From a bacterium (GTDB lineage Bacteria > UBP15 > UBA6099): DNA of 64,000 bases. The stretch covers positions 61,044 to 125,043 of the forward strand of contig DAOSYA010000001.1 in the NCBI GenBank assembly GCA_035380865.1. Reading direction: 5' to 3'. The notes beneath the pieces are model-generated. The model made no database searches. It was not told the DNA's origin and was given only the letters and a program-made list of their open reading frames with translations. Numbering within the stretch: the stretch's first letter is position 1; the number at the start of each line of letters is the position of its first letter. The position numbers and the translations under genes were made by a program. Of the stretch, positions 1-64,000 are shown one piece after another.

Positions 1-1
1 C

Positions 2-1075
2 GGGCCGGAACTGCCTCTGACCCTGGGGCTTACCGACAGGTTCGAGGAACAGGGGCTCAAAGTGTTCGGGCCTTCGCGGGCATGCGCTCAACTCGAGGGA
101 AGCAAGGTTTTCGCGAAAGAGTTTATGAAAGAATTCGGGATACCGACTGCCGGTTACGAGGTTTTCGAAAAGCTCGAAGATGCAGTCGCACATCTTGATA
201 AAATTGACTATCCAACTGTTATCAAGGCGGATGGACTTGCGGCCGGAAAGGGAGTTCTTGTCGCAAAGACACGGGATGAAGCGGACGCGTTTTTAAAAGA
301 TATTATGCTTGACCGGGTGTTCGGCGAGGCCGGAAGTTGTGTGATTATCGAAGATTGTCTCCAGGGCGAGGAAACTTCGATTCTAGCGCTTTCGGATGGA
401 AAAAACATGGTGGTGCTGACCCCGTCGCAGGATCACAAGCGGGCGCTCGATGACGACATGGGACCGAATACCGGTGGAATGGGCGCGTACTCGCCTGTTT
501 CCATTGTCACGCCTGATCTGATAGATGAAATCCGGGAAAAGGTTCTTCAGCGCGTTGTCGATGGGATGAACGAGCGAGGGACGCCATACGTCGGCGTCAT
601 ATATGCGGGTCTTATGCTTACGGAAAAAGGGCCTTCGGTTCTGGAATTCAATGTCAGGTTCGGGGATCCCGAAACGCAGGTTGTTGTTCCGCTGATCGAG
701 GGCGATCTCGCGGAAATGTTCCATGCGGCTGTGAACGGTGATGTGAAGACCGCGCGGTGGAAGCCCGCGAGCCGTTCGGCGCTGTGTGTTGTTATGGCTT
801 CGGGAGGATACCCGGGCAGTTATGAAAAAGGAAAAGTTATTGAAGGCCTCGAAGAAGCGGCGAATATGGACGATGTCATTGTTTTTCACGCCGGGACCAG
901 CGAGAAGGATGGCGAGTTCGTGACAGGCGGCGGGAGAGTTCTTGGCATCACCGGTATGGGAGAAACGCTTCAGGAGGCTCAAGATAAAGTTTACGAAGCA
1001 GTTAAAAAAATCCGTTGGGATAATGTACAATATCGGACTGATATTGGAAAAAGAGATCTTGTGAGGTTGAAGTAA
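2..1075 (+). CDS. purD: phosphoribosylamine--glycine ligase (PurD), 5' end outside window
   Basis: The frame is open from the window edge (GPELPLTLGLTDRFEEQGLKVFGPS...). PurD/ATP-grasp hallmarks are VIKADGLAAGKGV, PNTGGMGAYSP, LEFNVRFGDPE and GGRVLGITG. Confidence 0.9.
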   Translation, partial: GPELPLTLGLTDRFEEQGLKVFGPSRACAQLEGSKVFAKEFMKEFGIPTAGYEVFEKLEDAVAHLDKIDYPTVIKADGLAAGKGVLVAKTRDEADAFLKDIMLDRVFGEAGSCVIIEDCLQGEETSILALSDGKNMVVLTPSQDHKRALDDDMGPNTGGMGAYSPVSIVTPDLIDEIREKVLQRVVDGMNERGTPYVGVIYAGLMLTEKGPSVLEFNVRFGDPETQVVVPLIEGDLAEMFHAAVNGDVKTARWKPASRSALCVVMASGGYPGSYEKGKVIEGLEEAANMDDVIVFHAGTSEKDGEFVTGGGRVLGITGMGETLQEAQDKVYEAVKKIRWDNVQYRTDIGKRDLVRLK

Positions 1076-1076
1076 A

Positions 1077-2219
1077 ATGAGGAAAGAAGTTCTTTTAACA
1101 CCGGGGCCTTCTCAGGTTCCTCATCGCATAGCCGCTGCAGGTGCGGTTCCGATTATGCATCATCGTTCTGTGGAATTTGGCGAAATATTCAAGGAAATCA
1201 CACCCAAGCTTAAAAAGGTTTTTGGAACTGAAGGCGATGTTTTTATGCTTTCAGCATCCGGGACCGGGGCCATGGAAGCATGTGTTATCAACACACTGTC
1301 GCCGGGTGACCGTGTCGTGGTGGGAATAGCGGGGAAATTCGGCGAAAGATTCTCTCAGATGTGCAGCACCTGGGGAATAGATGTTATAGAGATCAACGTG
1401 GAATGGGGCCGGATTGTTACGCCGGAACAGATCAAGGATATTCTTTCAAAAGAAAAGGACATCAAAGCGGTATTCATAACATACAGTGAAACTTCATCGG
1501 GCGTAATGCACCCGCTGGAAGAGATCGGCCCGATTGTCGATGACTACGGCGCGCTTTTCATAGTCGATGCGGTCAGCTCTCTCGCAGGCATGGAGATGAG
1601 GATGGACGACTGGAAAGTTGACCTCGTCGCCACAGGTTCGCAAAAAGCGCTGATGCTTCCTCCGGGCATGGCTTTTGTCGGGATTCGGGGCGAAAAAGCA
1701 TGGAAGGCGATCGAGGAGTCAACGATACCGAAATTTTATTTCGATCTGAAAAAGTATAAAAAGTCGTTCGACAAATCGGGTGACACGCCGTTTACAACGC
1801 CCGTGTCTCTTTGTTTGAGCCTCAATGAGTCTCTTGACATGTTGCTTGAAGAGGGACTGGACAATGTGTATGCGCGGCATAAAAAACTTGCGGCAGCAAC
1901 CCGGGCCGGGGTTCAGGCGCTCGGACTGGCCTTGTTCTCGGAACATCTTGCGTATGTGGAAACTGTCTTTGCGGTCCCCGAAGGAGTCGACGGCAAAAAA
2001 ATAGTCAGTACAATGACGAACAAGTATGGTGTTAGAGTAGCCGGCGGGCAGGATCCCTACAAGGGCAAGATCGTGAGGATCGCGCACATGGGATATGCGA
2101 CACATCATGATGTTATGCTTGCGATGACGGCACTGGAAATGACGCTCAGGGAACTGGGCTATGAATGTGATCTTGGAGCCGGATCCAGGGCGGCAGAGGA
2201 GGTTTTTCTGAGTGACTAA
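1077..2219 (+). CDS. class V (AGXT/SerC-like) PLP-dependent aminotransferase, probable phosphoserine or serine-pyruvate aminotransferase
   Basis: SASGTGAMEA and TGSQKALMLPPG (Lys of SQK is the PLP lysine) match the class V fold. It starts 2 nt after the purD stop, and its stop overlaps the serA start. Confidence 0.8.
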   Translation: MRKEVLLTPGPSQVPHRIAAAGAVPIMHHRSVEFGEIFKEITPKLKKVFGTEGDVFMLSASGTGAMEACVINTLSPGDRVVVGIAGKFGERFSQMCSTWGIDVIEINVEWGRIVTPEQIKDILSKEKDIKAVFITYSETSSGVMHPLEEIGPIVDDYGALFIVDAVSSLAGMEMRMDDWKVDLVATGSQKALMLPPGMAFVGIRGEKAWKAIEESTIPKFYFDLKKYKKSFDKSGDTPFTTPVSLCLSLNESLDMLLEEGLDNVYARHKKLAAATRAGVQALGLALFSEHLAYVETVFAVPEGVDGKKIVSTMTNKYGVRVAGGQDPYKGKIVRIAHMGYATHHDVMLAMTALEMTLRELGYECDLGAGSRAAEEVFLSD

Positions 2220-3810
2220 AGCGAAACCCAGAGTTCTTATATCCGATAAAATTTCAAAAAAGGGTGTGAGCATCCTTAAAAAAACCTGCACCGTGGATGT
2301 CAAACCGGGCTTGAGCGAAGCCGAGTTGATAAAAATCATTCCACGGTATGATGCCCAGATAGTGAGGGCCGCGACGAAAGTTACGGCAAAGGTTATCAAA
2401 GCCGCAAAGAATCTCAAGATCGTCGGGCGTGCCGGTGTCGGTGTCGATAACATCGATGTCGCCGCTGCGACAAAGGCCGGGATACTTGTCGTTAATTCTC
2501 CTGAAGGCAATATAATATCGGCGGCGGAACAGACGATCGCGCTTCTTATGGCGCTGTCGAGGAAAACTCCGCAGGCGTATTGTTCCATGAAAGAAGGCAA
2601 GTGGGAAAAAAGCAAGTTCATGGGTTCTCAGGTATACCAGAAAACACTGGGCCTGGTGGGGTTCGGAAAAATCGGAAAGCTGGTGGCCGAACGCGCTATC
2701 GGACTCGGCATGAATGTGATTGTGTCGGATCCGTATGCAAATGAAGAAGCAGTCGAGAAGATAGGCGCCGTGATGGTTGATCAGGGTACTCTCCAGAAAG
2801 AGTCGGACTATATCACTTTCCATGTGCCGAAATCCAAAGAGACATATCATTTATGTTCAAAGGATGATTTCAAAAGGATGAAGGACGGTGTGTTCATCAT
2901 AAATTGTTCGCGCGGCGGGGTGGTCGACGAGGAAGCTCTGGTCGAAGCGATAGACAGCGGGAAGGTTGCGGCGGCGGGGCTCGATGTTTTTGAGAAAGAG
3001 CCGCTGCCCGCGGACAGCATTCTCATGGGGCATCCGAATATAATTATGACACCGCATCTTGGAGCCTCGACGGTTGAGGCGCAGGAGAATGTAGCGGTTG
3101 ACGTTTCGATACAAATTTCTAATTTCCTGAACGGGAAACCGGTTACAACGGCGGTTAATATGCCGGCTATGAAACCGGAAGTTCTCAAACTCCATGAGCC
3201 GTATTTCAATATGGTGGAGAAGCTGGGCATGCTGCTGGAAGGCTTGAGGAGTTCGCCGGTGAAGTCTGTTGAAATACTTTACGAGGGTGAAGTGTCAAAA
3301 ATGCAGACTTCCATCATTACGAACTATTTCCTGCTGGGAATGATGAGGCGAAGATTTTCCGACACGGTGAATGTGGTGAACGCGCAGATACTGTGCAGGG
3401 AAAGGGGAATTAATGTTGTTGAAGTGAGCAGGGACGAATGTTGCGATATTTCATCCGAAAGCAGGATCACGGCGAAGCTGGTTGAGAAGAGCAGGGAACG
3501 AACGGTTGCGGCGCACCTGATAGGCGGGAAAGAACCGAGGATAGACCTGATAGACGGGTTCAATATAGATCTTGTGCCGGAAGGCACATACTTGCTGATC
3601 AGCCACACCGACAAGCCGGGAATGATCGGTAAAGTTGGAATGCTGCTGGGCGAAAGCAACATTAACATAGCGGGAATGCAGGTAGGGCGCGAAAAGGTTC
3701 GCGGCAATGCCGTAATGGCAATTGCAGTTGATGATGATGTTCCCGCCGAAATGATGAAAAAGATAAGAAAATTTGGTGGGATAAGGTCGGCAAAGCTGGT
3801 TTCTTTTTAG
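2212..3810 (+). CDS. serA: D-3-phosphoglycerate dehydrogenase, long form with C-terminal ACT-like domain
   Basis: GTG start overlaps the upstream stop. Motifs are GRAGVGVDNIDV, the NAD motif GLVGFGKIGKLVA, and PHLGAST. The C-terminus ISHTDKPGMIGKVGMLLGESNINIAGMQVGR looks like an ACT domain. Confidence 0.9.
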   Translation: MTKAKPRVLISDKISKKGVSILKKTCTVDVKPGLSEAELIKIIPRYDAQIVRAATKVTAKVIKAAKNLKIVGRAGVGVDNIDVAAATKAGILVVNSPEGNIISAAEQTIALLMALSRKTPQAYCSMKEGKWEKSKFMGSQVYQKTLGLVGFGKIGKLVAERAIGLGMNVIVSDPYANEEAVEKIGAVMVDQGTLQKESDYITFHVPKSKETYHLCSKDDFKRMKDGVFIINCSRGGVVDEEALVEAIDSGKVAAAGLDVFEKEPLPADSILMGHPNIIMTPHLGASTVEAQENVAVDVSIQISNFLNGKPVTTAVNMPAMKPEVLKLHEPYFNMVEKLGMLLEGLRSSPVKSVEILYEGEVSKMQTSIITNYFLLGMMRRRFSDTVNVVNAQILCRERGINVVEVSRDECCDISSESRITAKLVEKSRERTVAAHLIGGKEPRIDLIDGFNIDLVPEGTYLLISHTDKPGMIGKVGMLLGESNINIAGMQVGREKVRGNAVMAIAVDDDVPAEMMKKIRKFGGIRSAKLVSF

Positions 3811-3925
3811 AGCGAAAAACGATCGTTAAGGGATATATACAGGACTCAAAAAAGATTGTCTTTTGATTTGTTTTGATTTAAAATGTACTGCCTTTAACGA
3901 GATGTATATATGGAGGAATGTAGTA

Positions 3926-5101
3926 ATGGCAGCAGAAAAGGGCAAAGGCAAGATGGAAGATGATTATTTCGGAACCCCGCTGAGCGTAGCGATGAATATG
4001 CCTTTCACGCTTGAAGTAGGAGATATTATCCTGGGCAGGATTTCCAAGATCGACGAAGAGTTTGTTTATGTAAGTACCGGTTTCAAATCCGAAGGCAGAA
4101 TTCCCGTAGAGGAGTTCAAGAAAGGGCCGGATGCGGATAAAGAACTGAAGCTCGATGATGAAGTCGAGGTTATGGTCAATCGTATATCAGGAGAGGATAT
4201 TTATCTTTCTTACAGCAAGGTCGTCGAGAAGCGGCTCTGGGATGATTACGGAAAGAAGTCCGAGAACGGTGAACCGATAGAAGGAAAGATAACACAGCAG
4301 GTCAAGGGTGGCTACCGGATGGATATAGGTTTGCCCAGACATGCTTTTCTTCCGGGTTCTCATCTGGGTATGCAGGTCCAGGATCAGTCGGAGGTTATTG
4401 AAAAAACCTTCCCGGTGCTGATTATTGAGTTCAATCCTGAAACCGAAAACATTGTTGTTTCTCATCGCGATTACAAAAAGCGCATTCAAAAGGAAAAAGA
4501 GGGAGAGATTTATGAGAATCTCGAAGTCGGTTCTTTTGTTGAGGGCAAAGTAACGCGACTGACCAATTTCGGCGCATTTGTCGATATCGGAGGAGCCGAA
4601 GGTTTGGCCCATGTTTCGGAACTTGCATGGTCAAGGGTAGGGCATCCATCACAGGTGTTGAATTGCGGCGATGAGATCAGGGTAAAGGTTATTAATGTCG
4701 ATGTCGAGAACAAGAAGATTTCTTTGAGCATCAAGCAGGCACAGGAAGATCCCTGGAACAGCGCCGCGGATAAATTCCCTGTGGATTCAGAGATGACCGG
4801 GACTGTTTCAAAAGTTGTCAAGTTCGGGATGTTTGTCAGGCTTAAAGATGATTTCGAAGGGCTTCTGCACATAAGCGAAATCCAGTCCGCCGGCGAGGAT
4901 GACAGAAAGAAATTCAAGGCCGGCGACGAGCTTAAGGTCAAGATTCTGAATGTAGACATGGAGAACAAGCGCATCAAGCTTGGTCTTGTAACTCAGGGCG
5001 GGGCGAGTGTTCCGAACGAAATGAAACAGTACTATGATAACGGAAGCAGCGGCGTAAGCCTCGGCGATATGCTGGAAGGCAAGCTTGACGGTATCGAATA
5101 A
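3926..5101 (+). CDS. rpsA: 30S ribosomal protein S1 (short, about four S1/OB repeats)
   Basis: Repeated S1 motifs include GKVTRLTNFGAFVDIGGAEGLAHVSEL and GTVSKVVKFGMFVRLKDDFEGLLHISE. The start is placed at ATG 3926 behind GGAGG (3912-3916); the track ORF opens at TTG 3863. Confidence 0.8.
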   Translation: MAAEKGKGKMEDDYFGTPLSVAMNMPFTLEVGDIILGRISKIDEEFVYVSTGFKSEGRIPVEEFKKGPDADKELKLDDEVEVMVNRISGEDIYLSYSKVVEKRLWDDYGKKSENGEPIEGKITQQVKGGYRMDIGLPRHAFLPGSHLGMQVQDQSEVIEKTFPVLIIEFNPETENIVVSHRDYKKRIQKEKEGEIYENLEVGSFVEGKVTRLTNFGAFVDIGGAEGLAHVSELAWSRVGHPSQVLNCGDEIRVKVINVDVENKKISLSIKQAQEDPWNSAADKFPVDSEMTGTVSKVVKFGMFVRLKDDFEGLLHISEIQSAGEDDRKKFKAGDELKVKILNVDMENKRIKLGLVTQGGASVPNEMKQYYDNGSSGVSLGDMLEGKLDGIE

Positions 5102-5123
5102 TCTGTTCCATCGAATATTTCAG

Positions 5124-5164
5124 AAAGCCCGGTTGCGTGATCTGCCGGGCTTTTTTATTTTTTA
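5124..5164 (+). terminator. rho-independent terminator after rpsA
   Basis: The stem is aaagcccgg (5124-5132) paired with ccgggcttt (5145-5153). A T-run follows. Confidence 0.7.
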
Positions 5165-5258
5165 AAACTTTCCGGAAATCACGATTGTTGTTATACATCA
5201 TTCTTATGAACTGTTATAATTCATAAAGCGAAATTGAATTGAAACGGCAATTTCAATA

Positions 5259-5846
5259 ATGTTTATTATCGGGCTCACAGGAACAATCGGAAGCGGAAAA
5301 AGTGCGGTTGCCGATATGCTTGCCGGCCTCGGGGCCGAAGTCATCGATACCGATGTAGTGGCGAGGGATGTTGTCGAACCGGGAACACGCGGGTTTGATC
5401 TGATAGTCGCGAACTGGGGTAAGGTTGTTTTGAACAGCGAAGGCCGTCTTGACAGAGAGGCGCTCGCGGATATCGTGTTCAATGATGAGGCGCAAAGGCA
5501 GAAGCTGAATTCTCTGATCCATCCGCTTGTGATCGAGCAGGTCGGCAGGATGATCAAAGATTCGGCGGCGAGGGCTGTTGTTCTTGTTGTCCCGTTGCTG
5601 TTCGAGAGTGGAATGCACAAAATGGTGCAGAGCGTCTGGGTTGTTTCGGCTGATGAGGAATCGCTGGTTGAGAGAATAAGGGTTCGGGACGGCTGTGATG
5701 CAGAGCATGCTGGAGCCCGGATAAGGAGCCAGATGAAGCAGGATGAAAAGATCGCGCTTGCGGATGTGGTGATTGACAATAGCGGAAGCCTGGAGAGAAC
5801 GCGCGGGCAGGTTGAGGAGGCATGGAAAAAGCTTGAAGAACTTTAA
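5259..5846 (+). CDS. coaE: dephospho-CoA kinase
   Basis: N-terminal P-loop GLTGTIGSGKS. Length and layout are typical of CoaE. Confidence 0.9.
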   Translation: MFIIGLTGTIGSGKSAVADMLAGLGAEVIDTDVVARDVVEPGTRGFDLIVANWGKVVLNSEGRLDREALADIVFNDEAQRQKLNSLIHPLVIEQVGRMIKDSAARAVVLVVPLLFESGMHKMVQSVWVVSADEESLVERIRVRDGCDAEHAGARIRSQMKQDEKIALADVVIDNSGSLERTRGQVEEAWKKLEEL

Positions 5847-6684
5847 CTTCTCGGTGCTGGTGGTAGCTTATCTGCTGCTGACAGGATGGGTTTTTACAGG
5901 CACTCGCAGTATGGAAAAATTCGTTATCGTTGCGATAGCAGCCTCTCCTCTGATATGGATGGCTTTCGCGTCGCAGGGAAGAGGAATAAAGGTTTTCGTA
6001 GAAGCGGAACTGAAGTCGCATTCGATGCTGTCGCATGCTGTTGCCGTTGCGTGTTCAGCGCTGCTGCTGGTGTTCATAATGAAATCGGGCATTCAGTATG
6101 GAGCTGTCAGGGGGCCTGTACAGTTTTTCGGGAACTACCGGGTCGGCTGGGATATAAACAGCAGCGTGGAACTGCTAGTGTTGAACCTGTTGCTTGCAGC
6201 ATGTGCGAGTACTATCTGGTCGGGCTACAGGTTCTCGGGCGCGGTTGCGGGAAGTTTCGCCGCAAGGATGGGGAAAGCTTTTTTTGCGGGGGTTAGAGAA
6301 CCTTACAGACTGCTGATCTATATATACGCATGGGCTTTGTTGTGGTCTTTTGGAATCGGGGCTGTTTCGATTGTCTGGCGGGATTTCAATGTTCAGATGC
6401 TGTATGTTGTGACGGGCAGGGCGACCGTTCCGCTTGTTTTGCTTTTAATAATTGCCATGATGCGGCTGAAGGTTTTTGCCGTTGCGGTTCCTGTTGCGCT
6501 TGGAATGATTTTCTATCTTGTTACAATAAATTCAGGAGCTGCTAAAGCCGCTGTTTTTGTGTTTGTTCCGGCTGTTGTGGGCGCTGTGCTTTTGGGTTAC
6601 AGGTTTGCTAAAGCCGGCGGTGAGGAAGTAGTTGACGCTGTTGACAGAACCGGGGAGGCTGACGAAGGTGAAGAAGTATCTTGA
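5833..6684 (+). CDS. polytopic membrane protein, unknown function (start uncertain)
   Basis: Multiple hydrophobic helices run throughout and the C-terminal tail is acidic. The track ORF opens at 5773 inside coaE. TTG 5833 lies behind GAGGAGG (5814-5820); ATG 5911 is an alternative. Confidence 0.5.
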   Translation: MKNFNFSVLVVAYLLLTGWVFTGTRSMEKFVIVAIAASPLIWMAFASQGRGIKVFVEAELKSHSMLSHAVAVACSALLLVFIMKSGIQYGAVRGPVQFFGNYRVGWDINSSVELLVLNLLLAACASTIWSGYRFSGAVAGSFAARMGKAFFAGVREPYRLLIYIYAWALLWSFGIGAVSIVWRDFNVQMLYVVTGRATVPLVLLLIIAMMRLKVFAVAVPVALGMIFYLVTINSGAAKAAVFVFVPAVVGAVLLGYRFAKAGGEEVVDAVDRTGEADEGEEVS

Positions 6685-7258
6685 ATGGGGAAAAGAAGTG
6701 TTGTCTGAAGAAGCTCGTGCAATCAGCAGTCTTGAGGCGAGGCTGGGTGATGAGTTTGCGGAGGCGGTGAAGCTGGTAAGGTCATGCAGGGGAAAGGTAA
6801 TCGTGAGCGGGCTTGGTAAGTCGGGCCATGTCGGTAAAAAGATAGCCGCATCGCTCGCGAGTCTTGCGACGCCTTCCTTTTTTATGCATTCGACGGAGAC
6901 GCTTCACGGAGACGCCGGGATGATGGAACCGAGAGATGTCCTGATAGCGATATCAAACTCGGGGAGCACTGCCGAAGTCGTTTCCGCTGCTCAAATAGCA
7001 AAGAGCTACGGATTAAAAGTCATTGCAATGACCGGGAATAAAAATTCCCCGCTGGGCAAAACCGCCGATGTCTGGCTTGATATAGGAATAGATAAAGAGG
7101 CCGATCCCCTGGATCTCGCGCCTACGTCGAGCTCGACGGTGACGCTGGCTCTCGGAGATGCGCTTGCTGTTGCCGTTGCGAGGTCGAAGGATTTCAAGAA
7201 ATCCGATTTCGCATACAGGCATCCGGGTGGCGCGCTCGGCAAAAAGTCAAAAAAGTAA
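6632..7258 (+). CDS. SIS-domain protein, KpsF/GutQ-like sugar-phosphate isomerase lacking the usual CBS pair
   Basis: GKVIVSGLGKSGHVGKKIAASLASLATPSFFMHSTETLHGDAGM matches the KpsF/GutQ SIS core. At 208 aa there is no room for CBS domains. The start could be TTG 6632 or GTG 6668. Confidence 0.75.
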   Translation: MTLLTEPGRLTKVKKYLEWGKEVLSEEARAISSLEARLGDEFAEAVKLVRSCRGKVIVSGLGKSGHVGKKIAASLASLATPSFFMHSTETLHGDAGMMEPRDVLIAISNSGSTAEVVSAAQIAKSYGLKVIAMTGNKNSPLGKTADVWLDIGIDKEADPLDLAPTSSSTVTLALGDALAVAVARSKDFKKSDFAYRHPGGALGKKSKK

Positions 7259-7272
7259 AAGATAGTGATAGT

Positions 7273-7794
7273 ATGAAAAGCTGCATTACGGCTGTCGCGA
7301 CAATACTGATTGTTTTTTCTTTTCATATTGCATACTCCGATATTTCTCCTTCATATTCACTTGTTTCTCCGGAATTTCTCGCGCAATTCATTCCGCTCAA
7401 TGAATATGACGCAGTGAAGATGAGCAGGAATATCGAAAATGCGACCGGCAGGTTTCCGGACAGCCCGGATGCTATCATGTTTAACGATGAAAGCGATGCT
7501 GAGCAATATTGTGCGCTGCCGCCGCAGGTTGTTAAGGTCTGGAGCGAAGGAGACAGGGTAATATTAGTCTGGAGCGGTGAGAATCCCGACAATTATCGAT
7601 ACAATATTTACAGGCAGGAAGAAACAGGATTTTTATCTTTGCTGAATGTTGTCCCTATAGCAGCAACGGAATATATATTGCCGTCGGAGCTTGAGGTGAA
7701 AGGCTCGCTGTATTTTGTGGAGAGTGTGGCACCTGATGGCTCGGCCAGCAGTTTGAGCATGCCTGCGAGCCGTATCGTCACAGGGGCCGAGTAA
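7273..7794 (+). CDS. secreted hypothetical protein (signal peptide plus possible FN3/Ig-like domain)
   Basis: N-terminal hydrophobic signal MKSCITAVATILIVFSFHIAYS. No recognisable catalytic motif. Confidence 0.5.
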   Translation: MKSCITAVATILIVFSFHIAYSDISPSYSLVSPEFLAQFIPLNEYDAVKMSRNIENATGRFPDSPDAIMFNDESDAEQYCALPPQVVKVWSEGDRVILVWSGENPDNYRYNIYRQEETGFLSLLNVVPIAATEYILPSELEVKGSLYFVESVAPDGSASSLSMPASRIVTGAE

Positions 7795-7804
7795 GTCCCC
7801 GGCG

Positions 7805-7838
7805 CTTAAGGGGAACTTTTGAAAAAGTTCCCCTTAAG
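7805..7838 (+). terminator. near-perfect 16-bp palindrome 11 nt after the stop of 7273-7794 (terminator-like, no U-tract)
   Basis: cttaaggggaactttt (7805-7820) pairs with aaaagttccccttaag (7823-7838). Confidence 0.4.
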
Positions 7839-7842
7839 GATC

Positions 7843-8545
7843 CCTTCAAAACTTTTCGCGCTTCGCTCGACTTCTACGGGTAATCCGCATGGGAACGTTG
7901 CCCGCTGAAGTGGGAATGTCTTTTCCTGGATTCCGGCTTACAACATGCCGGAATGACGGCGGTCCAGGCCGGCAGGCCAGCCGGCTTTTTGTCCTTTTAC
8001 GTTCTCGCTTCGTGATTATGTAGCTCTTTGAAAATACACCTTAGTGTTACTTGTTCAGTTATTACTGCTACTGTTACCCGCTGTCATCATTACATATTAT
8101 CTGTCATTCCCGACGGAGATCGGGAATCCAGGGGGGGCAGGACGGCCAGGGGACGTGCTTTCCGGGCGGGTAGGCCTTGCCTGCTTTTTGTTTTTTTACA
8201 TACTCGATTAGTGGACAGCTCAAACTTAAAACACCTTAGTGTTTCTTTTGTCCTGTCATTGCGAGAAGTGAGCAGGGCCTGTCGCCTTGCGAACTACGCG
8301 GCAATCCCGACTTGAGAATCCTTCCAAAACTTTCAGTTTGACTTTTACGGGCAATCCACATGGCGCTTGCCTGCTGGAGACCTTACCCGCTGTCATTCCT
8401 GCGAAGGCAGGAATCCAATCCTTAATGCAAAAATATTCTGGTGTGCCATGTACAAAGCGTCGTTCTTTGTGCATGAAGTCTTTAATATGATGTCATTAAA
8501 AATTATTATGTTGCCATACCAGAGAAGGCGGAAATCCAATCGATA
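7843..8545. repeat. array of degenerate hairpin-bearing intergenic repeats (REP/MITE-like)
   Basis: Hairpins of the form tcattcc-N-ggaatcc occur at 7930-7954 (inverted orientation), 8106-8127 and 8395-8414. Looser variants lie near 8257-8307 and 8513-8545. Paired longer segments are 7843-7915 vs 8320-8385, 7967-7990 vs 8166-8195, and 8036-8052 vs 8231-8247. Confidence 0.7.
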
Positions 8546-8643
8546 GTGTACCGTTAAGCAATCAAGCACAACATGGTTTCGGGTGCCACACGGCGTATAT
8601 ACCCATATTTGCCAAACGGCTCTTTTCGATATGCCGGTTGTTC

Positions 8644-11043
8644 CTATTTTTCCCGGAGACTGCCCCCGAGTTTTTCTCCGATTTCTTTAACGATGTTATC
8701 AATGATCGGAGAAAGATCCTCATCGTTGAGGGTTCTGCTCTCATGCCTGAAATCAAGCGCGAAAGACACGCTCTTTTTTCCTTCTCCGATAACGTCTCCC
8801 TTGTAGACGTCGAAAAGCGTGAGAGCCGTCAGCAGCCCTGTTCCATTTTTGTAGATAATATCTTCTATATCCTGTGCCGAAGTTTCGTCGGACACGATTA
8901 TCGACAGGTCTCTTGCCATTGCCGGGAATCGCGAAATCGATTTATAAACAGGTTGCTCTCCGAGCAGAGTTTTAACATTGTCGAGGTCGAACACGGCGAT
9001 TGAAACAGTATCTTTGATTTCAAAGTTTTCGCTCACACCGGGATGAACTTCACCGAGCTCCCCGATTTTTGTCCCGTCCACGAAGAACTCACATTTCCTG
9101 TAAGGATGGAACATCTCGGAGCCGCCGGTTTTGAAAACAACTCTCTTTGTCGTCACTCCTTCGAGGAACTGTTCGACAATTCCCTTGAGGACATAGTAGT
9201 TGACCTGCCTGAACTGGTAGTCGGATTTCGTCGGTGTTACAAGAGAATTTCCGCAGGTTGCGATCACGAGAGAATCGGTTTCCGAAACATCGCTGCCGGA
9301 CTTGCTGAAGATGCGTCCGAGTTCGAACATTCTCAATGGTTTGTCACCGATGTTTTTATTGTTGTGAGCAACTATTTTAAGCATGCTCGGAACAATCGAA
9401 GGCCGCAGATGCGTGTGATCTTCAGTCAGCGGGTTTCTTATCTCAACCGCATCCGGCGTGTTTTCGGCCCAGATTTTTTTCAGTTCTTCTGTGTTGGTGA
9501 AACTGAATGAGACGGATTCCGTCAGTCCGCATCGAACGAGCAGCTCGCGGAGCTTTACGTTTTTCGACAGATTGGGCATCATTGCCGCCCGGTGCGTTTT
9601 TACATCGGGGAGGGAGGACGCGATCTTTTCATAGCCGTATATCCTTGCCACTTCTTCGGAAAGATCCTGCCAGATATGAATGTCCGTCCTGTGCCCGGGA
9701 ACGGTAACGGAAATTTCGTCACCTTTCTTTTCGATCAGGAAGCCGAGTTTTTCGAGCGACTCTATGATTATTTCGTCCGTGATTTCCGGGGCAATATAGT
9801 TGCGGATTTTTTCAGGTTTGACTGTTATCACGATCGGAACATGTTTGTTGGGATATTCATCGATCATGCCGCTTAAAGGTGTTCCCCACCCGTGTTTATG
9901 AATAAGGTAAGACGCATAATTCGAAGCGGCTGCGGAGCTTATAACGGGAACTCCTTTTTCGTATCTTACCGATGCTTCGGTTCTTAGCCCGAGAGAAACG
10001 GAGGTTCTCCTTATACTTCTCTGTTCAAACTGTGCTGATTCGAGCAGCATGTTGGTTGTTTTGTCCGTGATCTCGGTTAGCATTCCGCCCATCACGCCGG
10101 CGACGGCGACAGGCACGGATTTGTCGGCGATGACAAGCATATTTTCAGTCAGTTCCTGCTCGATATCGTCGATGGTGATGATCTTTTCGTCCTTTGCGGC
10201 CCTGCGGACTATTATGGCCCTGTCTTCGAGGGTGTCCAGATCGAACGCATGAAGCGGCTGGCCGGTTTCGAGCATCACATAGTTGGTGATGTCCACGATG
10301 CTGTTTATCGGGCGCATCCCGCAGGCTCTCAGCCTGCGTTTGATCTTCAGCGGCGACTCGCATATTTTAATATCGTGGAACAGCCTTCCCGTATACCTCG
10401 GGCAGAGGTCCGGGTCTTTTATCTCCACTGAATAATCGACATCGAGCTTCTCTTCCGGGAATTCCACATCGAACACGTTTTTCTTGAGAGGACTGCCAAG
10501 TATGGCGGACAGTTCGCGTGCTATTCCGAATACGCAAAGGAAATCGCCGCGGTTGGGGGTCATGTCGAAAGAGAAAACTTTGGTCGTGATCCCCATGACA
10601 TCGGGAACGCATTTGCCCACCCCGGCATTTTCCGGCAGTGGCAGAACCACGCCCTGGTCGTCCGAGTATTCGATGTCCCATTCCGACATTATCTTTGCAT
10701 CGGAGGTCACGCCGCTGAATTTCATCGGCTCCAGCTTCGAGCCGTCAGGGAACACGTATCCCTCATAAGCGACAGGAATAATCTCGCCTTTTTCAAAAGG
10801 GCGCAGGTTGGTCAGGACGATTCTCGGCTTGTCCGAACCACCGACGGTCAACACGTAAAAGTCTTCTCTTTTAGGGTGCTTTTCGCAACTGTCGATTACG
10901 CCGACGAAGGAATTATCGTAATCGAATCGTTCATCCAGAATCTCGCCGACCTCGAGGCCGGCCATCGTCAGTTTTTCAGCGATCTCTTCTATGGGTTCTT
11001 CGAAATCCACATATTCTTTGAGCCATTCAACGGGAATCTGCAT
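8644..11043 (-). CDS. pheT: phenylalanine--tRNA ligase beta subunit
   Basis: 799 aa. The N-terminus MQIPVEWLKEYVDFEEPIEEIAEKLTMAGLEVGEI is the classic PheT opening. It sits directly downstream of pheS. Confidence 0.95.
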   Translation of the reverse strand: MQIPVEWLKEYVDFEEPIEEIAEKLTMAGLEVGEILDERFDYDNSFVGVIDSCEKHPKREDFYVLTVGGSDKPRIVLTNLRPFEKGEIIPVAYEGYVFPDGSKLEPMKFSGVTSDAKIMSEWDIEYSDDQGVVLPLPENAGVGKCVPDVMGITTKVFSFDMTPNRGDFLCVFGIARELSAILGSPLKKNVFDVEFPEEKLDVDYSVEIKDPDLCPRYTGRLFHDIKICESPLKIKRRLRACGMRPINSIVDITNYVMLETGQPLHAFDLDTLEDRAIIVRRAAKDEKIITIDDIEQELTENMLVIADKSVPVAVAGVMGGMLTEITDKTTNMLLESAQFEQRSIRRTSVSLGLRTEASVRYEKGVPVISSAAASNYASYLIHKHGWGTPLSGMIDEYPNKHVPIVITVKPEKIRNYIAPEITDEIIIESLEKLGFLIEKKGDEISVTVPGHRTDIHIWQDLSEEVARIYGYEKIASSLPDVKTHRAAMMPNLSKNVKLRELLVRCGLTESVSFSFTNTEELKKIWAENTPDAVEIRNPLTEDHTHLRPSIVPSMLKIVAHNNKNIGDKPLRMFELGRIFSKSGSDVSETDSLVIATCGNSLVTPTKSDYQFRQVNYYVLKGIVEQFLEGVTTKRVVFKTGGSEMFHPYRKCEFFVDGTKIGELGEVHPGVSENFEIKDTVSIAVFDLDNVKTLLGEQPVYKSISRFPAMARDLSIIVSDETSAQDIEDIIYKNGTGLLTALTLFDVYKGDVIGEGKKSVSFALDFRHESRTLNDEDLSPIIDNIVKEIGEKLGGSLREK

Positions 11044-11074
11044 CGTTTCACTCCTTTATCGTAAGTTTGCTTTA

Positions 11075-12097
11075 TCAGAATTGTTCGAGGAATCTGAGGT
11101 CATTCTCATAAAGCAGCCTGATGTCGTCAATCTGGTATTTGAGCATAGCCACACGGTCGATCCCGATGCCGAACGCGAAACCGCTCACCTCATCCGGGTC
11201 GAGGCCGCCGTTACGGAGCACCTGCGGGTGAACCATTCCTGCGCCGAGTATCTCGATCCAGCCGCTCCTTTTGCAGACATTGCAGCCTTTGCCTCCGCAC
11301 ATTATGCACGATATGGCAATCTCCACGCTCGGCTCGGTAAACGGAAAATAGTCGGGGCGGAAGCGTGATTTCACGTCCTTGCCGAACATCTCCTTATTAA
11401 AGGCTTCGAGCACGGCCTTGAGGTGGCTCATTGTTATGTTCTTGTCGATCATCAGCCCCTCGATCTGGTTGAACACCGGCGAGTGGCTCGCGTCTACCGT
11501 GTCGCGGCGGAATGTTCTTCCCGGCGCCACCATCTGGATCGGGGTTTTCCCGATGCGTTCCATTGTCCTGATCTGAACGGGCGATGTCTGGGTTCTGAGA
11601 AGGGTCGAGTCCGAGATGTAGAAAGAGTCCTGTTCGTCGCGCGCCGGGTGGTCTGCGTGGAGATTGAGAGCTTCGAAATTGTACCATTCCGTCTCGACTT
11701 CCGGGCCCTCGACCACGTCGAATCCCATCGCAATGAATATCTCAGCCGCTTCGTTCCATATCCTTGTGAGAGGATGATATCTGCCGGCGGGAAACCTCAG
11801 TCCGGGCAGGCTGACATCCAGCCGCTGGGCCGCAATTTTTTCCTGAAGTTTCTTTTCATGAAGCACAGCTTTTCGGTTTTCAAACTCTTCTTCAAGCTTT
11901 ATTTTCACGGTGTTGATGTTTTCACCGAAAGCTTTTCTCATGTTGCTTGGCAGATCACGAATACGGGCCATCTGCTCGCCGATTCTGCCCTTTTTGCTGA
12001 GGAAAGCCGATTTTGTCTGTTGCAGATCCTGCATCGATTCCGCGGCTGTTATCGCCGCGGTACCTTCCTCGATCAATACTTCAAGTTCCCGGTCCAT
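11075..12097 (-). CDS. pheS: phenylalanine--tRNA ligase alpha subunit
   Basis: Class II aaRS motifs FRPDYFPFTEPSVEI and GWIEILGAGMVHP. The start is taken at the internal ATG (MDRELEV...) that abuts the stop of the upstream gene at 12099. Confidence 0.92.
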   Translation of the reverse strand: MDRELEVLIEEGTAAITAAESMQDLQQTKSAFLSKKGRIGEQMARIRDLPSNMRKAFGENINTVKIKLEEEFENRKAVLHEKKLQEKIAAQRLDVSLPGLRFPAGRYHPLTRIWNEAAEIFIAMGFDVVEGPEVETEWYNFEALNLHADHPARDEQDSFYISDSTLLRTQTSPVQIRTMERIGKTPIQMVAPGRTFRRDTVDASHSPVFNQIEGLMIDKNITMSHLKAVLEAFNKEMFGKDVKSRFRPDYFPFTEPSVEIAISCIMCGGKGCNVCKRSGWIEILGAGMVHPQVLRNGGLDPDEVSGFAFGIGIDRVAMLKYQIDDIRLLYENDLRFLEQF

Positions 12098-12098
12098 T

Positions 12099-12941
12099 TC
12101 AAACACCTTCTTTATCTTGTTTTTCCATCCCCGCAAATCTCGCAAGGTAGAGTATTATTCCTGATGAAACAGCTACGTTCAAGGATTCCGTTTTTCCCCA
12201 CATCGGAAGAGTGATCATCAAATCGAGCTGCTTTGTTATTTCGTAATCCAGCCCGGTTCCCTCGTTGCCCATGACCAGCATGAGTTTCTCGGGCGGATTT
12301 TCCATCCATTGAGTAACAGGCAATCCGCCGGAGACTGATGTGCCGACGATCTGTGCTCCTTCTTCCCTTGCGGTTTCGATCACGAGGCTGCTGTCTTCGC
12401 CTGCGATGATCGGGTGATGAAAAACAGCGCCCATCGAGGTCTGGACAGCGGTCGGGTTGAAGGGATCGGTTGAGCCCGGGGGAGCAAAAAACGCGCTCAC
12501 GCCCGCCGCTTCCGCTGTGCGGATAAGCAAACCCATGTTGCGCGGATCCTGAATCCCGTGAGCAAGTATGGACAATCCGCTGAAATCTGCGTCGCTTATC
12601 GAAAGCTCTTTTTTCATCGAGACCTCCGCAACGACGCCCTGGGTGGTTTCGGAACGGCTCACTTTTTTCATAAGCTGCCGCGGCACGTAGTAAATTCTTA
12701 TGCGTTTTTGAATGCAGAGATCCACAATTTTCCGTATCGAATCGCTTGTTTCGAGTTCCTCTGAAATAAGGATATTGTGGACATAGGAATTTTTTGCATT
12801 AAGCGCTTCCCTGACGATGCGGATGCCGTCTGCGAGGAAGTGTCCGGTCTGCTTTCTGCCCTTGCGCGAGTTCAGCTCGACAAAACTCTTGATGGTTTTG
12901 TTCTGAGGGCTTTCTATCCTTAGTTCCAGGTTGTTCTGCAT
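12099..12941 (-). CDS. TrmH/SpoU-family RNA 2'-O-methyltransferase
   Basis: The C-terminal SpoU knot region has LVMGNEGTGL and ESLNVAVSSGIILY. The position between rplT and pheS matches the arrangement known from Bacillus (ysgA). Confidence 0.85.
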   Translation of the reverse strand: MQNNLELRIESPQNKTIKSFVELNSRKGRKQTGHFLADGIRIVREALNAKNSYVHNILISEELETSDSIRKIVDLCIQKRIRIYYVPRQLMKKVSRSETTQGVVAEVSMKKELSISDADFSGLSILAHGIQDPRNMGLLIRTAEAAGVSAFFAPPGSTDPFNPTAVQTSMGAVFHHPIIAGEDSSLVIETAREEGAQIVGTSVSGGLPVTQWMENPPEKLMLVMGNEGTGLDYEITKQLDLMITLPMWGKTESLNVAVSSGIILYLARFAGMEKQDKEGV

Positions 12942-12956
12942 TTAATCTTTTTCCCT

Positions 12957-12997
12957 AAATAGAAACGCCGCCTCGACCGTTGGAAAGCGAAGCGGCG
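12957..12997 (-). terminator. rho-independent terminator or attenuator after rplT
   Basis: On the minus-strand RNA, cgccgcuucg pairs with cgaggcggcg (10 bp with one G-U). The tail is uuucuauuu. Confidence 0.55.
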
Positions 12998-13038
12998 CGG
13001 ATTTCGATGATCTGTCTTTAAGCCTGCTGAATAATGGT

Positions 13039-13395
13039 TCAGGCAGCGTTTCCCTTGACTGTTTCAACGAGTTTTGCGAAAGCGTCAGGGTTATGAATAG
13101 CCATCTCCGAAAGGGCTTTTCGATCGAGCTCGATACCGGCCTTTTTCAGAGAAGCCATAAAGACACTGTAGGATATGCCGTGTTGTCTGGTCGCTGCATT
13201 GATCCTGGCGATCCAGAGTTTGCGGAAATCCCGTTTTTTGTTCCTTCTGTCTCTGTAGGCGTATGCATCGGCATGCATAACAGCCTCGTGAGCGTTTTTA
13301 TAGTGCCTGCTTCTTGTTCCCCTGTAGCCTTTAGAACGTTTGAGGACTTTCCTCATCTTGTTTCTTGACAACATTGCATTTTTTACGCGTGGCAT
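13039..13395 (-). CDS. rplT: 50S ribosomal protein L20
   Basis: [26 protein letters not shown]...WIARINAA is the canonical L20 sequence. Confidence 0.95.
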
Positions 13396-13428
13396 GATTA
13401 CTGCTCCTTATAAAAACACGAACATGTG

Positions 13429-13623
13429 TTACATTCCGGTCAACTTCTTAACCTGTTCAAGCTGGCCGCCTGTTACGGTTGCCATAAGTTTAAGGCGCCG
13501 TTTCCTTTTTCTGCTTTTTCCTGAGAGCAGATGTCCCATTCCTTCTTTTTTCCGGACGATTTTCCCGGAACCTGTTTTCCGGAAGCGTTTTGCTGCTCCC
13601 CTGTGCGTTTTCATCTTAGGCAT
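13429..13623 (-). CDS. rpmI: 50S ribosomal protein L35
   Basis: MPKMKTHRGAAKRFRKTGSGKI is the canonical L35 N-terminus. Confidence 0.93.
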   Translation of the reverse strand: MPKMKTHRGAAKRFRKTGSGKIVRKKEGMGHLLSGKSRKRKRRLKLMATVTGGQLEQVKKLTGM

Positions 13624-13630
13624 TTCTCTG

Positions 13631-14170
13631 TCATCCCTGCTTTTTTAAGGGCGCAAGTATCATTATCATATTGCGGCCCTCTAATTTCGGCATTCTCTCT
13701 ATCGTAGAGTTTTCTTTATGCACATCCGCGAGCCTTAACAACAGGTCTCTACCTATCTCGGTAAAGTCCATCTCGCGGCCTCTGAACATAATTGTAGCTT
13801 TTACTTTGTCTCCGTCCTCCAGGAACCTTTTAACGTGATTCGATTTGAAGTTAAAATCGTGATCGCCTATCTTGGGCCGAAGTTTGATTTCCTTTAGTGT
13901 AGAAGTATGGCTTTTAGACTTCTTTGTTTTTTTACGTTTCTCGTACAGGTATTTGCCGTAATCCATGATCCGGCATACCGGCGGATCCGCATCCGGCGCA
14001 ACTTCTACCAGATCAAGATCTTTCTCCTGAGCGGCTTTAAGCGCTTCTTCAATCGATATTACTCCGAGTAAGTCTCCGTCGTCGGTAATCGTTCGCACCA
14101 TTCGTGCCTTGATCTCTTCATTGACCCGGGTTTTCTGCACGTAAACGTGTTTCTTCGACCGTTTTTTCAA
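13631..14170 (-). CDS. infC: translation initiation factor IF-3
   Basis: RVNEEIKARMVR...DLDLVEVAPDADPPVCRIMDYGKYLYE. The first in-frame start in the track is TTG at 14170. IF-3 genes typically use unusual start codons, so the exact start is uncertain. Confidence 0.9.
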   Translation of the reverse strand: MKKRSKKHVYVQKTRVNEEIKARMVRTITDDGDLLGVISIEEALKAAQEKDLDLVEVAPDADPPVCRIMDYGKYLYEKRKKTKKSKSHTSTLKEIKLRPKIGDHDFNFKSNHVKRFLEDGDKVKATIMFRGREMDFTEIGRDLLLRLADVHKENSTIERMPKLEGRNMIMILAPLKKQG

Positions 14171-14343
14171 GTTGTTCCCGCAGAACCTCTCTTTCTTTTT
14201 AATCGGTTTTATTCAAACCGGACTTTGTAATATAGCAAATTACCTATATTACGTCAATAGACAACCAACCATATCCGGTACAGAACCGATTACTTGATTT
14301 CAATTCCTGACATAAAATACAATCGGCATAAGCAGATCGATTT

Positions 14344-14415
14344 TGGGTGGTACTGGATTCGAACCAGTGACCTTCTGCACGTCAAGCAGACGTTCTCCCC
14401 CTGAACTAACCACCC
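14344..14415 (-). tRNA. tRNA-Val (anticodon GAC)
   Basis: Hand-folded cloverleaf. Acceptor GGGTGGT/ACCACCC with discriminator A, D-stem GTTC/GAAC, anticodon stem TCTGC/GCAGA with loop TTGACGT, and T-arm ACTGG-TTCGAAT-CCAGT. No CCA is encoded. Confidence 0.9.
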
Positions 14416-14423
14416 ACATTGCA

Positions 14424-14495
<72 letters not shown>

Positions 14496-14720
14496 GATAA
14501 CGCGACCAGTTCAACATTCTAAGCTGAACCTTTTCAGGTGTCAAGAACAAGAAATCCTTTTAAATACAGGCGTTATTGGAAAATTTGTCTTTTTAAAAGC
14601 TTTTTGCGATTCCCGGGGCGCGGCGCGCGTTGACATGTTATGCTGTTAGACATACTATTTTTTAACCTGAACAAGGTTTTCTTATTTGTGTTGGTTGTTT
14701 TACAGCTTGCGAGGTGCATC

Positions 14721-16220
14721 ATGGCAAAGAGAATTGTAATGATTGGCATTGACGGGTGTCATCAGCAGACGCTTTACGGTTTGATCGACAGGGGCGAAGT
14801 ACCTTTTTTCAACTGGATGATGGAAAACGGTACGAGGGTCGAGAGAGCGGTGACGATGTTTCCCGCGACGACGGGTTGTTGCTGGTCTTCGATTTATACC
14901 GGCGATTTTTATAAAAAGCACGGTGTTTTGAACAACGAGTGGATCGACAGATTTTCGGTCCCCGTGCGTGGGAGGTCTTATCTCAACGGGCTTCACGAGG
15001 CGCTGCATTCGCTGGACAGGCGGCTGTTCGGGTTTCCGTCGCTGCTTCTGCCGGACAGGAACGAGGGCGGGCAGATGAATAATGATCTGCAAAGCAAAAC
15101 CGTTTTCGAGTGGATCGGCGGGGCGGGGAAAACTTCATATTCTTTTTTCCATTTTTTCGCTAAAGGCGCCACCCGCTGGGTCAGGCCCGGCAAAAGGGAT
15201 ATGGTGCGTTACGCTTATGTCGAGAAGTTTGAAAAGCCGTATCAGATTTATGAAAAAATGCTCAAAACCCGTGTGATAGAAACAATCAGGAAGCATGGGC
15301 CGGCGGATTTTCTGTCGATTTATTTCGGCAGCAACGACAGCCACGGCCACAGGCACGGCGTTGAAGGCCAGGCGGAATATCTACGCGATTTTATCGACGG
15401 CGAGCTCTGTGAAATCCGGGCCGAAATCGAGAGGGTGTGTCCGGATGATGAAATATACTGGGCGGTTGTCTCCGATCATGGACAGACCAGCATCGGCGAG
15501 ACTGAAAGAAATCGCTGCATGTGGTACACGGATGTTATTCCTTTAATTGAGGATGCCGGGTATTCGGCGCCGGGCAGGGGCCTGTCATCCAATGAGCTGG
15601 ACGGGCTCGATTCCATTCTGACGCAGGGCAACGGCGCATGTGTCGGGATTTACCTGAGAAACAGGAGTACCGGTTCATGGAAAGACCAGCCGGATTTCGA
15701 GAAGGATGTCGTTCCGGTTCTGAACAATTTTCTGAGAGCTTCCGCGACTGAAGGACGTTTCGGGGACTGGAAGTATCCGGGATTTGTGGATTTTCTGCTG
15801 ACGAGAAAACGGTTCGATGAACCATATCGTGTTTACCGGAACAGTCCGCCGTTCGAGGGAGTGGGGGAACTTGTTGAACTGGAAGATTTTTTCAGCGGCG
15901 ATGCGGAGAAATATGTTGAGCCGGTGATCAGGATAAGGGGCACGGATAATCCGAAGAATGCGGATATTCATCTGGTGCTGAATTATTTCGATATGCATTA
16001 CAATATAAATGCGGAAGACAATTTTCATCCCGGACAGCACGGCGCATTGTGCCCTGAGGATTCGATCGTGCCGATGATGTTTGCCGGGCCGGGTGTAAAA
16101 AAAGAAGGAATCGCGTCGGCTTTCACGACAAATTTTGCGCCTACGCTCGCGGGAATCCTGGGCGTGGAGATGGATTGTGACGGCGGGCCGCTTGATATAA
16201 TGGAAGGCGCCGGGAAATAG
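14721..16220 (+). CDS. alkaline-phosphatase-superfamily protein (type I phosphodiesterase/nucleotide pyrophosphatase-like), apparently cytoplasmic
   Basis: IGIDGCH (metal Asp), FPATTGCCWSSIYTG (nucleophile Thr region) and VVSDHGQT. The start is placed at ATG 14721 (MAKRIVMIG) behind GAGGTG. No signal peptide is visible from that start. Confidence 0.7.
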   Translation: MAKRIVMIGIDGCHQQTLYGLIDRGEVPFFNWMMENGTRVERAVTMFPATTGCCWSSIYTGDFYKKHGVLNNEWIDRFSVPVRGRSYLNGLHEALHSLDRRLFGFPSLLLPDRNEGGQMNNDLQSKTVFEWIGGAGKTSYSFFHFFAKGATRWVRPGKRDMVRYAYVEKFEKPYQIYEKMLKTRVIETIRKHGPADFLSIYFGSNDSHGHRHGVEGQAEYLRDFIDGELCEIRAEIERVCPDDEIYWAVVSDHGQTSIGETERNRCMWYTDVIPLIEDAGYSAPGRGLSSNELDGLDSILTQGNGACVGIYLRNRSTGSWKDQPDFEKDVVPVLNNFLRASATEGRFGDWKYPGFVDFLLTRKRFDEPYRVYRNSPPFEGVGELVELEDFFSGDAEKYVEPVIRIRGTDNPKNADIHLVLNYFDMHYNINAEDNFHPGQHGALCPEDSIVPMMFAGPGVKKEGIASAFTTNFAPTLAGILGVEMDCDGGPLDIMEGAGK

Positions 16221-16225
16221 ATAAT

Positions 16226-17017
16226 ATGCTCGATGATAACAGGCGAAAAAGATATAGCCGTCACCTGATTCTGCCGCAGGTGGGAGAAGCGGGACAGGAG
16301 AAACTGCTTGCCGCGAGCGTTCTCGTCGTGGGCGCCGGCGGGTTGGGATCGCCGGTTATTTACTATCTCGCGGCGGCGGGGGTGGGCCGTATCGGGGTTG
16401 TGGATTCCGATGTGGTGGACGTGAGTAATCTCCAGAGGCAGATTCTGCATGGCACGGGCGATGTCGGGCGGCTGAAGGTCGAGTCCGCGCGCGCGAGGAT
16501 CGCGGAGTTGAACCCGGATGTCGAGATGGTGCCGATTGCCGGGCGGGCGGAGCCGGACAATGTGATGGGCCTGATCGAAGGGTATGATGTCGTGGTTGAT
16601 GCGTGCGACAATTTCCCGACGCGGTACCTGGTTAACGACGCATGCGTTTTGCAGAAAAAACCGTTTGTCTATGGCAGCGTTTACCAGTTTGAGGGACAGG
16701 CGAGCGTTTTTTCGAAGGAAGGCGGGCCGTGTTACCGATGTATGTTTCCCGATCCTCCGGATTCCGATCTCGTTGCGGACGAGTCCGACCCGGGGATACT
16801 GGGTGTTGTTCCGGGGGTGATCGGCAATGTGCAGGCCGCCGAGACGATCAAATTAATTGTCGGGACAGGAGAATCCCTGAGCGGAAGGTTCCTGCTGTTT
16901 GATGCGTTGAAAATGCGGTTCAACGAATTGAGCATAAAGCGCGACCCGGATTGCAGGGTTTGCGGCGACTCGCCCGGGATTACGGAAATCGACCCCGGCG
17001 AAGTATCATATAACTGA
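16226..17017 (+). CDS. MoeB/ThiF/HesA-family adenylyltransferase (E1-like)
   Basis: RYSRHLILPQVGEAGQEKL, the nucleotide loop VVGAGGLGSPV, NLQRQILH, and two CxxC pairs (CYRC, CRVC). Confidence 0.85.
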   Translation: MLDDNRRKRYSRHLILPQVGEAGQEKLLAASVLVVGAGGLGSPVIYYLAAAGVGRIGVVDSDVVDVSNLQRQILHGTGDVGRLKVESARARIAELNPDVEMVPIAGRAEPDNVMGLIEGYDVVVDACDNFPTRYLVNDACVLQKKPFVYGSVYQFEGQASVFSKEGGPCYRCMFPDPPDSDLVADESDPGILGVVPGVIGNVQAAETIKLIVGTGESLSGRFLLFDALKMRFNELSIKRDPDCRVCGDSPGITEIDPGEVSYN

Positions 17018-17121
17018 ATCCATGACAAAATTCCAACCGTTTTAGTTATAATAATCTCATCTTTTGCTATATAATTCTATTTTACAATATCAGGATTGAG
17101 GCGGTTATTTAAAGACTGATT

Positions 17122-18423
17122 ATGTATAAAAGGCCATGGTTGCTTGCTCTGATTGATGCGGTGCTGCTCAACGCCTGTATTCTGGGCGTTTTTTCGGTTC
17201 GCTTCATTCATGGCATGCCGGACCGGAACATCAGCGCGTATCAGAACAACTGGTTTTACATAACAGCGATTTTTGCTTGCCTGTTTTATTTCAACGGTTT
17301 ATATGATTTCGACGAGGACGATGATGGGGTTTCGATCCTGTTCAAGGTTTTTTCGTCCGTCTCTTTCGGCACGATTTCGATCATGGCACTGACGTTTCTC
17401 AGCCGGAATTTCGAATTCCCGAGAACCGTTATCATTATTTCATACTTCCTTCTGAACATCATGTACGCGGTTCTGCACATAGTTGTCCAGAGGCGGTTCA
17501 GGGTCGTGTGCCCCAGCAGGCACATAATGATTCTCGGCGGCGATGCGAGATGTGCGCACATAGAGAAAATGGTGCTCGAAAACCCGCAGAGGTATACGCT
17601 CGAAGGATGTGTGAATCCCGAGCAGATCGAGTTGTTGTATGAAGCAGCGGGAGAAGGAAGAATAAATTTCGTCGCGATAATGGACGATGTAGAAGACGCG
17701 CAGGAGATCGCTTTCAGGCTCGATGTCGAGTACCCGGGGCTTCGTGTTTATTTTGTGCCGCGTGTCGAGGAGATAATGATCGGGACGAGGCACGACACCG
17801 TGATAGGCGATGTTCCTCTGGTGGCGTTTGCGAGCGGGATATTCCTGAAAAGGTATTTTCTGTTGAAACGATTGACGGACATAGTGATATCGGTGATCGG
17901 GCTTCTGGCGCTATCGCCGTTTCTGCTGCTCATTGCGGTCGGTATAAAACTGACGTCGAAGGGACCGGTTTTTTACTCGCAGGACCGCGTGGGCCGTGAC
18001 GGAAAGTTGTTTGATATTCTCAAGTTCAGGACAATGGTGAAGGGGGCCGAGGAACCGACCGGGCCGATGCTTTCGAGCGACCACGACCCGAGGGTGACTC
18101 TTATCGGCAAACCGCTCAGGCGGTTCAAGCTGGATGAGATGCCCCAGTTGATAAATGTCATCAAAGGCGACATGAGCCTTGTCGGGCCGAGACCGGAGAG
18201 GCCGGAGTTTGTCGAGAAATTCGAGCAGAGCCTGCCTGCTTATGTTTACCGGAAAAAGGTGCTGCCGGGAATGACGGGGATCGCGCAGGTGTGCGGGAGA
18301 TATGAAACCGACCCGTCTCTGAAGCTGAAGTATGATCTCATCTATATTTACAATTACAACCCGTGGATGGATTTCGCGCTGATCTATCAGACGTTCCAGT
18401 ATATTCTGAGATCGAATATCTGA
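17122..18423 (+). CDS. polyprenyl-phosphate sugar phosphotransferase (WbaP/EpsL-type bacterial sugar transferase)
   Basis: N-terminal TM segments are followed by the conserved C-domain KRLTDIVISVIGLLALSPFLL...SKGPVFYSQDRVG...FKFRTM...DEMPQLINVIKGDMSLVGPRP. Confidence 0.85.
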   Translation: MYKRPWLLALIDAVLLNACILGVFSVRFIHGMPDRNISAYQNNWFYITAIFACLFYFNGLYDFDEDDDGVSILFKVFSSVSFGTISIMALTFLSRNFEFPRTVIIISYFLLNIMYAVLHIVVQRRFRVVCPSRHIMILGGDARCAHIEKMVLENPQRYTLEGCVNPEQIELLYEAAGEGRINFVAIMDDVEDAQEIAFRLDVEYPGLRVYFVPRVEEIMIGTRHDTVIGDVPLVAFASGIFLKRYFLLKRLTDIVISVIGLLALSPFLLLIAVGIKLTSKGPVFYSQDRVGRDGKLFDILKFRTMVKGAEEPTGPMLSSDHDPRVTLIGKPLRRFKLDEMPQLINVIKGDMSLVGPRPERPEFVEKFEQSLPAYVYRKKVLPGMTGIAQVCGRYETDPSLKLKYDLIYIYNYNPWMDFALIYQTFQYILRSNI

Positions 18424-18452
18424 CCGGAAGAAAAGGAAGAAGGGGACAGCAA

Positions 18453-19583
18453 ATGAAAGTTGTAATCGCATCGAATCCTTTCAAGGGCAGCCTTTCAGGA
18501 ATTGAAGTGGCGGATCGCATCGCGGCGGGGTTCAAATCAGGGATGGGGCGTGTGTCCGTCGATAAGGTGCCCATAGCGGACGGCGGCGACGGAACGCTTG
18601 ACGCGGTGGCTTCGAGCGTCAAGTCGGAGCGGATATTCAAAAGGGTCAGGTATCCACTCGGCAATAGCGGGAAGGCCGATTACCTGCTTGTGGACGGCGG
18701 GAAAACCGGCGTGGTCGAGATGGCCCGCGCATCCGGGCTTGCCCTGTTGAAGGATAGCGAGCGTGACCCGGTTAAAGCCACAACTTTCGGAACGGGGCAG
18801 TTGATCAAAGACGCCCTGGACAGGGGCGTTAAAAGAATAATTGTCGGGATCGGGGGGAGCGCGACGAATGACGGCGGGATGGGAATAGCCGCCGCGCTTG
18901 GTTGCAGGTTTCTCGATTCAAAAGGAAAACCGGTTGCGCCGTGTGGTGGCGGTTTGAGCCGGGTTGCGAGAATAGATATGGGAAAGCGCCACCCGGGGGT
19001 GGCCGGGGTTGAGATTCTGGTCGCTTCCGATGTTACGAATCCGCTGCTGGGCGAGAACGGGGCGGCGGCTGTGTATTCACCGCAGAAAGGGGCTTCGCCC
19101 GCGCAGGTGAGGCAGCTCGACGCGGGGCTTGAGCATCTTGCCGATGTTGTGCTTGCCGATCTTGGAAAAGATCTGCGTGATTACCCCGGCGCGGGAGCCG
19201 CGGGCGGCACAGGTTACGGGTTGATGACTTTTCTGGAAGCGAGACTCCAGTCGGGCATTGATCTTATGATCGACATAACGCAACTGGAGAAGCGGGTTAA
19301 GGCCGCCGACCTGGTTGTGACCGGGGAAGGTTTTATGGATTCGCAGTCCGCGCAGGGGAAAGCTCCATACGGTGTGTTGAAGCTTGCGAAAAAGTATAAA
19401 AAGCCGGTCATTGCCTTCTGTGGCGGGCTGGTGGAGGAAGATAGCCTGAACAGGGCGGGGTTCACCGCGGTGTTCCCGATAGTCGATAAGCCGATGGCGC
19501 TCGACAGAGCGATTGCCGAAGGCGGCCCGCTGCTCGAAGCGGCTGCGCGGAGGGCGGCGCGGTTGATCAAAGCGTTTATGTGA
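18453..19583 (+). CDS. glycerate kinase
   Basis: MKVVIASNPFKGSLSG...IADGGDGTLD...IVGIGGSATNDGG...DLVVTGEG. The start is taken at the internal ATG after the sugar-transferase stop. Confidence 0.85.
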   Translation: MKVVIASNPFKGSLSGIEVADRIAAGFKSGMGRVSVDKVPIADGGDGTLDAVASSVKSERIFKRVRYPLGNSGKADYLLVDGGKTGVVEMARASGLALLKDSERDPVKATTFGTGQLIKDALDRGVKRIIVGIGGSATNDGGMGIAAALGCRFLDSKGKPVAPCGGGLSRVARIDMGKRHPGVAGVEILVASDVTNPLLGENGAAAVYSPQKGASPAQVRQLDAGLEHLADVVLADLGKDLRDYPGAGAAGGTGYGLMTFLEARLQSGIDLMIDITQLEKRVKAADLVVTGEGFMDSQSAQGKAPYGVLKLAKKYKKPVIAFCGGLVEEDSLNRAGFTAVFPIVDKPMALDRAIAEGGPLLEAAARRAARLIKAFM

Positions 19584-19594
19584 TTGGACGATTC

Positions 19595-20308
19595 ATGGGA
19601 GATACGCTTGTAATTCTGCCTACTTTCAATGAGCGGGACAATATAATCGGCGTTCTGGAAGGTGTTCTGGGGCAGGGGGAACGGTACGAGGCCCTTGTGG
19701 TTGATGACATGTCGCCGGATGGTACCGCCGAGGCTGTGCGCGGAAGGTTCGGTTCGGACGCGCGGGTGCATCTGATCGAGCGCGAAGGCCCGAAGGGAAG
19801 AGGACATGCGGGTGCGGCGGGGTTCCGCTGGGGGCTTGAGAGGGATTACAAATATATATTTGAAATGGATGCGGACGGGTCGCATGGGCCCGAGTATCTG
19901 AATGCGATGAGCGATGCGCTGAAAGAGGCCGATGTTGCGATAGCGTCGCGGCTTGTTCCGGGCGGCGGTGAGAGCGGCAGGAGTTTTATCCGTGGCTGGA
20001 TAACCAGCGCGGCGAATGCGTATCTGCGGGTTGTCCTGGGGCTGGCTGTCAGGGATTGCACGACGGGCTACCGGGGGTTCAGGCGCGAGGCGCTGCAGGC
20101 GGTGCCGTGGGACAGGGTTTGCTCGCCCGGTCCTTCGATTGTGCAGGAAATACTTTATGCCGTGATCAGCCGGGGTTTCGTTGCAAAGGAAGTGCCTTTC
20201 ATGTTCCGCGAGCGGATTGCAGGCGAATCGAAACTGAATTTCGGGAAGCTGGTTGCCGGGCTTGTTGAAGCGTTCAGAATAAGAAGAAGAATGAGTCCGC
20301 GGATATAA
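19595..20308 (+). CDS. GT2 glycosyltransferase, polyprenol-phosphate mannose/glucose synthase (DPM1)-like
   Basis: LVILPTFNERDNI, VVDDMSPDGT and FEMDADGSH (DxD region). GTG 19580, which overlaps the upstream stop, is an alternative start. Confidence 0.8.
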   Translation: MGDTLVILPTFNERDNIIGVLEGVLGQGERYEALVVDDMSPDGTAEAVRGRFGSDARVHLIEREGPKGRGHAGAAGFRWGLERDYKYIFEMDADGSHGPEYLNAMSDALKEADVAIASRLVPGGGESGRSFIRGWITSAANAYLRVVLGLAVRDCTTGYRGFRREALQAVPWDRVCSPGPSIVQEILYAVISRGFVAKEVPFMFRERIAGESKLNFGKLVAGLVEAFRIRRRMSPRI

Positions 20309-20344
20309 AGCGCAAAGGAGCTTTGAAGCGGTCGGGTGGATTTG

Positions 20345-20968
20345 ATGCGTGATATTGTTACTAAAATAGTGTATTCGCTGGTGTTGCCGGCGCTGGTGAT
20401 CGCGCTTTTCTATTACACTTATACAACTGTTTTCCGACCGCCCGAGCAAAGAAACGATCCGGTGGAGGTAAAACAGGAGGAGCCGCGCGAGGATGTCGAG
20501 GACCCCATGCTGCCTGATGTGAGCGTAACACGTCCGGAAATTTCTCATTATGTAGATGGAGAGGTTAAGTGGACTGTTACTGCGGAGTCGGTGAAATCGG
20601 ATTCAGCATCGGGGATAACCGAGTTAAGAGAATCCGAGGCGAAATTCATACGTGAAGAAGAAAGCGAGCTTGATTTCGAGGCGCCTCTGACTTTTTATGA
20701 CACAAAGGAAAAAAGGGTCAGCCTGGAAGGCGGGATAGCGGGCAGGATGGTTCCCGAGCAGCATGAGATATCGGCGTCGAGGGTTGATTGGCGGGAAAAG
20801 ACGGGAGTACTCACCGCGAGCGATGTCAGGGTCGATTTTGAAGGCGCACGGGTGGAAGGCGGCACGATGGAGATTAAGCCGGATGAAAAGACAGTTGCGT
20901 TCAGCGGCGATGTAATCATAGAAATTCCTGTCGAGAAGCTGGAAGTTAATGGAAAAGAAAACATGTGA
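20345..20968 (+). CDS. membrane-anchored hypothetical protein
   Basis: A single N-terminal TM helix (IVYSLVLPALVIALFYYTY) precedes a soluble domain. No motif I can name. Confidence 0.45.
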   Translation: MRDIVTKIVYSLVLPALVIALFYYTYTTVFRPPEQRNDPVEVKQEEPREDVEDPMLPDVSVTRPEISHYVDGEVKWTVTAESVKSDSASGITELRESEAKFIREEESELDFEAPLTFYDTKEKRVSLEGGIAGRMVPEQHEISASRVDWREKTGVLTASDVRVDFEGARVEGGTMEIKPDEKTVAFSGDVIIEIPVEKLEVNGKENM

Positions 20969-21815
20969 AAGACATCCCGACCGTGAAGCTTCGGGATTTT
21001 GCGCGGTATGCGGCGCCCCGGTCTGCCCGGAGTGCGAGAGGCTTTACGGCGGGAAAACATATTGCGCGAAATGCCTGAAAAAGGGTAAAAAGGCCGCAGT
21101 TTTGCTAAAGAAAAAAGGCCCGAATGCGGATCGGCAGCCCGGGGCTGAGGTTGAGGGAGATGCTGAAGAAGGAAAGCCGCGAGCGGGAGCAAGAGAAAAG
21201 ATATCAGCCGGTTTGAAATCGATAAAACCGGGCAGATTGAAGCTTCAAAAGGAAGCGGCCAGGATTCTGGCAAAGGCGATCGATTTCATTTTGATTATTA
21301 TGATAACGATGCCGGTATCGTGGCTTTTCAGGCTGATCTCGATGGGCTGGATGTCCGATGTAGGCGGGATAGGATACAGGTTGAGCGTCTATGTGGCTTT
21401 GATAACGGTCGCGTCGTTATATTTCATAATCTCGCACAGTATTTCCGGCTGTACGATAGGGAAATGGCTGTTCGGTGTCAGGGTGGTGCTGTATGGGGGA
21501 GGCGGGAAGATAACGGTTTCGTCGGCGTTCTGGCGCTGGATAGGTTTTCTGGCCGCATTTTCATGGGCTTATGTAGGATACTCTTTAATGAGCGTTACGC
21601 TTAACTGGGCAGCTATTCTGAGGGGTAAACTGCCTGATTATTATTTCGGTTTTCTTGGCGTGGCGGGCATTGCTTGTGTTATTATGTTTTCTCTTGGATT
21701 ACTGATAACATTTGTAGGGAAATACAAGAGGGGATTTCATGATCTGTTAGGCGGGACGATAGTCGAGCGGATTGAAGATAAAAGGAGAACTGCGGATGAG
21801 AGTAAAAGTGGATAA
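20949..21815 (+). CDS. RDD-family membrane protein with N-terminal B-box-type zinc finger
   Basis: CERHPDREASGFCAVCGAPVCPECERLYGGKTYCAKC is followed by a K/E-rich linker. The RDD-type membrane domain ends in KRGFHDLLGGTIV. Confidence 0.7.
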   Translation: MEKKTCERHPDREASGFCAVCGAPVCPECERLYGGKTYCAKCLKKGKKAAVLLKKKGPNADRQPGAEVEGDAEEGKPRAGAREKISAGLKSIKPGRLKLQKEAARILAKAIDFILIIMITMPVSWLFRLISMGWMSDVGGIGYRLSVYVALITVASLYFIISHSISGCTIGKWLFGVRVVLYGGGGKITVSSAFWRWIGFLAAFSWAYVGYSLMSVTLNWAAILRGKLPDYYFGFLGVAGIACVIMFSLGLLITFVGKYKRGFHDLLGGTIVERIEDKRRTADESKSG

Positions 21816-23142
21816 ATACCCGGGAGCGGGCATAAAGAACGGGAAACTGACTTTCGGCGGTGCCGACACGGTGGCGCTCGCGAAGAAGTTCGGAACACCG
21901 TTATATGTTCTTGACGAGGAAACGCTGCGTGGGCATTGCCGGGCATACCGGGAAGCTTTCGAGAAAAGATATGAAAACGTGAAGATATTGTTTGCGACCA
22001 AGTCGAACGCGATGCTCGCCGTCCTCAGCATAATGACTCAGGAAGGGTTGGGGCTTGATGCGGCCAGCATAGGAGAGTTGTCGGGCGCGGCGCGTGCCGG
22101 CGCGGATTTCGGCAATGTGTTATTACATGGCAACTACAAGAAAGAAGATGAAATCAAAAAAGCGCTCATGTGGGGTGTCGGAAGGATCGTTCTTGATTCA
22201 GAATTCGAGGCGGACACGGTCGACCGTGTTGCGCGGAAGATGAAAATGAAGGCAAGGGTAATGCTTCGCGTTACGCCCGGGGTGGAAGCCCATGTGCATG
22301 AAATGGTGCAGGTTGGAAAGCTGGATTCGAAATTCGGCGTCCCTATCGAAGGTGGCGCCGCGCTCGGGCTTATAGGATACATATTGAAAAAACGGAATCT
22401 CGATTTCTGCGGGATTCATTATCATATAGGCTCGCAGATACTGGAGGCCGAACCTTTCAAAAAGGCTGTGAGAATCGGCGTCGAGTTTATCGCGAAGATT
22501 TGTAATACGTATGCTATTGAAATAAAGGATTTTGATATCGGCGGAGGTTTTCCCGTAAGGTATTCCACGGACCAGGTGATGCCGAAGCCGGAGAAATTCG
22601 CTGCGGTCATTTGCGGTGAGTTGAAAAAAGGGATAAAGGAGTTCGGGTTTGCTCCTCCGAGGTTGCTGCTGGAGCCGGGAAGAGGGCTGGCGGGGCCTGC
22701 GGGAATTACGCTTTACACCATAGGGCCTGTGAAGCGGATACCGGGAGTCAGGAATTATGTCGCGGTCGACGGCGGGCTTTCGGACAATCCGAGACCCGCG
22801 CTTTACGGTTCTCTATATGAAGCTGTGATTGCAAACAAACCCGATTCGCGATCCGGTGTGAAGAAGTTCCGGGTGAGCGGGCGGCATTGCGAAACCGACA
22901 CGCTGATTCCTGAAATCGATCTGCCGGACCCGGCAACCGGCGATGTGATGGCCGTGTTTTCAACAGGGGCTTACACATATTCAATGTCGGGGAATTACAA
23001 TAAGTTCCCGCGGCCCGCAACGGTTCTTATAAGGAACGGCAAGGCGGAACTGGTTGTCAGAAGGGAAACGCTGGAAGATCTGTATGCGTGCGACATTCTA
23101 ACATCGAGATTAAAAAATGCAGGCAGAAAAAGTAAAAAATAA
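21796..23142 (+). CDS. lysA: diaminopimelate decarboxylase
   Basis: GTPLYVLDEETLR, FATKSNAMLAVL (PLP Lys), DIGGGF, EPGRGLAGPAG and SGRHCETD. ATG 21796 lies behind AAGGAG. Confidence 0.9.
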   Translation: MRVKVDKYPGAGIKNGKLTFGGADTVALAKKFGTPLYVLDEETLRGHCRAYREAFEKRYENVKILFATKSNAMLAVLSIMTQEGLGLDAASIGELSGAARAGADFGNVLLHGNYKKEDEIKKALMWGVGRIVLDSEFEADTVDRVARKMKMKARVMLRVTPGVEAHVHEMVQVGKLDSKFGVPIEGGAALGLIGYILKKRNLDFCGIHYHIGSQILEAEPFKKAVRIGVEFIAKICNTYAIEIKDFDIGGGFPVRYSTDQVMPKPEKFAAVICGELKKGIKEFGFAPPRLLLEPGRGLAGPAGITLYTIGPVKRIPGVRNYVAVDGGLSDNPRPALYGSLYEAVIANKPDSRSGVKKFRVSGRHCETDTLIPEIDLPDPATGDVMAVFSTGAYTYSMSGNYNKFPRPATVLIRNGKAELVVRRETLEDLYACDILTSRLKNAGRKSKK

Positions 23143-23911
23143 AAAGAAGGCTCTTTACGGCGCATTATCTGTATTGATGCTTTTACTGATATTTCTGAGC
23201 CCCGGTTGCGGCGGTGTCAGATATAAGCTGCCCAAAGGGAAAACGCTTTTTTATGAATTCGCCACAAGCCGGAGAATTGTTGAAGAAGACAAGGTTGTGG
23301 AAAGAGGCGAAGAGAGGAGAGCTATCGAGATACGTCTCAAAGTGAGGCAGAGTCTTCCGCAGGGATATGCCTGCACGATTTCGGCACACGGCATGGAAGG
23401 CGCACGGCATTCAGTTGTTGGAGAATCGCTGGGGAGTCTCAAATTCATGCTTGATAAAAAGGGTAGGGTTTTTAACGCAACAGGAATGGGATTGCCGTCG
23501 GCGCTGGATATCAAGAGATTTTTGCTTGAGTTACCCCGTGGCTCGGTGAGACCCGGCAGGAAATGGAACGATGTGATGGGGATGGATTTCCTGGGAATAC
23601 CGAGAGAAGTCGATATAGAGACCACCTACACTGGAATAGAAAGGTATTCTGGAAGGCCGTGTCATCATTTTTTAACTGAAGGAACCTTCCAGATCACGGA
23701 TGTTGTGAACAAGCCGGAATATGATTTGCTTGTTGATGTTACAGTGAATTATATATTTGAACAGCATAACTATCTGTCGAAAAAGGGATATCCGCTTTAT
23801 CTTTTGATCAATGATGGATACACTGTCGATTTTGTGGAGAGAGGAACAGGGGAGACGAAGAGAAGAGAAGCGACGCAGAAACACGAATATATCTTTATGA
23901 GGATGGAATGA
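23117..23911 (+). CDS. hypothetical lipoprotein
   Basis: The signal sequence ends in a lipobox-like FLSPGCG. No other motif. Confidence 0.5.
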   Translation: MQAEKVKNKKKALYGALSVLMLLLIFLSPGCGGVRYKLPKGKTLFYEFATSRRIVEEDKVVERGEERRAIEIRLKVRQSLPQGYACTISAHGMEGARHSVVGESLGSLKFMLDKKGRVFNATGMGLPSALDIKRFLLELPRGSVRPGRKWNDVMGMDFLGIPREVDIETTYTGIERYSGRPCHHFLTEGTFQITDVVNKPEYDLLVDVTVNYIFEQHNYLSKKGYPLYLLINDGYTVDFVERGTGETKRREATQKHEYIFMRME

Positions 23912-25206
23912 ATTTATCGGGTGAACTGAGAACCAGAATCAGGGCTGATGTAATTCAGTCTCTGATAAAAATGGGAGCGGTCGCAGAAAAGAGCGGTTGC
24001 AGGCTCTGCCTTGTCGGCGGTGTTGTGCGCGATATTGTTTTAAATGGCACAAGCGTGGATGCCGATCTTGTCCTCGAAGGCGATGCGATAGAATTCGCGA
24101 GAAAAGCGGCGGCGTTTCTTGAAATGGATTATGTCCAGCACAAGGTTTTCGGAACAGCTACACTGGAAGCCCGGAACGGACTGAAATTCGATATAGCTAC
24201 AGCGAGACATGAGGAATATCCGGAACCCGGCTCTCTGCCGAAGGTGAAGCCCGCAACGATCGAGGCCGATCTTAAAAGACGTGATTTTACTATAAATGCG
24301 ATGGCCGTGAGCTTGAATCCATCCGAATTCGGGGAATTGATAGATCCTTTTGGGGGGCTCGACGATATTCAGGCAAAAAAATTAAGGATCCTGCATTCGA
24401 AGAGTTTTGTTGATGATCCTACCCGAATTTTCAGGGGTATCAGGTTCGCGGGACGGCTGGAATTCGAGTTCGAGAAAGCCACGCTGAAGAAGCTGAAAGA
24501 GGCTGTTGCAGGCAGGGCTTTCGATTGTATATCAGGGCAGAGGATAAAGAACGAACTCAAGCTTATATTTCAGGATGCAGGCAGAGTCCGGGCTATAATT
24601 ATGCTTCAGGAACTTGGGATTGATGGCGCTGTCGTAGAAGGCTTCAGAGCCAATTATGATCTTTTCTATCCCATAGACAGGGCAAGAAAATCCTGGGATA
24701 TAATGATAAAACATCCCGAGGGATTCGAGGCTGAAGAGTGGATGGTATATCTTGCTTCGCTGTCTGTCGGCAATTCTCTTGAAACTCTCGTAAGTTTTGC
24801 AAAAAGGATAAGCGCAACGAGGCATGAAGCGGGAGTTTTGTTAAGGCTTTGCGAGACGGACAAGCCGGATTATGTTTCGGTGATGAAAACAGACGAGGCA
24901 AGGCCTTCGCAGGTTGCGGATATAATGGAGAAACTTCCGTTTGAAATTTCGGTTTGCCGTTTCGCTGCCGGCGATGAAGCGGAGCGAAAAAACATCGAGT
25001 ATTATTTTGACCGGACCGCAAGAAGCGGGCTTGAGATCGGAGGGGACGACCTGATAAAAAAGGGTTATCCGGAGAATCAGAAAATAGGGCTGGCTCTAAA
25101 AGAAGTGTTGAGGCGTAAAAGGGATGGCCTGGTGAGCGGGGCAAAAGAAGAGATGGAACTTGCGGAAATGCTGCTGAGGAATACAGACAATGAATCTATC
25201 GGGTGA
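23908..25206 (+). CDS. CCA-adding enzyme / poly(A) polymerase-family tRNA nucleotidyltransferase
   Basis: LVGGVVRDIVL...DADLVLEGD and RRDFTINAMA head-domain motifs. ATGA start/stop overlap with the upstream gene. Confidence 0.8.
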   Translation: MNLSGELRTRIRADVIQSLIKMGAVAEKSGCRLCLVGGVVRDIVLNGTSVDADLVLEGDAIEFARKAAAFLEMDYVQHKVFGTATLEARNGLKFDIATARHEEYPEPGSLPKVKPATIEADLKRRDFTINAMAVSLNPSEFGELIDPFGGLDDIQAKKLRILHSKSFVDDPTRIFRGIRFAGRLEFEFEKATLKKLKEAVAGRAFDCISGQRIKNELKLIFQDAGRVRAIIMLQELGIDGAVVEGFRANYDLFYPIDRARKSWDIMIKHPEGFEAEEWMVYLASLSVGNSLETLVSFAKRISATRHEAGVLLRLCETDKPDYVSVMKTDEARPSQVADIMEKLPFEISVCRFAAGDEAERKNIEYYFDRTARSGLEIGGDDLIKKGYPENQKIGLALKEVLRRKRDGLVSGAKEEMELAEMLLRNTDNESIG

Positions 25207-25867
25207 CAGGTTAATATTTCTTGTAATATTTTTCCCGTTATTTATGATATCTCTTTCTTTTCATGAATTTGCGCATGCTTATGCTGCTAACAGGGCGGGC
25301 GATCCCACGGCGCGGTTGATGGGCAGAATGACGCTAAACCCGATTGTACATGTCGATCCGATAGGAATGATATTTTTTGTTGTGTCGTTTATGGCGGGGG
25401 TGGGGTTCGGCTGGGCTAAGCCGGTTCCCGTCAATCCGCTGAATTTCAGAAACATGAGGAAAGACGACATAATAGTTTCGTTCGCCGGTGTTGTGGCGAA
25501 TGCGATTTTGATAGTCGCCGGCATTGTTTTAATGAAGATTCTTATTCTTGCCGGTTTCTTTCACATGAGCGGTGGAGCGGTATATGCCACTTCGAACATT
25601 CAGCACTATATATGGCGGATAATGATTCAGTTCCTGGCTTTGAATACGATACTTGTGGTGTTCAACCTGATGCCCATACCGCCGCTGGATGGATCTAAGA
25701 TTCTAATGATGTTGTTGCCGAGAGAAAGCGCGATGATGATACAGCGGATCGAGCCTTTCGGTTTTTTGATAATTCTGGTTTTGCTTATGTCGGGCGTTTT
25801 GGACTTCATATTCGGGATAGCATGGGCTATTATACACTCAATCGCGTTTTTTGTATTCGCGCTTTGA
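25190..25867 (+). CDS. site-2 protease family (M50) membrane metalloprotease
   Basis: HEFAHAYAA (HExxH) and NLMPIPPLDGSK motifs. Polytopic. Confidence 0.8.
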   Translation: MNLSGDRLIFLVIFFPLFMISLSFHEFAHAYAANRAGDPTARLMGRMTLNPIVHVDPIGMIFFVVSFMAGVGFGWAKPVPVNPLNFRNMRKDDIIVSFAGVVANAILIVAGIVLMKILILAGFFHMSGGAVYATSNIQHYIWRIMIQFLALNTILVVFNLMPIPPLDGSKILMMLLPRESAMMIQRIEPFGFLIILVLLMSGVLDFIFGIAWAIIHSIAFFVFAL

Positions 25868-25885
25868 AAGCCGGCGGGAGTAGAA

Positions 25886-26644
25886 ATGATAGTTGAATTC
25901 CGGTTGGATATAACCGGTTACAAAGGTACATATGAACTTCTGATCGAGAACGTTCGCCGCCACGAGGTTGACATCATCGAGGTCAGGTTGTCAGAGGTGG
26001 CGCAGTCGCTGATCGATTTTGTGGGCAAGTCGCCGGAGCTGTTCCTGTTTACTCCTTTTGTCAATCTTTCGCGGCTTATGTATGTTAAATCGCGAAACCT
26101 GCTTCCCTGCGAAGATCCGATAGAGGAACTCGATCTTGAAGAAGATCAGGAAAATGAAGAGCAGGAAGAGCCGACCAGGGTTAGGGAAAGGCTTCTGGAC
26201 CAGTACCAGCAGTTCGTGTCGGTTCGGGACTGGTTCAGGGAACTGGGGTTAGAGAACAGCGAAAGAATAAAGCTTTACCAGACGAAGGAAGGAAGTTTAC
26301 CGGACTTCATCGACGAGATAGTGTTTCTCGAAAAAGTGACTCCTTACGATATTTTGTACACGATGGTTCAGATAAACCGTCGCGCTCTCGAGGATCGTTC
26401 TTATCATGTTAAGATCGATGATGCGCGAATTCTTTCGATGAGGATATCCGAGGTTTTTGATTTTATTGTGGACAGGCGGGGCGAGCCTGTGAGCTTCAAG
26501 GATCTGGTTGAAAAGAAACCGGAGAAAGTGGAAGCCGTGCTCTCGTTTCTCGCTATCGTATATCTTGTCACGCAGGGAAAGATCATAGCGCAGCAGGCAG
26601 CTCCTTACGGAGACATAATTATATCAGTAAAAAAGGTCGATTAG
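25886..26644 (+). CDS. scpA: segregation and condensation protein A
   Basis: Kleisin-like N-terminus (YKGTYELLIENVRRHEVDIIEVRLSEVAQ) and an acidic linker. It sits directly upstream of scpB. Confidence 0.8.
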   Translation: MIVEFRLDITGYKGTYELLIENVRRHEVDIIEVRLSEVAQSLIDFVGKSPELFLFTPFVNLSRLMYVKSRNLLPCEDPIEELDLEEDQENEEQEEPTRVRERLLDQYQQFVSVRDWFRELGLENSERIKLYQTKEGSLPDFIDEIVFLEKVTPYDILYTMVQINRRALEDRSYHVKIDDARILSMRISEVFDFIVDRRGEPVSFKDLVEKKPEKVEAVLSFLAIVYLVTQGKIIAQQAAPYGDIIISVKKVD

Positions 26645-26657
26645 GAGATTATCGGAA

Positions 26658-27179
26658 ATGCTCACCATAGACGAGCTAAGCAAGATTATCGAATGCATAA
26701 TGTTTCTGTCGCCGGGACCCGTGAAAATTGTTGATATAGCAAGGCATCTGGATGTAGAGGAGAGTCTTGTCGGCGAAGCGGTTGGCAGATTGATGTCTCA
26801 GTTCGAAGAACGCGGGCTCGAGATGCGGGCGGTTGCGGGCGGATATGAGCTTGTTACCAGGAGAGAATACGTGGAACACCTCCGCACTTTTTTCGGCGGA
26901 CTGGACAGGACAAGAATCTCACGTGCAGGGCTGGAAACGCTTGCGATAATTTCGTATAAACAGCCTGTCAACCGCGCGGATATCGAGTCGCTGCGGGGAG
27001 TTAATTCATCCGGAGCAATAAAGTCTTTGCTCGATAAAGGCCTGATAAGAATCAGCGGCAGGGATGAAACTCTCGGCAGGCCTTTCCTTTTTTCGACAAC
27101 CCCGGAGTTTCTTTCATTTATCGGCATCAACAGCATTGAGGATCTCCCGCCGATAGAATCGTTCGACAAGAAGACGTGA
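26658..27179 (+). CDS. scpB: segregation and condensation protein B
   Basis: IIECIMFLSPGPV...GYELVTRREY...LSRAGLETLAIISYKQPVNRADIESLRGVNSSGAIKSLLDKGLI. Confidence 0.85.
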   Translation: MLTIDELSKIIECIMFLSPGPVKIVDIARHLDVEESLVGEAVGRLMSQFEERGLEMRAVAGGYELVTRREYVEHLRTFFGGLDRTRISRAGLETLAIISYKQPVNRADIESLRGVNSSGAIKSLLDKGLIRISGRDETLGRPFLFSTTPEFLSFIGINSIEDLPPIESFDKKT

Positions 27180-27246
27180 AACTCCCTGTTTCCTTTCTTT
27201 GGTGATTTTTATAATTCAACAGGACGATTATTCGGTAACTGATTTT

Positions 27247-28092
27247 ATGGATACAAATGAAAAAATATTAAATCTCAGGGCAGATGTGAGGTCGCTTGGA
27301 AGTGCCGTTATCGCTTTTTCGGGCGGAACCGACAGCACTTTGCTTGCGCGTATTGCGTCGGAGGAACTTCCGGGCAGGTTCGTTCTCGTCATGGCGGATT
27401 TCGAGGGTGTTCAGAGGGAAGAGATGCGCCGCGCGGGTGATATCGCTGTTTCGCTGAATTGTGAACTGATAATTGTTAAGCCTGATATGTTGAATAATCC
27501 GGGTTTCGCGGAAAATGGGCCGGAAAGGTGTTATCACTGCAAGAAAAAGCTCATCGAAGAGATAAACACAATAAAGGTTGAACGGGGATATGAGCACATT
27601 GCAGATGGAACGAACGCGGATGATCTGTTGGATTACAGGCCCGGCGCTCGTGCCGCAGCCGAGGCGGGAGTGAAGAATCCCATAGCGGATGCTCTTATGA
27701 GCAAGGAAGAAGTGCGTGTTGTTTCGAAGATGCTCGGATTGCCGAACTGGGAGCTTCCCGCACAGGCGTGTCTTGCTTCCCGTGTAGCGTATGGCATGGA
27801 AATCACGGCTGAAAAGCTCGGACGGATTGAAAAGGCTGAAAAAAAGGTGAAACTCATCACGGGATCGAAAAATGCGAGAGTGAGGGATCATGGAGAGCTT
27901 GCGAGAATAGAATTGTCTCCTGAAACGATCTCGCACGCCGCATCTTCTGAAACCGCGAGGCTGCTTGTTGACGCTCTGGTTGAGCTCGGCTACCATTATA
28001 TTACTTTAGATCTCAGGGGATACAGAACAGGAAGCATGAACGAGTTGCTGGAGGAAGTATCGGCGGAGAAACCGGGGAAAAATGGCAAGTGA
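27247..28092 (+). CDS. larE: ATP-dependent sacrificial sulfur transferase LarE (PP-loop ATPase)
   Basis: PP-loop AFSGGTDSTLLA, CYHCKK and ACLASR. Directly upstream of larB. The start is at the internal ATG (MDTNEK). Confidence 0.8.
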   Translation: MDTNEKILNLRADVRSLGSAVIAFSGGTDSTLLARIASEELPGRFVLVMADFEGVQREEMRRAGDIAVSLNCELIIVKPDMLNNPGFAENGPERCYHCKKKLIEEINTIKVERGYEHIADGTNADDLLDYRPGARAAAEAGVKNPIADALMSKEEVRVVSKMLGLPNWELPAQACLASRVAYGMEITAEKLGRIEKAEKKVKLITGSKNARVRDHGELARIELSPETISHAASSETARLLVDALVELGYHYITLDLRGYRTGSMNELLEEVSAEKPGKNGK

Positions 28093-28849
28093 CAGGATTA
28101 GAGAGATACTGAGGCTGGTGGAAGCGGGCGAACTGCCGGCGGAGAAGGCTTACGAAAGCCTCAAAACATTGCCGTTCGAGGACATGGGCTTCGCGCGGCT
28201 GGATCATCACAGGGTTCTTCGGAAAGGCTATCCGGAAGTTATTTATTGCAGCGGTAAAACGAGTTCGCGGATAAAGGCAATAGCCGAATCTTTTGTCGAA
28301 AAGAGAATAAATATGTTGCTTACCCGCGCGGGCGAGGATGTCTATGATGTAGTGCGGGAAATCGAGCCTGAGGCGGAGTACAACAGGGATGCGCGCGCGA
28401 TATGGAAGATTTACAACCCGCTTCCGAAAAGTGTTAAACCGGTTCTTGTGATAACGGCTGGCACGTCTGATATACCGGTGGCCGAGGAAGCGTGCGTTAC
28501 CGCGGAAACCATGGGTTGCGGGGTCAAAAGGCTTTACGATGCCGGTGTAGCCGGAATACACAGGGTTTTTCATAATCACGAAGAAATCGAATCCGCCGGC
28601 TCAATCGTTGTGGTTGCCGGAATGGAAGGCGCGCTGGCGAGCGTGGTGGGGGGGCTGACCGGCAGACCGGTGGTGGCGGTGCCCACGAGCGTGGGTTACG
28701 GGGCTTCTTTCAATGGGCTGTCGGCGTTGCTCGGAATGTTGAATTCCTGCTCGCCCGGAGTTGCGGTAGTGAACATCGACAACGGGTTCGGCGCCGGGTA
28801 TTTTGCGGCTGTTGTGTGCCGGGAGTCGGGTGTCGAGGAGGTTGTTTAG
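28082..28849 (+). CDS. larB: nickel-pincer cofactor biosynthesis protein LarB (PurE-like carboxylase/hydrolase)
   Basis: VLVITAGTSDIPVAEEA, AGMEGALASVVGGL and PVVAVPTSVGYG. Confidence 0.85.
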   Translation: MASDRIREILRLVEAGELPAEKAYESLKTLPFEDMGFARLDHHRVLRKGYPEVIYCSGKTSSRIKAIAESFVEKRINMLLTRAGEDVYDVVREIEPEAEYNRDARAIWKIYNPLPKSVKPVLVITAGTSDIPVAEEACVTAETMGCGVKRLYDAGVAGIHRVFHNHEEIESAGSIVVVAGMEGALASVVGGLTGRPVVAVPTSVGYGASFNGLSALLGMLNSCSPGVAVVNIDNGFGAGYFAAVVCRESGVEEVV

Positions 28850-29685
28850 TGGCAGGCGGTATCCGGATAGTCACAGACAGCACGTCGGACATTAACGCTG
28901 AGCTTGCAAAGAAACTCGATGTCACGGTTGTTCCATTGAACGTGAGATTCGGCAATGAGAATTTCAAAGACAGGATCGATCTGGACAGCAGGAAATTTTT
29001 TCAGTTGCTTGAGGCGGCGGACGAACTGCCCACGACATCGCTGCCTTCGCCCGGGGATGTACAGGCAGTATATGAAGAGCTTGTAAAGAAATACGACTCG
29101 ATTATATCAATTCACATATCAAGCAAAATGAGCGGAACTTTTCAGTCGGCGAGGGCGGCTTCGTTCGAGTTTCCCGACAGAGATATTGTCGTGATAGATT
29201 CGGAATACGTGGCGTCGGCGCTGATGATAATTGTAGTGAGGGCGGCGAGAGAAGTTAAAAAAGGAGCCGACAGGGACAGCGTGCTCGGCAGGATAAAGGA
29301 AGACATTTCAAAGATGGATATTTTCTTTGTGGTCGATTCACTGGATTACCTGCAGCGCGGCGGCAGGATGGGGCTTACAAGCCATGTGATAGGCAGCCTT
29401 TTGAATGTCAAGCCTATTCTCACTGTCAGAGACGGCGTGATAGACACGAAATCAAAAGTCAGAAGCCTGAAAAAAGCATTCAGAAAAGTGGTTGAACTGA
29501 TAGAGGAGAAGCATGAGAAACCGGAGCTTGCGGTTATAAGCCACGGGCGTGCCATGGATGAATCGAAGGAACTGGAGAAAATGCTTCGCTCGGATTATCC
29601 TGATCTCGAGGTGCTCGGTTCGGAGATAGGGCCGGTTATAGGAACGCACACCGGGCCGGGCTGTATTGAAATAGCAATTGTCTGA
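28849..29685 (+). CDS. DegV-family fatty-acid-binding protein
   Basis: IRIVTDSTSDI opening with DegV length and layout. The proposed GTG 28849 shares its G with the last base of the larB stop. Confidence 0.85.
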   Translation: MAGGIRIVTDSTSDINAELAKKLDVTVVPLNVRFGNENFKDRIDLDSRKFFQLLEAADELPTTSLPSPGDVQAVYEELVKKYDSIISIHISSKMSGTFQSARAASFEFPDRDIVVIDSEYVASALMIIVVRAAREVKKGADRDSVLGRIKEDISKMDIFFVVDSLDYLQRGGRMGLTSHVIGSLLNVKPILTVRDGVIDTKSKVRSLKKAFRKVVELIEEKHEKPELAVISHGRAMDESKELEKMLRSDYPDLEVLGSEIGPVIGTHTGPGCIEIAIV

Positions 29686-29695
29686 CCACGGCTTT

Positions 29696-31108
29696 CTAAT
29701 GATTACCCGGAAAAATTATTCTCAGCGATCGCTGCATTATTATCCTGAGCTGAGAGAATGAGTGAAGTTCTCTGAGCAGTCCCAGTACTATCGACGGGCG
29801 CAGGTAGAATCTGAAATGCGCCCTGCGCTGGATTTTTATGAATTCTTCGTGCGGTATCGAGTCGTCGCAATAGCTCAGGCTGTGAATGTACGTTTCGTCG
29901 TAATTGAGGCTCTTCAGTTTTCCTTCAGATCTCAGCCGGTCGAAAAGATCGCTGCCCGGGAAAGGCGTGAAATTGAAAAAATTCGCCCTGTTGAGGTTCA
30001 GCTTCATAGAGAGTTCTATGGTTTTCTTCATGTCGCTGATCGTTTCGCCGGGGAACCCGAGAATGAAAAAACCGGTGACCCTGATTCCGTGTTTTCTCAA
30101 CAGGTCGATTTTTTCCGGAATCATTTCCAGCTTCAATTTCTTCTTCATAAGGTCGAGAACCTGCTGGGAACCGGATTCGATGCCCACGGCGGTTGAATAG
30201 CAGCCCGCGCGTTTCATAGTCGCGACAAGTTCATCGTCGAGGCAGTCCAGCCTCACTCCCGTCGGGCAGGCCCATACGATATTCATGTTTTTTTCTATCA
30301 GTTTCTCGCAGACTTCGATGGCGAAAGCCCTGTCGGCGACGAAATTATCATCCATGATATGGATTTCTTCTATTCCGTATTCTTTGTGCAGAGTTTCAAT
30401 TTCCGAGATGACGCTGCCGGCGTTTCTGTGGCGGACCTTTTTCCCCATCGCGCGGCCCGCGCCGCAGAATGTGCAGGGAAACGGGCAGCCCCTCGACGTG
30501 ATTATCGGCGCGATTCTTTTCTTCATGGTGAAGATGCCATTGGGAAAGAGCGAAAAACGGTTGGGTTCTATAAGGTCCCATGCAGGCGGGTCAAGTGTCG
30601 AGATGTCGCCGATGATTTTCCGGGGGGTATGAAAATATTCTTCCCCGTCTCTGAACACCAGGTTCGGAACGTTTTCGAGTTCGGATTTCGGTGGGTTATC
30701 GTATTTTTCTATCAGGCCGGCAAGCATTGGGAGTGTCTCTTCTCCCTCGCCGGATACTACAAAATCGAAAGAGGGGATTCTCTCGAAAATTTCTTCAGGC
30801 TCGAATATCGCGTGAGGGCCGCCCGCGACAAGAAAGACTTCGGGGAATCTTCTTCTGATTGCTTCAGCGTATTTTGCTGCGGAAGAAAAATAAGGCGTGA
30901 ATATACTGATTCCGACAATGTGGGGCCGCGCGCGCGCGACATTTTGAGCCACCTGTTCGGGCATCAGGCCGTCGCGTGCCGCGTTGCACACAGAAGGCTC
31001 GTGGCCCGCACGCCTCAGGGCGGTCGATATGTATCCAAGTGAATAGCTCGGAATTATAAGGTATGATTCCAGGCCGATGCGCTTTGGATCTATAAGTAAA
31101 ACTTTCAT
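29696..31108 (-). CDS. B12-binding-domain radical SAM protein (class B)
   Basis: N-terminal MKVLLIDPK Rossmann-like domain with LVAGGPHAIF, the core SRGCPFPCTFC, then GIESGSQQVL and GFPGET. Confidence 0.85.
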   Translation of the reverse strand: MKVLLIDPKRIGLESYLIIPSYSLGYISTALRRAGHEPSVCNAARDGLMPEQVAQNVARARPHIVGISIFTPYFSSAAKYAEAIRRRFPEVFLVAGGPHAIFEPEEIFERIPSFDFVVSGEGEETLPMLAGLIEKYDNPPKSELENVPNLVFRDGEEYFHTPRKIIGDISTLDPPAWDLIEPNRFSLFPNGIFTMKKRIAPIITSRGCPFPCTFCGAGRAMGKKVRHRNAGSVISEIETLHKEYGIEEIHIMDDNFVADRAFAIEVCEKLIEKNMNIVWACPTGVRLDCLDDELVATMKRAGCYSTAVGIESGSQQVLDLMKKKLKLEMIPEKIDLLRKHGIRVTGFFILGFPGETISDMKKTIELSMKLNLNRANFFNFTPFPGSDLFDRLRSEGKLKSLNYDETYIHSLSYCDDSIPHEEFIKIQRRAHFRFYLRPSIVLGLLRELHSFSQLRIIMQRSLRIIFPGNH

Positions 31109-31181
31109 CAGAACGCCGTACCTTTTCGTTGCTGGCTAATATTGTAATCTAAAGGTGAAAATAAGAGTAGGCTTATGAAAT

Positions 31182-31961
31182 TCAGACTCTGCGTTTACGA
31201 ATTGCGCCCCTGCACTCGCCGATAAGCATTCTGAATTCATTTATCTCCTTAAACGGATCGAACTTGCTATCGGAATCGGCCCTGAGGAATCTGTAGATCG
31301 AGGGGGTCTGCCCGTATTTATCTGTGAAAAGGCACATTTTGGTGAAGAATTCGGCGTTGGCGGAGAAACCCGAACCGGTGATCAGACTGTCACCCATCGA
31401 GCCGAAAGCTTTTTTGACAACCGAGGCGCGGTACATTTTAAGGAAGTAGGTGTAATCCGTCGTATCCGGAAGCCTGAAACATGTCCTGAGCAGGAAGTTG
31501 GCAGATGCGCTTATCGCCGCTCTGACCGGCGGGAATCCCCGGCACGCGCCACCCTCCATATATCTCGAAGCGGAAATCACATCTGTTCCGTTTCGGAAAA
31601 TCTCCATCATGCGGGCAATCGTTTCGGGGTCGTTCGAGCCGTCGGCTTCGATGAAGACGAGTGGGTCTTCGTCCGCGGCTTTCCCGGCGGCTTCGGCGAA
31701 ACCGGCGCGCAGAACCTCGCCTATGCCTCTGTTTTTTTCGAACTTTATCAGCGAGATATTTTTGTTCAGGGCATGTTCCGAGATGATCGTTGCCGAGCCG
31801 TCCGAGCTGCCGTCGTCAACAGTTATAAAATGGAAATCTTCATCGATGGACCCGCATACCCGCGCAAGCCCGTCTATCACTCTGCTGATACTGACGGATT
31901 CATTGTACACAGGAATTACGAAATAGATCATATCGACCGGGCTGCCGTAAATTTTTATCAA
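31182..31961 (-). CDS. GT2 glycosyltransferase, DPM1-like polyprenyl-phosphate sugar synthase
   Basis: YFVIPVYNES, VDDGSSDGS and FIEADGSNDP. TTG 31961 lies behind GAGGT; ATG 31931 is an alternative start. Confidence 0.8.
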   Translation of the reverse strand: MIKIYGSPVDMIYFVIPVYNESVSISRVIDGLARVCGSIDEDFHFITVDDGSSDGSATIISEHALNKNISLIKFEKNRGIGEVLRAGFAEAAGKAADEDPLVFIEADGSNDPETIARMMEIFRNGTDVISASRYMEGGACRGFPPVRAAISASANFLLRTCFRLPDTTDYTYFLKMYRASVVKKAFGSMGDSLITGSGFSANAEFFTKMCLFTDKYGQTPSIYRFLRADSDSKFDPFKEINEFRMLIGECRGAIRKRRV

Positions 31962-32088
31962 TTATACCTCATTGCAGGCAAAGGTTGCATCATGTCGCCG
32001 CCAAAATGATCCGGATTATCCCTTTTATAAACCTACACATTAATCAAGAACCACGATAAAATACATTCACATCTTTAAATTCCTGGGT

Positions 32089-33459
32089 GTGGGCAGGTAC
32101 ATGGCAGGCTTCATAGCACAATTTTTACCGCTGGTTTTATTTTCAATGCTGGTGATCCACTTTGTGTTCAGGGGCGGAAGGCGCACCGTCCGTGGCTTGA
32201 ACGTGAGGAATATCCTGCTCATTGGCTTTGCGATGCTTTTCTACAGGTCGTTTATAATGGCGATGTGGATGGTGAGCGCGAAAGGGTTCGTGCTTTTTCT
32301 GGCGCTTGTGATGCTGTGGTGCGTGTGGCGTAGAAAAACATGGCGCAGCCGGGCGGCGGGGTTTGTTAAGAATTTTATTTTACTGTTCCCGGTATTCATG
32401 ACTTTCATGGTGCTGGTGTTTTCAGTAACGCTCCAGGACAGGTGCGAGCTTGTTTCGAAACAGCCCGGGGTCCGTGCCGTATTCTCTTTCTGTGATGCAA
32501 GCAACGAGGCTGTAGCGGAAAAATATGCAAGCAATGTGTATCATTGCAGGAATGCGTTTCTGAGCGCGGATCGCAAACTGGTCTACACCGGTTTCGGGGC
32601 GGAGACCAACAACAAAGTGCAGGCGCTTCTCGGGGTCGATCCGGCAACGGGAAAAATCGAGAGACATCTGAGCACTTATACCGTTTTTCGCGGTTACTGC
32701 GATAAAGAAAATTCAGTTTGTGTACACCTTGTTTCCCCGAAAGATACAATAAGGATATGGGATGATGAAAAGCAGGTTGCTATAGATCAGTATGTAACGC
32801 CGAAAGACAGGCCGCGGTTCCTCGCGCCCGATCAGGAAAATGGTGATTTGTATGTGGCGTCGGATGCGGACTGGATTGCGCGTGTTGACCTTAAAGAGAA
32901 AAAAGTCGTCGAGAAGATAAAGGTTCCAACGGGCTCGTTGCTGACGATAGACGACACGCGCGAGAAGATCGTCGGGACGATCAACATGGGGTTCAGGAAC
33001 GTTCTGATGGTAGTGGATAAAAAGAGCCGTGAGGTCGAGAATATCCGCGTGGGGTCGTTGAATATGTGGAAGAGCCTCGGGTTCTTTTTTCATGTCGCCG
33101 CAGATCCCGTGCGGGAGCGGGTTTTTGTTGCGGCGCCGTTCGAGTGCGCGGTTTATATGGTTGATCTGAAAACGAAGAAAACCGTCTGGCGGGTCAAGCT
33201 GCCCATAGGTATAAGGGACCTGACTTATGATACGAAAAGGGATGTGCTTTATGCGAGTAATTTTGTGAACGGTTATGTTTACAAAATAAAGGCGGAGGGG
33301 GATTCGCCGCAGAGGGCCGGCAGGATTTTTCTCGGCAAAAGGCTTCGATATTTTAATTATGAGCCGGACATGGATATTTTTCTTGGAGCATCCGCAAACG
33401 GCTTTTTTATGTATGACCCGGAAGTGGAAGATGCTGTGGCGGAGAACAGCGTTAATTGA
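32089..33459 (+). CDS. membrane protein (about 4 TM) with C-terminal beta-propeller-like domain
   Basis: The hydrophobic N-terminal third is followed by repeated strand-rich units (DLYVASDADWIARVDL, RVFVAAPFECAVYMVDL, VLYASNFVNGYVYKI) reminiscent of YncE/YVTN propellers. Start is GTG 32089 or ATG 32101. Confidence 0.55.
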   Translation: MGRYMAGFIAQFLPLVLFSMLVIHFVFRGGRRTVRGLNVRNILLIGFAMLFYRSFIMAMWMVSAKGFVLFLALVMLWCVWRRKTWRSRAAGFVKNFILLFPVFMTFMVLVFSVTLQDRCELVSKQPGVRAVFSFCDASNEAVAEKYASNVYHCRNAFLSADRKLVYTGFGAETNNKVQALLGVDPATGKIERHLSTYTVFRGYCDKENSVCVHLVSPKDTIRIWDDEKQVAIDQYVTPKDRPRFLAPDQENGDLYVASDADWIARVDLKEKKVVEKIKVPTGSLLTIDDTREKIVGTINMGFRNVLMVVDKKSREVENIRVGSLNMWKSLGFFFHVAADPVRERVFVAAPFECAVYMVDLKTKKTVWRVKLPIGIRDLTYDTKRDVLYASNFVNGYVYKIKAEGDSPQRAGRIFLGKRLRYFNYEPDMDIFLGASANGFFMYDPEVEDAVAENSVN

Positions 33460-33472
33460 AGAGAGGTAAGGG

Positions 33473-35896
33473 TTGAATTTTCTCGGGCTGATATTTTTTG
33501 CTGCTGTTGCGATTTTTGTCCTGTCGTTTTTCTTCAAGGCGATGGCGCATCTCTTCAGGCTGTTCGGATGGATCGCTTCGGATGTTTCGAAGGCCGCGGC
33601 AAAGGTTCTGGAATATCAGCCTGCACCCGAAAAGAAAGAGAAGGCGGAACCGGTCGAAAGCGAAACAGTGGCGGCAGAGGAACCGGCCGGGCAAGAAATC
33701 GCGGCGGTTCCCGCAAGAAAAGCGCAGGTGGCGGAAAAAGAGACTGAAGTTGCGTTTCAGGATACAGAGACTGAAAAGGGCTGTAAAAAATCGGTTAGAG
33801 AAGACGCGAAACGGCGAACGCAGGTTGACGTCAAAGAAAACGAAGACACTTCCCTTGTTGATACGCTCGTGTCGGCTGGAGTTGCTGCCGCAAGGATAGG
33901 GGTGAGAGCGGCTGTAGCGCTGGGTGTGTATTTAAGAAGAATCCCCGCGGCTTTGAAAGCTCCTTTCCCGGTGCGGACGACTCTCGTTTGCGCGAAATTG
34001 TTTTTCTGCTATATGCCGATGGTTATATTTTTCAGGGTTCCCGATGTTTACGGGTACGGGCCGATAATCAATGCGGCGAAATGGCTTTTTGTCGTATACT
34101 GCGGGATTATTCTCCTGATATATTTTCTGCGCGTGCTTATCCCGATTGATCTCGAGGGCATATTCCGTTTTGAATCGGACGGTGAAAATGACAGCATGCC
34201 CGGAATAGTCAAGTTCAGAACCGCATTGTATACGATACTGATACTGGCATTTTCAGCGGTGGTCCTGGTAAAGCTCGTCTGGCTCGGGATTCTGATTCTT
34301 GGTTTTTTCTATTCACTTGTTTATTTCTTTGCTTTTGCGAGGCGTGGCCGGAAAGGTTTCACCTTCGGGAAGTTTCTGGTCTCGTGGATCATATTCGGGG
34401 TTTTTGTAACCATCGCGATCGTTGTTTTCTATAAGGGCGGAATGTTCGAGCCGGTCGCCGGAATGATAGTCGCTCCGATAATTCTCATCACTCTCGTATT
34501 TATTCAAATGCTCTGGGTGATGAGCAGGAAATACGAAGTTTCGGAAGGTTTCAATGAGCTTCCGGTTCGTCGCGTGGCATCATGGCTTAATCTGTTTCTG
34601 ATGCCGCTTGCGAAACTTGCTGTTGCAATTCCTCTTTTCTATTTTGTGATCCTTTTCGCTTCCGTCAACAGTGTCGGGTTTTTACTGGGGCTGATGGCGG
34701 TGACGTTGATAGTCGTTATTCCCGCCAGGATCAGAAAAGGGAAAGCGATGCTGGTGGAAGGGCGGTTGTTTCTCTGGTATATGCTTGTTGTGTGGATGTC
34801 GATTTTTTATATCCAGAGCTATAACAGGATTCCGCCCGCGCAGTCGGTTTGCGACGGTGTTTGCGAGAATGAAAACATCGTCGGTGTCTGGTCTATGAAA
34901 GAATACCGGAAGCATGGTTTTCTAAAAGGCGCTCTTCCTTATGACACAGTGTTCGATCCTGAAGCCGGAGCGGTGTTTATCACTTTTAAAAATCTCAGCG
35001 GCTACGGGTCGATTGTGCGGGTCAAGCCCGGGGACGGCAGGGTGGTGGCGAGAGTAACGCCTGAAAACGACCGTTTCCCCGGAAAGGTGTTTTATCCGGA
35101 GCGGCTTTGCATTGACCGTAAAGCGTGCCGGTTGTATTCAACCACGAAAGCAAGCGGAAACTTTCAGCTTCTCGGCCTGAATTACAGCGCAGGCGGTCTT
35201 GAGCTGAGGGATCGGATACGGTTCGCCGAATATGAAACAACCAACTGTGAAGTGTCTGAAAACGGGGATGTGAACATAATATTTCTTGGTCCGCCCGACA
35301 GCCATCTCAGGTTTGTTGATGCGGCATCGAGGCAGCAGACGGGAGAGGTGCATTTCGGCAAGTTCGGTTATGCCGATTATTTCGCGCTCGATGAGAAACG
35401 CGACAGGATAATTGTTCCGTCGCTGGATCCCGCGAACAGGTTCAGGGTTTATGAAGTAAGCAGGGTCGGTTCCGGGTCCCCGATAGTGAGAAAAAGAATG
35501 GTCGCGTTCAGGTTCGACCTGCCCGGCGGGATGACGGTTCATATCCCGGTTCCGACGCTTGGGATTGCACTTAGCAAATCGAACAACATGTTATATTTCA
35601 CATGTCCTTTTCTCAGGATTATATTCGAAGTCGATGCGGATACTTTTGAAATGAAGCGTTGGAAATTCGCAGGGCGATTCCCGCGCGAGATAGCAGTCAT
35701 GGAAGACAGGGGCATGCTGGTTGTGGCGAATTATGGAAGCGGTACGGTGGATTTCATTGACATTAAAAGCCTGGAACTGCGCAAGCGGCTGAGGGTCGGC
35801 AAGCTCGTGAGAAGCATAGAGATTGAGCCGGAAACAGGACGGGTGTTTATTGCCGCGGCCTGCGGCGTTTTTGAGATCATTCTTCCTGATGAATGA
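33473..35896 (+). CDS. large polytopic membrane protein with E/K/A-rich linker and C-terminal beta-propeller-like domain
   Basis: TTG start behind AGGTAAGG. The order is one TM, a charged low-complexity stretch, roughly ten TM helices, then propeller-like repeats (MLVVANYGSGTVDFIDI, RVFIAAACGVFEI). Confidence 0.55.
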   Translation: MNFLGLIFFAAVAIFVLSFFFKAMAHLFRLFGWIASDVSKAAAKVLEYQPAPEKKEKAEPVESETVAAEEPAGQEIAAVPARKAQVAEKETEVAFQDTETEKGCKKSVREDAKRRTQVDVKENEDTSLVDTLVSAGVAAARIGVRAAVALGVYLRRIPAALKAPFPVRTTLVCAKLFFCYMPMVIFFRVPDVYGYGPIINAAKWLFVVYCGIILLIYFLRVLIPIDLEGIFRFESDGENDSMPGIVKFRTALYTILILAFSAVVLVKLVWLGILILGFFYSLVYFFAFARRGRKGFTFGKFLVSWIIFGVFVTIAIVVFYKGGMFEPVAGMIVAPIILITLVFIQMLWVMSRKYEVSEGFNELPVRRVASWLNLFLMPLAKLAVAIPLFYFVILFASVNSVGFLLGLMAVTLIVVIPARIRKGKAMLVEGRLFLWYMLVVWMSIFYIQSYNRIPPAQSVCDGVCENENIVGVWSMKEYRKHGFLKGALPYDTVFDPEAGAVFITFKNLSGYGSIVRVKPGDGRVVARVTPENDRFPGKVFYPERLCIDRKACRLYSTTKASGNFQLLGLNYSAGGLELRDRIRFAEYETTNCEVSENGDVNIIFLGPPDSHLRFVDAASRQQTGEVHFGKFGYADYFALDEKRDRIIVPSLDPANRFRVYEVSRVGSGSPIVRKRMVAFRFDLPGGMTVHIPVPTLGIALSKSNNMLYFTCPFLRIIFEVDADTFEMKRWKFAGRFPREIAVMEDRGMLVVANYGSGTVDFIDIKSLELRKRLRVGKLVRSIEIEPETGRVFIAAACGVFEIILPDE

Positions 35897-35955
35897 AATA
35901 TGGTTTACAATCCATTCAGATTAATTTTGCTGGGAATGAAAACTGGAGATAAAAA

Positions 35956-37395
35956 TTGGGCAGAATAAAGCTCGCTCTGATAATAGCGCCGCTCGATATA
36001 GATGTCGGAATGAAAGAGAGCCTTCCGCATATCGGGATTGCTTATATTGCGGGCAATGTTGATGCTCAAAAAACGGAAGTAAGGATTTTCGACTGCCCCG
36101 CGCTGAGGATGACGGGTGAGCGGCTGATAAGGGAGTTGAAGCAGTACAGGCCCGATGTGGTCGGCCTGACGGCCATGACTCACCAGATCGATGCGACGGC
36201 GAAAACCGCGGAGTCGGTCAAAAGAGTATTGCCGGACAGCAAAATAATAATCGGCGGTTATCACGTAAGCGCTGTGCCGGTCGAGACGATTCAAAGATAT
36301 CCAGTATTCGACATAGGAGTTGCCGGAGAGGGCGAACTGACACTGAGAGAGCTGACTTCTTTGTTTGCCGATGAGGGGCTCGATGCCGACATATCGGGAA
36401 TCCCCGGGGTGTGTTACAGGGTTAACGGCGAGACTGCGTTTACGGGGATACGCCCTTTTATCGAGGATCTGGATTCACTGTCATACCCGGCTTATCACCT
36501 GATGCCGATGGAACGTTATATCGGCTTTTACAGCATGCTCGCCGTGCCGCGGCGAACTGTGGCGATAGTGACGGGGAGAGGCTGCCCGTATAAATGTATT
36601 TTCTGCTACAAAGCGATGGGAGAGAAATACAGGACGAGAAAAGTGGCCTCGGTGATCGAGGAGCTTAAATGGGATATTTCCGAATATCAGATAAAAGATT
36701 TTGTGATTACTGATGAATCATTCCTGCTCAAGAAACAACGGATATATGAATTCTGCGAAACGATTATAAAAGAGAATATCAACAAGAAGGTTAACTGGAT
36801 ATGCCAGTCGCGGGTTGACCATGCCGACCCCGAGTTGCTGAAGTTGATGAAGACGGCGGGTTGCCGGGTGATTTCGTTCGGAGTCGAAACCGGGAATCAG
36901 CAGATGATGAAAGATATCGGGAAAGCTATTACAAAAGAGCAGGCGATAAACGCTGTGAGATGGGCGCGCGAGGCGGGCATATTCACTGATACCAATTATA
37001 TAATCGGGCATCCGGGCGAAACCCGGGAGACAATCAAAGAGACAATTGATTTTTCATTGAAATTGAATCCGGATGCCGCATCATTCTCGCTTCTTGTGCC
37101 TTTCCCCGGAACGGTCGTGGCCGATATGGCGGCCCGCGGCGAGGGAGGCCTCAAGCAGCTTTCCCATGATTACAGGCTTTTCGGCAAACAGGTCGGCGGC
37201 TCGATGGAGCTTGAAGACATACCGAGAGTCGAGCTTGAGAAATACCAGAGAACCGCATATATGAAGTTCTTTCTCAGGCCGGGTAAAATATTCAATCTGC
37301 TGCGTATCGTGAGCCTGAAGCTGATGTTCAAGATGGCGTGGCACAGTATCGTTTCGCGCGGAAAACCGGGCCGCGGCGATCATGAAACTCAATAG
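35956..37395 (+). CDS. B12-binding-domain radical SAM protein (class B)
   Basis: IIIGGYHVSAV, the core GRGCPYKCIFC, GVETGNQQMM and GHPGET. TTG start behind GGAGA. Confidence 0.85.
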   Translation: MGRIKLALIIAPLDIDVGMKESLPHIGIAYIAGNVDAQKTEVRIFDCPALRMTGERLIRELKQYRPDVVGLTAMTHQIDATAKTAESVKRVLPDSKIIIGGYHVSAVPVETIQRYPVFDIGVAGEGELTLRELTSLFADEGLDADISGIPGVCYRVNGETAFTGIRPFIEDLDSLSYPAYHLMPMERYIGFYSMLAVPRRTVAIVTGRGCPYKCIFCYKAMGEKYRTRKVASVIEELKWDISEYQIKDFVITDESFLLKKQRIYEFCETIIKENINKKVNWICQSRVDHADPELLKLMKTAGCRVISFGVETGNQQMMKDIGKAITKEQAINAVRWAREAGIFTDTNYIIGHPGETRETIKETIDFSLKLNPDAASFSLLVPFPGTVVADMAARGEGGLKQLSHDYRLFGKQVGGSMELEDIPRVELEKYQRTAYMKFFLRPGKIFNLLRIVSLKLMFKMAWHSIVSRGKPGRGDHETQ

Positions 37396-39632
37396 ATAAA
37401 GATTCCGCCGAAAATCGTTTCTGTTTGAAATCCCAGACCGGCGTATTGTTGCCTCATATCAGATATGTACTTTTCTCGCGAGCTTTGAATCTCTATGTTC
37501 GCAAGGAGTTTATATTCATCCGACAGCCATGTCGAGGCCCCGGGGACGGGCATGAAAAATATTCTGCCGGGCGCCGGCTGCGCGTTGTCTGCCGGGATTG
37601 CCCGCACGTTTTCGAAGACGCTTTTTAAATCGCCGACTACCCTGTCGGAATTATTTGCTTCTTCAAAAACTTCGATGGACACTTTCTGTTTTTCAGGCAA
37701 TGTTTCTATGAACTTCTCGGCTGAGATTATCGAAATCTGAGGGTCGGCGTTTTTCAGCGGATCGAGCAGGGACGAAAAGCTGTACATGACCATAATAACA
37801 ATTCCGATAATAATGACAGCCATCGGCATCCCGCGAGCAAGTTTTCCGGTTCTCTGGTATGCGGCCACGAAAATAAAAGCCATCATGAGATAAAGAATTA
37901 TTCCGGCAATATAGCTGTGGCAGAGCTTTACAATTATCTTGTAAATCGGTGGAGACATTTCGAAATCGAAACGGTTAGACAGGAAATACCCGACCAGGTT
38001 TATGGGGTCGATAAAATATGAATCGTGGTTCGCGATGTAGTTGTCGAGAGCGTCGTAGTCGATTTTATAAAATGAAATTTTCTTGCCTCTCGCGATGGGT
38101 TTCGCGAACGGTAGCTCGGGGAACAGGTCAACCGGCCAGACCTGGTTCAGGATAAGATATTTTGCATTGTATTTTTTTATGACTTTTGCCGTCGTGTTTA
38201 TTGTTCCGTAGGGCAGGGGTGCTGTCGGCCTGTCGCATACGAGCTGGGTTGAAAAGAAGGGATATGACATCACGACAGTTCCGGGCTGTGTTTGTTTGCG
38301 GATGTAGTCGCAGGTTGTTCGCAATTCGATCATATCTTCATCTTCGGGTGACTGTAGCAGCCGGAGTGAGTTCATGACGATGAAACCGGAAGTGTCCGAC
38401 AGGATGATGAAAACGGCGATTCCGACCGCAAGCCCGCGTCGTGTTAAAAAAGGAGCATGTTTTTTCGCCCATTCCTCACACTCGACCATGCCCTTGCCCG
38501 CAACAAGAAAAGCTATCGGCAGGATACAAAGCAGATACCTGTCGGAATAAATCGCCATGATTATGTGCATCATTACCTGGAGCACGAGAATGGTGAGAAT
38601 AAGCGCGATCTCGGGGCTGCCCCTGGCGCCGCGCGCGCCGAGCACAAGGAACGGCAACACAAGGAACCCGATGGTTTGAAAAACGCCCGGCATATAAAAT
38701 ATCGATGTCTGCTTTCCCAGAATCGCCAGTTTTACGTTTATCCAGATAACCCGCATGAAGTTGTTGAAGCGTTCTCTTTTCGTGATAACAGGCATTTCCC
38801 ACTCGTTGTAACCTTCATAATTGAAAATCACGCCGAACAGGTCGTATTCGTCGAACCTGTCGATCATGAGGCCGCCGTAGACACGGGATATCCCCTCGAA
38901 CTGCTCTGTGTATGTGGGTTTCCCGAAAACTATCCAGCTTCTGATAAGGAAAGGCAGCACAACGATGCCTGCAACGCCGAAAACTTTTATTATCGGCACT
39001 CCGAAAAATTTCTTTCTCCGGAAAAAAAACATCCATATAAGTGTCGCCGGTATCAGCACAAAGCTGTTTCTTTTGAACAGGAACGCGAGCGCCATGAGCA
39101 GCCCCGCTGTCGCGTAACGCTCGCTGAACAGTGCGGAGACGAAAAGAATATAGAAAATCATCTGCCATGCTTCAGGAAGTCCCGGGTCCATGAGGGTGTA
39201 CAGTCTCAGCAGGCCCGGCGAAAAAAGAGCCAGTAATGCGGCAATAAAAGCAGCCTTTGAGCCGAACAGTTTTTTCCCCGCCCTGAAAACCACCAGCGGC
39301 AGGAGAAAGATGGCGATGAACGTGGGTACGAGAAATGTCCACTGGCTTTCCCTGAAAACGGCGTAGAAAGGAACCAGCGCCACCGAGTAGAGGTTGGCTC
39401 TCTGCGCTGCTGGATGCGGCAGTTTCTGGTCTATGATAGTGTATGAGCGAAGAAGGTTCTCTTTAAAACCTTCCATTCTGTAAAGGCTTCTCGCCATCCC
39501 GGCATACTCGAACGAGTCGCCGTCGTGTGTGGGTGCTCTCGAATGCAGGAAGATGTGGAACAGGCAGAATACAAGAGAGATTACTATCAATATTTTCCAG
39601 AGGGGATCTTTTATTTTCACTCGTTCATCCAT
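37389..39632 (-). CDS. GT-C-fold membrane glycosyltransferase (ArnT/PMT, GT39-like), atypically extended
   Basis: About a dozen N-terminal TM helices with an early loop HDGDSFEYAGMARSL. A soluble domain, two further TM helices and a C-terminal soluble domain follow. The family call comes from architecture only. Confidence 0.55.
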   Translation of the reverse strand: MDERVKIKDPLWKILIVISLVFCLFHIFLHSRAPTHDGDSFEYAGMARSLYRMEGFKENLLRSYTIIDQKLPHPAAQRANLYSVALVPFYAVFRESQWTFLVPTFIAIFLLPLVVFRAGKKLFGSKAAFIAALLALFSPGLLRLYTLMDPGLPEAWQMIFYILFVSALFSERYATAGLLMALAFLFKRNSFVLIPATLIWMFFFRRKKFFGVPIIKVFGVAGIVVLPFLIRSWIVFGKPTYTEQFEGISRVYGGLMIDRFDEYDLFGVIFNYEGYNEWEMPVITKRERFNNFMRVIWINVKLAILGKQTSIFYMPGVFQTIGFLVLPFLVLGARGARGSPEIALILTILVLQVMMHIIMAIYSDRYLLCILPIAFLVAGKGMVECEEWAKKHAPFLTRRGLAVGIAVFIILSDTSGFIVMNSLRLLQSPEDEDMIELRTTCDYIRKQTQPGTVVMSYPFFSTQLVCDRPTAPLPYGTINTTAKVIKKYNAKYLILNQVWPVDLFPELPFAKPIARGKKISFYKIDYDALDNYIANHDSYFIDPINLVGYFLSNRFDFEMSPPIYKIIVKLCHSYIAGIILYLMMAFIFVAAYQRTGKLARGMPMAVIIIGIVIMVMYSFSSLLDPLKNADPQISIISAEKFIETLPEKQKVSIEVFEEANNSDRVVGDLKSVFENVRAIPADNAQPAPGRIFFMPVPGASTWLSDEYKLLANIEIQSSREKYISDMRQQYAGLGFQTETIFGGIFIY

Positions 39633-39775
39633 CAGGATAGCTCTTTTCCACTTATGACATTATAATTTAACAGGTGTCGCATGTGCAATTAGCATTATCT
39701 GTAATAGAAAAAAATATTTTACAGGTACTATAATGTTGGAAAGTTGCTCCTCATGGTGAAGCGGGCTGTCATTTT

Positions 39776-41245
39776 ATGAAGATACTTTTAGTTAATCCGC
39801 CGTTTTCGAGATTGCTCGGCAGGTTTGAAAACACAGAGGTGATAACGCCTATAGGATTGCCGGGAGTCGCCGCATATATTAATAAGCACGGATATGGTGT
39901 TTCGGTATACGATGCGAACAGGCTGCCCGGAAGCAGAACCAGGCTTGGCAAAAAAGCAACGGAGATGGTGGACGGAAACCATAACTATCTCGAGACGCTG
40001 AATTCGGAGCGGCATCCGGTATGGGGAGAGATAAGAGAACGGCTGATTGCGGAAAAACCCGACGTAGTCGGTATATCGGTGCTGAGTTCGGCAAGGGGGT
40101 CTGCTTTCCAGGTTGCGCGTATCTGCAAGGAGGTTGATCCGCGGATACGGGTTGTGTTCGGGGGGTATCACCCGACCGGTTTCCCGGAGGATGTGCTGTC
40201 GAACGAAAATGTTGACGTTGTGGTCAGGGGCGAGGGGGAGCAGACTTTCCTTGAATTGCTGGAGGTGTACAAAAACGAAGGGGACATCGGATCGGTCCTG
40301 GGCATATCTTATTCGGACAACGGGAACGTTATTAATAATCCCGACAGGGCCTTTATTGACGATATGGATTCGCTTCCCTTCACTGCGGATTTTGTGTTCC
40401 AGGGCTTGATAGGGAGAATTCCGATTCAGTATGGCAGGGGATGCCCCTACGGGTGCAAATTCTGCGCTGACAGGGTGGTCTGGAAACGGAAGATTCGATA
40501 CCGATCGGCGGAGAATGTTGTTGAAGAGATAGAGTCGGCTGTCAGAAACCTTGGAGTGAGAGAGTTTACTTTTATCGACGGCACATTTAACGTCAGCCGC
40601 CGGAAGGTGATGGATTTCTGCGAACTTGTTATCGAAAAGAAGCTGGACATAATCTGGGACGCTCTTGTGAGGGCGGATAAACTGGACGATGAAATGCTTG
40701 CGAAGTGCAGGCGCGCGGGATGTGTCCAGATGAATCTCGGTGTTGAGTCAGGTAGCGAACGGGTTATCGATGATCTGAATAAAGCGATTGATCTTTCTAC
40801 GGTGAAGGATGATATCGACAGGATAAAAAAACATGGAATTTCGGTGGTAACGTTTTTCTGTATAGGAATGCCGCCGGAGACAGCTGAAGATTTGAGAAAA
40901 ACAAGGGATCTCATAAGCCGGCTGAATCATGATTTTGTCATATTGAGCGTGTTTACGCCGCTGCCGGGTACCGATTATTATTTGGAACTGCTTGAGAAGA
41001 ATATTATCGGGAAAGGACACGATTTCGATTTGTACGGATTCAAGTCCCCGAGGAATCATTTCGCGTTGAATATTGCAGACGAAGAATTCGAGTACTGGCG
41101 CAATGAAATACTTAAAGCTACGGATGAAGTGAATAAAAAAGGGCGCTTCGCTGTCAAAATGCTGCTAAAGAACTCCGGGTTTTTTATCAGGAATCCCAGG
41201 CAACTTATCAGGAGAGCGAAGCAATTTGCGGGAATGCAGAAGTAA
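39776..41245 (+). CDS. B12-binding-domain radical SAM protein (class B)
   Basis: MKILLVNPPFS, VVFGGYHPTGF, the core GRGCPYGCKFC, GVESGSERVI and GMPPET. Confidence 0.85.
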   Translation: MKILLVNPPFSRLLGRFENTEVITPIGLPGVAAYINKHGYGVSVYDANRLPGSRTRLGKKATEMVDGNHNYLETLNSERHPVWGEIRERLIAEKPDVVGISVLSSARGSAFQVARICKEVDPRIRVVFGGYHPTGFPEDVLSNENVDVVVRGEGEQTFLELLEVYKNEGDIGSVLGISYSDNGNVINNPDRAFIDDMDSLPFTADFVFQGLIGRIPIQYGRGCPYGCKFCADRVVWKRKIRYRSAENVVEEIESAVRNLGVREFTFIDGTFNVSRRKVMDFCELVIEKKLDIIWDALVRADKLDDEMLAKCRRAGCVQMNLGVESGSERVIDDLNKAIDLSTVKDDIDRIKKHGISVVTFFCIGMPPETAEDLRKTRDLISRLNHDFVILSVFTPLPGTDYYLELLEKNIIGKGHDFDLYGFKSPRNHFALNIADEEFEYWRNEILKATDEVNKKGRFAVKMLLKNSGFFIRNPRQLIRRAKQFAGMQK

Positions 41246-41262
41246 GGAAACCGGTAATTAAA

Positions 41263-42567
41263 ATGCATAAGGAAATTGAGATATCAAAAACGGTCAGTCT
41301 CTGCCCGGAATGCGACAGGATAATCGATGCTGAAATCATAGAGCGCAACGGTCGGGTTTTTATCAGAAAAACCTGCCCGGAACACGGCGATTTCGAGCTT
41401 TTGCTTTTTGATGACGCCTCTTTCTACAGGCGGTTGCTGAAAACGACTTCAAAGGTTCCCGAAGAGTTCGATAATTGCGATGTTACCGGATGTTTGTCCT
41501 GCAGGCGGCATATGCCGAGGGTCAAGACTCTTATGATAGACGTTACGGAGCGATGCAATCTGAACTGTACGGCGTGTTTCACGAACACGCATGCGAGGAA
41601 GAGCAGAGACCCCGGAATAGAGGAGATCAGGGAGCGGCTTTCGAAATGGGTTGATAACAAGCCTACTGTTCTGTTGTGCGGGGGTGAGCCGACGGTTCGC
41701 GAAGATCTTGAAGATGTGATCAGGACTATCGATTCGATGGGATTTGTCGTGAAGATGGCGTCGAACGGGATCAGGCTCGCGGAAGCCGATTATGTGAAAA
41801 GGCTCAAAGACGCCGGGCTGGGCTGGGTTCTTTTCCAGCTCGATGGTTTTTCAGACGATATATATATGAAGACGCGCGGAAGGAAGCTTGTGGATATAAA
41901 GAGACAGGCTTTGATCAATCTCGCAGATGCCGGGATAAAAGTCTGCCTTGCTTTTATGGTGGTTCGAGGGGTTAACGATTTCGAGATCGGGCGGGTGGTG
42001 GATTTTGTTATGAACAGTGACAATATCATGCACCTCGGTTGCACGGTGTTGTCGGATGTAGGCCGCGACGGCTTTGCGCCGGAGAATATTACCTCGGCGA
42101 TCCATGTTATGCAGTCGATCGAAAAGGAAACCGAAGGCAGGGTCAGGGTCGAGGATTTCATGCAGACGAGGCTGATTGGCGACAGGCTGTTCAGGCTGAC
42201 CGGCAACCTTGAATTTCAGCAGAAAACATGTTTTCACATGGCGCTTCTTCACAAGAGAAAAGATGGATACATACCGGTGAACAGGTATGCGAGACCGGGA
42301 ACGGCCTTGAGAAACATCGGTGGGTTTGCCGAACTCGGACTGCTTTACGGGTCTTTGAAGCACTGGGATGCGATACAGCTCTCAGGCAGGGTCAAGCTCC
42401 TTACCATAGAGGATTTCCGGCCTCATGACACAATCGATCTGGTGGATGCCAACAGGTGCAATAAGGCATATATGACCGAGGAAGGCTATATTCCTCCCTG
42501 TATATATAACACTAAATACAGGCCTCATTGCTGGCGGGCGAACGATGTGGATGGTGCGCGCGAATGA
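41263..42567 (+). CDS. multi-cluster radical SAM protein with N-terminal Cys knuckle (COG1964-like; family of archaeal tetraether synthase Tes/GDGT-MAS)
   Basis: SLCPECDRIIDAEIIERNGRVFIRKTCPEHG, CDVTGCLSC, the core ERCNLNCTAC and LLCGGEPTVRED. There are further C-terminal Cys (KTCFHM, ANRCNKAY, PPCIY, PHCW). The family assignment is from memory of the motif layout. Confidence 0.7.
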   Translation: MHKEIEISKTVSLCPECDRIIDAEIIERNGRVFIRKTCPEHGDFELLLFDDASFYRRLLKTTSKVPEEFDNCDVTGCLSCRRHMPRVKTLMIDVTERCNLNCTACFTNTHARKSRDPGIEEIRERLSKWVDNKPTVLLCGGEPTVREDLEDVIRTIDSMGFVVKMASNGIRLAEADYVKRLKDAGLGWVLFQLDGFSDDIYMKTRGRKLVDIKRQALINLADAGIKVCLAFMVVRGVNDFEIGRVVDFVMNSDNIMHLGCTVLSDVGRDGFAPENITSAIHVMQSIEKETEGRVRVEDFMQTRLIGDRLFRLTGNLEFQQKTCFHMALLHKRKDGYIPVNRYARPGTALRNIGGFAELGLLYGSLKHWDAIQLSGRVKLLTIEDFRPHDTIDLVDANRCNKAYMTEEGYIPPCIYNTKYRPHCWRANDVDGARE

Positions 42568-44066
42568 AAGTGGTTTTTGTTTATCCCGCGTTCGAAAGCC
42601 TGGCGATAGAGTATCTGGCGGCGGTTGCGCGGGAAAAAAACCATGAAGTCCGCATGGTGTTCGACCCCCGGCTTTTTGCTGATTCATTTGTGCAGATTCC
42701 ATCGCTTGCGCGTTTTTTTTCGATGCGCGACAGGGTGATCGAGGAGGTTGTCGGGCATCAGCCGGACCTCATCGCTTTTTCTGTTGTTACAAATGATTTT
42801 CCATGGTTTAAAGAGATCGGTGCTGAGATTCGAAGGCATACGTCTGCGCCGATCATTGCCGGGAATATTCACGTCACCTCGGTTCCCGAGCAGGTGCTGC
42901 GGCTCGGTTTCGTAGATGCTGTTATCCGGGGAGAGGGAGAAGGCGCTTTCGCGGATATCCTCGATTCGATAGAGGAGACAGGGGAAATAAATCCCGGAAT
43001 AGAGAATGTCGCGACCCTGGACGATGATGGAAACGCAAGGATAAATCCGTTGCGACGGCTTATACAGGATCTTGACACGCTTCCGTTCCCGGACAAGACG
43101 ATATACGACGGCACTTCAATTAAAGCCCGCGATATATACACGATCATGACAACACGGGGTTGCCCGTATACGTGCAGTTTCTGCAATAACAACCTGTTGA
43201 AAAGACTGTATGGAATAAAGGGATATCTCAGGTCGCGAAGCGTCGATAATTCTATTGCCGAGCTGAAGCAGGCGGTTGAAAACTTCGGTCCCGGGCATGT
43301 GAATTTTTACGACGAGGTGTTCGGGACAAATAAAAGGTGGCTTCGCGAGTTCGTTGATAAGTATAAAAAGGAAATCGGGCTTCCCTATATCGCCTGCACG
43401 AACCCGAATATTGTTGACGAAGAATATGCGGATCTGCTCGCGGAATCCGGTTGCGGGAAACTCGATATGGGAGTACAGACGATCAACCCGGAAAAGAGAA
43501 GACATATATATCACAGGCGTGAAACCAACGAGCAGATCAGGTATGCCATCGATACGCTCAAGTCGCGCGGAATAAAAGTCGCGGCTGAAAATATAACGAA
43601 CTTCCCGACGGAGACCGAAGAGAACCTGCTCGAAATGGCGAGATTCTACAACGAAACAAGGCCGAGCGCGCTGAAGGTATTCTGGCTCAGGTATTATCCG
43701 GGGACGGAGATAGTTGATATTGCCGTGGAAAAGGGAGTGCTGACCCGCGAGGATGTCGAACGGGTGAATCAGGGCGAGGATCTCGGCTCGGTTACGATAG
43801 GCGTCGGGACACCCGTGTTACAGAGGAAGTTCTATCCGATGTTCGCGCTTACCCAGGTTCTTCCAGGGGGAATGGTTGAGCTGATGCTCGACCGGAAATT
43901 ATACAGATATTTTCCCGCCTCGATCATGCCGAAGATATCATACACTCTGTACAGGCTGCTGACCCGCAGGTCGCCGGAGGAGGAAATAATGATGTATCAG
44001 CATGCAAGGCGGTATGTATTTTATCTGAAAAAATGGGCGTCGGGGATAAAGAAAAGGAATAAATAG
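42564..44066 (+). CDS. B12-binding-domain radical SAM protein (class B)
   Basis: The start (MKVVFVYPAF) overlaps the upstream stop as ATGA. Motifs are IIAGNIHVTSV, the core TRGCPYTCSFC and GVQTINPEKR. Confidence 0.85.
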   Translation: MKVVFVYPAFESLAIEYLAAVAREKNHEVRMVFDPRLFADSFVQIPSLARFFSMRDRVIEEVVGHQPDLIAFSVVTNDFPWFKEIGAEIRRHTSAPIIAGNIHVTSVPEQVLRLGFVDAVIRGEGEGAFADILDSIEETGEINPGIENVATLDDDGNARINPLRRLIQDLDTLPFPDKTIYDGTSIKARDIYTIMTTRGCPYTCSFCNNNLLKRLYGIKGYLRSRSVDNSIAELKQAVENFGPGHVNFYDEVFGTNKRWLREFVDKYKKEIGLPYIACTNPNIVDEEYADLLAESGCGKLDMGVQTINPEKRRHIYHRRETNEQIRYAIDTLKSRGIKVAAENITNFPTETEENLLEMARFYNETRPSALKVFWLRYYPGTEIVDIAVEKGVLTREDVERVNQGEDLGSVTIGVGTPVLQRKFYPMFALTQVLPGGMVELMLDRKLYRYFPASIMPKISYTLYRLLTRRSPEEEIMMYQHARRYVFYLKKWASGIKKRNK

Positions 44067-44090
44067 GAATCTTTTTTATTCGGGAAAAAC

Positions 44091-44120
44091 AAAGGCCTCC
44101 TGTTTTCAGGAGGCCTTTTT
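44091..44120. terminator. bidirectional rho-independent terminator between the rSAM operon and hppA
   Basis: aaaggcctcctg (44091-44102) pairs with caggaggccttt (44107-44118). An A-run lies upstream and a T-run downstream. Confidence 0.75.
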
Positions 44121-44149
44121 ATTACACATTGAATTCAGGTATTCGCGAA

Positions 44150-46330
44150 TTACATAGCGAAAAGGAAGGGAGCGAATACGAGAGAAACGATAGACATAAG
44201 CTTGATGAGGATGTTGAGAGACGGGCCTGCCGTATCCTTGAAAGGATCGCCGACAGTGTCGCCGACAACAGCGGCTTTGTGGGCTTCCGAACCTTTGCCG
44301 CCCATGTTACCGCCCTCGATGAACTTTTTCGCGTTGTCCCATGCTCCACCGGTGTTGGCCATGAAAATCGCCATCATAACACCGGATGATGTGACGCCTG
44401 CCAGAAGACCGCCGAGCATGGCAGCCGGCTGGCCCGGATCGATTAATCTTCCGATAATGCCGATTACGACAGGTGAGGCTACTGCGAGCACGCCGGGGGC
44501 AATCATCTTCTTGATAGCTGCCGCCGTGCTGATCTCAACACATTTTCCGTACTCGGGTTTTCCGTCAGCCGCTTCGAAAGCTTTGTCTTTTTCTTCATCC
44601 GAAACTGTTTCGCCTGCTGCTTCTTTCTTGAATATCTTGAGAACTGCTTCAAGCTCCGGAATGGACTGGAACTGTCTGCGAACTTCCGAGATCATATCGA
44701 ATGCGGCATCGCCGACAGCCTGCATGGCCATTGAAGCGAACAGGAACGGGAGCATAGCCCCGAGGAGTAATCCCGCTGTTACGAACGGGTTCATTATATC
44801 GATGACAACCGGGATTCCACTTGCGGAGGCTGCGACTTTTGTGAACGCGCTGAAGAGAGCGAGAGCCGTGAGCGCTGCCGAGCCGATGGCGAATCCTTTT
44901 CCGATGGCGGCGGTTGTGTTGCCGACTGCATCGAGTTTGTCAGTTCTTTTTCTAACTTCGGGATGATCCGAAAGGGTCATCTCTGCGATTCCGCCCGCGT
45001 TGTCCGCGATCGGGCCGTAAGCGTCGACTGCGAGAACCACGCCTGTTGTGCTGAGCATTCCGAGACCCGCAAGAGCTATTCCGTACAGGCCGCAGAAAAG
45101 GAACGCCAGAACGACTGCAAGCGCGAGGCAGAGGATCGGCCATGCTGTTGATTTCATGCCGACAGAGAGACCTGCAATGATGTTGGTGGCTGTTCCGGTT
45201 TTTGACTGTTCCGCGATTCCCTGTGCCGGTGCTTTGCTCTCAGCGGTGTAGTATTCGGTAAGAAGACCGATTGCTGTTCCGGCGACGAGCCCGCTTACTG
45301 TAGCCGCGAATGCGCCGAACCATGAATATAATTTTTCGCTGCCTTCGAATGTAAACGGCTGTTCGGGAAGAACGATTTTGCACATGATGAATGTAGCGAC
45401 GATCATTATGCCCGCTGCCGAGAATGTACCGAGATTAAGGGCAGCCTGCGGGTTTCCGCCTTCTTTTGTCTTTACGAAGAAGGAGCCGATGATCGACGAT
45501 ACGATTCCAACCGCCGCGAGAATGAGGGGAAGCATCAGTCCTCTAATCCCATGACCGGTAATCAGGAATCCGAGTACCATTGCCGCAACGATCGAGCCCA
45601 CATAGGATTCAAACAGGTCGGCACCCATTCCTGCGACGTCACCGACATTGTCTCCCACGAGGTCTGCGACGACTGCCGGGTTTCTTGCGTCATCTTCGGG
45701 GATTCCGGCTTCAACTTTACCGACAAGGTCGGCGCCTACGTCGGCTGCTTTCGTGTAGATTCCGCCGCCGACACGGGCGAAGAGAGCGATTGAGCTGGCT
45801 CCGAGGCCGAAACCGCTGATTGTAGCCATCGGATCCGGTATCGCAAGCAGCTGTCCGAAAATGATGTATAAGATTCCGAGCCCCAGAAGCCCGAGTCCGA
45901 CCACGCACATTCCCATGACCGAGCCGCCGGAGAATGCAACGCTGAGCGCGGTCGCCAGGCCCGTGCGGGCGCCGTTGGTGGTTCTGACGTTCGAGCGGGT
46001 GGCTATCTTCATTCCGATGAATCCGGCGAGAGCTGAAGAACATGCGCCGTAAAGGAATGCGATGAATGTGAAGGGAGTATTCTCTTTAATACCCAGGGCG
46101 AGAAGAATCACTGCCACGATGGCAACGAATATGCTGAGCGTTTTATATTCTCTGCTGAGGAATGCCATTGCGCCTTCGTGGATAAAATTGCTGATTTTCT
46201 GCATTTCGGCTGTTCCTGGCTCCTGTTTCATTACCCACATCGCTTTGTAAAGCGCAAACAGAAGTGCAAGGACACCGAAAAGCGGAATTGTCCAGATTGC
46301 CAGTTCCTTGTATTGTGAAGTGTCAGGCAT
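44150..46330 (-). CDS. hppA: membrane-integral pyrophosphatase (H+/Na+-translocating), K+-dependent-type signature
   Basis: GGAWDNAKK and [16 protein letters not shown]. The motif [10 protein letters not shown] has Ala rather than Lys at the position known to separate K+-dependent from K+-independent enzymes. GGAGG lies upstream of the start. Confidence 0.95.
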
Positions 46331-46778
46331 ACTTTTAATACCTCCTTGAAATAATACTTTATTAAAAGGACTGTTTCAGTCCGTGATAAATAGTATTAAC
46401 CTGGATTTCTCACAGAGAAATCCGGAAGATCGTGATAATACCTGTCCTGCTGCGTTGCGGCGTCGGTTCGGGCTCGGTTACATACCACAAAGTATGCTTC
46501 CTCACCACTCCCTCGCCGCGCCTTGTATTACAGGCATTCTAACGATTTTTAATCTGCACTGGTGAGAAATGCAGATTAAAGCATGAAAAAGAATGCTTTT
46601 TTTCAAAAAACGCATTTGTGATCAATTTCACATAATGTACCGCAAAAGAATATATAAAACTTTCGGGAAAAATGCAATATGCCCGCAGCTATTTATTTGG
46701 GGTAAAAATATAACTATCTATTGAAGTATTCAGAACTCATAAGTATTCTCTACTTCAAATGGGTGCGAAAGGGATGCG

Positions 46779-48065
46779 TCAGTCGTCGGAGTCGGGAACA
46801 TCGACGCGCTTGATCTGTGCGCCGAGTCCTGCGAGCTTGCTTTCAAAGTTTTCATAACCACGGTCTATATGGAAAATATCATAAACTTTCGTGTGATTGT
46901 CCGCCGCGATTCCCGAAAGGACAAGCGCGGCTCCGGCTCTCAGATCGGTTGATATCACTCTAGAACCGGACAGCTTGTTTGTGCCTACTATAATGCAGGT
47001 GTTGCCCTGCACGTTTATTTTCGCGCCCATTCTCGCGAGCTCGGCCACGTGCATGAAGCGGTTTTCCCACACAGTTTCCTTGATGATGCTGACGCCGTCC
47101 GCTGTTGTGAGCATGGCCATCATCTGCGGCTGCATATCCGTCGGGAAGCCCGGGTGGGGCAGAGTTGTTATATTTAAAGGAAGAATTTTCTTTTTTGCGG
47201 ACACCTTGATTGCGTTCCGGAATTCTTTGATGCTGATCCCGGCTTCTTCCAGCTTTACGATGACAGGCCGCAGATCTTTTATTTGAATATTCTCGACAGT
47301 GACGTTTCCTCTTGTAATAGCGGCGGCGAGCATGAACGTTCCGGCCTCTATCTGGTCCGGAATCATTGAATGGGTCGTGCCGTGAAGTTTGGAAACCCCG
47401 TTGATGGTTATAGTTTTTGTCCCCGCGCCCTGGATTCTCGCTCCTATGGATTTGAGGAACCATGCGAGATCCTGGATGTGAGGTTCTTCGGCTGCGTTTT
47501 CTATTATCGTGGTTCCCTCGGCAAGCACACCCGCCATCATCAGGTTCGAAGTTGCGCCGACCGATGGGAAATCGAGGTGAAGCCGAGCTCCTTCAAGCTT
47601 ATTGCAGGTTGCATCCATATAGCCGTGATCGTTCTTTATCGACACGCCCATTTTTTCAAAGCCGGCGAGATGGTAGTTGACGGGTCTCGAACCGATCGCG
47701 CAGCCGCCCGGCACCGCGGCTCTCGCCCTACCGAATCGGGCAAGCAGGGGGCCCATCACATAAATGGATGCCCGCATCCTGTTCATAACTTCGAACCGGG
47801 TTTCGAAATTGGATACGTCTCTCGAATTTATGACCATTGTTCCGTTTTCGTATGTTACCTTCGCGCCGAGTTCGTCCAGAACAACCATCATTGTCTGGAT
47901 ATCCCGCAGATTCGGAACATTATTGAGGACAACTTCATCAGGAGTCAGAAGCGAAGCGGCTATGATCGGCAGCGACGCATTTTTGCTGCCGCTGATTTTG
48001 ACCGAGCCTTTCAGCTTTGTGTCTCCGGTAATTTCGTAATAACTGTTGCCGTTTTTATTAGTCAT
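46779..48065 (-). CDS. murA: UDP-N-acetylglucosamine 1-carboxyvinyltransferase
   Basis: VKISGSKNASLPIIAASLL, PGGCAIGSRPV (active-site Cys) and PHPGFPTDMQ. Confidence 0.95.
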   Translation of the reverse strand: MTNKNGNSYYEITGDTKLKGSVKISGSKNASLPIIAASLLTPDEVVLNNVPNLRDIQTMMVVLDELGAKVTYENGTMVINSRDVSNFETRFEVMNRMRASIYVMGPLLARFGRARAAVPGGCAIGSRPVNYHLAGFEKMGVSIKNDHGYMDATCNKLEGARLHLDFPSVGATSNLMMAGVLAEGTTIIENAAEEPHIQDLAWFLKSIGARIQGAGTKTITINGVSKLHGTTHSMIPDQIEAGTFMLAAAITRGNVTVENIQIKDLRPVIVKLEEAGISIKEFRNAIKVSAKKKILPLNITTLPHPGFPTDMQPQMMAMLTTADGVSIIKETVWENRFMHVAELARMGAKINVQGNTCIIVGTNKLSGSRVISTDLRAGAALVLSGIAADNHTKVYDIFHIDRGYENFESKLAGLGAQIKRVDVPDSDD

Positions 48066-48176
48066 TCTCTAAATTTCTCGTGGTGAAAAGGCAAAACTCG
48101 CCAGTTCTGTGTCAGGGACAACCAATTTTATCAAAGCGTAATTGAAATTGCAACCGACAAACTTCTAAACGTTTTT

Positions 48177-49538
48177 TCACATACCTGCCAGCAGCCTTTC
48201 AAAATCTATATGAGGTATGTGGAATACCGCCGCGCCGTATGCCGTTGAATTAATCAGCCTCGTGTTTCCTTTGATTTCTTTTATATAAAATGATTCAAGG
48301 TCCCGCTTATAAAGATACAGAACATCGCTTGTTTTGACCGTATTGCCATATATGTCCTGAACTTCCCGCAGTTTTCCGAATCTGCCCGAATATCCCTGGG
48401 TGCGGCTTTCTGAAGCGTGTGTCTGTGTGTCTGTGAAGGCAAAGTCGGCGCCTATAAGAATAATCGGATCGGCGCCTGCCCTGAATGCAAAATCCACTGC
48501 GGGCATCAGCACTGTGCCGGAGAAGAAAAGCATTCCTTTATTGAAAGGGTCCTCTTCCGATCCAACTTTCGAGACTGCGGCATATCTGTTTTCCGGCTTG
48601 AATCTTTTTACCGAATCCGGGTTTGAAGTCTGGAAAAAAATCAGGCTTTCATCTTTTATATCAAGTTCCCGGAAAAGCAGGTCGGTTTTTTCCTGCGGGT
48701 CGCCCGTGATAACGAACGAGGGTCTGATTCCCGCTTTGTGGAAGGGAGCAAGCGCCGAGTCTACAGCGACTATCGCCGGGAGTCCGGGCTTTCTTTTCAT
48801 AATTTCAAGACTTGTGTCGAGCGACGGGCCGGCCGCTGCAACTATCATCGGCATGCTTTCATATTTCCCGAACAATTCGTTGACGCCCGGAGAACCCTCG
48901 AAGATTTCCCTGTTTCTGATACTGTTGTTTTCTCTCTGTTCCCTGAATACTTCTCTTTCATTCGATGATCCCCTGATGTATTCGAGCATGGCTCTCAACT
49001 CTTCGCTGTCATCCGGGAAGGCGTCCAGAGAGGGTTTGTGTATCAGCACGTCTATATCTTCTATTCGATTAATCGCCGGGAATCCCGAAATGAACTTGTT
49101 CAGCGATTCGTTTATCGAATCGTATGGGCCGGCAAATATGTGGAACCTGTTGTCGGCGAGCAATTGCGTCAGATCCCTGGAAGCCAGGGCAAGCTTGAAC
49201 ACATCCGCGTTCACTTCGACGGCGAACACTTTATTTATCTCCGGCCTCATCTCCAGCAGCGCTTCGATGTGGTATCCGAAGCCGAAGCCGAAGACCATCA
49301 CAATTCCGAGACTGCTTTTTAATTTCTGGGTTTCGGCCCATCTTTTCGCGTCGGTGACAGGATCGAATTTGCTGTGCAGGAAAATTTCCCTGTCACCGAG
49401 GTTCACAACCACGGAAGGGCAGTTATCAATTCTCGTGTCCACGGATTTTGCCCTGTCGAGAGGAATGTTCTCAGGGATAATAACAGGCTGAGGGCGTATT
49501 TTTAAAAGGTTTAGGTTCCGCGCAATAAATTGTTCCAT
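48177..49538 (-). CDS. DUF115 / motility-accessory-factor (Maf)-like putative glycosyltransferase
   Basis: The central IVAAAGPSLD...AIVAVDSALAPFHKAGIRPSFVITGDPQ matches the MptE/Maf (DUF115) core as I recall it. Confidence 0.65.
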   Translation of the reverse strand: MEQFIARNLNLLKIRPQPVIIPENIPLDRAKSVDTRIDNCPSVVVNLGDREIFLHSKFDPVTDAKRWAETQKLKSSLGIVMVFGFGFGYHIEALLEMRPEINKVFAVEVNADVFKLALASRDLTQLLADNRFHIFAGPYDSINESLNKFISGFPAINRIEDIDVLIHKPSLDAFPDDSEELRAMLEYIRGSSNEREVFREQRENNSIRNREIFEGSPGVNELFGKYESMPMIVAAAGPSLDTSLEIMKRKPGLPAIVAVDSALAPFHKAGIRPSFVITGDPQEKTDLLFRELDIKDESLIFFQTSNPDSVKRFKPENRYAAVSKVGSEEDPFNKGMLFFSGTVLMPAVDFAFRAGADPIILIGADFAFTDTQTHASESRTQGYSGRFGKLREVQDIYGNTVKTSDVLYLYKRDLESFYIKEIKGNTRLINSTAYGAAVFHIPHIDFERLLAGM

Positions 49539-49598
49539 TGTTAATTTATTATATCAGGAAATCCATCGTCGGCAATGTCGCGGCAGGCCGGGAGGAGA

Positions 49599-50333
49599 TT
49601 ATTTGTCTTCAGTGTTTTCTTCTTTCATTCTTCTCTTTATGTGATAAATATCTCTTATTATCTGTTGTGCAACCGGTGTGTCATAGGGAATAAGATCGTA
49701 GAGTTTTTTAAGTACCGTGTGTTGTTTCTCCGGTTCCAGGTGTTCCCGGATAATATCTCTGAACCACTCGTAAACCAGTGGCTGCCCGGGATCCATCGAG
49801 AGCGATTTAAAGATGAGATCGATTGCTTCGGTGTGTTCCCCCATCTCATTTTTCGCAAGCCCCTTGTGCAGCCATCCACCGGGGTTAAGCTCATCTATTT
49901 CTATCGCTTCTTCACTTAGTTCAATGACTTTCTCAAAATCTTCCAGTCTGAGATAAATGGTGGCTTCCGCAATTACCTTTTCATCCTGCAACGATTTCTC
50001 TGTCATATTCTGCAGAGGCTCAAGCGCTTTTTTATAGTCCTTTTCCCTGTAATAAATCTCGGAGAGCTTGTACCAGGCCATGTCGTAATGCTCGTCTTTG
50101 TCCAGCACGTACATGAATTTCTCTTCCGCTTCTTCCAGTTCGTTTGCCATAATCAGCATATCGCCGAGAAGATAGTAGAGTTCGAGATCATCGGGGTAAT
50201 CCTTAATCAACGCCCTGTATGTGTCCAGCGCTTCCACGGCTGAATCATAGGTCTGGTCGAAAGGATGTGCCGACGCAACGGCGCTGATAATTAACAACGA
50301 CAATACTGCTATTGTGAAATTTCTAAATTTCAT
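49599..50333 (-). CDS. secreted TPR-repeat protein
   Basis: Signal peptide MKFRNFTIAVLSLLIISAVASA, then several 34-aa TPR-like units (for example AWYKLSEIYYREKDYKKALEPLQ). Confidence 0.7.
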   Translation of the reverse strand: MKFRNFTIAVLSLLIISAVASAHPFDQTYDSAVEALDTYRALIKDYPDDLELYYLLGDMLIMANELEEAEEKFMYVLDKDEHYDMAWYKLSEIYYREKDYKKALEPLQNMTEKSLQDEKVIAEATIYLRLEDFEKVIELSEEAIEIDELNPGGWLHKGLAKNEMGEHTEAIDLIFKSLSMDPGQPLVYEWFRDIIREHLEPEKQHTVLKKLYDLIPYDTPVAQQIIRDIYHIKRRMKEENTEDK

Positions 50334-50394
50334 AAATCATCCCTCAAGGGAATTGTTAATCAATTAAACGGAAGAGTAAACACTTTCACTAATA

Positions 50395-53300
50395 TCACAA
50401 AGAAACCTTCAGAGTTTTTATCTCGAAATGTTTAACATCAACAATAATCCTGTTGCCTTCGATTTTTACATCGCTTCCGTTTTCAATATCGTCCTCTATG
50501 AGATTGATCTCGTGAACGCTCTTCGGTGTAACCGGAAGTGTGATTTCAGCCGTTGCGTCTTTTCCTTCGAGTTCCACGACTCTGATTACGAGGTCTTCCG
50601 ATTTCTCCGCTTTTTTCACAACGCTGAGAATTACATTGGAAGGCTCGCATGAATAAAAGCTCTTGCTTGTCGGAAGCTCTCCCCCATGGTTTTCAGTAAG
50701 TATCGAGAAAAGCGGGTAATTGAATTCATATCCTTTCCTCGGTGTATCCGCATCGCGCCAGTCGCCGCTGTGCGGATAGAGAGCGTAAGGAATGTAGTGT
50801 TTGCCCCTGTCTGCGAGAGGATCCGGCGCTGTCGGAGACCTGAGCAGCGTCATCCTCAAAACATTGTTTTTAACATCGTATCCATATTTGCTGCTGTTCA
50901 GCAGGCTGACTCCGAATTTCCCCGACCTGTCTGTGTAGTCCACCCATTTCTGTGCCGAAACTTCCCATTTTGCCTGCTCTGCCGGAGTCTTCTGAATGGC
51001 GGGTCTCTCTATTGCGGCATAAGGTATTTCGAACCAGGCTGTCTCGTTCATCATATTCAGGTTGAACGCTAGCTTTGCAATAACATTTCTTTCTTGCCAG
51101 TTTACCCTTATTGATCCATCAACCATCGGCCAGTCATTGTAGAGTGTTATATATCGATCGAAAGTGGAAACCCCGTCGCCGACGCGCTTTTCAGATTTGA
51201 GAGTGTATCTTACCGGTCCCGCCTCGACAAGTTCAACATCTCCGAGTCGGTCAAGGTATTTTTCAGCGCCGATGCCGATGTTCCAGGCGTCATAATTTTT
51301 CGGTTTGTCCTCGTAAAGCTGAAGAATGTTTCCGCCCTGTTGCGACTTGATAATTTCGTTGTTGTTCACTTTGTCGAAAATACTTTTTATATCACCGCTT
51401 TTCGGGTCCAGCTCAACTTTCAGAAAACTGTTTTCGAGAGTTGTTCCGTTGCATGAAAGGTTTGTTTGCGGCGCAGCCGCACCGGGCTTTGATACAACCC
51501 TGTACGTGGCATATCCAAGTGAAGGAATGTCACGCGCGATAAAAATAAGCTGTTGTTTATCATTTGAAAGCTCAATAATCTGCGATGGGATGATTTTCCC
51601 CGAAGGATTGATCACGGCTGGATTCTCAGGCAGTTTTTCAAGGCTGATTTTCACTATTCCATCTCTTGACCATGCCAGTGTGTTGTAAATCACCACGGCC
51701 TGTCCGTCGCCGGAAGTATTTATCCTTGAACCTATGGTATCGAACGATTCGGAAATGATTTCCTTTGCTAATCTCTGTTGCTTGGCATAATCCCGGTCCG
51801 TGTCTTTGTAGACGGAATTGATCCCGGAACCCGGGAGTATGTCGTGCATGTGGTTAAGCAGAATCCAGTACCAGCCGTCGAAAAGTTTCTGCTGCGGGTA
51901 TACCATCCCCATAGAATTCGCTATTGTTGCGAATTGTTCCGCGATCAGCATCTGGATCTGGCCCCAGCGGTTGTTTCTTTTTGTCTTTGCCTGCGTTGTA
52001 TATGTGCCCCTGTGGTATTCGAGATAAAGCTCATCGTTCCATGTCGGGAATTCATGCTTTTTCGAAAGGTCCAGAAGGTGGTTGAAATAATTTTCCGCCG
52101 ATGTGAATTTAATCTCGGGATATATATCGTTGTCTTTCAGCGCAAATGCGCGGTCGAGATGCTGTCTTGTTACGCCGCCACCGTGATCCCCGACGCCGAA
52201 TATCACGAAGTTCTCGTTAATCCCGTGGGTTTTTTTAACTTTCTTGAGCTGGTCGATCATTCTTTTTGCTTCTACCGATTCACCGTATCCGCCAACGGGA
52301 AAATATGTCAGCAGACGTGTGCCGTCGGGGCCTTCCCACCAGAAAATGTGGTACGGGAACCGGGTTGTATCGTTCCAGTTGATTTTCTGGGTCAGGAATC
52401 CGATCATGCCGGATTTTTTTATAATCTGAGGAAGGTTCCAGTTGTATCCGAAGCTGTCCGGGGTCCATGCCACGATCACGTCTTTGTTGAATTTATCGCG
52501 AAAGTAAAGTTTGCCGTAAAGGAATTGTCGTACAAAACCTTCGCCGCTCGGAAGGTTCGAATCGTGCTCACTCCACGTTCCGCCTGTTATTTCCCATCTG
52601 CCCTGATCGTAATATTTATGAAGATCTTTGTAGATTTCGGGATAATCGTCTTCCATCCATTTGTAACCATGCGATTGCGTCTCGGTGAATATGAAATCAG
52701 GATATTCTTCATAGAGCGAAAAAACAGTCCGCGCGGTGTCGCGCCATACGTTTTCTCCTTCCCGGTAATCCCAGAGCCACGCTAGATCTATGTGTGAATA
52801 TCCCAGCAGGTACATTGTGTACTGCTTCGCGATGCTTTTGAAATCATTGAGCTTCAGTGAGGCTTTTTCCAGGGATTCAAAAAGTTTTTTGTCGTTCCGT
52901 GGTTCGAGCGCGCCAAGATCGACGAGTGACGCGGCTTCTTCCATAACGCTTTCCCACCGTGCTTTCTCGTCATCTTTCATGTATTCATAGAAAAGTTTTA
53001 CAGTATCGATTTTATTCAGAAAATCATTTATTCTCTTTGTTCGCTCATCGAGCGCCGAGAACGACAGGAAGCTGTTTGTAAATATCCCGGCGGACGAAGT
53101 GCTTTCTCCGCTCATGACGATTGTGAATTTCTCTCCGGGTTTTGCGTTTTTCGTAAGAAGGGCCTCGCCCTGGTCTCGCCTGAACGCATTTTTGTTTACC
53201 CCGTCAACCCAGATTATACCGTTGCCCTCCATGTGGGCGTGGAACACCACTTTCGATCCGGCTATGTCGATCCCGGCGACTTTTTCCGGGATTTCAATTA

Positions 53301-53571
53301 TTGTCTTGAGCCATATTTTGTTACCTTCTCCTACCCATGTCTGTCCGATCCCGGCGTTTTTCCACTTGATTTTCTGCATGTCCGGGTTTGCGCAACGCTC
53401 GTCGCATTTATTCCTGGATTTCCAGTTCTTCACTGTGTATTCGTAATTATCTTTCTGTGCGCTGAGGGTTTGAACAACGGTGTCCAGTTTTTCGCCTGCA
53501 AGTGCCTCCGGAGCCGCTGTAAAAGTGCTGATGAGCAGTGCAGAGATAACAATAAATAGAGTGTTTTTCAT
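50395..53571 (-). CDS. secreted GH38 alpha-mannosidase
   Basis: Signal peptide, the GH38 catalytic-site opening LLGYSHIDLAWLW, FGVGDHGGG and about 1050 aa. Confidence 0.85.
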   Translation of the reverse strand: MKNTLFIVISALLISTFTAAPEALAGEKLDTVVQTLSAQKDNYEYTVKNWKSRNKCDERCANPDMQKIKWKNAGIGQTWVGEGNKIWLKTIIEIPEKVAGIDIAGSKVVFHAHMEGNGIIWVDGVNKNAFRRDQGEALLTKNAKPGEKFTIVMSGESTSSAGIFTNSFLSFSALDERTKRINDFLNKIDTVKLFYEYMKDDEKARWESVMEEAASLVDLGALEPRNDKKLFESLEKASLKLNDFKSIAKQYTMYLLGYSHIDLAWLWDYREGENVWRDTARTVFSLYEEYPDFIFTETQSHGYKWMEDDYPEIYKDLHKYYDQGRWEITGGTWSEHDSNLPSGEGFVRQFLYGKLYFRDKFNKDVIVAWTPDSFGYNWNLPQIIKKSGMIGFLTQKINWNDTTRFPYHIFWWEGPDGTRLLTYFPVGGYGESVEAKRMIDQLKKVKKTHGINENFVIFGVGDHGGGVTRQHLDRAFALKDNDIYPEIKFTSAENYFNHLLDLSKKHEFPTWNDELYLEYHRGTYTTQAKTKRNNRWGQIQMLIAEQFATIANSMGMVYPQQKLFDGWYWILLNHMHDILPGSGINSVYKDTDRDYAKQQRLAKEIISESFDTIGSRINTSGDGQAVVIYNTLAWSRDGIVKISLEKLPENPAVINPSGKIIPSQIIELSNDKQQLIFIARDIPSLGYATYRVVSKPGAAAPQTNLSCNGTTLENSFLKVELDPKSGDIKSIFDKVNNNEIIKSQQGGNILQLYEDKPKNYDAWNIGIGAEKYLDRLGDVELVEAGPVRYTLKSEKRVGDGVSTFDRYITLYNDWPMVDGSIRVNWQERNVIAKLAFNLNMMNETAWFEIPYAAIERPAIQKTPAEQAKWEVSAQKWVDYTDRSGKFGVSLLNSSKYGYDVKNNVLRMTLLRSPTAPDPLADRGKHYIPYALYPHSGDWRDADTPRKGYEFNYPLFSILTENHGGELPTSKSFYSCEPSNVILSVVKKAEKSEDLVIRVVELEGKDATAEITLPVTPKSVHEINLIEDDIENGSDVKIEGNRIIVDVKHFEIKTLKVSL

Positions 53572-53617
53572 GATTGTCTCCCTTTTCTATTGTATCATGA
53601 TGTCATATTTTACGAAT

Positions 53618-55300
53618 TCAGAAAAGACCTGCATCCTGAAAGCCTTTTATGCAGATACTCAATCCTATCAGAGAAACTAACGCGCCGCTGAAATATGGAA
53701 GTATTCGGATCGCTTTTGACGTTGAAATTTTCTCATCGGCGAAGGACTTTGCTTTGACGACCATCAGGCCTATTATGATCAGTACCGCCGCCATGCCGAG
53801 GCTGAAAGAAATAGTACATAGCAGGCCGAGCGGCATTCTGTTCAGCCCGATAGAGGCGAAAAGTATCATTATCGCTGTGGGACACGGCACAATTCCGCCG
53901 GTTATCCCCAGTGTCAGGAGATCGACGAACCTTACTCCGTCCTGATTTGTATTCTGTTTATGGTCATGATCATGAGAATGATCATGGATTTCGTGTGTGT
54001 GATCATGGTCATGCTCGTGATGCTCATGCGTGTGAGGATGGGGGTGCTCGTGATGCTCATGCGATTCATCATGATCATGAGAATGTTCCATGTGCTCGTG
54101 ATGATGATGTATGTGCGGGTGATCATGATCGTGTGAATGGTGATCGTGGTCATGAGCGGGATTTATATGACGACCGAACTCGTCATGCTCGTGAGGTATG
54201 TAACCTCCAAGTTTGTTCCTGATAATTATCCATGCTCCCATTCCCAGAATTATCAGCCCTGATCCCACTCCAAGCCAGGGATATACTTTTTCAGGAGAGA
54301 GTTTGTTCCAGAAAGTCAGCAATACAAGGAATAACACAATAACGGCAGCTACATGAGTAACCGTTACAATCAGGCCCAGCTTTAAAGCGTCTGAAGCTTT
54401 TCCTTTTGTTCCAACGAGGTAGGCGGCTACAAGTGTTTTTCCGTGCCCGGGCTGCAGCGCGTGGCCTCCGCCGACAATAAACGCGAACACAAGGGCAATG
54501 ATTACAACGTTTGTAGTAAGATTCTTTTGTTCAATGAAACGCAGGAAATCGAATGCGGCGAGAGTTCGCATAAGCCAGTCGTTGAAAGTTTGCCTCAGCC
54601 CGGCAAGCCCGGTGAGTTTTTCTTTTTTCGTTTCTTTTTGCCCGAACATAACATCCGCGCGGCCCGGCCCGAATGAAAATGTCACCGAAAGGTCAAGCGG
54701 CGGGTCGGACACAAGACTATCGGGGTATTCTGTAAGCATGTAACTTGTTTTTGGGGAGAGCTTTGAAGAGTTTGCTATTTTTGTGTTTTCTGTTCCGAAT
54801 ATCCTTATTTCTTTCCAGCCGCCTACGTCCGGATAGTTACCGTCCTTGAAATAAACTTCTCTCACGCCCCATGCCCTGTATTCGATTTTTCCTGTCAGGT
54901 TAATTTCAATCCAGATCGTTTTTAAACCGGGCAGCCCATCTCTGAGTTCAATTGAACTGTTTTCTATTTCAAGTTTTACGGGGTTTCCTTCGACTTGGAG
55001 CTCAAGCCCTTCAAGAAGCTCGTCTTTCATGTATTCACCGAGAATATCCAGTTCGTTTTGAGGGTATTCTCTGTCCGGACCCGCCGTTATACCATTCTCT
55101 TTCAGTATGTGATAGGTCCTGTATTCAGCAATATCTATCAGGTAATGAATCTTTATTTCATCGCGATGTGCTCTTATTGCCGAAAAATGGCATATCGCGA
55201 AATTTCCCATCGGGTGTGCGTCAGCGGTTCCCGGAGCCAGCAAAAACAGCATCAGGGCTGAAAGAAAAAAGACGTTTTTAAAATAGTTGTATCGACTCAT
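53618..55300 (-). CDS. NicO/RcnA-family nickel/cobalt transporter fused to an N-terminal periplasmic domain, with a long His-rich loop
   Basis: Signal peptide, then AHPMGNF. NicO signature GGGHALQPGHGKTLVAAYLVG. A roughly 80-aa H/D/E loop (HDHDHHSHDHDHPHIHHHHEHMEHSHDHDESHEHHEHPHPHTHEHHEHDHDHTHEIHDHSHDHDH) precedes the second half-domain GITGGIVPCPTAI. Confidence 0.75.
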   Translation of the reverse strand: MSRYNYFKNVFFLSALMLFLLAPGTADAHPMGNFAICHFSAIRAHRDEIKIHYLIDIAEYRTYHILKENGITAGPDREYPQNELDILGEYMKDELLEGLELQVEGNPVKLEIENSSIELRDGLPGLKTIWIEINLTGKIEYRAWGVREVYFKDGNYPDVGGWKEIRIFGTENTKIANSSKLSPKTSYMLTEYPDSLVSDPPLDLSVTFSFGPGRADVMFGQKETKKEKLTGLAGLRQTFNDWLMRTLAAFDFLRFIEQKNLTTNVVIIALVFAFIVGGGHALQPGHGKTLVAAYLVGTKGKASDALKLGLIVTVTHVAAVIVLFLVLLTFWNKLSPEKVYPWLGVGSGLIILGMGAWIIIRNKLGGYIPHEHDEFGRHINPAHDHDHHSHDHDHPHIHHHHEHMEHSHDHDESHEHHEHPHPHTHEHHEHDHDHTHEIHDHSHDHDHKQNTNQDGVRFVDLLTLGITGGIVPCPTAIMILFASIGLNRMPLGLLCTISFSLGMAAVLIIIGLMVVKAKSFADEKISTSKAIRILPYFSGALVSLIGLSICIKGFQDAGLF

Positions 55301-55392
55301 AAACAGATATTAATTGATTTGCAAGGAATCGTCATCTTTATATTAAGTATTAATGATAATCCGGTTTCGATCGTATCGATGTTATGGCGGTT

Positions 55393-56343
55393 CTAAAATT
55401 GAAGATTCGGGAAATAAAATACCTTTTCGCCTAAAACTATTGAGTTTTCAACATCTTTGAATCCTGTAAGGCTGCTGCCTTCCCACAATAATGAATTTTG
55501 AATTTTAACAGCGTTTTTGATTTTTACCTTTGACCCGATCACGCTTCTGATAATTTCCGTATCCGGGTGAATATCCGAATCGCTCGATATAATGCTTTTA
55601 CCGGTAGTATTTATCTGGTGAAGATTGCTCAGCAGCAGATCCTGTGGACTGTTTATGTTTATATCCAGATCACCGGTGACTGCGACGGCGACTTTTCCGC
55701 CCTTGTTGATAAGCATTTGTATTGAATCTGTCAGCTCATGTTCTCCCCTGGTATCAGAGAGAGGAGTTTCTTCAATAATATTGAATATTGATTCTTTAAA
55801 AATGTATAAGCCGCAGCCTCTTGTCGAATTTTTTGGTGTTCCTGGTTTTTCGCGAACTTTTTTTACCGTTCCGTCTTTATTGAGGCTGACTTCAAAACTT
55901 TTTTTGACAGACTCGGGAGGCTCGTTTTCTCGTATAAAAATGAGAGCATCATTGTCGGAGTTTTCAAATACCGAGATTTGTTTCCCGATGTTGCGGGGGG
56001 TAAGATAAATATCGCCGAGAATGACAAGAAATGGACTATCCAGGGCATTTTTTGCTTTTCCAAGCGAATCGGCTATGCCTCGGGGTTGCTTTTGAATAAT
56101 AAATTCGCAATTAAAGGTATCTCCTGTTGCTTTTTTGATATCTGATATGTAATCGGAAGAACTTAAAATGAATACAACTTCCTTGATACCGGCGGATTGA
56201 ATTATCTCCAGATGGTATTCGACAAGGGGCCGGTTCGCGACAGGTAGAAGCAGCTTGGGTGTGTTTATTCCCAGTTCGGAAATCCTGTCTCCCCGCCCTG
56301 CGGCTGGAATCACGCACTTTTTAACTTTTCCATTACCGCTCAT
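55393..56343 (-). CDS. sugar-1-phosphate nucleotidylyltransferase with C-terminal left-handed beta-helix
   Basis: KCVIPAAGRGDRISELGINTPKLLLPV (GxGxR loop), ILGDIY, and a C-terminal hexapeptide-like region. Confidence 0.8.
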   Translation of the reverse strand: MSGNGKVKKCVIPAAGRGDRISELGINTPKLLLPVANRPLVEYHLEIIQSAGIKEVVFILSSSDYISDIKKATGDTFNCEFIIQKQPRGIADSLGKAKNALDSPFLVILGDIYLTPRNIGKQISVFENSDNDALIFIRENEPPESVKKSFEVSLNKDGTVKKVREKPGTPKNSTRGCGLYIFKESIFNIIEETPLSDTRGEHELTDSIQMLINKGGKVAVAVTGDLDININSPQDLLLSNLHQINTTGKSIISSDSDIHPDTEIIRSVIGSKVKIKNAVKIQNSLLWEGSSLTGFKDVENSIVLGEKVFYFPNLQF

Positions 56344-56479
56344 TTTGTCTTGCTCCTGAAACCATGAAAAAATGTTTTATAATTTTAAACATAATCAAGC
56401 CGGAAATAATTGGCATGTTAAAATTATACGGGTATTATACCATTGCATAGATTCAAATTTAAGATAAGAAAATATCGGG

Positions 56480-57400
56480 TTGAGTGATAAATTGGATCAG
56501 AAAATCAGAATTCCTCTCAGGAAAGCGCTGTTAAAAGTTACGATGCGCTGTAATAACAGTTGCTCTTTCTGCCATGCGAGATCGCATGCAATGGTTGATG
56601 ATCCATCACTGGAAGAAGTAGGCAATAAGATTTTAGCAGCCTCAAAACTCGGGGCGGAGATGGTTGTGTTTTCCGGCGGGGAGCCTACTATCAGGAAAGA
56701 TTTTCCGGCAATTGCAAAGATAATGAAATCAATGGGGTTGCCATTTGGGATAGTAAGCAATGCCCGTATGCTGTTTTATGAAGATTATTTTAACGATCTG
56801 GCAGGCTCAGGATTAAGATATGTTCTTATATCACTGCATGGACCGAACGCTGAAATTCATAATTCCCTGACCGGTTCGGACTCATTCGACCAGACTGTGA
56901 CGGGGTTGAAAAGATGCGTGCAAGCGGGGATTAGCACCACTGTGAATTATGTTCTAACGAAGGGGAACCTCAACTGTCTGAATGAAATGGTGGATATGGT
57001 TTCTTCTTTGCCGGGAGTTGTTCTCAAATTGTCGTTTGCAGAGACCAAGGGTGCCGCTCGCGAAGGTTTCGGTGAAATTGTGCCGGATATTTCTATAGCA
57101 GCCAGGAAAGTCATGGAGGCGGTGGAATATTCAACGAGCATCAGTGATGGACGAAAGATTGTCTTGTGTGATGGATTCACGCCATGTTTGATCGATGGGT
57201 TCGAAAAGCTTAATGATGATTTGTTTACGCATGGATTCGAGTGGATGAGCGAAGTTTTTGAAGATGGTTTCTATCCTGTTGATCATGGGGCAAGAAGCCG
57301 GCCGGAAGTTTGCGAAGAGTGCGGAAAACGGGCTGAATGCCCCGGCGTTTACAGTGGTTATCTTGAACTAAAAGGAGCGGGCGAGTTCAGGCCTTTGTGA
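56480..57400 (+). CDS. radical SAM protein, MoaA/PqqE-like core with partial SPASM (twitch-like) C-terminal Cys motif
   Basis: TTG start. Core MRCNNSCSFC, FSGGEPTIRKDF and LISLHGPNAEIHNSLTG. C-terminal CEECGKRAECPG (Cx2Cx5C). Confidence 0.8.
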   Translation: MSDKLDQKIRIPLRKALLKVTMRCNNSCSFCHARSHAMVDDPSLEEVGNKILAASKLGAEMVVFSGGEPTIRKDFPAIAKIMKSMGLPFGIVSNARMLFYEDYFNDLAGSGLRYVLISLHGPNAEIHNSLTGSDSFDQTVTGLKRCVQAGISTTVNYVLTKGNLNCLNEMVDMVSSLPGVVLKLSFAETKGAAREGFGEIVPDISIAARKVMEAVEYSTSISDGRKIVLCDGFTPCLIDGFEKLNDDLFTHGFEWMSEVFEDGFYPVDHGARSRPEVCEECGKRAECPGVYSGYLELKGAGEFRPL

Positions 57401-57453
57401 CAGCGTGTTTAATCGACGCAACTATAGTATAGGTCTGACACGATAAAAAGACG

Positions 57454-60400
57454 ATGGCTGAAAAGCAGTCCAACTCGATGAATTTTCTTTATGTGACGGA
57501 GTGGTTCGGACCACAGAGAGCATGCTGCCCGCTTTTGTGTGGAGTGGAACTTCCACATGATCCCGACAGGTACATTTTCATCGGTTCATCGAACAGGCTG
57601 AAATTGTATAAAACAGATACACGCGATTTTACAGATGAAGAGATTCGATCAATAAAATTCGTAACCGGGCAGATTTATCTGGATAAAACAGGCAAAACAA
57701 ATAATCTTGATTTCAGGCGTGATATGGTGAAGCTGAACCTGAGTGAGAAATGCTCGGGTTGTGACAGAAAAGAATATTGTCCGGGATTGTTCATGCCTTG
57801 CGGCGATGCGGTTTATGATGAGTCGGAAAGGCCTGTGATTGATGCACTGAAAGAGTTGAACGGACGGGTACTCGATGTCGGCTGCGGCAGCGGGTTTTAT
57901 GACGATATTCTGAAAAAGCTTATAGACAAAGGAGTAATTGATTATCTGGGCATTGATCCTGAAATCTCGGAGAGCAGGCTGTCCGCTGGATTGAGAACAG
58001 AAAAAACCACCATTGAAGAGTTTGAAGATGAGGATGAATCGTATGATCATATACTTGTATTGAGAAGTCATAATCATTTCAGGGATGAAAGACTTGCATA
58101 CGATAAAATGGAAAGACTTCTCAAGCCCGGAGGATATCTTCTGGTAGTTGATAATACAAAATATGCTATGGTCCGGCAACCCGGATATAAAGAATCGGTT
58201 GCCGGGAATGATGCTCCGTCACAGCATTATCGAAATGATACGTCATTTGAATTGCTCGATAAAGTAAAAGACCGGCACCTTTCTGTAGAACAACACTATC
58301 CTGTAAGGGCAGATGGTTTTAATCAGTGGGTTCTCAGTTTCAAGAAGAATACAACGGAACATGTTGATGTATTGATTATCAATCCTCCGGTACGCCTTAA
58401 AAAAGACTTTGTCGATTATCCATATTACACGAATATTGGTGTATTGCAGAACGCCGCTCATTTGAAGGAAACAGGATACAGAGTGGCTTTAATTGATTCA
58501 TTTTCATTGCCTGACGGCGAGTTGACCGAGATTGAAGATGATTTTTTGAGGCTGGGGTCAGGAATTGAAAGAATAGGTAAAGAAATAGAAAGATATTCAG
58601 CAGATGTTATTTTTGTTGCAAGAAATCCGTTCAACTATGATTCAAAAGGAAATGATTTAATAACAGAATTAGTGAAGATGATACGAAAAAAAGCGTTGGA
58701 TACTCCTTTATTATATGCCGATTTTTATGTCGGGGGAATGCATTATATCGAAGAGGAAGACGAAGACATATTAAGACTTTATCCTGAATTCGACGGCCTT
58801 TTAAGATACGAATGCGAGAAGATATTGCCAGAAGCAATTGAATCGATAAAAGAAAAAGGCATTAAAAAAGTAAAGGTATGGCACGGCGATGCCGGACAGG
58901 TTGATCTTGATGAGACGGTGTTCCCGGATTGGGATATGATACATTATGAGCAGCACCAGAGAATAACAGAGCATTTTTTCAAGAAGCTCAACAGAACAAA
59001 GCATTTCTCGATCATAAGAAATACGTTCCCGTTGATGACAGGACGAAGCTGTCCATATAGTTGTGTTTTCTGCACACATGATCCGGGACAGGGCGAGAGA
59101 AGAACCTCGAATTACCGGACATATGACCTGAAAAGGATTGAAGAACATATTAACAGGCTCAAAACAGCCCATTATGCAAAAAAGCTTATAATACTTGATG
59201 AAATTGCTAATGCGAAAGAGTCTCATTTTGAAGGTTTGCTCGAAATACTGGAAAAATCAGGACTCAAATACGATTTTCCGAACGGCTTGAGGGCCGACAG
59301 GCTGAAAAAAGAGCATATCCTGAAAATGTCCGGAAGTATTGACACATTATCGGTGAGTGCAGAGAGCGGATCACAGGTGATTATCGATAATGTGATAGGC
59401 AAAAATCAGAATCTCGAAAGTATTGAGAATGTAGCAAAATGGTGTTCGGATGCGGGAGTGAGGTTGATAATCCATTACATGATCGGACTTCCCGGAGAAA
59501 CTGGAAAAGATATCAATATTACACTTGGTCATGCATTAAAAATGCATAGCGAATATGGCGCTATACCATCGGTTCAGTTTATTAATCCAATCCCGGGGAC
59601 ACACCTCTACAATAGCCTGCCTGAACAAAAAAGAGTTGGGATTAAAAACAACCGTGATATAATGTCCCATTTTTTCGATGAACCGATAAGTTGCAGTGAT
59701 GTACCCTCGTCCGATCTTGTTAAGTTCAAGGATAGTTTCGAGATGGGAAAAAGGGTAGGCAGAACGGAAAAGGTCATTATAAACCTGACGTATGAATGTA
59801 ATAACAGGTGCAGGTTCTGCGCGATAGGTTTGAGGGAGAGGAACACGCTTTCTATTGAAACGGTTAAGAAGTTTCTGGTTGATTATCGGGAAAAGGGTGT
59901 AAGGCTTGTTGATTTTGACGGCGGTGAGCCGACGCTGCACGAGAATCTTCCTGCAATAATACGAATAGCGCAGAAGCTTGGATATGAAAAAATCAATGTA
60001 ACCAGCAATGGAAGAAAATTGTCGTCTCGACCGTATGTTTCAAGACTTCTTCTGTCCGGAATCACGGATCTGCTGATATCGATTCATGGGCACACAGAAG
60101 AGATTCATGAAGCACATACTACGAAAAAAGGCAGTTTCCACGAAACATATCAGGGGATAAAAAACGTTTTGAGACTTAAGCCGGAGAGGATAGATTTTGG
60201 ATTGAACATCACGGTAACAAAAATTAATGGTCCCCGGCTATATGAGTTCGCGGAGCATTTTGCCGGGCTGGGGATAAAAAAAATCAATGTACAATTCATA
60301 ACCCCGTTCGGGAGCATAGACCGGGATATTGTGCCGGATCCGGAAGAAGTGACGCCTCAGCTCAGGAAAACAATAGACGGATTTTCGGATAAAATTCAGA

Positions 60401-60621
60401 TAAATGTCGTAAATCTGCCATTTTGTTTCATGCCGGGGTATGAGAGGTTTCTTGTGAGCGATATAGAAAAGAAGTGCAGGAACATGGTATTCGTGACGGA
60501 AGAAGATGTTAATCTAAGCGAATTTTTAAGCGGCGGGCGTAAAAGAACTGAAGAATGCGAGGATTGTTTGTATTCGATCCTGTGTGATGGTAAATATCAC
60601 TTCGACATAATAGGATTTTAG
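57454..60621 (+). CDS. 1055-aa fusion: Cys-rich N-domain + class I SAM methyltransferase + B12-type radical SAM + second MoaA/SPASM-like radical SAM
   Basis: One uninterrupted ORF. Motifs in order: CSGCDRKEYCPG; MTase motif I VLDVGCGSGFY and LKPGGYLLVVD; VDVLIINPPV Rossmann-like domain; core 1 GRSCPYSCVFC with SAESGSQVI and GLPGET; core 2 YECNNRCRFC with FDGGEPTLHENL and LISIHGHTEEIH; C-terminal CEDCLYSILCDG. Confidence 0.8.
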   Translation: MAEKQSNSMNFLYVTEWFGPQRACCPLLCGVELPHDPDRYIFIGSSNRLKLYKTDTRDFTDEEIRSIKFVTGQIYLDKTGKTNNLDFRRDMVKLNLSEKCSGCDRKEYCPGLFMPCGDAVYDESERPVIDALKELNGRVLDVGCGSGFYDDILKKLIDKGVIDYLGIDPEISESRLSAGLRTEKTTIEEFEDEDESYDHILVLRSHNHFRDERLAYDKMERLLKPGGYLLVVDNTKYAMVRQPGYKESVAGNDAPSQHYRNDTSFELLDKVKDRHLSVEQHYPVRADGFNQWVLSFKKNTTEHVDVLIINPPVRLKKDFVDYPYYTNIGVLQNAAHLKETGYRVALIDSFSLPDGELTEIEDDFLRLGSGIERIGKEIERYSADVIFVARNPFNYDSKGNDLITELVKMIRKKALDTPLLYADFYVGGMHYIEEEDEDILRLYPEFDGLLRYECEKILPEAIESIKEKGIKKVKVWHGDAGQVDLDETVFPDWDMIHYEQHQRITEHFFKKLNRTKHFSIIRNTFPLMTGRSCPYSCVFCTHDPGQGERRTSNYRTYDLKRIEEHINRLKTAHYAKKLIILDEIANAKESHFEGLLEILEKSGLKYDFPNGLRADRLKKEHILKMSGSIDTLSVSAESGSQVIIDNVIGKNQNLESIENVAKWCSDAGVRLIIHYMIGLPGETGKDINITLGHALKMHSEYGAIPSVQFINPIPGTHLYNSLPEQKRVGIKNNRDIMSHFFDEPISCSDVPSSDLVKFKDSFEMGKRVGRTEKVIINLTYECNNRCRFCAIGLRERNTLSIETVKKFLVDYREKGVRLVDFDGGEPTLHENLPAIIRIAQKLGYEKINVTSNGRKLSSRPYVSRLLLSGITDLLISIHGHTEEIHEAHTTKKGSFHETYQGIKNVLRLKPERIDFGLNITVTKINGPRLYEFAEHFAGLGIKKINVQFITPFGSIDRDIVPDPEEVTPQLRKTIDGFSDKIQINVVNLPFCFMPGYERFLVSDIEKKCRNMVFVTEEDVNLSEFLSGGRKRTEECEDCLYSILCDGKYHFDIIGF

Positions 60622-60720
60622 ATTTAATACCTCTTTTAAATATATTCAGATTAATTGTCTTATATGCTACAATTTATTAGATTGGTAAATTTGTGTGTCT
60701 GGATGGTCGATATAATAAAT

Positions 60721-63700
60721 ATGACATCTATGAAGCGATTTTTATACATAACTCTATCTTTTTTCCTTGTGATGATTTCGTTAATCGCTATTCCCGGTGT
60801 TTCGGAGAATAACCTGAGCCGAGAATTTGAGGCCGGATGGGAGCTGGTGTCGTTCCCATTGATGATGGACGGGGAAAACCTGTGCGAGGCAATGCCATCG
60901 GCTACTGCGGTATCTATTGACGAAGGTGAATATGAAGTATGTGATGCTGATAGTGAGATTTTGATAGAAGCAGGAAGAGGATACTGGATATATCTAAAGG
61001 AAGAAATCAGTGTTCCCTTTACGTCAACATACAGAGTGACAACCGAGGGTGTCAGAGTTCAGCTTAAAAAGGGATGGAATCTCATAGGCTCTCCGTCCAG
61101 TCTGGGTGTTGAATGGAACGATGACATATTGATAGATGGAGCAGAACTCAGTAAGTCCTCGAAGGTAAACCGGCTTCTTCTGAAATATGATGCGGTAAAT
61201 AGAAAGTATGTTGTGTCTGATTCAATGGAACCATGGGAAGGTTATGCGATGTATGCATACGAGCCATGCGTTCTTGAGTTCAGCGAGCTTGAGCTCGGAG
61301 ATTTATCGGCGCGAACTGTTGCGAGAGAAGAAATTGTTATAGATCAGGAGACAGGAAAGCCGGTAGTTAAAGATCAGGTACTTGTAGAAATAGCGCAGGG
61401 TGTGACGGAAGAAGCGCTCAAGAGCCTTGTTTCGTCATTCGGGGGGACGATCGCAGGTAGGAATGCATATCTGGGGATATACCAGGTGCTGCTGCCCGAA
61501 GGGACTGACATTGAAACAGTCACAGAGTTGTTAAAAACCGGAAACACGGTGAAATCTGTTGCGAAGCATGCGGTATTGAAATCGTCTGATTTGATACCGC
61601 TTGATCCGCCGTATGAAGAGGGCGCGGATTCTTTGCAGAAACAGCCGTTTTATCGAATAAAGGCAAACAAGATCTGGGGCGCATACAGTTTCGATTACGA
61701 TCCTGTGGTGGCGGTAGTGGATTCGGGGGTAAGCGCTGAAAGCGAAGATCTTTCCGGAAGACTCGTTGCGGGAGTTACATATGTTGGGGAAGATAATCCC
61801 GCGACGGTTGATGATAACGGTCATGGAACTCACGTTGCCGGGATAATCGCAGCGATTCCGAATAATTTCAAGGGCATAGCAGGGGTGTGTTGGAACTGCC
61901 GGATAATGCCTGTGAAGGTTTGTGACTCGGAAGGCAACTGTCCTTTTTATGGTGTTATGAATGGAATTACGTATGCTGCAAGAAATGGAGCTGATGTAAT
62001 AAATCTCAGCATTGAGGGAGAAGCGGAGCCGGGTTCGGATGAATGGGAAATATTCCAGAACGTAATAGATTACGCGGCTGAAAAAAACGTATTTGTAGCA
62101 GCGGCGGCGGGGAACAGCGCGAAGAACGCGGTGAATACAATTCCCGCAGCGCTGGACGGCGTTTTTGCCGTTGGATCTATAGCCGCCGATGACAGCCGAT
62201 CTGTTTTTTCTAATTTCGGCGACAGCGTCGATATCGCAGCTCCGGGTGAAGATGTGTTTTCGCTTGAACCGGGCGGCGCGACCGGGTACAGGGAAGGAAC
62301 ATCTGCGGCTGCGGCTTTTGTCTCGGGTGCGGCGGCTCTGTTCAAAAGCCTGATTCCCGGGATTACCCCACAGGAAATTGAGAATAAACTGAAAAGCGGT
62401 GCCGATGAAGTTGCCGGGCTTGATACCGGCGCAGGAGTCCTGAATCTTGAATCGGCTTTTGCGGAATATGAGAGCAGCAATGTTGCTCCGGTGATACTTA
62501 ATATCCAGGCGATACCGTACACGGTATATCCCGGCGGGTCTGCGGATGTGATCGCAAAAGTGGTGGATCCGAACGGGGATGCGATCGAGTATGACTGGGA
62601 ATGTTCGGGCGGAACCCTGAACTCCGTTTCAGATGGCAGGGTGCTATGGGGCTCGCCTGAAAAGCGAGGCGAATACATAATCAGCCTGGGTGCGGGAGAC
62701 GGCAAGGGAGCAGTCGCTACGGCGTCCGTGTCGATAGTATCCGGACTCGACGACATGATAACGATGTCGCTGAAACCGACCGGGAAATACGTTCATGTCG
62801 GAGACATAGTTACGCTGGAAGTCGTCGGCGAATTCATGGATGCGTTTTTCAGACCGGTTCAGGCCGTGTGGGAAATGAACAGTCCGCACGGTGTGATAAC
62901 ATGGGGCGGTGAGTTCACAGCGCTTTCGCCCGGCGATGCATTAATAACAGCGCATGCCGGAGAGCATACGGGCAATTATGTGATCCATGTTCTCGAAGCG
63001 GGAGAGGAGCCGCCCGCGCTTACCCTGTCGAATTTTGCAGCCCCCAATCCGCCGGGAACGAATATATATCTGGGCGACCTTTCAGGTGAGCAGATTGTGA
63101 TGGGAGATGTCGATAACGATGGTTACAACGATGTAATAATAGGAGAGAACGGTTCACAGAACCTGGTATATCTCAACAATGGTGATGGCACATTTGCAGC
63201 AGCGATAACGCTGAGCCAGAGTTGCCAAACAAAGAATATGGACCTTGCCGATATTGATGCGGACGGCAACCTCGATCTTGCGGAAGCGTGTTTCGCGAAC
63301 GGAGGTGTCAACGTATATCTTGGCAACGGCAACGGTACTTTCACATATGACGCTAATTATTGCGCGGGTTGCAGCGCTTCGGCTGTAAATTTAGCCGATA
63401 TGAACAACAACCTGAGATACGATATGGTTGTAGGAGTATCGAACAATGGGCAGAGCAACCGGATATTTTATGGTAACGGGGATGGGACATTTAATGCCGT
63501 TGGAGATGCAGTAGGGTCCGCGCTGGATACCTGGGCGCTCAAAACCGGATATTTTGATGATGACGATTATCTTGATTTTGTAGAAGCAAATTATAACGAT
63601 CTGGCAAAATTATATGTTTATAACACTACGACGGAGACTTATGATCTCGAGTGGCAATCCGCAGCCAATCTTTTCCCGTACACACTCGAAGTCGCGGAAA

Positions 63701-64000
63701 TACGTGGTTATAACTCAGGTGAATGCGAGGGGGATTGGGACTTTATTGTAGTATATCATGCAGGTGGTTCGCGATTCATAATTTACAGGGTCCGGGCAAG
63801 CGATTTGAACATAACATCGTTCGGCCTTGCGGATTCGGGTACCGAGCCGGAATTTTACAATATAGCGGTCGGTGATCTTTCTAACGACAATATGCCCGAT
63901 GTTCTGCTGATGACGAATGACGCCGAACCGGGCCAGATGTGGGGGCATGATGCGCTCTCCGCGCCCGGCTGGTGCGGTTCGAATGTCAAAAAGCTTACTT
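60721..64000 (+). CDS. secreted subtilisin-family (S8) serine protease with I9-like propeptide, Ig-like domains and FG-GAP/VCBS repeats; 3' end outside window
   Basis: Not in the supplied track because no stop lies inside the window. I read all codons from 60721 to 64000 in frame and found no stop. Signal peptide MKRFLYITLSFFLVMISLIAIPG (ATG 60730 is an alternative start). Catalytic triad VAVVDSGV (D at 61720), HGTHVAG (H at 61822) and GTSAAAAFVSGAAAL (S at 62302). FG-GAP-like units DVDNDGYNDVIIGENG...NGDGTF and DIDADGNLDL...GNGNGTF. Confidence 0.85.
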   Translation, partial: MTSMKRFLYITLSFFLVMISLIAIPGVSENNLSREFEAGWELVSFPLMMDGENLCEAMPSATAVSIDEGEYEVCDADSEILIEAGRGYWIYLKEEISVPFTSTYRVTTEGVRVQLKKGWNLIGSPSSLGVEWNDDILIDGAELSKSSKVNRLLLKYDAVNRKYVVSDSMEPWEGYAMYAYEPCVLEFSELELGDLSARTVAREEIVIDQETGKPVVKDQVLVEIAQGVTEEALKSLVSSFGGTIAGRNAYLGIYQVLLPEGTDIETVTELLKTGNTVKSVAKHAVLKSSDLIPLDPPYEEGADSLQKQPFYRIKANKIWGAYSFDYDPVVAVVDSGVSAESEDLSGRLVAGVTYVGEDNPATVDDNGHGTHVAGIIAAIPNNFKGIAGVCWNCRIMPVKVCDSEGNCPFYGVMNGITYAARNGADVINLSIEGEAEPGSDEWEIFQNVIDYAAEKNVFVAAAAGNSAKNAVNTIPAALDGVFAVGSIAADDSRSVFSNFGDSVDIAAPGEDVFSLEPGGATGYREGTSAAAAFVSGAAALFKSLIPGITPQEIENKLKSGADEVAGLDTGAGVLNLESAFAEYESSNVAPVILNIQAIPYTVYPGGSADVIAKVVDPNGDAIEYDWECSGGTLNSVSDGRVLWGSPEKRGEYIISLGAGDGKGAVATASVSIVSGLDDMITMSLKPTGKYVHVGDIVTLEVVGEFMDAFFRPVQAVWEMNSPHGVITWGGEFTALSPGDALITAHAGEHTGNYVIHVLEAGEEPPALTLSNFAAPNPPGTNIYLGDLSGEQIVMGDVDNDGYNDVIIGENGSQNLVYLNNGDGTFAAAITLSQSCQTKNMDLADIDADGNLDLAEACFANGGVNVYLGNGNGTFTYDANYCAGCSASAVNLADMNNNLRYDMVVGVSNNGQSNRIFYGNGDGTFNAVGDAVGSALDTWALKTGYFDDDDYLDFVEANYNDLAKLYVYNTTTETYDLEWQSAANLFPYTLEVAEIRGYNSGECEGDWDFIVVYHAGGSRFIIYRVRASDLNITSFGLADSGTEPEFYNIAVGDLSNDNMPDVLLMTNDAEPGQMWGHDALSAPGWCGSNVKKLT

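Follow-up and report, generated by a model that had tools for sequence, protein, structure and literature searches.

A conserved radical SAM gene cluster with a Tes-family enzyme: a candidate route to membrane-spanning glycolipids in a UBP15 bacterium

Organisation of the locus

The window analysed here is a 64-kb stretch of DNA from a bacterium of the UBP15 lineage. At 29696-44066 it carries nine open reading frames, termed A to I, all of which were found at the coordinates and on the strands given in the original prediction. They are flanked, as had been proposed, by degV (28816-29685) and by hppA, which encodes an H+-PPase (44150-46330, minus strand). Five of the genes encode radical SAM (rSAM) enzymes, and their CxxxCxxC motifs (GCPFPCTFC, GCPYKCIFC, GCPYGCKFC, RCNLNCTAC and GCPYTCSFC) are identical to those quoted before. 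The spacings also agree: B lies 73 nt from A, C and D are 13 nt apart, and the convergent genes E and F overlap by 7 nt. The three rSAM genes G-H-I form an operon from 39776, as claimed, although the start proposed for I, a TTG at 42528 where the reading frame opens, is less likely than the ATG at 42564, which overlaps the stop codon of H as ATGA.

Downstream of I, between I (plus strand) and hppA, a hairpin at 44091-44118 with a 12-bp stem (7 GC pairs) and flanking A and T runs resembles a bidirectional intrinsic terminator, and of the terminator-like sites in the region it is the strongest, in line with the prediction. Two divergent intergenic regions appear promoter-like. The first, between B (minus) and C (plus) at 31962-32088, contains a sigma-70-like match on the plus strand (32034-32062), and no Rfam element was found in it. 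The second, between F (minus) and G (plus) at 39633-39775, has promoter-like sites on both strands (39687-39659, minus; 39705-39734, plus), each with 10/12 matches. The base composition of the island is the same as that of its flanks, and there is thus no sign of recent foreign origin. Pfam and NCBIfam profile searches agree with the earlier reading that flippase and polymerase genes are absent from the island. The reported lack of NDP-sugar genes is true within the island, but a sugar-1-phosphate nucleotidyltransferase is encoded 11 kb downstream, at 55393-56343.

A Tes-family radical SAM enzyme

The original prediction overlooked the identity of H (434 aa; 41263-42567, plus strand), the one rSAM enzyme of the five that is not of the B12-binding type. 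It matches the Pfam families Radical_SAM and Zn_ribbon_HMPTM, belongs to COG1964 and, judged from its predicted structure, is a full-length structural homologue of the tetraether lipid synthase Tes/GDGT-MAS. PDB entry 7TOL is matched at the level of sequence (E 3.9e-55), and the model of H (pLDDT 93) superposes full-length on 7TOM/7TOL with a TMq of 0.78, the next fold scoring 0.46. H shares both the four-domain architecture and, over about 485 aligned columns, the fold of archaeal Tes (MJ0619; 7TOL/7TOM; NF045702), and all four metal sites are present (ligands C14/C17/C38/H41, C72/C77/C80/H83, C98/C102/C105 and C323/C399/C413). Retained from Tes are the rubredoxin-like 3Cys+His site, the N-terminal 3Cys+His cluster, the CX3CX2C radical SAM cluster, two cysteines of the C-terminal cluster and Tyr459, which corresponds to Y403 of H. 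Cys323, in contrast, is specific to the clade of H, and a glutamate that is invariant in the clade, E383, takes the place of the labile ligand Met439. Methionine is found there in all archaeal Tes and in 94 of the 95 other family members (PMC9433317).

To our knowledge, Tes is the only COG1964 protein of known function, so the fold of H does not fix its substrate. Orthology of H with archaeal Tes was considered and rejected. Their identity is only about 27%, the C-terminal domain of H is around 90 aa shorter, lacking an insert, and H scores 209 bits on the NCBIfam Tes model against a cutoff of 450. Moreover, H belongs to a separate, bacterial, B12-rSAM-associated clade. In a neighbour-joining tree of 141 COG1964 proteins, this clade comprises 24 tips and has 100% support (30 replicates). 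B12-rSAM neighbours are present for 19 of its 21 context-scored members, the two exceptions being contigs of about 2 kb, and the 92 COG1964 proteins without such neighbours, including the named TrsS and Tes proteins, fall outside it.

The best NCBIfam match of H is the TrsS radical SAM (seleno)protein (NF045646), at 219 bits against a cutoff of 490. TrsS is likewise a COG1964 protein of similar length (about 440 aa), but in Clostridia and Dehalococcoidia its genes come in pairs of paralogues and have no B12-rSAM neighbours, and the proteins keep the methionine and mostly carry valine at the Tyr459 position, where H has glutamate and tyrosine, respectively. TrsS has no assigned function in the literature (PMC13188914).

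Tes homologues have been proposed to make membrane-spanning lipids in bacteria (PMC8941075, PMC11214058, PMC13459092). In Acidobacteria and Planctomycetes they are proposed, as yet without confirmation, to act in brGDGT synthesis (PMC8941075, PMC11868695), and bacterial gms genes are reported to cluster with tes or mss (PMC11214058). These homologues and the confirmed enzyme Mss are, like H, bacterial rSAM candidates for tail-to-tail coupling. The acidobacterial proteins, at a reported 40-42% identity, are closer to archaeal Tes than H is. Mss is reported to be undetectable by BLAST with Tes, so that H represents a different type of enzyme from Mss.

The B12-binding radical SAM enzymes

Pfam searches recovered the four B12-binding rSAM enzymes that had been predicted, each above the gathering cutoffs for both B12-binding and Radical_SAM: A (470 aa; 29696-31108, minus; 73.9 and 89.9 bits), E (479 aa; 35956-37395, plus; 79.7 and 93.8 bits), G (489 aa; 39776-41245, plus; 69.9 and 89.9 bits) and I (500 aa from the ATG; 42564-44066, plus; 64.4 and 81.7 bits). 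I is divergent, with only 23-27% identity to the other three. No named NCBIfam equivalog reaches its cutoff for any of the four.

The original prediction had named BchE/HemN-type cofactor enzymes as a possibility to be checked. BchE is indeed the top NCBIfam match of A, E and G, JGI gives the label ‘anaerobic Mg-protoporphyrin IX monomethyl ester cyclase’ to relatives, and the Pfam name Zn_ribbon_HMPTM carries an older COG1964 annotation. It might therefore be supposed that the rSAM enzymes perform tetrapyrrole or pterin chemistry (BchE/HemN-like, or as an HMPT methyltransferase) beside an unrelated envelope glycosylation locus. We disfavour this reading as very improbable. The BchE scores of 197-210 bits (205 for A, 210 for E) are under half of the cutoff of 481, all five rSAM enzymes fall below the family cutoffs for BchE, HemN and HpnJ, the surroundings hold no genes for tetrapyrroles or pterins, and the rSAM, membrane and glycosyltransferase genes remain together after rearrangement. 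Furthermore, MJ0619, formerly named an HMPT methyltransferase, has been proven structurally and biochemically to be Tes/GDGT-MAS (PMC9433317).

Modification of a hopanoid or other isoprenoid lipid is similarly improbable. Here a polycyclic or polyprenyl lipid would be the substrate of B12-rSAM enzymes resembling HpnJ, HpnP or HpnR and of a GT2 protein resembling HpnI. A GT2 gene paired with a B12-rSAM gene does recall HpnI/HpnJ of the established hopanoid pathway (PMC13459092), and E scores 208 bits on HpnJ, with A, E and G scoring 87-119 bits on HpnR. These values are nevertheless far below the cutoffs of 578 and 650, a Tes-like enzyme is not part of the hopanoid pathway, and squalene-hopene cyclase, HpnH and other hpn genes were not found in the window.

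A third notion, to which we give the slightest of chances, is peptide maturation, with ApyD-like B12-rSAM C-methyltransferases and a further rSAM enzyme acting on a RiPP. ApyD ranks first to third among the NCBIfam matches of A, E, G and I, but at 109-192 bits these fall far short of the cutoff of 750. No protease, RiPP recognition element or exporter is present, and the intergenic gaps of about 17-143 nt leave no space for a precursor gene, consistent with the absence of a precursor peptide in the earlier reading. We know of no peptide substrate for COG1964.

Glycosyltransferases and membrane propellers

B (259 aa; 31182-31961, minus) is a GT2 protein resembling polyprenyl-phosphate sugar synthases (Glycos_transf_2, 84.3 bits), with ArnC, Pyrococcus DPMS and GtrB as its nearest solved structures. 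No transmembrane or hydrophobic segment was found in B, unlike ArnC and GtrB, which have a membrane anchor. F (747 aa; 37389-39632, minus) has a GT-C fold of the PMT_2/ArnT-like type (PMT_2, 45.6 bits against a cutoff of 26.1), with at least 11 hydrophobic segments and an acidic motif, DGDSFEY, after TM1 that is kept in its 51%-identical orthologue at locus L086 (see below). No PDB sequence match was found for F, solved GT-Cs included. Both family calls agree with those made earlier. B and F resemble the two halves of the ArnC/ArnT and Dpm1/PMT relays, in which a GT2 polyprenyl-phosphate sugar synthase is coupled to a periplasmic GT-C, and F shares with relay GT-Cs the acidic motif in the first loop.

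Propeller-like domains had been assigned to both membrane proteins. For D (807 aa; 33473-35896, plus; about nine hydrophobic segments, with an all-beta domain at the C terminus) the assignment is upheld by an AlphaFold model in which residues 465-807 form a seven-bladed beta-propeller (pLDDT 75-92), with E. coli YncE as the top Foldseek match in the PDB (TM 0.78, E 1.5e-14). D belongs to a very small family: 5.8e9 proteins yielded eight clusters, and a set of 1.84e9 contained about 13 near-full-length representatives. For C (456 aa; 32089-33459, plus; about four N-terminal transmembrane segments, hydrophobic at residues 4-117) the evidence consists of weak profile matches to the seven-blade YncE model (E 1.5e-6), and a periplasmic beta-propeller is probable on sequence grounds. 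Arg/Lys-rich loops at residues ~27-39 and ~80-93 suggest that its C-terminal domain faces outwards.

Conservation of the neighbourhood

As the original prediction required, the neighbourhood is conserved beyond the source genome. Orthologues of all nine genes (38-64% identity) are found in another metagenome, at locus L086, in the order H-I-A-B-C-D-E-F-G, so that despite rearrangement the rSAM genes stay with the membrane and glycosyltransferase genes. C through I, seven genes, occur together on a further JGI contig, and in a diverged relative (L001) H-I-A independently has as neighbours a GT2, several polytopic membrane proteins and a pair of transmembrane-propeller proteins. The nine genes form one unit, in our reading a functional one. 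They are not, however, equal partners, as comparison separates an invariant core of three rSAM enzymes, the Tes-like H and the B12-rSAM enzymes I and A, from the optional genes B and C-G.

I lies directly 3' of H at every clade orthologue whose contig continues downstream, and A orthologues (59-67% identity) adjoin H-I or a GT2 gene at five loci (L002, L003, L007, L012, L086). Among the accessory genes, orthologues of E are found at 58% identity in L086/L087 and at 52% beside H in L013, and of G at 57% in L086/L087. C orthologues (50-56%; L085, L086, L087) are each directly 5' of D. B orthologues (38-58%) occur in L002, L003 and L086, but B is absent near H-I-A in L012. There the three core genes stand alone between hybrid-cluster protein and catalase genes and away from any glycosyltransferase (none within 10 kb), which points to a substrate that is a bulk component of the cell, for example membrane lipid.

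The main rival interpretation, possible but unlikely, is that the radical enzymes tailor a lipid-linked glycan or a glycoconjugate. In this scheme B would synthesise a polyprenyl-phosphate sugar, the B12-rSAM enzymes would C-methylate, deoxygenate or ring-contract sugars in the manner of GenK, AprD4 and HpnJ, and F would move the modified sugar to a periplasmic envelope acceptor with C and D as partners; H would then perform a radical step on the carrier or glycan, and not the tail-to-tail coupling of lipids. Relays on a lipid carrier classically pair an ArnC/DPMS-type GT2 with a GT-C, A adjoins B in the window and in L002, L003 and L086, and the nearest solved structure to I is the sugar-modifying AprD4. 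Remoter relatives of I (36-54% identity) occur in glycan-type clusters beside GT2, GT4, PMT_2 or TMEM260-type GT-C, DegT and Wzt ABC genes, without COG1964. Conversely, I orthologues of at least 58% identity adjoin H in all cases seen, no glycosyltransferase lies within 10 kb of H-I-A in L012, the match of H to the lipid-binding structure of Tes is full-length, and NDP-sugar, flippase and polymerase genes are missing from the island. Unlike in the ArnC/ArnT or Dpm1/PMT systems, the B/F relay is an optional addition to the rSAM core.

A proposed route to membrane-spanning glycolipids

The earlier proposal of a machinery tailoring an envelope lipid or lipid-linked glycan is partly supported: its direction was right, the neighbourhood is conserved, and the genes do not fall cleanly into separate characterised pathways. 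The accompanying statement that no characterised pathway matches was too strong, since H is a Tes homologue and the combination of Tes with B12-rSAM modifiers is an established archaeal pattern. In archaeal tetraether synthesis, Tes is joined by several B12-rSAM lipid modifiers (PMC13459092; 10.1101/2025.10.20.683597), namely the ring synthases GrsA/GrsB, the methylases Gmm and Cgm/Pgm, and the desaturase Ted, whose genes are often clustered with further genes of tetraether-lipid synthesis (PMC11214058; 10.1101/2025.10.20.683597). A, E, G and I are likened to these modifiers by their two-domain architecture and description, not by sequence, and differ in that relatives of I are also found in glycan clusters. 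We found no earlier description in the literature of a nine-gene set with GT2, GT-C and transmembrane propellers.

Tentatively, and with slightly less than even confidence, we favour a cluster for the synthesis and tailoring of a membrane-spanning or macrocyclic lipid, which is then glycosylated through B and F, with the two periplasmic propellers alongside. The analysis shows the domain and fold identities, the conserved metal sites and the gene linkage; the substrate, the products, the sequence of the steps and all catalytic roles are inferred. By analogy with Tes, H would abstract hydrogen from two lipid tails at unactivated carbons, the first radical being parked on the C-terminal Fe-S cluster before the C-C bond is formed, to yield a membrane-spanning (bolaform) or macrocyclic lipid. 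The cobalamin-dependent enzymes I and A could carry out C-methylation, ring formation or desaturation of the same alkyl chains, as do Grs, Gmm, Cgm/Pgm and Ted. Against this reading, H is not a Tes orthologue, remoter relatives of I occur in glycan-type clusters, and no ether-lipid (ger/plsA, elb), mss or isoprenoid-lipid genes were found in the 64-kb window. The optional genes would serve in decoration and handling of the product: at the cytoplasmic face B may either produce a polyprenyl-phosphate sugar or itself glycosylate the lipid, and F may transfer sugar at the periplasmic face, for example onto the outward head of the spanning lipid. C and D would accompany the pathway as membrane-anchored periplasmic propellers, and E and G may introduce additional radical modifications. 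Collectively, the cluster offers a concrete candidate route to bacterial membrane-spanning glycolipids in an uncultured, probably anaerobic lineage.

Gene content and boundaries of the island

The island comprises nine genes, A to I, with degV upstream and the H+-pyrophosphatase gene hppA downstream, and its base composition is that of its flanks. Four of the genes encode B12-binding radical SAM (rSAM) proteins, namely A (29696-31108, minus strand), E (35956-37395, plus), G (39776-41245, plus) and I (42528-44066, plus), each of which matches both the B12-binding and Radical_SAM families of Pfam above their gathering cutoffs. Gathering cutoffs are also exceeded by Radical_SAM and an N-terminal Zn_ribbon_HMPTM in the fifth rSAM protein, H (41263-42567, plus), by Glycos_transf_2 in the GT2 glycosyltransferase B (31182-31961, minus) and by PMT_2 in the GT-C protein F (37389-39632, minus). 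C (32089-33459, plus) and D (33473-35896, plus) are membrane proteins, D with a C-terminal propeller domain and C with a putative one. The rSAM, GT2 and GT-C classes named in the original prediction are borne out by these searches; its coordinates for the nine reading frames were all exact, every cysteine motif that it quoted is found in the sequence, and the terminator that it placed at the end of the island corresponds to a hairpin at 44091-44118, the top terminator-like site of the region. Translation of I probably starts at the ATG at 42564, which overlaps the stop codon of H as ATGA.

An Rfam scan found no cobalamin riboswitch, other riboswitch or other RNA within the island. Genes of ether-lipid, isoprenoid-lipid, hopanoid and tetrapyrrole synthesis were sought across the 64-kb window and none was found. 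The degV gene (28816-29685, plus), which abuts the island, encodes a protein of a fatty-acid-binding family. Since it is missing from the same position in a syntenic locus (L002), it is probably outside the functional unit.

Directly upstream of degV lie the nickel-pincer cofactor genes for LarE (274.6 bits) and LarB (280.2 bits) at 27199-28849 (plus), without an adjoining LarA or LarC; a NicO-type nickel transporter is encoded 25 kb from the pair (53618-55300, minus). Just past hppA and an EPSP-synthase-family gene, at 48177-53571 (minus), are genes for a Maf/MptE-like (PseD-type flagellin glycosylation) protein, a TPR protein and a GH38 alpha-mannosidase, for which no tie to the island was found. 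A second rSAM pair at 56480-60621 (plus) encodes a 306-aa HxsC4/MoaA-like rSAM protein and a 1055-aa protein that joins a SAM-methyltransferase domain, through a B12-rSAM-like middle part, to an HxsC-like rSAM domain. The pair is adjoined by a sugar-1-phosphate nucleotidyltransferase gene (55393-56343, minus). Another metagenome contig has similar rSAM-methyltransferase fusions, with a GT2, a PMT_2 GT-C and an I-family B12-rSAM in their vicinity.

Conservation of the gene set

The neighbourhood is conserved elsewhere, and at one metagenomic locus (L086) all nine orthologues are found together at 38-64% identity, reordered as H-I-A-B-C-D-E-F-G, with B and F on the minus strand and hppA following. 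Another JGI contig carries C through I. That nine genes should stay linked through rearrangement at around 50% identity rules out chance adjacency.

Other loci carry part of the set. L002/L011 has flanks syntenic with the window, running from ornithine decarboxylase through ScpAB and LarEB to the island and then to hppA and the EPSP-synthase-family gene; its island consists of A, B, H and I only, and C to G, a 9-kb block in the window, are missing. In one MAG, H-I (L006) and the GT-C gene with C and D (L085) are on different contigs. L012 is a stand-alone H-I-A operon between hybrid-cluster protein and catalase genes, with no glycosyltransferase within 10 kb. In L001, which is more diverged, the neighbours of H-I-A are a GT2, polytopic membrane proteins and a separate TM-propeller pair whose members (483 and 581 aa) resemble C and D weakly. 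Wherever the sequence continues downstream of a close orthologue of H, I follows directly, and A adjoins or is close by. Within the unit, H, I and A form an invariant core, B often accompanies them, and the block C to G is optional. Apparent H-I gene fusions in L019 (1029 aa) and L020 (907 aa) were rejected as upstream read-through in high-GC DNA.

In L004/L005, a distant relative of the locus (ENA ERZ24794656, 2386-13225; 37% identity in H), two COG1964 paralogues, P0017 and P0018, flank a SAM-methyltransferase, a pair of B12-rSAMs, two polytopic GT-C-like proteins (of which one matches PMT_2 weakly), a PIN-domain gene and a transposase.

H has the fold of an archaeal tetraether lipid synthase

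The identification of H as a COG1964-type rSAM protein in the original prediction stands, and to it can now be added homology to tetraether lipid synthase. The closest solved relative of H is the Methanocaldococcus jannaschii enzyme, GDGT-MAS or Tes (7TOL, E 3.9e-55). An AlphaFold model of H, built with 113 homologues as input (pLDDT 93), matches 7TOM/7TOL over its full length (Foldseek E 1e-36, TMq 0.78, about 485 columns), with MoaA as the second-best fold (TMq 0.46).

The metal-cluster ligands of Tes have been published, and the rubredoxin-like, N-terminal and rSAM sites of H map onto them (PMC9433317). The CX3CX2C rSAM cluster of H (C98/C102/C105; Pfam Radical_SAM 86.5 bits) is invariant across 113 family members. 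The rubredoxin-like CX2C...CX2H mononuclear Fe site (C14/C17/C38/H41) aligns with C9/C12/C33/H36 of Tes (PMC9433317), and Zn_ribbon_HMPTM scores 67.2 bits in H. The ligands of the N-terminal auxiliary [4Fe-4S] cluster (C72/C77/C80/H83) are kept in 16/16 members of the clade formed by the close relatives of H and in 95/95 others, with a spacing of CX4CX2CX2H in H as against CX3CX2CX2H in 7TOL. P0017 and P0018 have lost the three cysteines of this cluster and retain His83. These metal sites are common to all COG1964 proteins and their cysteines do not tell Tes from TrsS, so that alone they are no proof of Tes function in H.

Only positions 383, 403 and 323 of H are discriminating. Met439 and Tyr459 of Tes have been reported to be completely conserved across 1000 archaeal homologues (PMC9433317). 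Y403 of H aligns with the active-site Tyr459 and is Tyr in all 16 clade members, the other family members having mainly Val (56) or Tyr (24). At the position of Met439, a labile cluster ligand, all 16 clade members, like P0017 and P0018, have Glu (E383), and 94 of the 95 other COG1964 proteins have Met. C399 and C413 of the C-terminal cluster are conserved, and a clade-specific cysteine, C323, may supply the third. As an M439A variant of Tes retains activity (PMC9433317), Glu at position 383 leaves Tes-like chemistry possible for H. The clade lacks an insert of around 90 aa found in the C-terminal domain of Tes.

Relationship of H to Tes, TrsS and Mss

H has the Tes fold, yet it belongs to neither curated COG1964 family, scoring 209 bits against NCBIfam Tes (NF045702; equivalog cutoff 450, alignment limited to residues 9-303) and 219 bits against TrsS (NF045646; cutoff 490). 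In a rough neighbour-joining tree of 141 proteins from automatically extracted reading frames (p-distance, 30 bootstrap replicates), of which only strongly supported nodes were used, H lies inside a 24-tip clade with 100% support, and the NCBI-named Tes and TrsS proteins lie elsewhere. B12-rSAM neighbours are present in 19 of the 21 context-scored members of this clade, the two exceptions being contigs of about 2 kb. The relatives of H form a tight group of 15 at 55-66% identity, beyond which identity falls sharply to 37% or less. Among GTDB species representatives, the clade is found in eight genomes, plus one truncated match labelled Acidobacteriota, at a maximum of 66% identity. Loci L002, L007 and L086 stem from anaerobic-digester, groundwater and sediment samples.

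Among 84 COG1964 loci fetched for survey, those of the TrsS type in Clostridia, Oscillospiraceae and Dehalococcoidia carry paralogue pairs with no B12-rSAM nearby, whereas the island has a single COG1964 gene with B12-rSAMs on both sides, and one to six B12-rSAM genes accompany the window clade and its deeper relatives. The latter come from Myxococcales, 'Proteobacteria', Omnitrophota, Planctomycetia and some DPANN archaea. The TrsS-type genes (L023-L077) are nearly always two adjoining, diverged paralogues of about 450 and 425 aa, which make up a distinct and seemingly uncharacterised two-enzyme system. A search of the TrsS literature found a name and no function, and TrsS was dropped as a functional lead for H on that account.

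The confirmed bacterial enzyme for spanning lipids, Mss, is unrelated to Tes by BLAST (PMC13159169). H is unlikely to be of the Mss type, because it matches Tes strongly, whereas Tes is reported to find no homologue in the Mss-bearing genomes of T. maritima and T. ethanolicus (PMC13159169).

The B12-rSAM proteins and a candidate pathway

In archaea, Tes joins two unactivated tail carbons via a sulfur adduct on its C-terminal cluster (PMC9433317, PMC13459092), after which the chains are acted on by B12-rSAM enzymes: Grs forms rings, Gmm, Cgm and Pgm add methyl groups, and Ted introduces double bonds (PMC13459092, PMC11214058, 10.1101/2025.10.20.683597). Homologues of Tes in bacteria are as yet unconfirmed candidates for the synthesis of bacterial spanning lipids (PMC8941075, PMC11868695, PMC13274423). 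The H-I-A core fits the archaeal pattern of a Tes accompanied by B12-rSAM chain modifiers, and the lack of glycosyltransferases near it in L012 speaks for a bulk substrate, for instance a membrane lipid. For these two reasons a spanning-lipid pathway is favoured, if tentatively: by analogy with the archaeal enzymes, H would cross-link the tails of lipids, I and A, together with E and G where present, would modify the alkyl chains, and B and F would glycosylate the product, F at the periplasmic face. C and D would have some periplasmic role.

The B12-rSAM proteins themselves are also compatible with a different substrate. All four have an N-terminal B12-binding domain and an rSAM core with an intact CX3CX2C motif; A, E and G share 31-33% identity with one another and only 23-27% with I. 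The closest solved relative of I is the sugar-modifying AprD4, and I-family proteins at 36-54% identity are found away from COG1964 genes, in glycan-type clusters with GT2, GT4, PMT_2 or TMEM260-like GT-C, DegT and Wzt. On this evidence the B12-rSAMs might instead act on carrier-linked sugars, and H would then have a function different from tail coupling. This is the main alternative, considered less probable than the lipid pathway, and the L012 core points away from it. One large glycan-type cluster (L089; Candidatus Abyssobacteria SURF_5 contig, 1-13566) combines five GT2 and two GT4 genes with two B12-rSAMs and a third rSAM, and also encodes a methyltransferase and a TMEM260_N/TPR GT-C-like protein. 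It suggests that rSAM tailoring takes place in uncultured anaerobes within loci for polysaccharides or glycoconjugates.

Readings of the island as a hopanoid-type, cofactor-type or RiPP locus are each weak. For A, E, G and I the best NCBIfam equivalog scores lie between 88 and 210 bits, where the cutoffs run from 481 to 750; BchE, HpnJ, HpnR, ApyD and the other named B12-rSAM equivalogs all score less than half of what is required. The corresponding pathway genes or precursor ORF are missing, and the rSAM and membrane genes stay linked despite rearrangement.

Glycosyltransferases and membrane-anchored propellers

The spanning-lipid pathway would draw its head-group chemistry from B and F. B has a GT2 domain (84.3 bits) and no TM segment; its nearest solved structures are ArnC, the Pyrococcus dolichol-P-mannose synthase (DPMS) and GtrB, and its ArnC equivalog score is 70.6 against a cutoff of 529. 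F is a polytopic GT-C protein (PMT_2 45.6 bits, cutoff 26.1) with at least 11 hydrophobic segments and no match in a sequence search of the PDB. An acidic DGDSFEY motif (D37-G-D39) follows its TM1, in the first extracytoplasmic loop, and is kept in the L086 orthologue.

A Pfam scan of C and D yielded no more than propeller hints below threshold. C has around four TM segments, and its propeller signal consists of weak YncE-type profile matches. In the model of D, residues 465-807, the C-terminal 340 or so, form a seven-bladed propeller of about 28 strands, closest to YncE (TM 0.78); the TM domain is of low confidence and only the propeller part was read. The D family is very small: a set of 5.8 billion proteins contained 8 clusters of it, and one of 1.84 billion about 13 near-full-length representatives. 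In both C and D, loops rich in Arg and Lys precede the last TM segment, which by the positive-inside rule suggests that the propellers face the periplasm, on the same side as the catalytic face of the GT-C.

These features can be joined in a more specific reading, improbable as it may be in its entirety. An anaerobic lineage would use H, a remodelled Tes-type enzyme whose C-terminal cluster has a Glu ligand and which always has a B12-rSAM partner, to make fatty-acid-based membrane-spanning lipids; I, A, E and G would be the long-sought bacterial alkyl-chain methylases or cyclases of brGDGT-like lipids; and glycosylation of the outward head would fall to the GT2, GT-C and propeller genes.

Significance

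The component kinds (Tes family, class-B rSAM, GT2, GT-C and propeller) are already known, and clustering of bacterial Tes homologues with further lipid rSAMs has been put forward in the literature. What is new is a Glu-for-Met COG1964 clade that is always paired with a B12-rSAM, a conserved nine-gene combination with a GT2/GT-C relay, and a nearly orphan family of membrane-anchored propellers. Bacterial branched tetraethers are the basis of widely used palaeotemperature and pH proxies, and few of the anaerobes that produce them, or of the enzymes for coupling, methylation and cyclisation of their chains, have been identified so far. The locus bears on the question of which bacterial enzymes carry out spanning-lipid synthesis and chain tailoring, and offers a compact, conserved and testable set, with a three-gene rSAM core for anaerobic expression and a mutable Glu-for-Met439 signature. 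The link between a Tes-type enzyme, a GT2/GT-C relay and very rare propellers hints at how a spanning lipid might come to be decorated at its outer end. Were sugars on a lipid carrier the true substrate instead, the island would represent an undescribed form of radical sugar or glycan tailoring, apparently widespread in uncultured anaerobes.

Follow-up and report, generated by a model that had tools for sequence, protein, structure and literature searches.

A Tes/GDGT-MAS-like radical-SAM protein and two B12-binding radical-SAM partners in a conserved bacterial module

In the window, which is the whole 64,000-nucleotide stretch of DNA analysed from a deep-branching, uncultured bacterium, genes A, B and C form a single operon. 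Gene B encodes a Tes/GDGT-MAS-like radical-SAM (rSAM) protein, a diverged homologue of the enzyme that makes archaeal tetraether lipids, and genes A and C encode rSAM proteins with a B12-binding domain (B12-rSAMs). The open reading frames were as an earlier sequence-only reading had described them, including the 17-nt gap between A and B and the ATGA at 42564-42567, in which the stop codon of B overlaps the start codon of C. The operon is embedded in a 14.4-kb locus (29696-44118) that contains four B12-rSAM genes, a GT2 and a GT-C glycosyltransferase gene and genes for two membrane/beta-propeller proteins. The terminator at its end serves both the A-B-C operon and a convergent pyrophosphatase gene. 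The window overall is rich in glycan genes. The features of the locus are as follows.

29696-31108, minus strand: R1-type B12-rSAM, 470 aa (Pfam), paired with the GT2 gene
31182-31961, minus strand: small GT2, 259 aa (Pfam Glycos_transf_2), upstream of R1
32089-33459, plus strand: membrane/beta-propeller-like protein, 456 aa (hydropathy scan; weak YncE and PQQ-repeat matches)
33473-35896, plus strand: polytopic membrane protein, 807 aa (hydropathy scan; weak propeller match)
35956-37395, plus strand: R2, a B12-rSAM paralogue, 479 aa (Pfam)
37389-39632, minus strand: GT-C (PMT_2/ArnT-like), 747 aa (Pfam PMT_2), divergent from the A-B-C operon
39705-39734, plus strand: sigma-70-like promoter candidate for the A-B-C operon, TAGAAA-18-TATAAT (consensus scan, 10/12 matches, a pattern match only)
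39776-41245, plus strand: gene A, B12-binding and Radical_SAM domains (Pfam), 489 aa, opening the operon
41263-42567, plus strand: gene B, Zn_ribbon_HMPTM (PF23545) and Radical_SAM (PF04055) domains, 434 aa, Tes/GDGT-MAS-like
42564-44066, plus strand: gene C (C-type), B12-binding and Radical_SAM domains (Pfam), 500 aa
44091-44118, bidirectional: intrinsic terminator with a perfect 12-bp stem (terminator scan)

The best PDB match of the gene B protein by sequence was 7TOL (E=4e-55). Its AlphaFold (AF2) model (pLDDT 93.2, pTM 0.92) was matched by Foldseek over its full length to GDGT-MAS, with TM scores of 0.77 for 7TOM and 0.75 for 7TOL (E~1e-36), and the next fold, MoaA, scored 0.43. The predicted structure thus places gene B in the Tes/GDGT-MAS fold family. 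A motif survey recovered all of the metal-site motifs that had been listed previously. The knuckle, C14-PE-C17...C38-PE-H41, has the same CX2CX20CX2H pattern as the rubredoxin-like motif of GDGT-MAS, and it is followed by an N-terminal cluster motif (C72-DVTG-C77-LS-C80-RR-H83), the rSAM motif C98-NLN-C102-TA-C105 (CX3CX2C) and C-terminal cysteines at positions 323, 399 and 413. Residues C38, H41, H83, C98, C102, C105, C323, C399 and C413 are invariant in the family. Gene B keeps the full set of GDGT-MAS metal sites, namely the rubredoxin-like site, the N-terminal [4Fe-4S] cluster, the rSAM cluster and the C-terminal [4Fe-4S] cluster. Similarly, Tyr403 aligns with Tyr459, which is strictly conserved in archaeal Tes and replaced by Val in TrsS-type proteins. 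In contrast, the position of the labile Met439 is an invariant Glu throughout the gene B clade, and gene B is ~60-90 residues shorter than GDGT-MAS in the helices that make up that enzyme's second lipid pocket.

Orthology to Tes was considered and rejected, because gene B scored 209 bits against the NCBIfam Tes model (cut-off 450) and its clade was separate with 100% bootstrap support. The TrsS model gave 219 bits (cut-off 490), and identity was ~30% to both the Tes-type and the TrsS-type groups. Gene B founds a third, separate subfamily beside these two. The sequence-only reading of B as Tes-like stands as a statement of relationship, given the 7TOL match and the TM score of 0.77, but not as one of orthology, and a phylogeny of the kind that it had proposed put B outside the Tes-type and TrsS-type groups. 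The membrane-spanning lipid synthase of Thermotoga (Mss), which it had suggested for comparison within the family, was misplaced there; according to the paper that defined Mss, Thermotoga lacks Tes homologues and Tes is only 'remotely related' to Mss (PMC13159169).

At all nine loci of the clade and its sister group, at least one B12-rSAM gene, and usually two, lay beside the Tes-like gene, compared with 4 of 79 other Tes-family loci that had one nearby (1.35 Mb examined). This arrangement exceeds chance, and the co-occurrence that had been put forward as a check on the triad was borne out in part. In loci L002, L083, L086 and L001 the Tes-like gene is directly followed by an orthologue of gene C (58-67% identity), and the translational coupling of B and C by the ATGA has its counterpart in a 4-nt overlap in L083 and L086. 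About 18 orthologue clusters of gene C were found, within a wider family of 2475 representatives at E<1e-30. R1, which in the window lies 10 kb upstream of A-B-C on the opposite strand, has orthologues in L002, L083 and L086 (60-67%), L084 (44%) and L001 (39%). R1-type, Tes-like and C-type genes share one operon in L086, L093 and L001, and in L093 they are a stand-alone three-gene operon, with neither substrate-synthesis genes nor a glycosyltransferase in the 10 kb around it. Judged by these orthologues, gene C is the first conserved partner of B and the R1-type enzyme the second. Gene A was rejected as a conserved partner, because the minimal loci L002, L083, L086 and L093 all lack an orthologue of it. 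It shares 30-33% identity with R1 and R2, has a positional counterpart on contig P0005 and is an accessory paralogue confined to the extended form of the locus, to which R2 (33% identical to R1) is also restricted. Of the triad first proposed, the grouping of a Tes-like enzyme and two class-B rSAMs is conserved, and gene A gives up its place to R1. These results show a conserved, uncharacterised module of B and two dedicated B12-rSAMs, three soluble enzymes that travel together.

None of the B12-rSAMs reached the cut-off of a curated NCBIfam family, including the HpnJ, HpnR, BchE and ladderane-type models. The best match of R1 was BchE (205 bits, cut-off 481), and R2 scored 210 bits for BchE and 208 for HpnJ, both under cut-off. 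By sequence, the closest solved structure for A, R1 and C was AprD4, a sugar diol-dehydratase. The small GT2, a soluble protein, had its best NCBIfam and PDB matches among ArnC, DPMS, GtrB (sll0501), PgfS and PpgS and is of the polyprenyl-phosphate-sugar synthase type; its orthologues adjoin R1 in L002 (58%) and L083 (43%). The proteins at 32089-33459 (four N-terminal TM helices) and 33473-35896 (~9 TM helices) each have a C-terminal beta-propeller-like domain and occur in the extended form only. Contig P0005 carries a beta-propeller gene placed similarly to the former and a 952-aa gene at the position of the latter, together with the same GT-C gene in the same position. The GT-C of the window shows 11 hydropathy peaks at the TM threshold, some overlapping. 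The neighbours seen repeatedly were polyprenyl-phosphate-type GT2, GT-C, polytopic membrane proteins and glycan-export genes, not lipid-core genes. As had been noted before for ether-lipid and isoprenoid genes, no glycerolipid, ether-lipid or isoprenoid gene was found among the scanned ORFs of the window, and no clade locus carried a glycerolipid, ether-lipid (Ger/PlsA/Elb), fatty-acid or isoprenoid gene.

Every characterised member of the Tes family works on lipid tails (PMC9433317, PMC8941075, PMC13459092). Belonging to the family does not settle the substrate, because the large TrsS-type branch is without known function. One alternative, somewhat unlikely in our view, is that the B12-rSAMs C-methylate, deoxygenate or ring-contract sugars of a polyprenyl-phosphate-linked glycan that GT2 makes and GT-C transfers, and that the Tes-like enzyme acts on this sugar or glycan, for example in a C-C cross-link, no membrane-spanning lipid being formed. 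The AprD4 match and the abundance of glycan genes in the window are consistent with this, as is the GT2-then-R1 gene pair of the window, L002 and L083. Paralogues of C from other phyla (36-53% identical) lie in glycosyltransferase-rich or Wzm/Wzt clusters, and their frequent translational coupling to GT2 points to sugar chemistry. In L090 a GT2 gene precedes a C-type gene with a 4-nt overlap, and in L089 and L091 the two B12-rSAMs are accompanied by polytopic membrane proteins and an ABC exporter of the Wzt type. The L092 cluster (Ca. Abyssobacteria), in which GT2 precedes a B12-rSAM gene twice, holds C-type and R-type homologues, a small-GT2 homologue, a further rSAM, a TMEM260-type GT-C, six other glycosyltransferase genes and a sugar nucleotidyltransferase. 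However, none of these paralogue contexts includes a Tes-like gene, the L093 trio has its glycosyltransferase-free surroundings, and L086 and L087 have no glycosyltransferase upstream before their contigs end just past R1. Moreover, the Tes-like fold is known only to bind hydrocarbon chains, and the GDGT-MAS structure has been used to argue against a bulky hydrophilic substrate (PMC9433317).

A tetraether or diabolic-acid product of the triad, the specific suggestion of the sequence-only reading, is possible but improbable. B would then couple the acyl or alkyl chains of glycerolipids tail to tail and the B12-rSAMs would add mid-chain methyls or cyclopentane rings, giving brGDGT-like membrane-spanning lipids. 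The fold, cofactor and partnership data fit such a route as they fit the reading preferred below; a part in brGDGT synthesis has been suggested for Tes homologues of bacteria (PMC8941075), tes-gms clusters occur in Acidobacteria and Planctomycetes (PMC11214058), GDGT-MAS binds a bacterial phosphatidic acid, and the methylation and cyclisation enzymes of brGDGT are still unassigned. Yet no bacterial Tes homologue has demonstrated activity (PMC11868695), and the clade is farther from archaeal Tes (~31% identity) than are the acidobacterial candidates of Koribacter and Solibacter (reported 40-42%). Ether-forming and glycerolipid genes are not linked, the lineage is uncultured, and the shortened second pocket of B may not fit two glycerolipids. 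Least probable of all is maturation of a peptide (RiPP) or of a cofactor or organometallic compound, for which the models are ApyD- or polytheonamide-type B12 C-methyltransferases, MJ0619 as once proposed and perhaps TrsS. ApyD, a RiPP rSAM, was among the best NCBIfam matches (A 192, R1 178 and C 109 bits), TrsS scored marginally over Tes for B, and L004-like multi-rSAM clusters resemble natural-product clusters. These scores are far under the family cut-offs (750 and 490), B has the Tes-type Tyr, and the pterin-methylase annotation of MJ0619 has been overturned. No conserved small ORF, the candidate peptide precursor, was found in the intergenic stretches beside the core genes in ten regions, and no protease, transporter or leader-recognition (RRE) gene was conserved.

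Tentatively, and at somewhat less than even probability, we favour a radical-SAM system, specific to the lineage, for tailoring a lipid or glycolipid that the cell already has anchored in its membrane. The GDGT-MAS fold, the cofactor set, the lipid-acting relatives, the conserved B12 partners, the membrane-linked neighbours and the lack of a small conserved ORF argue for it; the missing lipid genes, the non-orthology of B with its shortened pocket and Glu for Met439, the glycan-cluster paralogues of C and the AprD4 match argue against it. The L093 trio, with no substrate-synthesis genes around it, is consistent with the tailoring of some bulk component of the cell, as by tes, grs and gmm. In this system a hydrocarbon chain would lie in a hydrophobic tunnel of B, which would remove a hydrogen from one of the chain's unactivated carbons, keep the radical at the C-terminal [4Fe-4S] cluster and then form a C-C bond, coupling two chains or closing a macrocycle as in Tes. 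The C-type and R1-type enzymes would act next on the same molecule, by methylation, cyclisation, desaturation or ring contraction. Such B12-dependent steps have precedents on Tes products in archaeal Grs, Gmm, Cgm, Pgm and Ted and on sugar head groups in HpnJ and Cds, and the archaeal B12-rSAMs that modify Tes products cluster with each other and with gms (PMC11214058, bioRxiv 10.1101/2025.10.20.683597). In the expanded core of the window, GT2 probably puts a sugar on a lipid phosphate, and GT-C, the two membrane/beta-propeller proteins and two more B12-rSAM paralogues come in addition. The expanded gene set suggests that the final product is a glycolipid of the envelope or else a lipid-linked glycan, processed at both faces of the inner membrane.

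The sequence-only reading had proposed that a Tes-like radical-SAM (rSAM) gene, B, lies between two B12-dependent rSAM genes, A and C. All three open reading frames were present, and Pfam analysis identified B12-binding and Radical_SAM domains in both A and C, so that B is flanked on both sides by class B rSAMs. The 17-nt gap between A and B and the ATGA overlap of B with C were also confirmed. The operon is laid out as follows.

39705-39734, promoter-like site, 5' bound of the A-B-C operon
39776-41245, gene A, 489 aa, B12-binding and Radical_SAM domains (Pfam)
41263-42567, gene B, 434 aa, Zn_ribbon_HMPTM and Radical_SAM domains (Pfam)
42564-44066, gene C, 500 aa counted from the ATG, B12-binding and Radical_SAM domains (Pfam)
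44091-44118, bidirectional terminator with a perfect 12-bp stem, AAAGGCCTCCTG-AAAA-CAGGAGGCCTTT, between C and the convergent membrane pyrophosphatase gene

Every motif that had been read in B was found, namely C14PEC17...C38PEH41, C72DVTGC77LSC80RRH83, RC98NLNC102TAC105 and the cysteines at 323, 399 and 413. The best solved relative of B was GDGT-MAS 7TOL (E = 4e-55), with an alignment covering residues 8-302 and the C-terminal motif. An AlphaFold2 model of B built from 83 family sequences (pLDDT 93.2, pTM 0.92) was matched by Foldseek over its full length to 7TOM and 7TOL (E ~1e-36, TM 0.77 and 0.75, respectively; for 7TOM, E = 1.7e-36 over 493 aligned columns); the next fold, MoaA, scored only 0.43. 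By this model and search, the four-domain GDGT-MAS fold is present in B. Besides this architecture, B has in common with archaeal Tes/GDGT-MAS (MJ0619, PDB 7TOL/7TOM; NF045702; PF23545 plus PF04055) the rubredoxin-like site, the N-terminal 3Cys+His cluster, the rSAM cluster, the C-terminal cluster cysteines in a ...C..xY......IPxCxYN motif, the equivalent of Tyr459, and a soluble character with no convincing TM helix.

The rubredoxin-like CX2CX20CX2H site of B (C14, C17, C38 and H41) has a spacing identical to that of GDGT-MAS; C38 and H41 were invariant among the 83 family members, and C14 and C17 occurred in at least 90% of them. The N-terminal [4Fe-4S] site consists of C72X4C77X2C80 followed by H83, with one residue inserted relative to Tes (C73/C77/C80 plus His, CX3CX2C), and is retained by the 16 core-clade members but not by the sister proteins P0017 and P0018. 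The rSAM cluster has the canonical motif, and C323, C399 and C413 of the putative C-terminal auxiliary [4Fe-4S] site were invariant across the 83 members. Tyr459, which is strictly conserved across 1000 archaeal Tes homologues, aligns with Tyr403 of B; this tyrosine is invariant in the B clade, and TrsS-type proteins have Val or Ile at the same position. In a low-scoring, hand-checked part of the alignment, the position of the labile Met439 is taken by Glu383, which is likewise invariant in the B clade; GDGT-MAS itself stays active when this Met is replaced by Ala (M439A). In the helical part of the protein, which in GDGT-MAS forms the second lipid pocket, B is shorter by about 60-90 residues. 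B also differs from Tes/GDGT-MAS in its overall sequence (~31% identity), in its bacterial host, in the lack of GGR, ferredoxin or an archaeal lipid-gene context, and in its obligatory pairing with two B12-rSAMs.

Despite this likeness, B is not a Tes orthologue. In NCBIfam, it scored 209.3 bits against the Tes model NF045702 (cut-off 450), aligning over residues 9-303 only, and 219.4 bits against the TrsS model NF045646 (cut-off 490). A neighbour-joining tree of 118 family members (100 bootstraps) placed B on a long branch together with 15 near relatives at 55-66% identity and, as sisters, two proteins at 37%. This clade was monophyletic in 100% of bootstraps and lay outside the Tes-type group (81%), which comprises proteins of 480-620 aa and contains a named Tes. 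Mean identity of the B clade was 31% to the Tes-type and 30% to the TrsS-type group (430-470 aa); the latter two share 36%. The C-terminal motif of B is of the Tyr type, not the TrsS-type CCIHV..., and B does not group with P0024 and P0079, which are named TrsS proteins. B accordingly belongs to the fold family of Tes/GDGT-MAS, in which it defines a third subfamily. Thus, the earlier view of B as a Tes/GDGT-MAS relative holds for the fold, the metal sites and the match to 7TOL, but the phylogeny does not place it among Tes orthologues. The literature we searched described neither this subfamily nor its fixed association with two B12-rSAMs, and it listed TrsS only as a selenoprotein family, giving no function.

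To define the gene content around B, we examined nine loci with members of the B clade or its sister group by all-against-all BLAST. Two orthologous B12-rSAM partners of the Tes-like gene emerged, a C-type and an R1-type. The C-type partner (58-67% identity across loci) lies directly 3' of the Tes-like gene wherever it is present, mostly with a 4-nt overlap, and is missing from L084 and L088. The R1-type partner showed 60-67% identity in L002, L083 and L086, 44% in the sister locus L084 and 39% in L001. All three genes form a single operon in L086, L087, L093 and L001, and the one in L093 is isolated, the surrounding 10 kb containing no related gene. In the window, R1 and a small family 2 glycosyltransferase (GT2) are separated from the A-B-C operon by further genes.

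29696-31108 (-), R1, B12-rSAM behind the small GT2
31182-31961, small GT2 next to R1
32089-33459 and 33473-35896, membrane/beta-propeller proteins, in the insertion
35956-37395, R2, B12-rSAM paralogue, in the insertion
37389-39632 (-), PMT_2-type GT-C, in the insertion

The layout of L002 and L083 is the same divergent one as in the window, with R1 and GT2 on one strand and the Tes-like gene and C on the other. Compared with L002, the window carries a six-gene insertion between GT2 and the Tes-like gene that includes the two membrane/beta-propeller genes, R2, the GT-C and A; the P0005 contig has the same extended layout. Gene A is thus an accessory paralogue, not a conserved partner; it is 30-33% identical to R1 and R2. 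Among other Tes-family loci, a full-length B12-rSAM occurred within the 10-kb flanks in only 4 of 79 (1.35 Mb), in no case translationally coupled, and the pairing is specific to the B clade. The proposed triad is therefore borne out as a Tes-like gene with two conserved B12-rSAM partners, but its second partner is R1 and not the adjacent upstream gene A. The locus is a real, conserved and uncharacterised module. Its position beside genes for MurA and the pyrophosphatase was set aside as a functional link, being lineage synteny only, found in L002 and the P0005 contig and not in L083, L086 or L093.

The bacterial Tes homologues of Acidobacteria, Planctomycetota and Chloroflexota belong to the same superfamily as B, but they fall in the Tes-type or TrsS-type groups and not in the B clade. 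Some cluster with other lipid-type rSAM genes, and in two acidobacterial loci (L035 and L071) a B12-rSAM lies ~8 kb away. Such homologues have been widely reported, with activity demonstrated for none (PMC11868695, PMC8941075), and tes-gms clusters have been described in Acidobacteria and Planctomycetes (PMC11214058). The Thermotoga/Thermoanaerobacter membrane-spanning lipid synthase Mss is also an rSAM that couples two lipid tails anaerobically, and an AlphaFold superposition suggests a similar catalytic architecture (PMC13274423). However, Mss is only remotely related to Tes and lies outside the Tes/PF23545 family, and Thermotoga lacks a Tes homologue (PMC13159169). Mss thus cannot be counted as a member of the Tes family, as had been assumed, and there would be no sense in a joint phylogeny.

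A, C, R1 and R2 are predicted class B rSAM enzymes with an N-terminal B12-binding domain (PF02310, 64-80 bits against a cut-off of 32) and a CX3CX2C core (PF04055, 83-94 bits). No NCBIfam cut-off was reached by any of them, leaving no curated-family identity. Scores for HpnJ were 155 (A), 88 (C), 208 (R2) and 155 bits (R1) against 577.6, and for HpnR 87, 61, 119 and 93 bits against 650; BchE (TIGR02026) gave 88-210 bits against 481 and the ladderane-type model TIGR04072 79-130 bits against 360. HpnP was absent among the best 25 NCBIfam matches listed for the four enzymes, in a library that does not necessarily hold an HpnP model. Among solved structures, A, R1 and C came closest in sequence to AprD4, a sugar diol-dehydratase, but this and the other PDB matches (9CCB, TokK, CysS and OxsB) were too weak to assign a chemistry.

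The C-type family is large (2475 representatives at E<1e-30) and occurs across uncultured phyla, and functional names among the relatives of gene C did not go beyond generic or automatic labels. Relatives of 36-53% identity have no Tes-like gene beside them and were seen in three settings. In L089 and L091 they accompany an R-type B12-rSAM, polytopic membrane proteins and a Wzt ABC exporter; in L090 the relative is translationally coupled to a GT2; and in the glycosyltransferase-rich L092 (Ca. Abyssobacteria) it lies together with an R-type enzyme, a homologue of the window GT2, another rSAM and a TMEM260-type GT-C. The archaeal enzymes Grs, Gmm, Cgm/Pgm and Ted, likened here by description only, are class B rSAMs that act after a Tes-type coupling enzyme, as in the logic proposed for the window; they are mutually homologous, catalyse different reactions and are often clustered together. 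In contrast to the Grs/Gmm set, the window enzymes belong to a large family of uncultured bacterial phyla whose members elsewhere lie in glycan clusters, and no Grs or Gmm model was among their NCBIfam matches.

Several of these loci carry further rSAM genes. L089 and L091, which represent another lineage, share a conserved cassette of an unknown membrane protein, C-type and R-type B12-rSAMs, one or two polytopic proteins (625-639 aa) and a ~155-aa protein, adjoining a Wzt_C-type ABC ATPase and a 4-TM membrane protein. In L092 (SURF_5, 531-13566), two GT2-then-B12-rSAM pairs, a further rSAM and a TMEM260_N/TPR GT-C form what looks like an undescribed radical-SAM glycan-modification system. The sister-group loci L084 and L085 encode two Tes-like paralogues of 425 aa each, lacking the N-terminal CX4CX2C cluster cysteines, on either side of a class-I SAM methyltransferase, with two B12-rSAMs and two polytopic membrane proteins divergently upstream; methyltransferase-Tes-like fusions occur in the wider family (P0059 and P0100). 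L004, from an uncultured Ca. Binatia MAG and one of the four B12-rSAM-bearing loci among the 79, holds a very large rSAM cluster (109-19315). Its Tes-like gene, at 32% identity to B, is accompanied there by genes for a 1295-aa protein that contains four rSAM stretches and a SPASM-like match, for two ~600-aa B12-rSAMs and for three further rSAMs. In the window itself, a second rSAM pair lies 12 kb downstream, consisting of a 306-aa HxsC4/MoaA-like rSAM (56480-57400, +) and a 1055-aa protein (57454-60621, +) in which a class-I SAM methyltransferase is fused to a B12-rSAM-like region and to a second rSAM domain. Weakly similar rSAMs adjoin the Tes-like gene in L088 and L004, so this pair may act in the same pathway as B.

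The glycosyltransferases offer clues to the substrate. The best PDB and NCBIfam matches of the small GT2 were ArnC, DPMS, GtrB, PgfS and PpgS, all below cut-off (best 70.6 bits against 529), and no TM helix was predicted. The extended form of the locus adds polytopic membrane proteins bearing periplasmic-type propellers and the GT-C, for which 11 hydropathy peaks indicate multiple TM helices. A small GT2 and a PMT_2 GT-C, here 5.4 kb apart, recall the two-step systems ArnC/ArnT, GtrB/GtrC and Ppm1/Pmt; however, the C-terminal TM helices that GtrB and ArnC possess are missing from the window GT2, and no described system of this kind contains the four B12-rSAMs and the Tes-like enzyme with which the window genes are interleaved. 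The GT2-R1 pair (29696-31961) also matches the GT2-then-rSAM logic by which HpnI/HpnJ (hopanoid cyclitol-ether head group) and Cds act on a lipid-bound sugar. HpnJ was among the better NCBIfam matches of R2 and R1, although far below its cut-off; the hopanoid genes shc, hpnH, hpnG and hpnK are absent, and the GT2 resembles polyprenyl-phosphate sugar synthases and not HpnI specifically. A DegV/FakB-type fatty-acid-binding protein gene (28816-29685, +) is convergent with R1 across an 11-nt gap, probably by coincidence; it was rejected as a lipid link because the adjacency is not conserved in L002.

Other features of the window were also recorded. It is rich in envelope-glycan genes (17122-20308 and 46779-56343), among them those for a Bac_transf initiating transferase, a second small GT2 (19580-20308), MurA, a Maf/MptE-like protein (48177-49538), a 1058-aa GH38 alpha-mannosidase (50395-53571) and a sugar nucleotidyltransferase (55393-56343). 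The gene at 20949-21815 (+) joins an N-terminal B-box-type zinc finger to an RDD membrane domain, a combination seldom expected in bacteria, and L002 has an RDD gene at the syntenic position. The reading frame at 60722-64000 (+), which runs off the window end, probably encodes a secreted serine protease, with a hydrophobic N-terminus (by eye) and a subtilisin-like motif, DDNGHGTHVAG, near 61810. Adjacent tRNA-Val(GAC) and tRNA-Cys(GCA) genes (14343-14495, -) were the only RNA genes; Rfam detected no rRNA or riboswitch.

Regarding the host, PheT had about 20 relatives at 44-65% identity, and its next matches were in Bacillota and some Chloroflexota at 35-38%. An LptC-like protein is encoded in the window, so the cell is probably diderm. 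A close B homologue was found in one GTDB species representative only. Clusters of the B clade (~16) and of C orthologues (~18) were close in number to the PheT relatives, which suggests that the module is near-universal and vertically inherited in the lineage.

What the module makes must be judged from two diverging lines of evidence. The Tes-like fold and complete cofactor set of B suggest hydrocarbon-chain chemistry, as does the stand-alone trio, which implies a substrate already present in every cell; in archaea, the B12-rSAMs Grs, Gmm, Cgm, Pgm and Ted act on Tes products (PMC11214058, bioRxiv 10.1101/2025.10.20.683597). In contrast, the GT2, GT-C and Wzt genes that repeatedly adjoin the B12-rSAM pair suggest lipid-linked sugars. 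Tailoring of a membrane-anchored lipid or glycolipid fits both lines, and we tentatively favour it as a realistic possibility. In such a pathway, B would carry out Tes-like radical C-C coupling on a chain, and the two B12 enzymes would modify this chain or its sugar head group, in the manner of HpnI/HpnJ or Cds.

A purely glycan-directed system would agree with the sugar-handling neighbours and leave the hydrocarbon-chain signature of B to one side; we consider it somewhat unlikely. The brGDGT or diabolic-acid product of the sequence-only reading is a narrower version of lipid or glycolipid tailoring and appears quite improbable. It draws on the same Tes-like chemistry; as that reading had noted, there were no ether-lipid or isoprenoid genes in the window, and we found none of these, nor any glycerolipid or fatty-acid genes, in any locus examined. 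Its triad concept thus stands with one member reassigned, and its tetraether claim stays conjectural. Maturation of a RiPP or a cofactor is the least probable account, and very unlikely. ApyD gave scores of 109-192 bits against a cut-off of 750, and a RiPP was rejected as the main explanation because ten intergenic regions beside the core genes, taken from the window and from six related loci, showed no conserved ORF of at least 15 aa.

Branched tetraether lipids are widely used as palaeoclimate proxies, and bacterial Tes homologues are the main unproven candidates for their synthesis; we know of no enzyme that methylates or cyclises them. The locus described here is a compact, strictly co-inherited cassette of a Tes-like enzyme and two B12 radical-SAM enzymes, in which gene A, directly upstream, is not the conserved partner, and whose family tree does not include Mss. 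A bolder proposal, which we regard as unlikely but worth stating, is that this third Tes-family branch and its two cobalamin rSAMs build a new class of envelope lipids or glycolipids, both chain-coupled (membrane-spanning or macrocyclic) and methylated or cyclised, in an uncultured diderm lineage of phylum rank. If true, no earlier bacterial cassette for both coupling and tail modification would have been genetically defined, and the locus could guide the search for the enzymes of brGDGT methylation and cyclisation. With a lipid product, the archaeal Tes, Grs and Gmm logic would have its first counterpart in bacteria. If the product is instead a glycan or another compound, the GDGT-MAS fold would have been recruited for non-lipid chemistry, which would caution against reading every metagenomic bacterial 'Tes homologue' as a tetraether marker.

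What the first reader, a model, noticed from the sequence alone, without database searches (positions are those of the whole stretch)
56480..60621. Stand-alone SPASM/twitch rSAM followed by a 1055-aa methyltransferase + B12-rSAM + rSAM fusion
One uninterrupted ORF (57454-60621) links three SAM-using catalytic modules. These are a class I methyltransferase (VLDVGCGSGFY near 57868-57897), a class B-type rSAM (SCPYSCVFC near 59050-59076) and a second rSAM (ECNNRCRFC near 59794-59820). The C-terminal module is a clear paralogue of the 306-aa rSAM encoded 53 nt upstream. Compare FSGGEPTIRKDF with FDGGEPTLHENL, VSNARML with TSNGRKL, and LISLHGPNAEIHNSLTGSDSFDQTVTGLK with LISIHGHTEEIHEAHTTKKGSFHETYQGIK. 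So the locus carries three rSAM cores plus a conventional methyltransferase in two genes. I know of no characterised enzyme with this domain order. The neighbours are a divergent sugar-1-P nucleotidylyltransferase and a downstream secreted S8 protease. This fits either modification of an NDP-sugar or other small molecule, or a RiPP-like pathway, but I found no precursor-peptide ORF.
Basis: partly seen in the sequence, partly recalled or inferred. Interest (0 to 1): 0.75.

Follow-up and report, generated by a model that had tools for sequence, protein, structure and literature searches.

The report
Orphan His-Xaa-Ser-type radical SAM cassette
Two adjacent genes encode three radical-SAM modules and a methyltransferase; they are a re-fused version of helper enzymes that elsewhere modify His-Gly-Ser repeat peptides, but here they sit beside sugar-activating genes and a giant secreted protease with no such peptide nearby.

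Summary
ORFs 56480-57400 (306 aa) and 57454-60621 (1055 aa) exist, all motifs are intact, and the small rSAM is a paralogue of the fusion's C-terminal module (29% identity, E=4e-24). An independent assembly carries the same uninterrupted ORF, so it is not a chimera.

The module set is not new. In most relatives the same four modules are arranged as [rSAM-A + Cys-rich domain + methyltransferase] plus [B12-like rSAM + rSAM-C]. Here the boundary is shifted. Only two 50%-identity clusters among 1.84 billion representatives have this fusion.

The family belongs to expanded type-4 His-Xaa-Ser (Hxs) systems. 36 related loci carry (HGS)n-W HxsA peptides. The nearest outgroup, L006, has the same fusion and passes the curated HxsA4, HxsB and HxsD models.

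The 64-kb window and its closest relatives lack HxsA, HxsB and HxsD. They keep an NTP-transferase, a Maf-like glycosyltransferase and a giant S8 protease instead.

Most likely this is an Hxs-derived tailoring cassette that is uncoupled from its usual partners. Whether its substrate is a peptide or protein, or a sugar, is unresolved. I rate it a new variant of a known kind, of moderate interest.

The parts
56480..57400 (+). rA: stand-alone HxsC-like radical SAM protein (306 aa). CX3CX2C at aa 24-31 (56549-56572). C-terminal Cys tail C229/C235...C277xxC280x5C286-PG.
   Evidence: ORF. Radical_SAM 8.9e-26. Best NCBIfam hits are HxsC4 (106 bits) and HxsC (87 bits), both below cutoff. Orthologous to the N-terminal rSAM of ~600-aa rA-Nt-MT proteins. 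The TTG start is preferred, because the 269-aa gene call in the source record would delete the cluster motif.
57454..57819 (+). Nt domain of the fusion (aa 1-122): an undescribed alpha/beta domain with conserved C25, C100, C103, C109 (CxxCx5C-PG).
   Evidence: Conserved columns. Confident model. No Pfam family. Not HxsD. Only the Cys motif matches the rA/rC tails (hhalign E=7.6e-5).
57826..58341 (+). Class I SAM-dependent methyltransferase module (aa ~125-296), motif I VLDVGCGSG.
   Evidence: Methyltransf_11/23/25/31/12 hits. Rossmann MT fold with generic small-molecule MT matches.
58351..58953 (+). Rossmann-like, B12-binding-type N-terminal domain of the middle rSAM (aa ~300-500), with conserved DYPY, GGxH and YExE motifs.
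   Evidence: Sub-threshold NCBIfam class B models reach into this region. Model pLDDT 93. Two-domain matches to AprD4, MgmA, TokK, TsrM, CysS and OxsB. One family member hits PF02310.
58966..59748 (+). rSAM-B core (aa ~505-765), CX3CX2C at C533/C537/C540.
   Evidence: invariant Cys; AprD4 8e-19.
59762..60621 (+). rSAM-C (aa ~770-1055): HxsC-like rSAM, paralogue of rA. CX3CX2C at C782/C786/C789. Tail C991...C1035xxC1038x5C1044.
   Evidence: HxsC4 117 bits, HxsC 88 bits; paralogy; invariant Cys; BlsE 3e-21.
55393..56343 (-). Divergently transcribed sugar-1-phosphate nucleotidylyltransferase with a C-terminal LbH domain (316 aa). Conserved neighbour in the window clade.
   Evidence: Pfam NTP_transferase 6e-22. 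NCBIfam Arch_glmU and rmlA_long below cutoff. Orthologues lie next to the rSAM genes in L001, L002, L004 and L007.
48177..49538 (-). Maf-like (MptE-like + Maf_flag10_N) putative glycosyltransferase. Conserved neighbour in the window clade.
   Evidence: Pfam. 50% identity to the L001 Maf-like protein. Present in L001, L004, L007 and L008.
60703..64000 (+). 5' part of a 4,701-aa secreted protein (signal peptide, S8 protease, Ig/PKD and FG-GAP repeats; further on, PQQ-propeller and beta-helix repeats). Conserved downstream neighbour; runs off the window.
   Evidence: Full length from the source record. Orthologues lie downstream of the rSAM genes in L008 (44% over 892 aa) and L002 (46% over 163 aa). 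No HxS motifs in the first 1,880 aa.

Best explanation
The two genes are an intact, rearranged copy of the four-module accessory tailoring set of type-4 His-Xaa-Ser (HxsA4) systems. The modules are:
- an HxsC-like rSAM (rA);
- a Cys-bearing Nt domain plus a class I methyltransferase;
- a class-B-like (Rossmann + rSAM) module;
- a second HxsC-like rSAM.

In most lineages the set is encoded as [rA-Nt-MT] + [B12-like rSAM-rSAM]. In this lineage rA is separate and the methyltransferase gene has fused to the next gene, in a single ancestral event.

Shown: homology, architecture, intact catalytic motifs, the family's link to (HGS)n-W peptides, and the absence of HxsA/B/D here.

Inferred: the cassette still acts on a ribosomally made, secreted peptide or protein that is not encoded beside it. 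It would carry out several SAM-dependent steps: two HxsC-type radical steps, one class-B-type step (C-methylation if cobalamin is bound, otherwise AprD4-like radical chemistry), and one ordinary O- or N-methylation. The neighbouring NTP-transferase and Maf-like transferase would add a sugar to the same product.
For: Domain content and intact CX3CX2C, GGE and motif I.

Split equivalents with the same modules. The split point lies in the rA-Nt linker. The MT-to-B12 junction has the same length in every fused form.

Family link to Hxs:
- HxsB 488 bits against a cutoff of 370.
- HxsA4 79 bits against 55 and HxsD 63 bits against 50 in L006, which carries the same fusion at 42% identity.
- (HGS)n-W peptides in 19 of 80 genome loci and in 17 of 33 metagenome loci longer than 8 kb.
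- The closest rA-Nt-MT proteins also lie in HxsD/HxsB/HxsA clusters.
- In the NJ tree L006 is sister to the window clade, and Hxs-linked loci occur in all deep clades.
- rA and rC score best against HxsC4 and HxsC.

Hxs loci L052, L058, L059 and L070 also contain an NTP-transferase and a GT1. Peptide and sugar genes can therefore belong to one system.

HxsA is a modified, exported effector in the classical system (PMC13128918).
Against: No HxsA-like repeat, leader or C-terminal motif, and no HxsB or HxsD, is found in the 64-kb window. None is found in the flanks of L001, L002, L004, L007 or L008.

HxsB, HxsC and HxsD are all required in the classical system (PMC13128918), so a cassette without HxsB and HxsD may have a different substrate.

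The conserved partners in this clade are sugar-related (NTP-transferase, Maf, GT1, carbamoyltransferase).

The nearest solved structures (AprD4, BlsE) act on sugars or nucleosides.

The conserved giant S8 neighbour has no HxS motifs.

About 60-70% of family loci show no Hxs genes within 10 kb. Cobalamin binding is unproven.
Confidence: 0.45

Rival explanations
1. Exaptation to glycan chemistry. In this clade the Hxs-derived cassette no longer touches a peptide. Instead it tailors a nucleotide-sugar made by the adjacent NTP-transferase, by radical C-methylation, dehydration, epimerisation or decarboxylation plus O/N-methylation. Maf, GT1 or a GT-C-like enzyme then transfers the sugar to a surface protein such as the giant S8 protein.
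For: The NTP-transferase and Maf-like genes stay linked to the rSAM genes in all five window-clade lineages despite rearrangements. GT1, carbamoyltransferase, GT9 and a 615-aa membrane protein are also present in several of them. HxsA/B/D are absent. The giant secreted protein is conserved downstream. The best solved-structure relatives are AprD4 (TM 0.67-0.70) and BlsE (E=3e-21), both sugar or nucleoside enzymes.
Against: At 42% identity with the same architecture as the L006 protein, which sits in a sugar-gene-free Hxs cluster, a change of substrate class would be unusual. HMM scores favour HxsC-type models (1e-25 to 1e-33) over BlsE (1e-13). PDB coverage of rSAM enzymes is sparse, so 'nearest structure' is weak evidence. 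The window itself lacks GT1, the carbamoyltransferase and the 615-aa protein.
Confidence: 0.33
2. Lipid or other small-molecule tailoring, as part of the large radical-SAM-rich region of this contig (four B12-rSAMs, a Tes/TrsS-like rSAM, GT2 and PMT_2 at 29.7-44 kb).
For: Many rSAM genes lie 12-27 kb upstream. There are weak hits of the fusion to lipid B12-rSAM and Tes models.
Against: Those genes are separated from the locus by housekeeping genes (H+-PPase, MurA). They are not found beside the orthologues in L001, L004, L007 or L008. Scores to lipid models are far below cutoff.
Confidence: 0.07
3. Evolutionary relic: a leftover of a decayed Hxs cluster with no current function.
For: The essential partners HxsA/B/D are missing from the neighbourhood.
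Against: All three CX3CX2C motifs, the GGE motifs, MT motif I and the Cys tails are intact. The 1055-aa ORF is preserved end to end at 42-50% identity in several diverged lineages. Synteny with the NTP-transferase, Maf and the S8 giant is conserved.
Confidence: 0.07
4. Assembly or frameshift artefact created the long ORF.
For: The sequence comes from a metagenome-assembled genome, and no reads were available.
Against: The same uninterrupted ORF is in an independently assembled JGI contig, with 3 nt differences. Orthologues of 1031-1077 aa with an identical junction length occur in other samples.
Confidence: 0.02

Closest known systems
His-Xaa-Ser (Hxs/HXS) system, especially the curated 'type 4' variant (NCBIfam HxsA4 NF038313, HxsC4 NF038332). 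The classical HxsD-B-C-A system is an antiphage defence (PMC13128918). It was first predicted in silico by Haft and Basu, as cited in PMC9062424.
   Same: rA and rC score best against HxsC4 and HxsC. Orthologues and split equivalents of both window genes lie inside clusters with bona fide HxsB, HxsD and HxsA4-type (HGS)n-W peptides.
   Different: The window has no HxsA, HxsB or HxsD. Scores to HxsC and HxsC4 are far below cutoff (88 against 268; 117 against 500). The classical system has no methyltransferase and no B12-like rSAM. The context here is an NTP-transferase, Maf and a giant S8 protein.
Class B (cobalamin-dependent) radical SAM methylases (TokK, TsrM, CysS, MgmA, OxsB fold) and the cobalamin-free relative AprD4.
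   Same: The middle module has the same two-domain Rossmann + rSAM architecture (TM 0.51-0.70). It has GGxH and ExE-type motifs and weak HMM similarity to BzaD, HpnJ, ApyD and P-methyltransferase models.
   Different: Identity is only 13-16%. There is no Pfam B12-binding hit. The best match is a dehydratase that does not use cobalamin. The module is fused on both sides to other catalytic modules.
Twitch/SPASM-type rSAM enzymes acting on sugars or nucleosides and on peptides (BlsE, SkfB, PqqE, MoaA).
   Same: rA and rC have the same core and a Cys-rich C-terminal extension. BlsE is the best solved-structure sequence match (E=3e-21 and 8e-10).
   Different: All curated model scores are far below cutoff (BlsE 50 against 400). 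There is no SPASM Pfam hit. The tail motif C...CxxCx5C-PG is specific to this family and recurs in the Nt domain.
~600-aa 'radical SAM + SAM-dependent methyltransferase' proteins (P0007-P0028), uncharacterised.
   Same: These are the unsplit form of window rA + Nt + MT, at 31-40% identity over Nt-MT and with the same conserved residues.
   Different: In the window the rSAM part is a separate gene, and Nt-MT is fused to the next gene instead.

Membership tests
His-Xaa-Ser (Hxs) system | HxsA precursor or effector with His-Xaa-Ser repeats encoded in the cluster | tested here: not met
   Six-frame regex searches for repeats, leader and terminal motifs found nothing in the 64-kb window or in L001, L002, L004, L007 and L008. 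The same searches found 36 HxsA peptides in related loci.
His-Xaa-Ser (Hxs) system | HxsB (TIGR03978) rSAM/SPASM maturase present | tested here: not met
   tblastn with the L006 HxsB gave no hit in the window at E<=1e-6. It did hit about 36 related loci.
His-Xaa-Ser (Hxs) system | HxsD (TIGR03976 / PF27806) present | tested here: not met
   No tblastn hit in the window.
His-Xaa-Ser (Hxs) system | HxsC-type rSAM scoring above the curated cutoff | tested here: not met
   rA: HxsC 87 bits against 268, HxsC4 106 bits against 500. rC: HxsC 88 bits against 268, HxsC4 117 bits against 500. These are the best hits but sub-threshold.
His-Xaa-Ser (Hxs) system | Orthologues of the genes reside in bona fide Hxs clusters | tested here: met
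   L006 carries the same fusion at 42% identity, with HxsB 488 bits (cutoff 370), HxsA4 79 bits (cutoff 55) and HxsD 63 bits (cutoff 50). L158 and L159 hold the closest rA-Nt-MT proteins.
Class B cobalamin-dependent radical SAM enzymes | N-terminal Rossmann-type cobalamin-binding domain followed by an rSAM core with CX3CX2C | tested here: inconclusive
   The fold and CX3CX2C are present. Pfam PF02310 does not hit this protein and hits 1 of 120 listed family members. The top structural match, AprD4, lacks cobalamin.
Class B cobalamin-dependent radical SAM enzymes | Cobalamin bound and used for methyl transfer | not testable with these tools
   Needs cofactor analysis of purified protein.
SPASM/twitch radical SAM enzymes | C-terminal Cys-rich extension binding one (twitch) or two (SPASM) auxiliary [4Fe-4S] clusters | tested here: inconclusive
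   Four conserved Cys are present in rC (C991, C1035, C1038, C1044) and in rA, enough for one cluster. No SPASM model hit at E<=0.01.
Class I SAM-dependent methyltransferases | Rossmann MT fold with GxGxG motif I | tested here: met
   Five Pfam MT models score above their cutoffs at aa 133-240. The confident model matches many class I MTs.
RiPP biosynthetic gene cluster | Precursor peptide gene adjacent to the maturases | tested here: not met
   No conserved small ORF is shared by the window and its clade. The only conserved small ORF (68 aa, in L004, L007 and L008) is absent from the window and from L001.
NDP-sugar / aminoglycoside tailoring rSAM enzymes (BlsE, AprD4, DesII, GenK type) | Equivalog-level similarity to a characterised sugar-modifying rSAM | tested here: not met
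   BlsE model 50 bits against a cutoff of 400. AprD4 and BlsE are the nearest solved structures only at 15% identity and E=1e-19 to 1e-21.

The most novel reading that the evidence does not exclude
A maturase cassette that evolved for His-Gly-Ser repeat peptides has been captured by a protein-glycosylation locus. It now builds a new radical-modified, methylated sugar, which a Maf-type transferase puts on a 4,701-aa secreted subtilase/adhesin. This would be a cross-over of RiPP-type radical SAM enzymes into glycan biosynthesis.
Probability: 0.25. Interest if true: 0.8.

Novelty: new variant of a known kind. Interest (0 to 1): 0.55.

Why it matters
The classical HXS system was shown only in 2026 to be an antiphage defence, and its radical chemistry is still unknown (PMC13128918). 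The family found here shows that much larger Hxs variants exist outside Pseudomonadota. These have up to about ten rSAM domains and HxsA peptides with up to 47 HGS repeats. They carry a methyltransferase and a B12-like rSAM as regular partners.

The window's version is a natural 'Rosetta stone'. The fusion shows that the methyltransferase, the B12-like rSAM and an HxsC-like rSAM work together. The loss of HxsA/B/D linkage, with retained linkage to sugar-activating genes, gives a testable case of either split RiPP-like clusters or substrate switching.

The locus also supplies compact constructs (two genes, four activities) for biochemical work on Hxs-type chemistry.

Tried and rejected
- **Misassembly or frameshift:** rejected. 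Independent assemblies and orthologues preserve the ORF and the junction.
- **Hidden HxsA-like precursor in the window:** repeat, leader ('FLTSEEGK') and terminal ('HGSW*') motif searches, His-rich small-ORF screens, generic peptide-repeat screens and TRF were all negative.
- **Conserved small ORF as an alternative precursor:** only a 68-aa acidic ORF is shared, by L004, L007 and L008. It is absent from the window and from L001.
- **Nt domain as HxsD or an RRE-like domain:** hhalign probability 0.1% and no Pfam hit.
- **The 615-aa membrane protein of related loci as a PMT_2/GT-C homologue of the window's 747-aa protein:** no similarity.
- **Giant S8 protein as an HxS-type substrate:** no HxS motifs and 0.9% His.
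- **Known defence system:** PADLOC gives only generic viperin-like rSAM similarity.
- **Riboswitch or other RNA at the locus:** Rfam finds only two tRNAs far away.
- **More window-clade loci from metagenomes:** the scan returned only the general family at 35-40% identity.
- **Looking past the window's right end:** blocked by the 14-kb S8 gene.
- **Taxonomy:** the closest relatives of MurA are unclassified 'bacterium' MAGs, so no phylum could be named.

Full report
**1. Observation.**
The window has ORFs at 56480-57400 (+, 306 aa, TTG start) and 57454-60621 (+, 1055 aa), 53 nt apart. Pfam and NCBIfam give the following for the long protein:
- class I methyltransferase models at aa 133-240;
- a first Radical_SAM core preceded by a region that aligns, below cutoff, to B12-binding rSAM families (BzaD aa 379-689, Sden_1168 P-methyltransferase aa 297-720, HpnJ, ApyD);
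- a second Radical_SAM core at aa 776-908.

The 306-aa protein (rA) is a paralogue of the C-terminal module (rC): 29% identity over 284 aa, E=4e-24. Upstream and divergent is an NTP_transferase+LbH protein. Downstream is a secreted Peptidase_S8 protein.

**2. Is the fusion real?**
The window is identical to contig CAZABR010000001.1 (302 kb) of MAG GCA_964483305.1. An independently assembled JGI metagenome contig (3300010350) carries the same 3,168-nt ORF with three substitutions and no frame disruption.

Full-length orthologues of 1031-1077 aa at 42-50% identity occur in other samples. Their MT-to-B12 junction has the same length, so there was one ancestral fusion, maintained since.

The source record's 269-aa gene call for rA would remove the cluster-binding motif, so the longer TTG-initiated ORF is preferred.

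**3. The modules are not a new combination.**
Homology searches and a scan of 185,579 species genomes show a large family of ~750-aa proteins equal to aa ~306-1051 of the fusion (B12-like rSAM + rC). There are 455 representatives at E<=1e-30. They occur mostly in Myxococcota (including cultured Nannocystis), Elusimicrobia and Binatia. A second family of ~600-aa proteins equals rA + the first 300 aa of the fusion.

My ORF maps of 86 loci give a common layout: [rA-Nt-MT] [B12-like rSAM-rC] [rC-like rSAM]. In the window's clade the layout is [rA] [Nt-MT-B12-like rSAM-rC]. The break lies in the rA-Nt linker ('PNSFLY' in P0007, 'SNSMNFLY' at the start of the fusion).

An exhaustive HMMER search of 1.84 billion representatives finds only two 50%-identity clusters with the end-to-end fusion. 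The architecture is therefore rare, but the partnership is common. The various fusion states act as a Rosetta stone showing that the four modules work together.

**4. What the family does elsewhere.**
A recurring neighbour passes the curated HxsB model (488 bits, cutoff 370). Another neighbour is HxsD. Six-frame searches found (HGS)n-W peptides, the HxsA type, in these sets:
- 19 of 80 genome loci;
- 17 of the 72 metagenome loci, 33 of which are longer than 8 kb.

The peptides have 4 to 47 repeats.

HGS is the only family-specific peptide repeat. Locus L006 carries the same fusion at 42% identity and passes HxsA4 (79 against 55), HxsD (63 against 50) and HxsB. It also has seven further rSAM domains. 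The closest rA-Nt-MT proteins (P0007, P0008) lie in HxsD/HxsB/HxsA clusters too.

In a neighbour-joining tree of the core, L006 is sister to the window clade. Hxs-linked loci occur in all deep clades. The classical four-gene HXS system is an antiphage defence in which HxsB/C/D mature an exported HxsA; the chemistry is unsolved (PMC13128918). The system was predicted in silico earlier (Haft and Basu, as cited in PMC9062424).

**5. What is different here.**
The whole 64-kb window has no HxsA repeat, leader or terminal motif, and no HxsB or HxsD. The same holds for the flanks of its closest relatives L001, L002, L004, L007 and L008.

This clade instead keeps the following:
- the NTP-transferase and a Maf-like (MptE-like) glycosyltransferase, in all five lineages;
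- in several lineages, a 615-aa membrane protein, GT1, carbamoyltransferase, GT9 and a third rC-like rSAM;
- downstream, a giant secreted S8 protein, 4,701 aa in the source record, with orthologues in L008 (44% over 892 aa) and L002.

The window itself retains only the NTP-transferase, Maf and the S8 giant. Four Hxs-linked Myxococcota loci (L052, L058, L059, L070) also include an NTP-transferase and a GT1, so peptide and sugar genes can coexist in one system.

**6. Module-level evidence.**
- *Middle module (aa 296-768).* It was modelled at pLDDT 93. It matches two-domain Rossmann+rSAM enzymes: AprD4 best (TM 0.67-0.70), then MgmA, MiaB, TokK, TsrM, CysS and OxsB. Conserved GGxH and YExE motifs resemble those of B12-binding domains (my knowledge). 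Pfam PF02310 does not hit, so cobalamin use is open.
- *Nt+MT region.* It was modelled at pLDDT 90. The MT is a generic class I fold.
- *Nt domain (aa 1-122).* It has conserved C25, C100, C103 and C109. It has no Pfam family and is unrelated to HxsD. It shares only the CxxCx5C-PG-x-Y/F motif with the tails of rA and rC. This Cys motif therefore recurs three times and probably ligates metal or Fe-S centres (inference).
- *rA and rC.* They score best against HxsC4 and HxsC (1e-25 to 1e-33), far below cutoffs. Among solved structures they are nearest to BlsE.

**7. Interpretation.**
Secure: this is an intact, rearranged Hxs-type accessory cassette that is uncoupled from HxsA/B/D.

Less secure is the substrate. 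I favour a ribosomal peptide or protein encoded elsewhere, possibly also glycosylated by the neighbouring enzymes (0.45). The reasons are the 42% identity and identical architecture to a protein in a sugar-free Hxs cluster, and the HxsC-type best matches.

The main rival (0.33) is exaptation to nucleotide-sugar or glycan tailoring. It is supported by the conserved NTP-transferase/Maf/GT context, by the loss of HxsB and HxsD (essential in the classical system), and by the sugar-acting nearest structures.

Lipid tailoring, a relic, and an artefact are minor alternatives.

**8. Novelty and score.**
The locus fails the membership test for an Hxs system: no HxsA, HxsB or HxsD, and sub-threshold HxsC scores. 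It clearly descends from one, so it is a new variant of a known kind. The fusion itself is rare but explained. Interest is moderate (0.55). It would be higher if the sugar reading proves true.

The host is an uncultured, unclassified bacterium. Its MurA is 63-76% identical to MurA of unclassified MAGs and 57% identical to that of Clostridia.

Noticed in passing
window 29696-44066: A dense radical-SAM region. It holds four canonical B12-binding rSAMs (470, 479, 489 and 512 aa; BchE/HpnJ/ApyD-like, below cutoffs). It also holds a Tes/TrsS-like rSAM with an HMPTM zinc ribbon (434 aa), a GT2, a PMT_2 (GT-C) protein of 747 aa and two proteins of 456 and 807 aa with no family. It may be a lipid or glycan modification cluster of its own.
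   Followed up: partly
window 53618-55300 (-): A 560-aa NicO-family Ni/Co transporter sits directly beside the NTP-transferase. It has an extra ~260-aa N-terminal domain and a long His/Asp-rich loop. It is conserved in the same-species assemblies L162 and L163 only. A link to cobalt supply or to His-rich peptides is speculation.
   Followed up: partly
L001 ~2400-2480, L004 ~6640-6720, L007 ~5200-5290, L008 ~2910-2990: A ~75-nt DNA element of two hairpins (GCCGCTC/GAGCGGC and GTGTTGC/GCAACAC) lies just downstream of the Maf-like gene. It is nearly identical in four loci whose proteins are only 50-75% identical. It has no Rfam match and is absent from the window.
   Followed up: partly
L004 6887-7093, L008 3158-3364, L007 4827-5054 (-): A conserved 68-75-aa acidic ORF lies next to the Maf-like gene (76-99% identity). 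It has no Pfam family and is absent from the window and from L001.
   Followed up: partly
L006 6263-19127; L097, L110; L158 260-16750: Very large type-4 Hxs clusters. L006 has HxsD, HxsB, HxsA4, a double rSAM, the fusion and five more rSAMs in a row. HxsA peptides reach 37-47 HGS repeats in L110 and L097. L158 also encodes a Peptidase_A24-like protein and a canonical B12-rSAM.
   Followed up: partly
window 56480-57400; L161 8944-9753; L001 9048-9836: Automatic gene calls for rA (269 and 262 aa) start downstream of the CX3CX2C motif and would encode an inactive protein. The longer ORF with a TTG start restores the motif and matches homologues.
   Followed up: yes
window 60703-64000 and beyond (L161 1-5641): The downstream 'S8 protease' is a 4,701-aa secreted giant with S8, Ig/PKD, FG-GAP, PQQ-propeller and beta-helix repeats. 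It is conserved downstream of the rSAM genes in three lineages.
   Followed up: partly
window 50395-53571 (-): A 1,058-aa GH38 alpha-mannosidase with an apparent signal peptide, and a 244-aa secreted TPR protein (49599-50333), lie between Maf and the NicO transporter. They are found only in the same-species assemblies.
   Followed up: no
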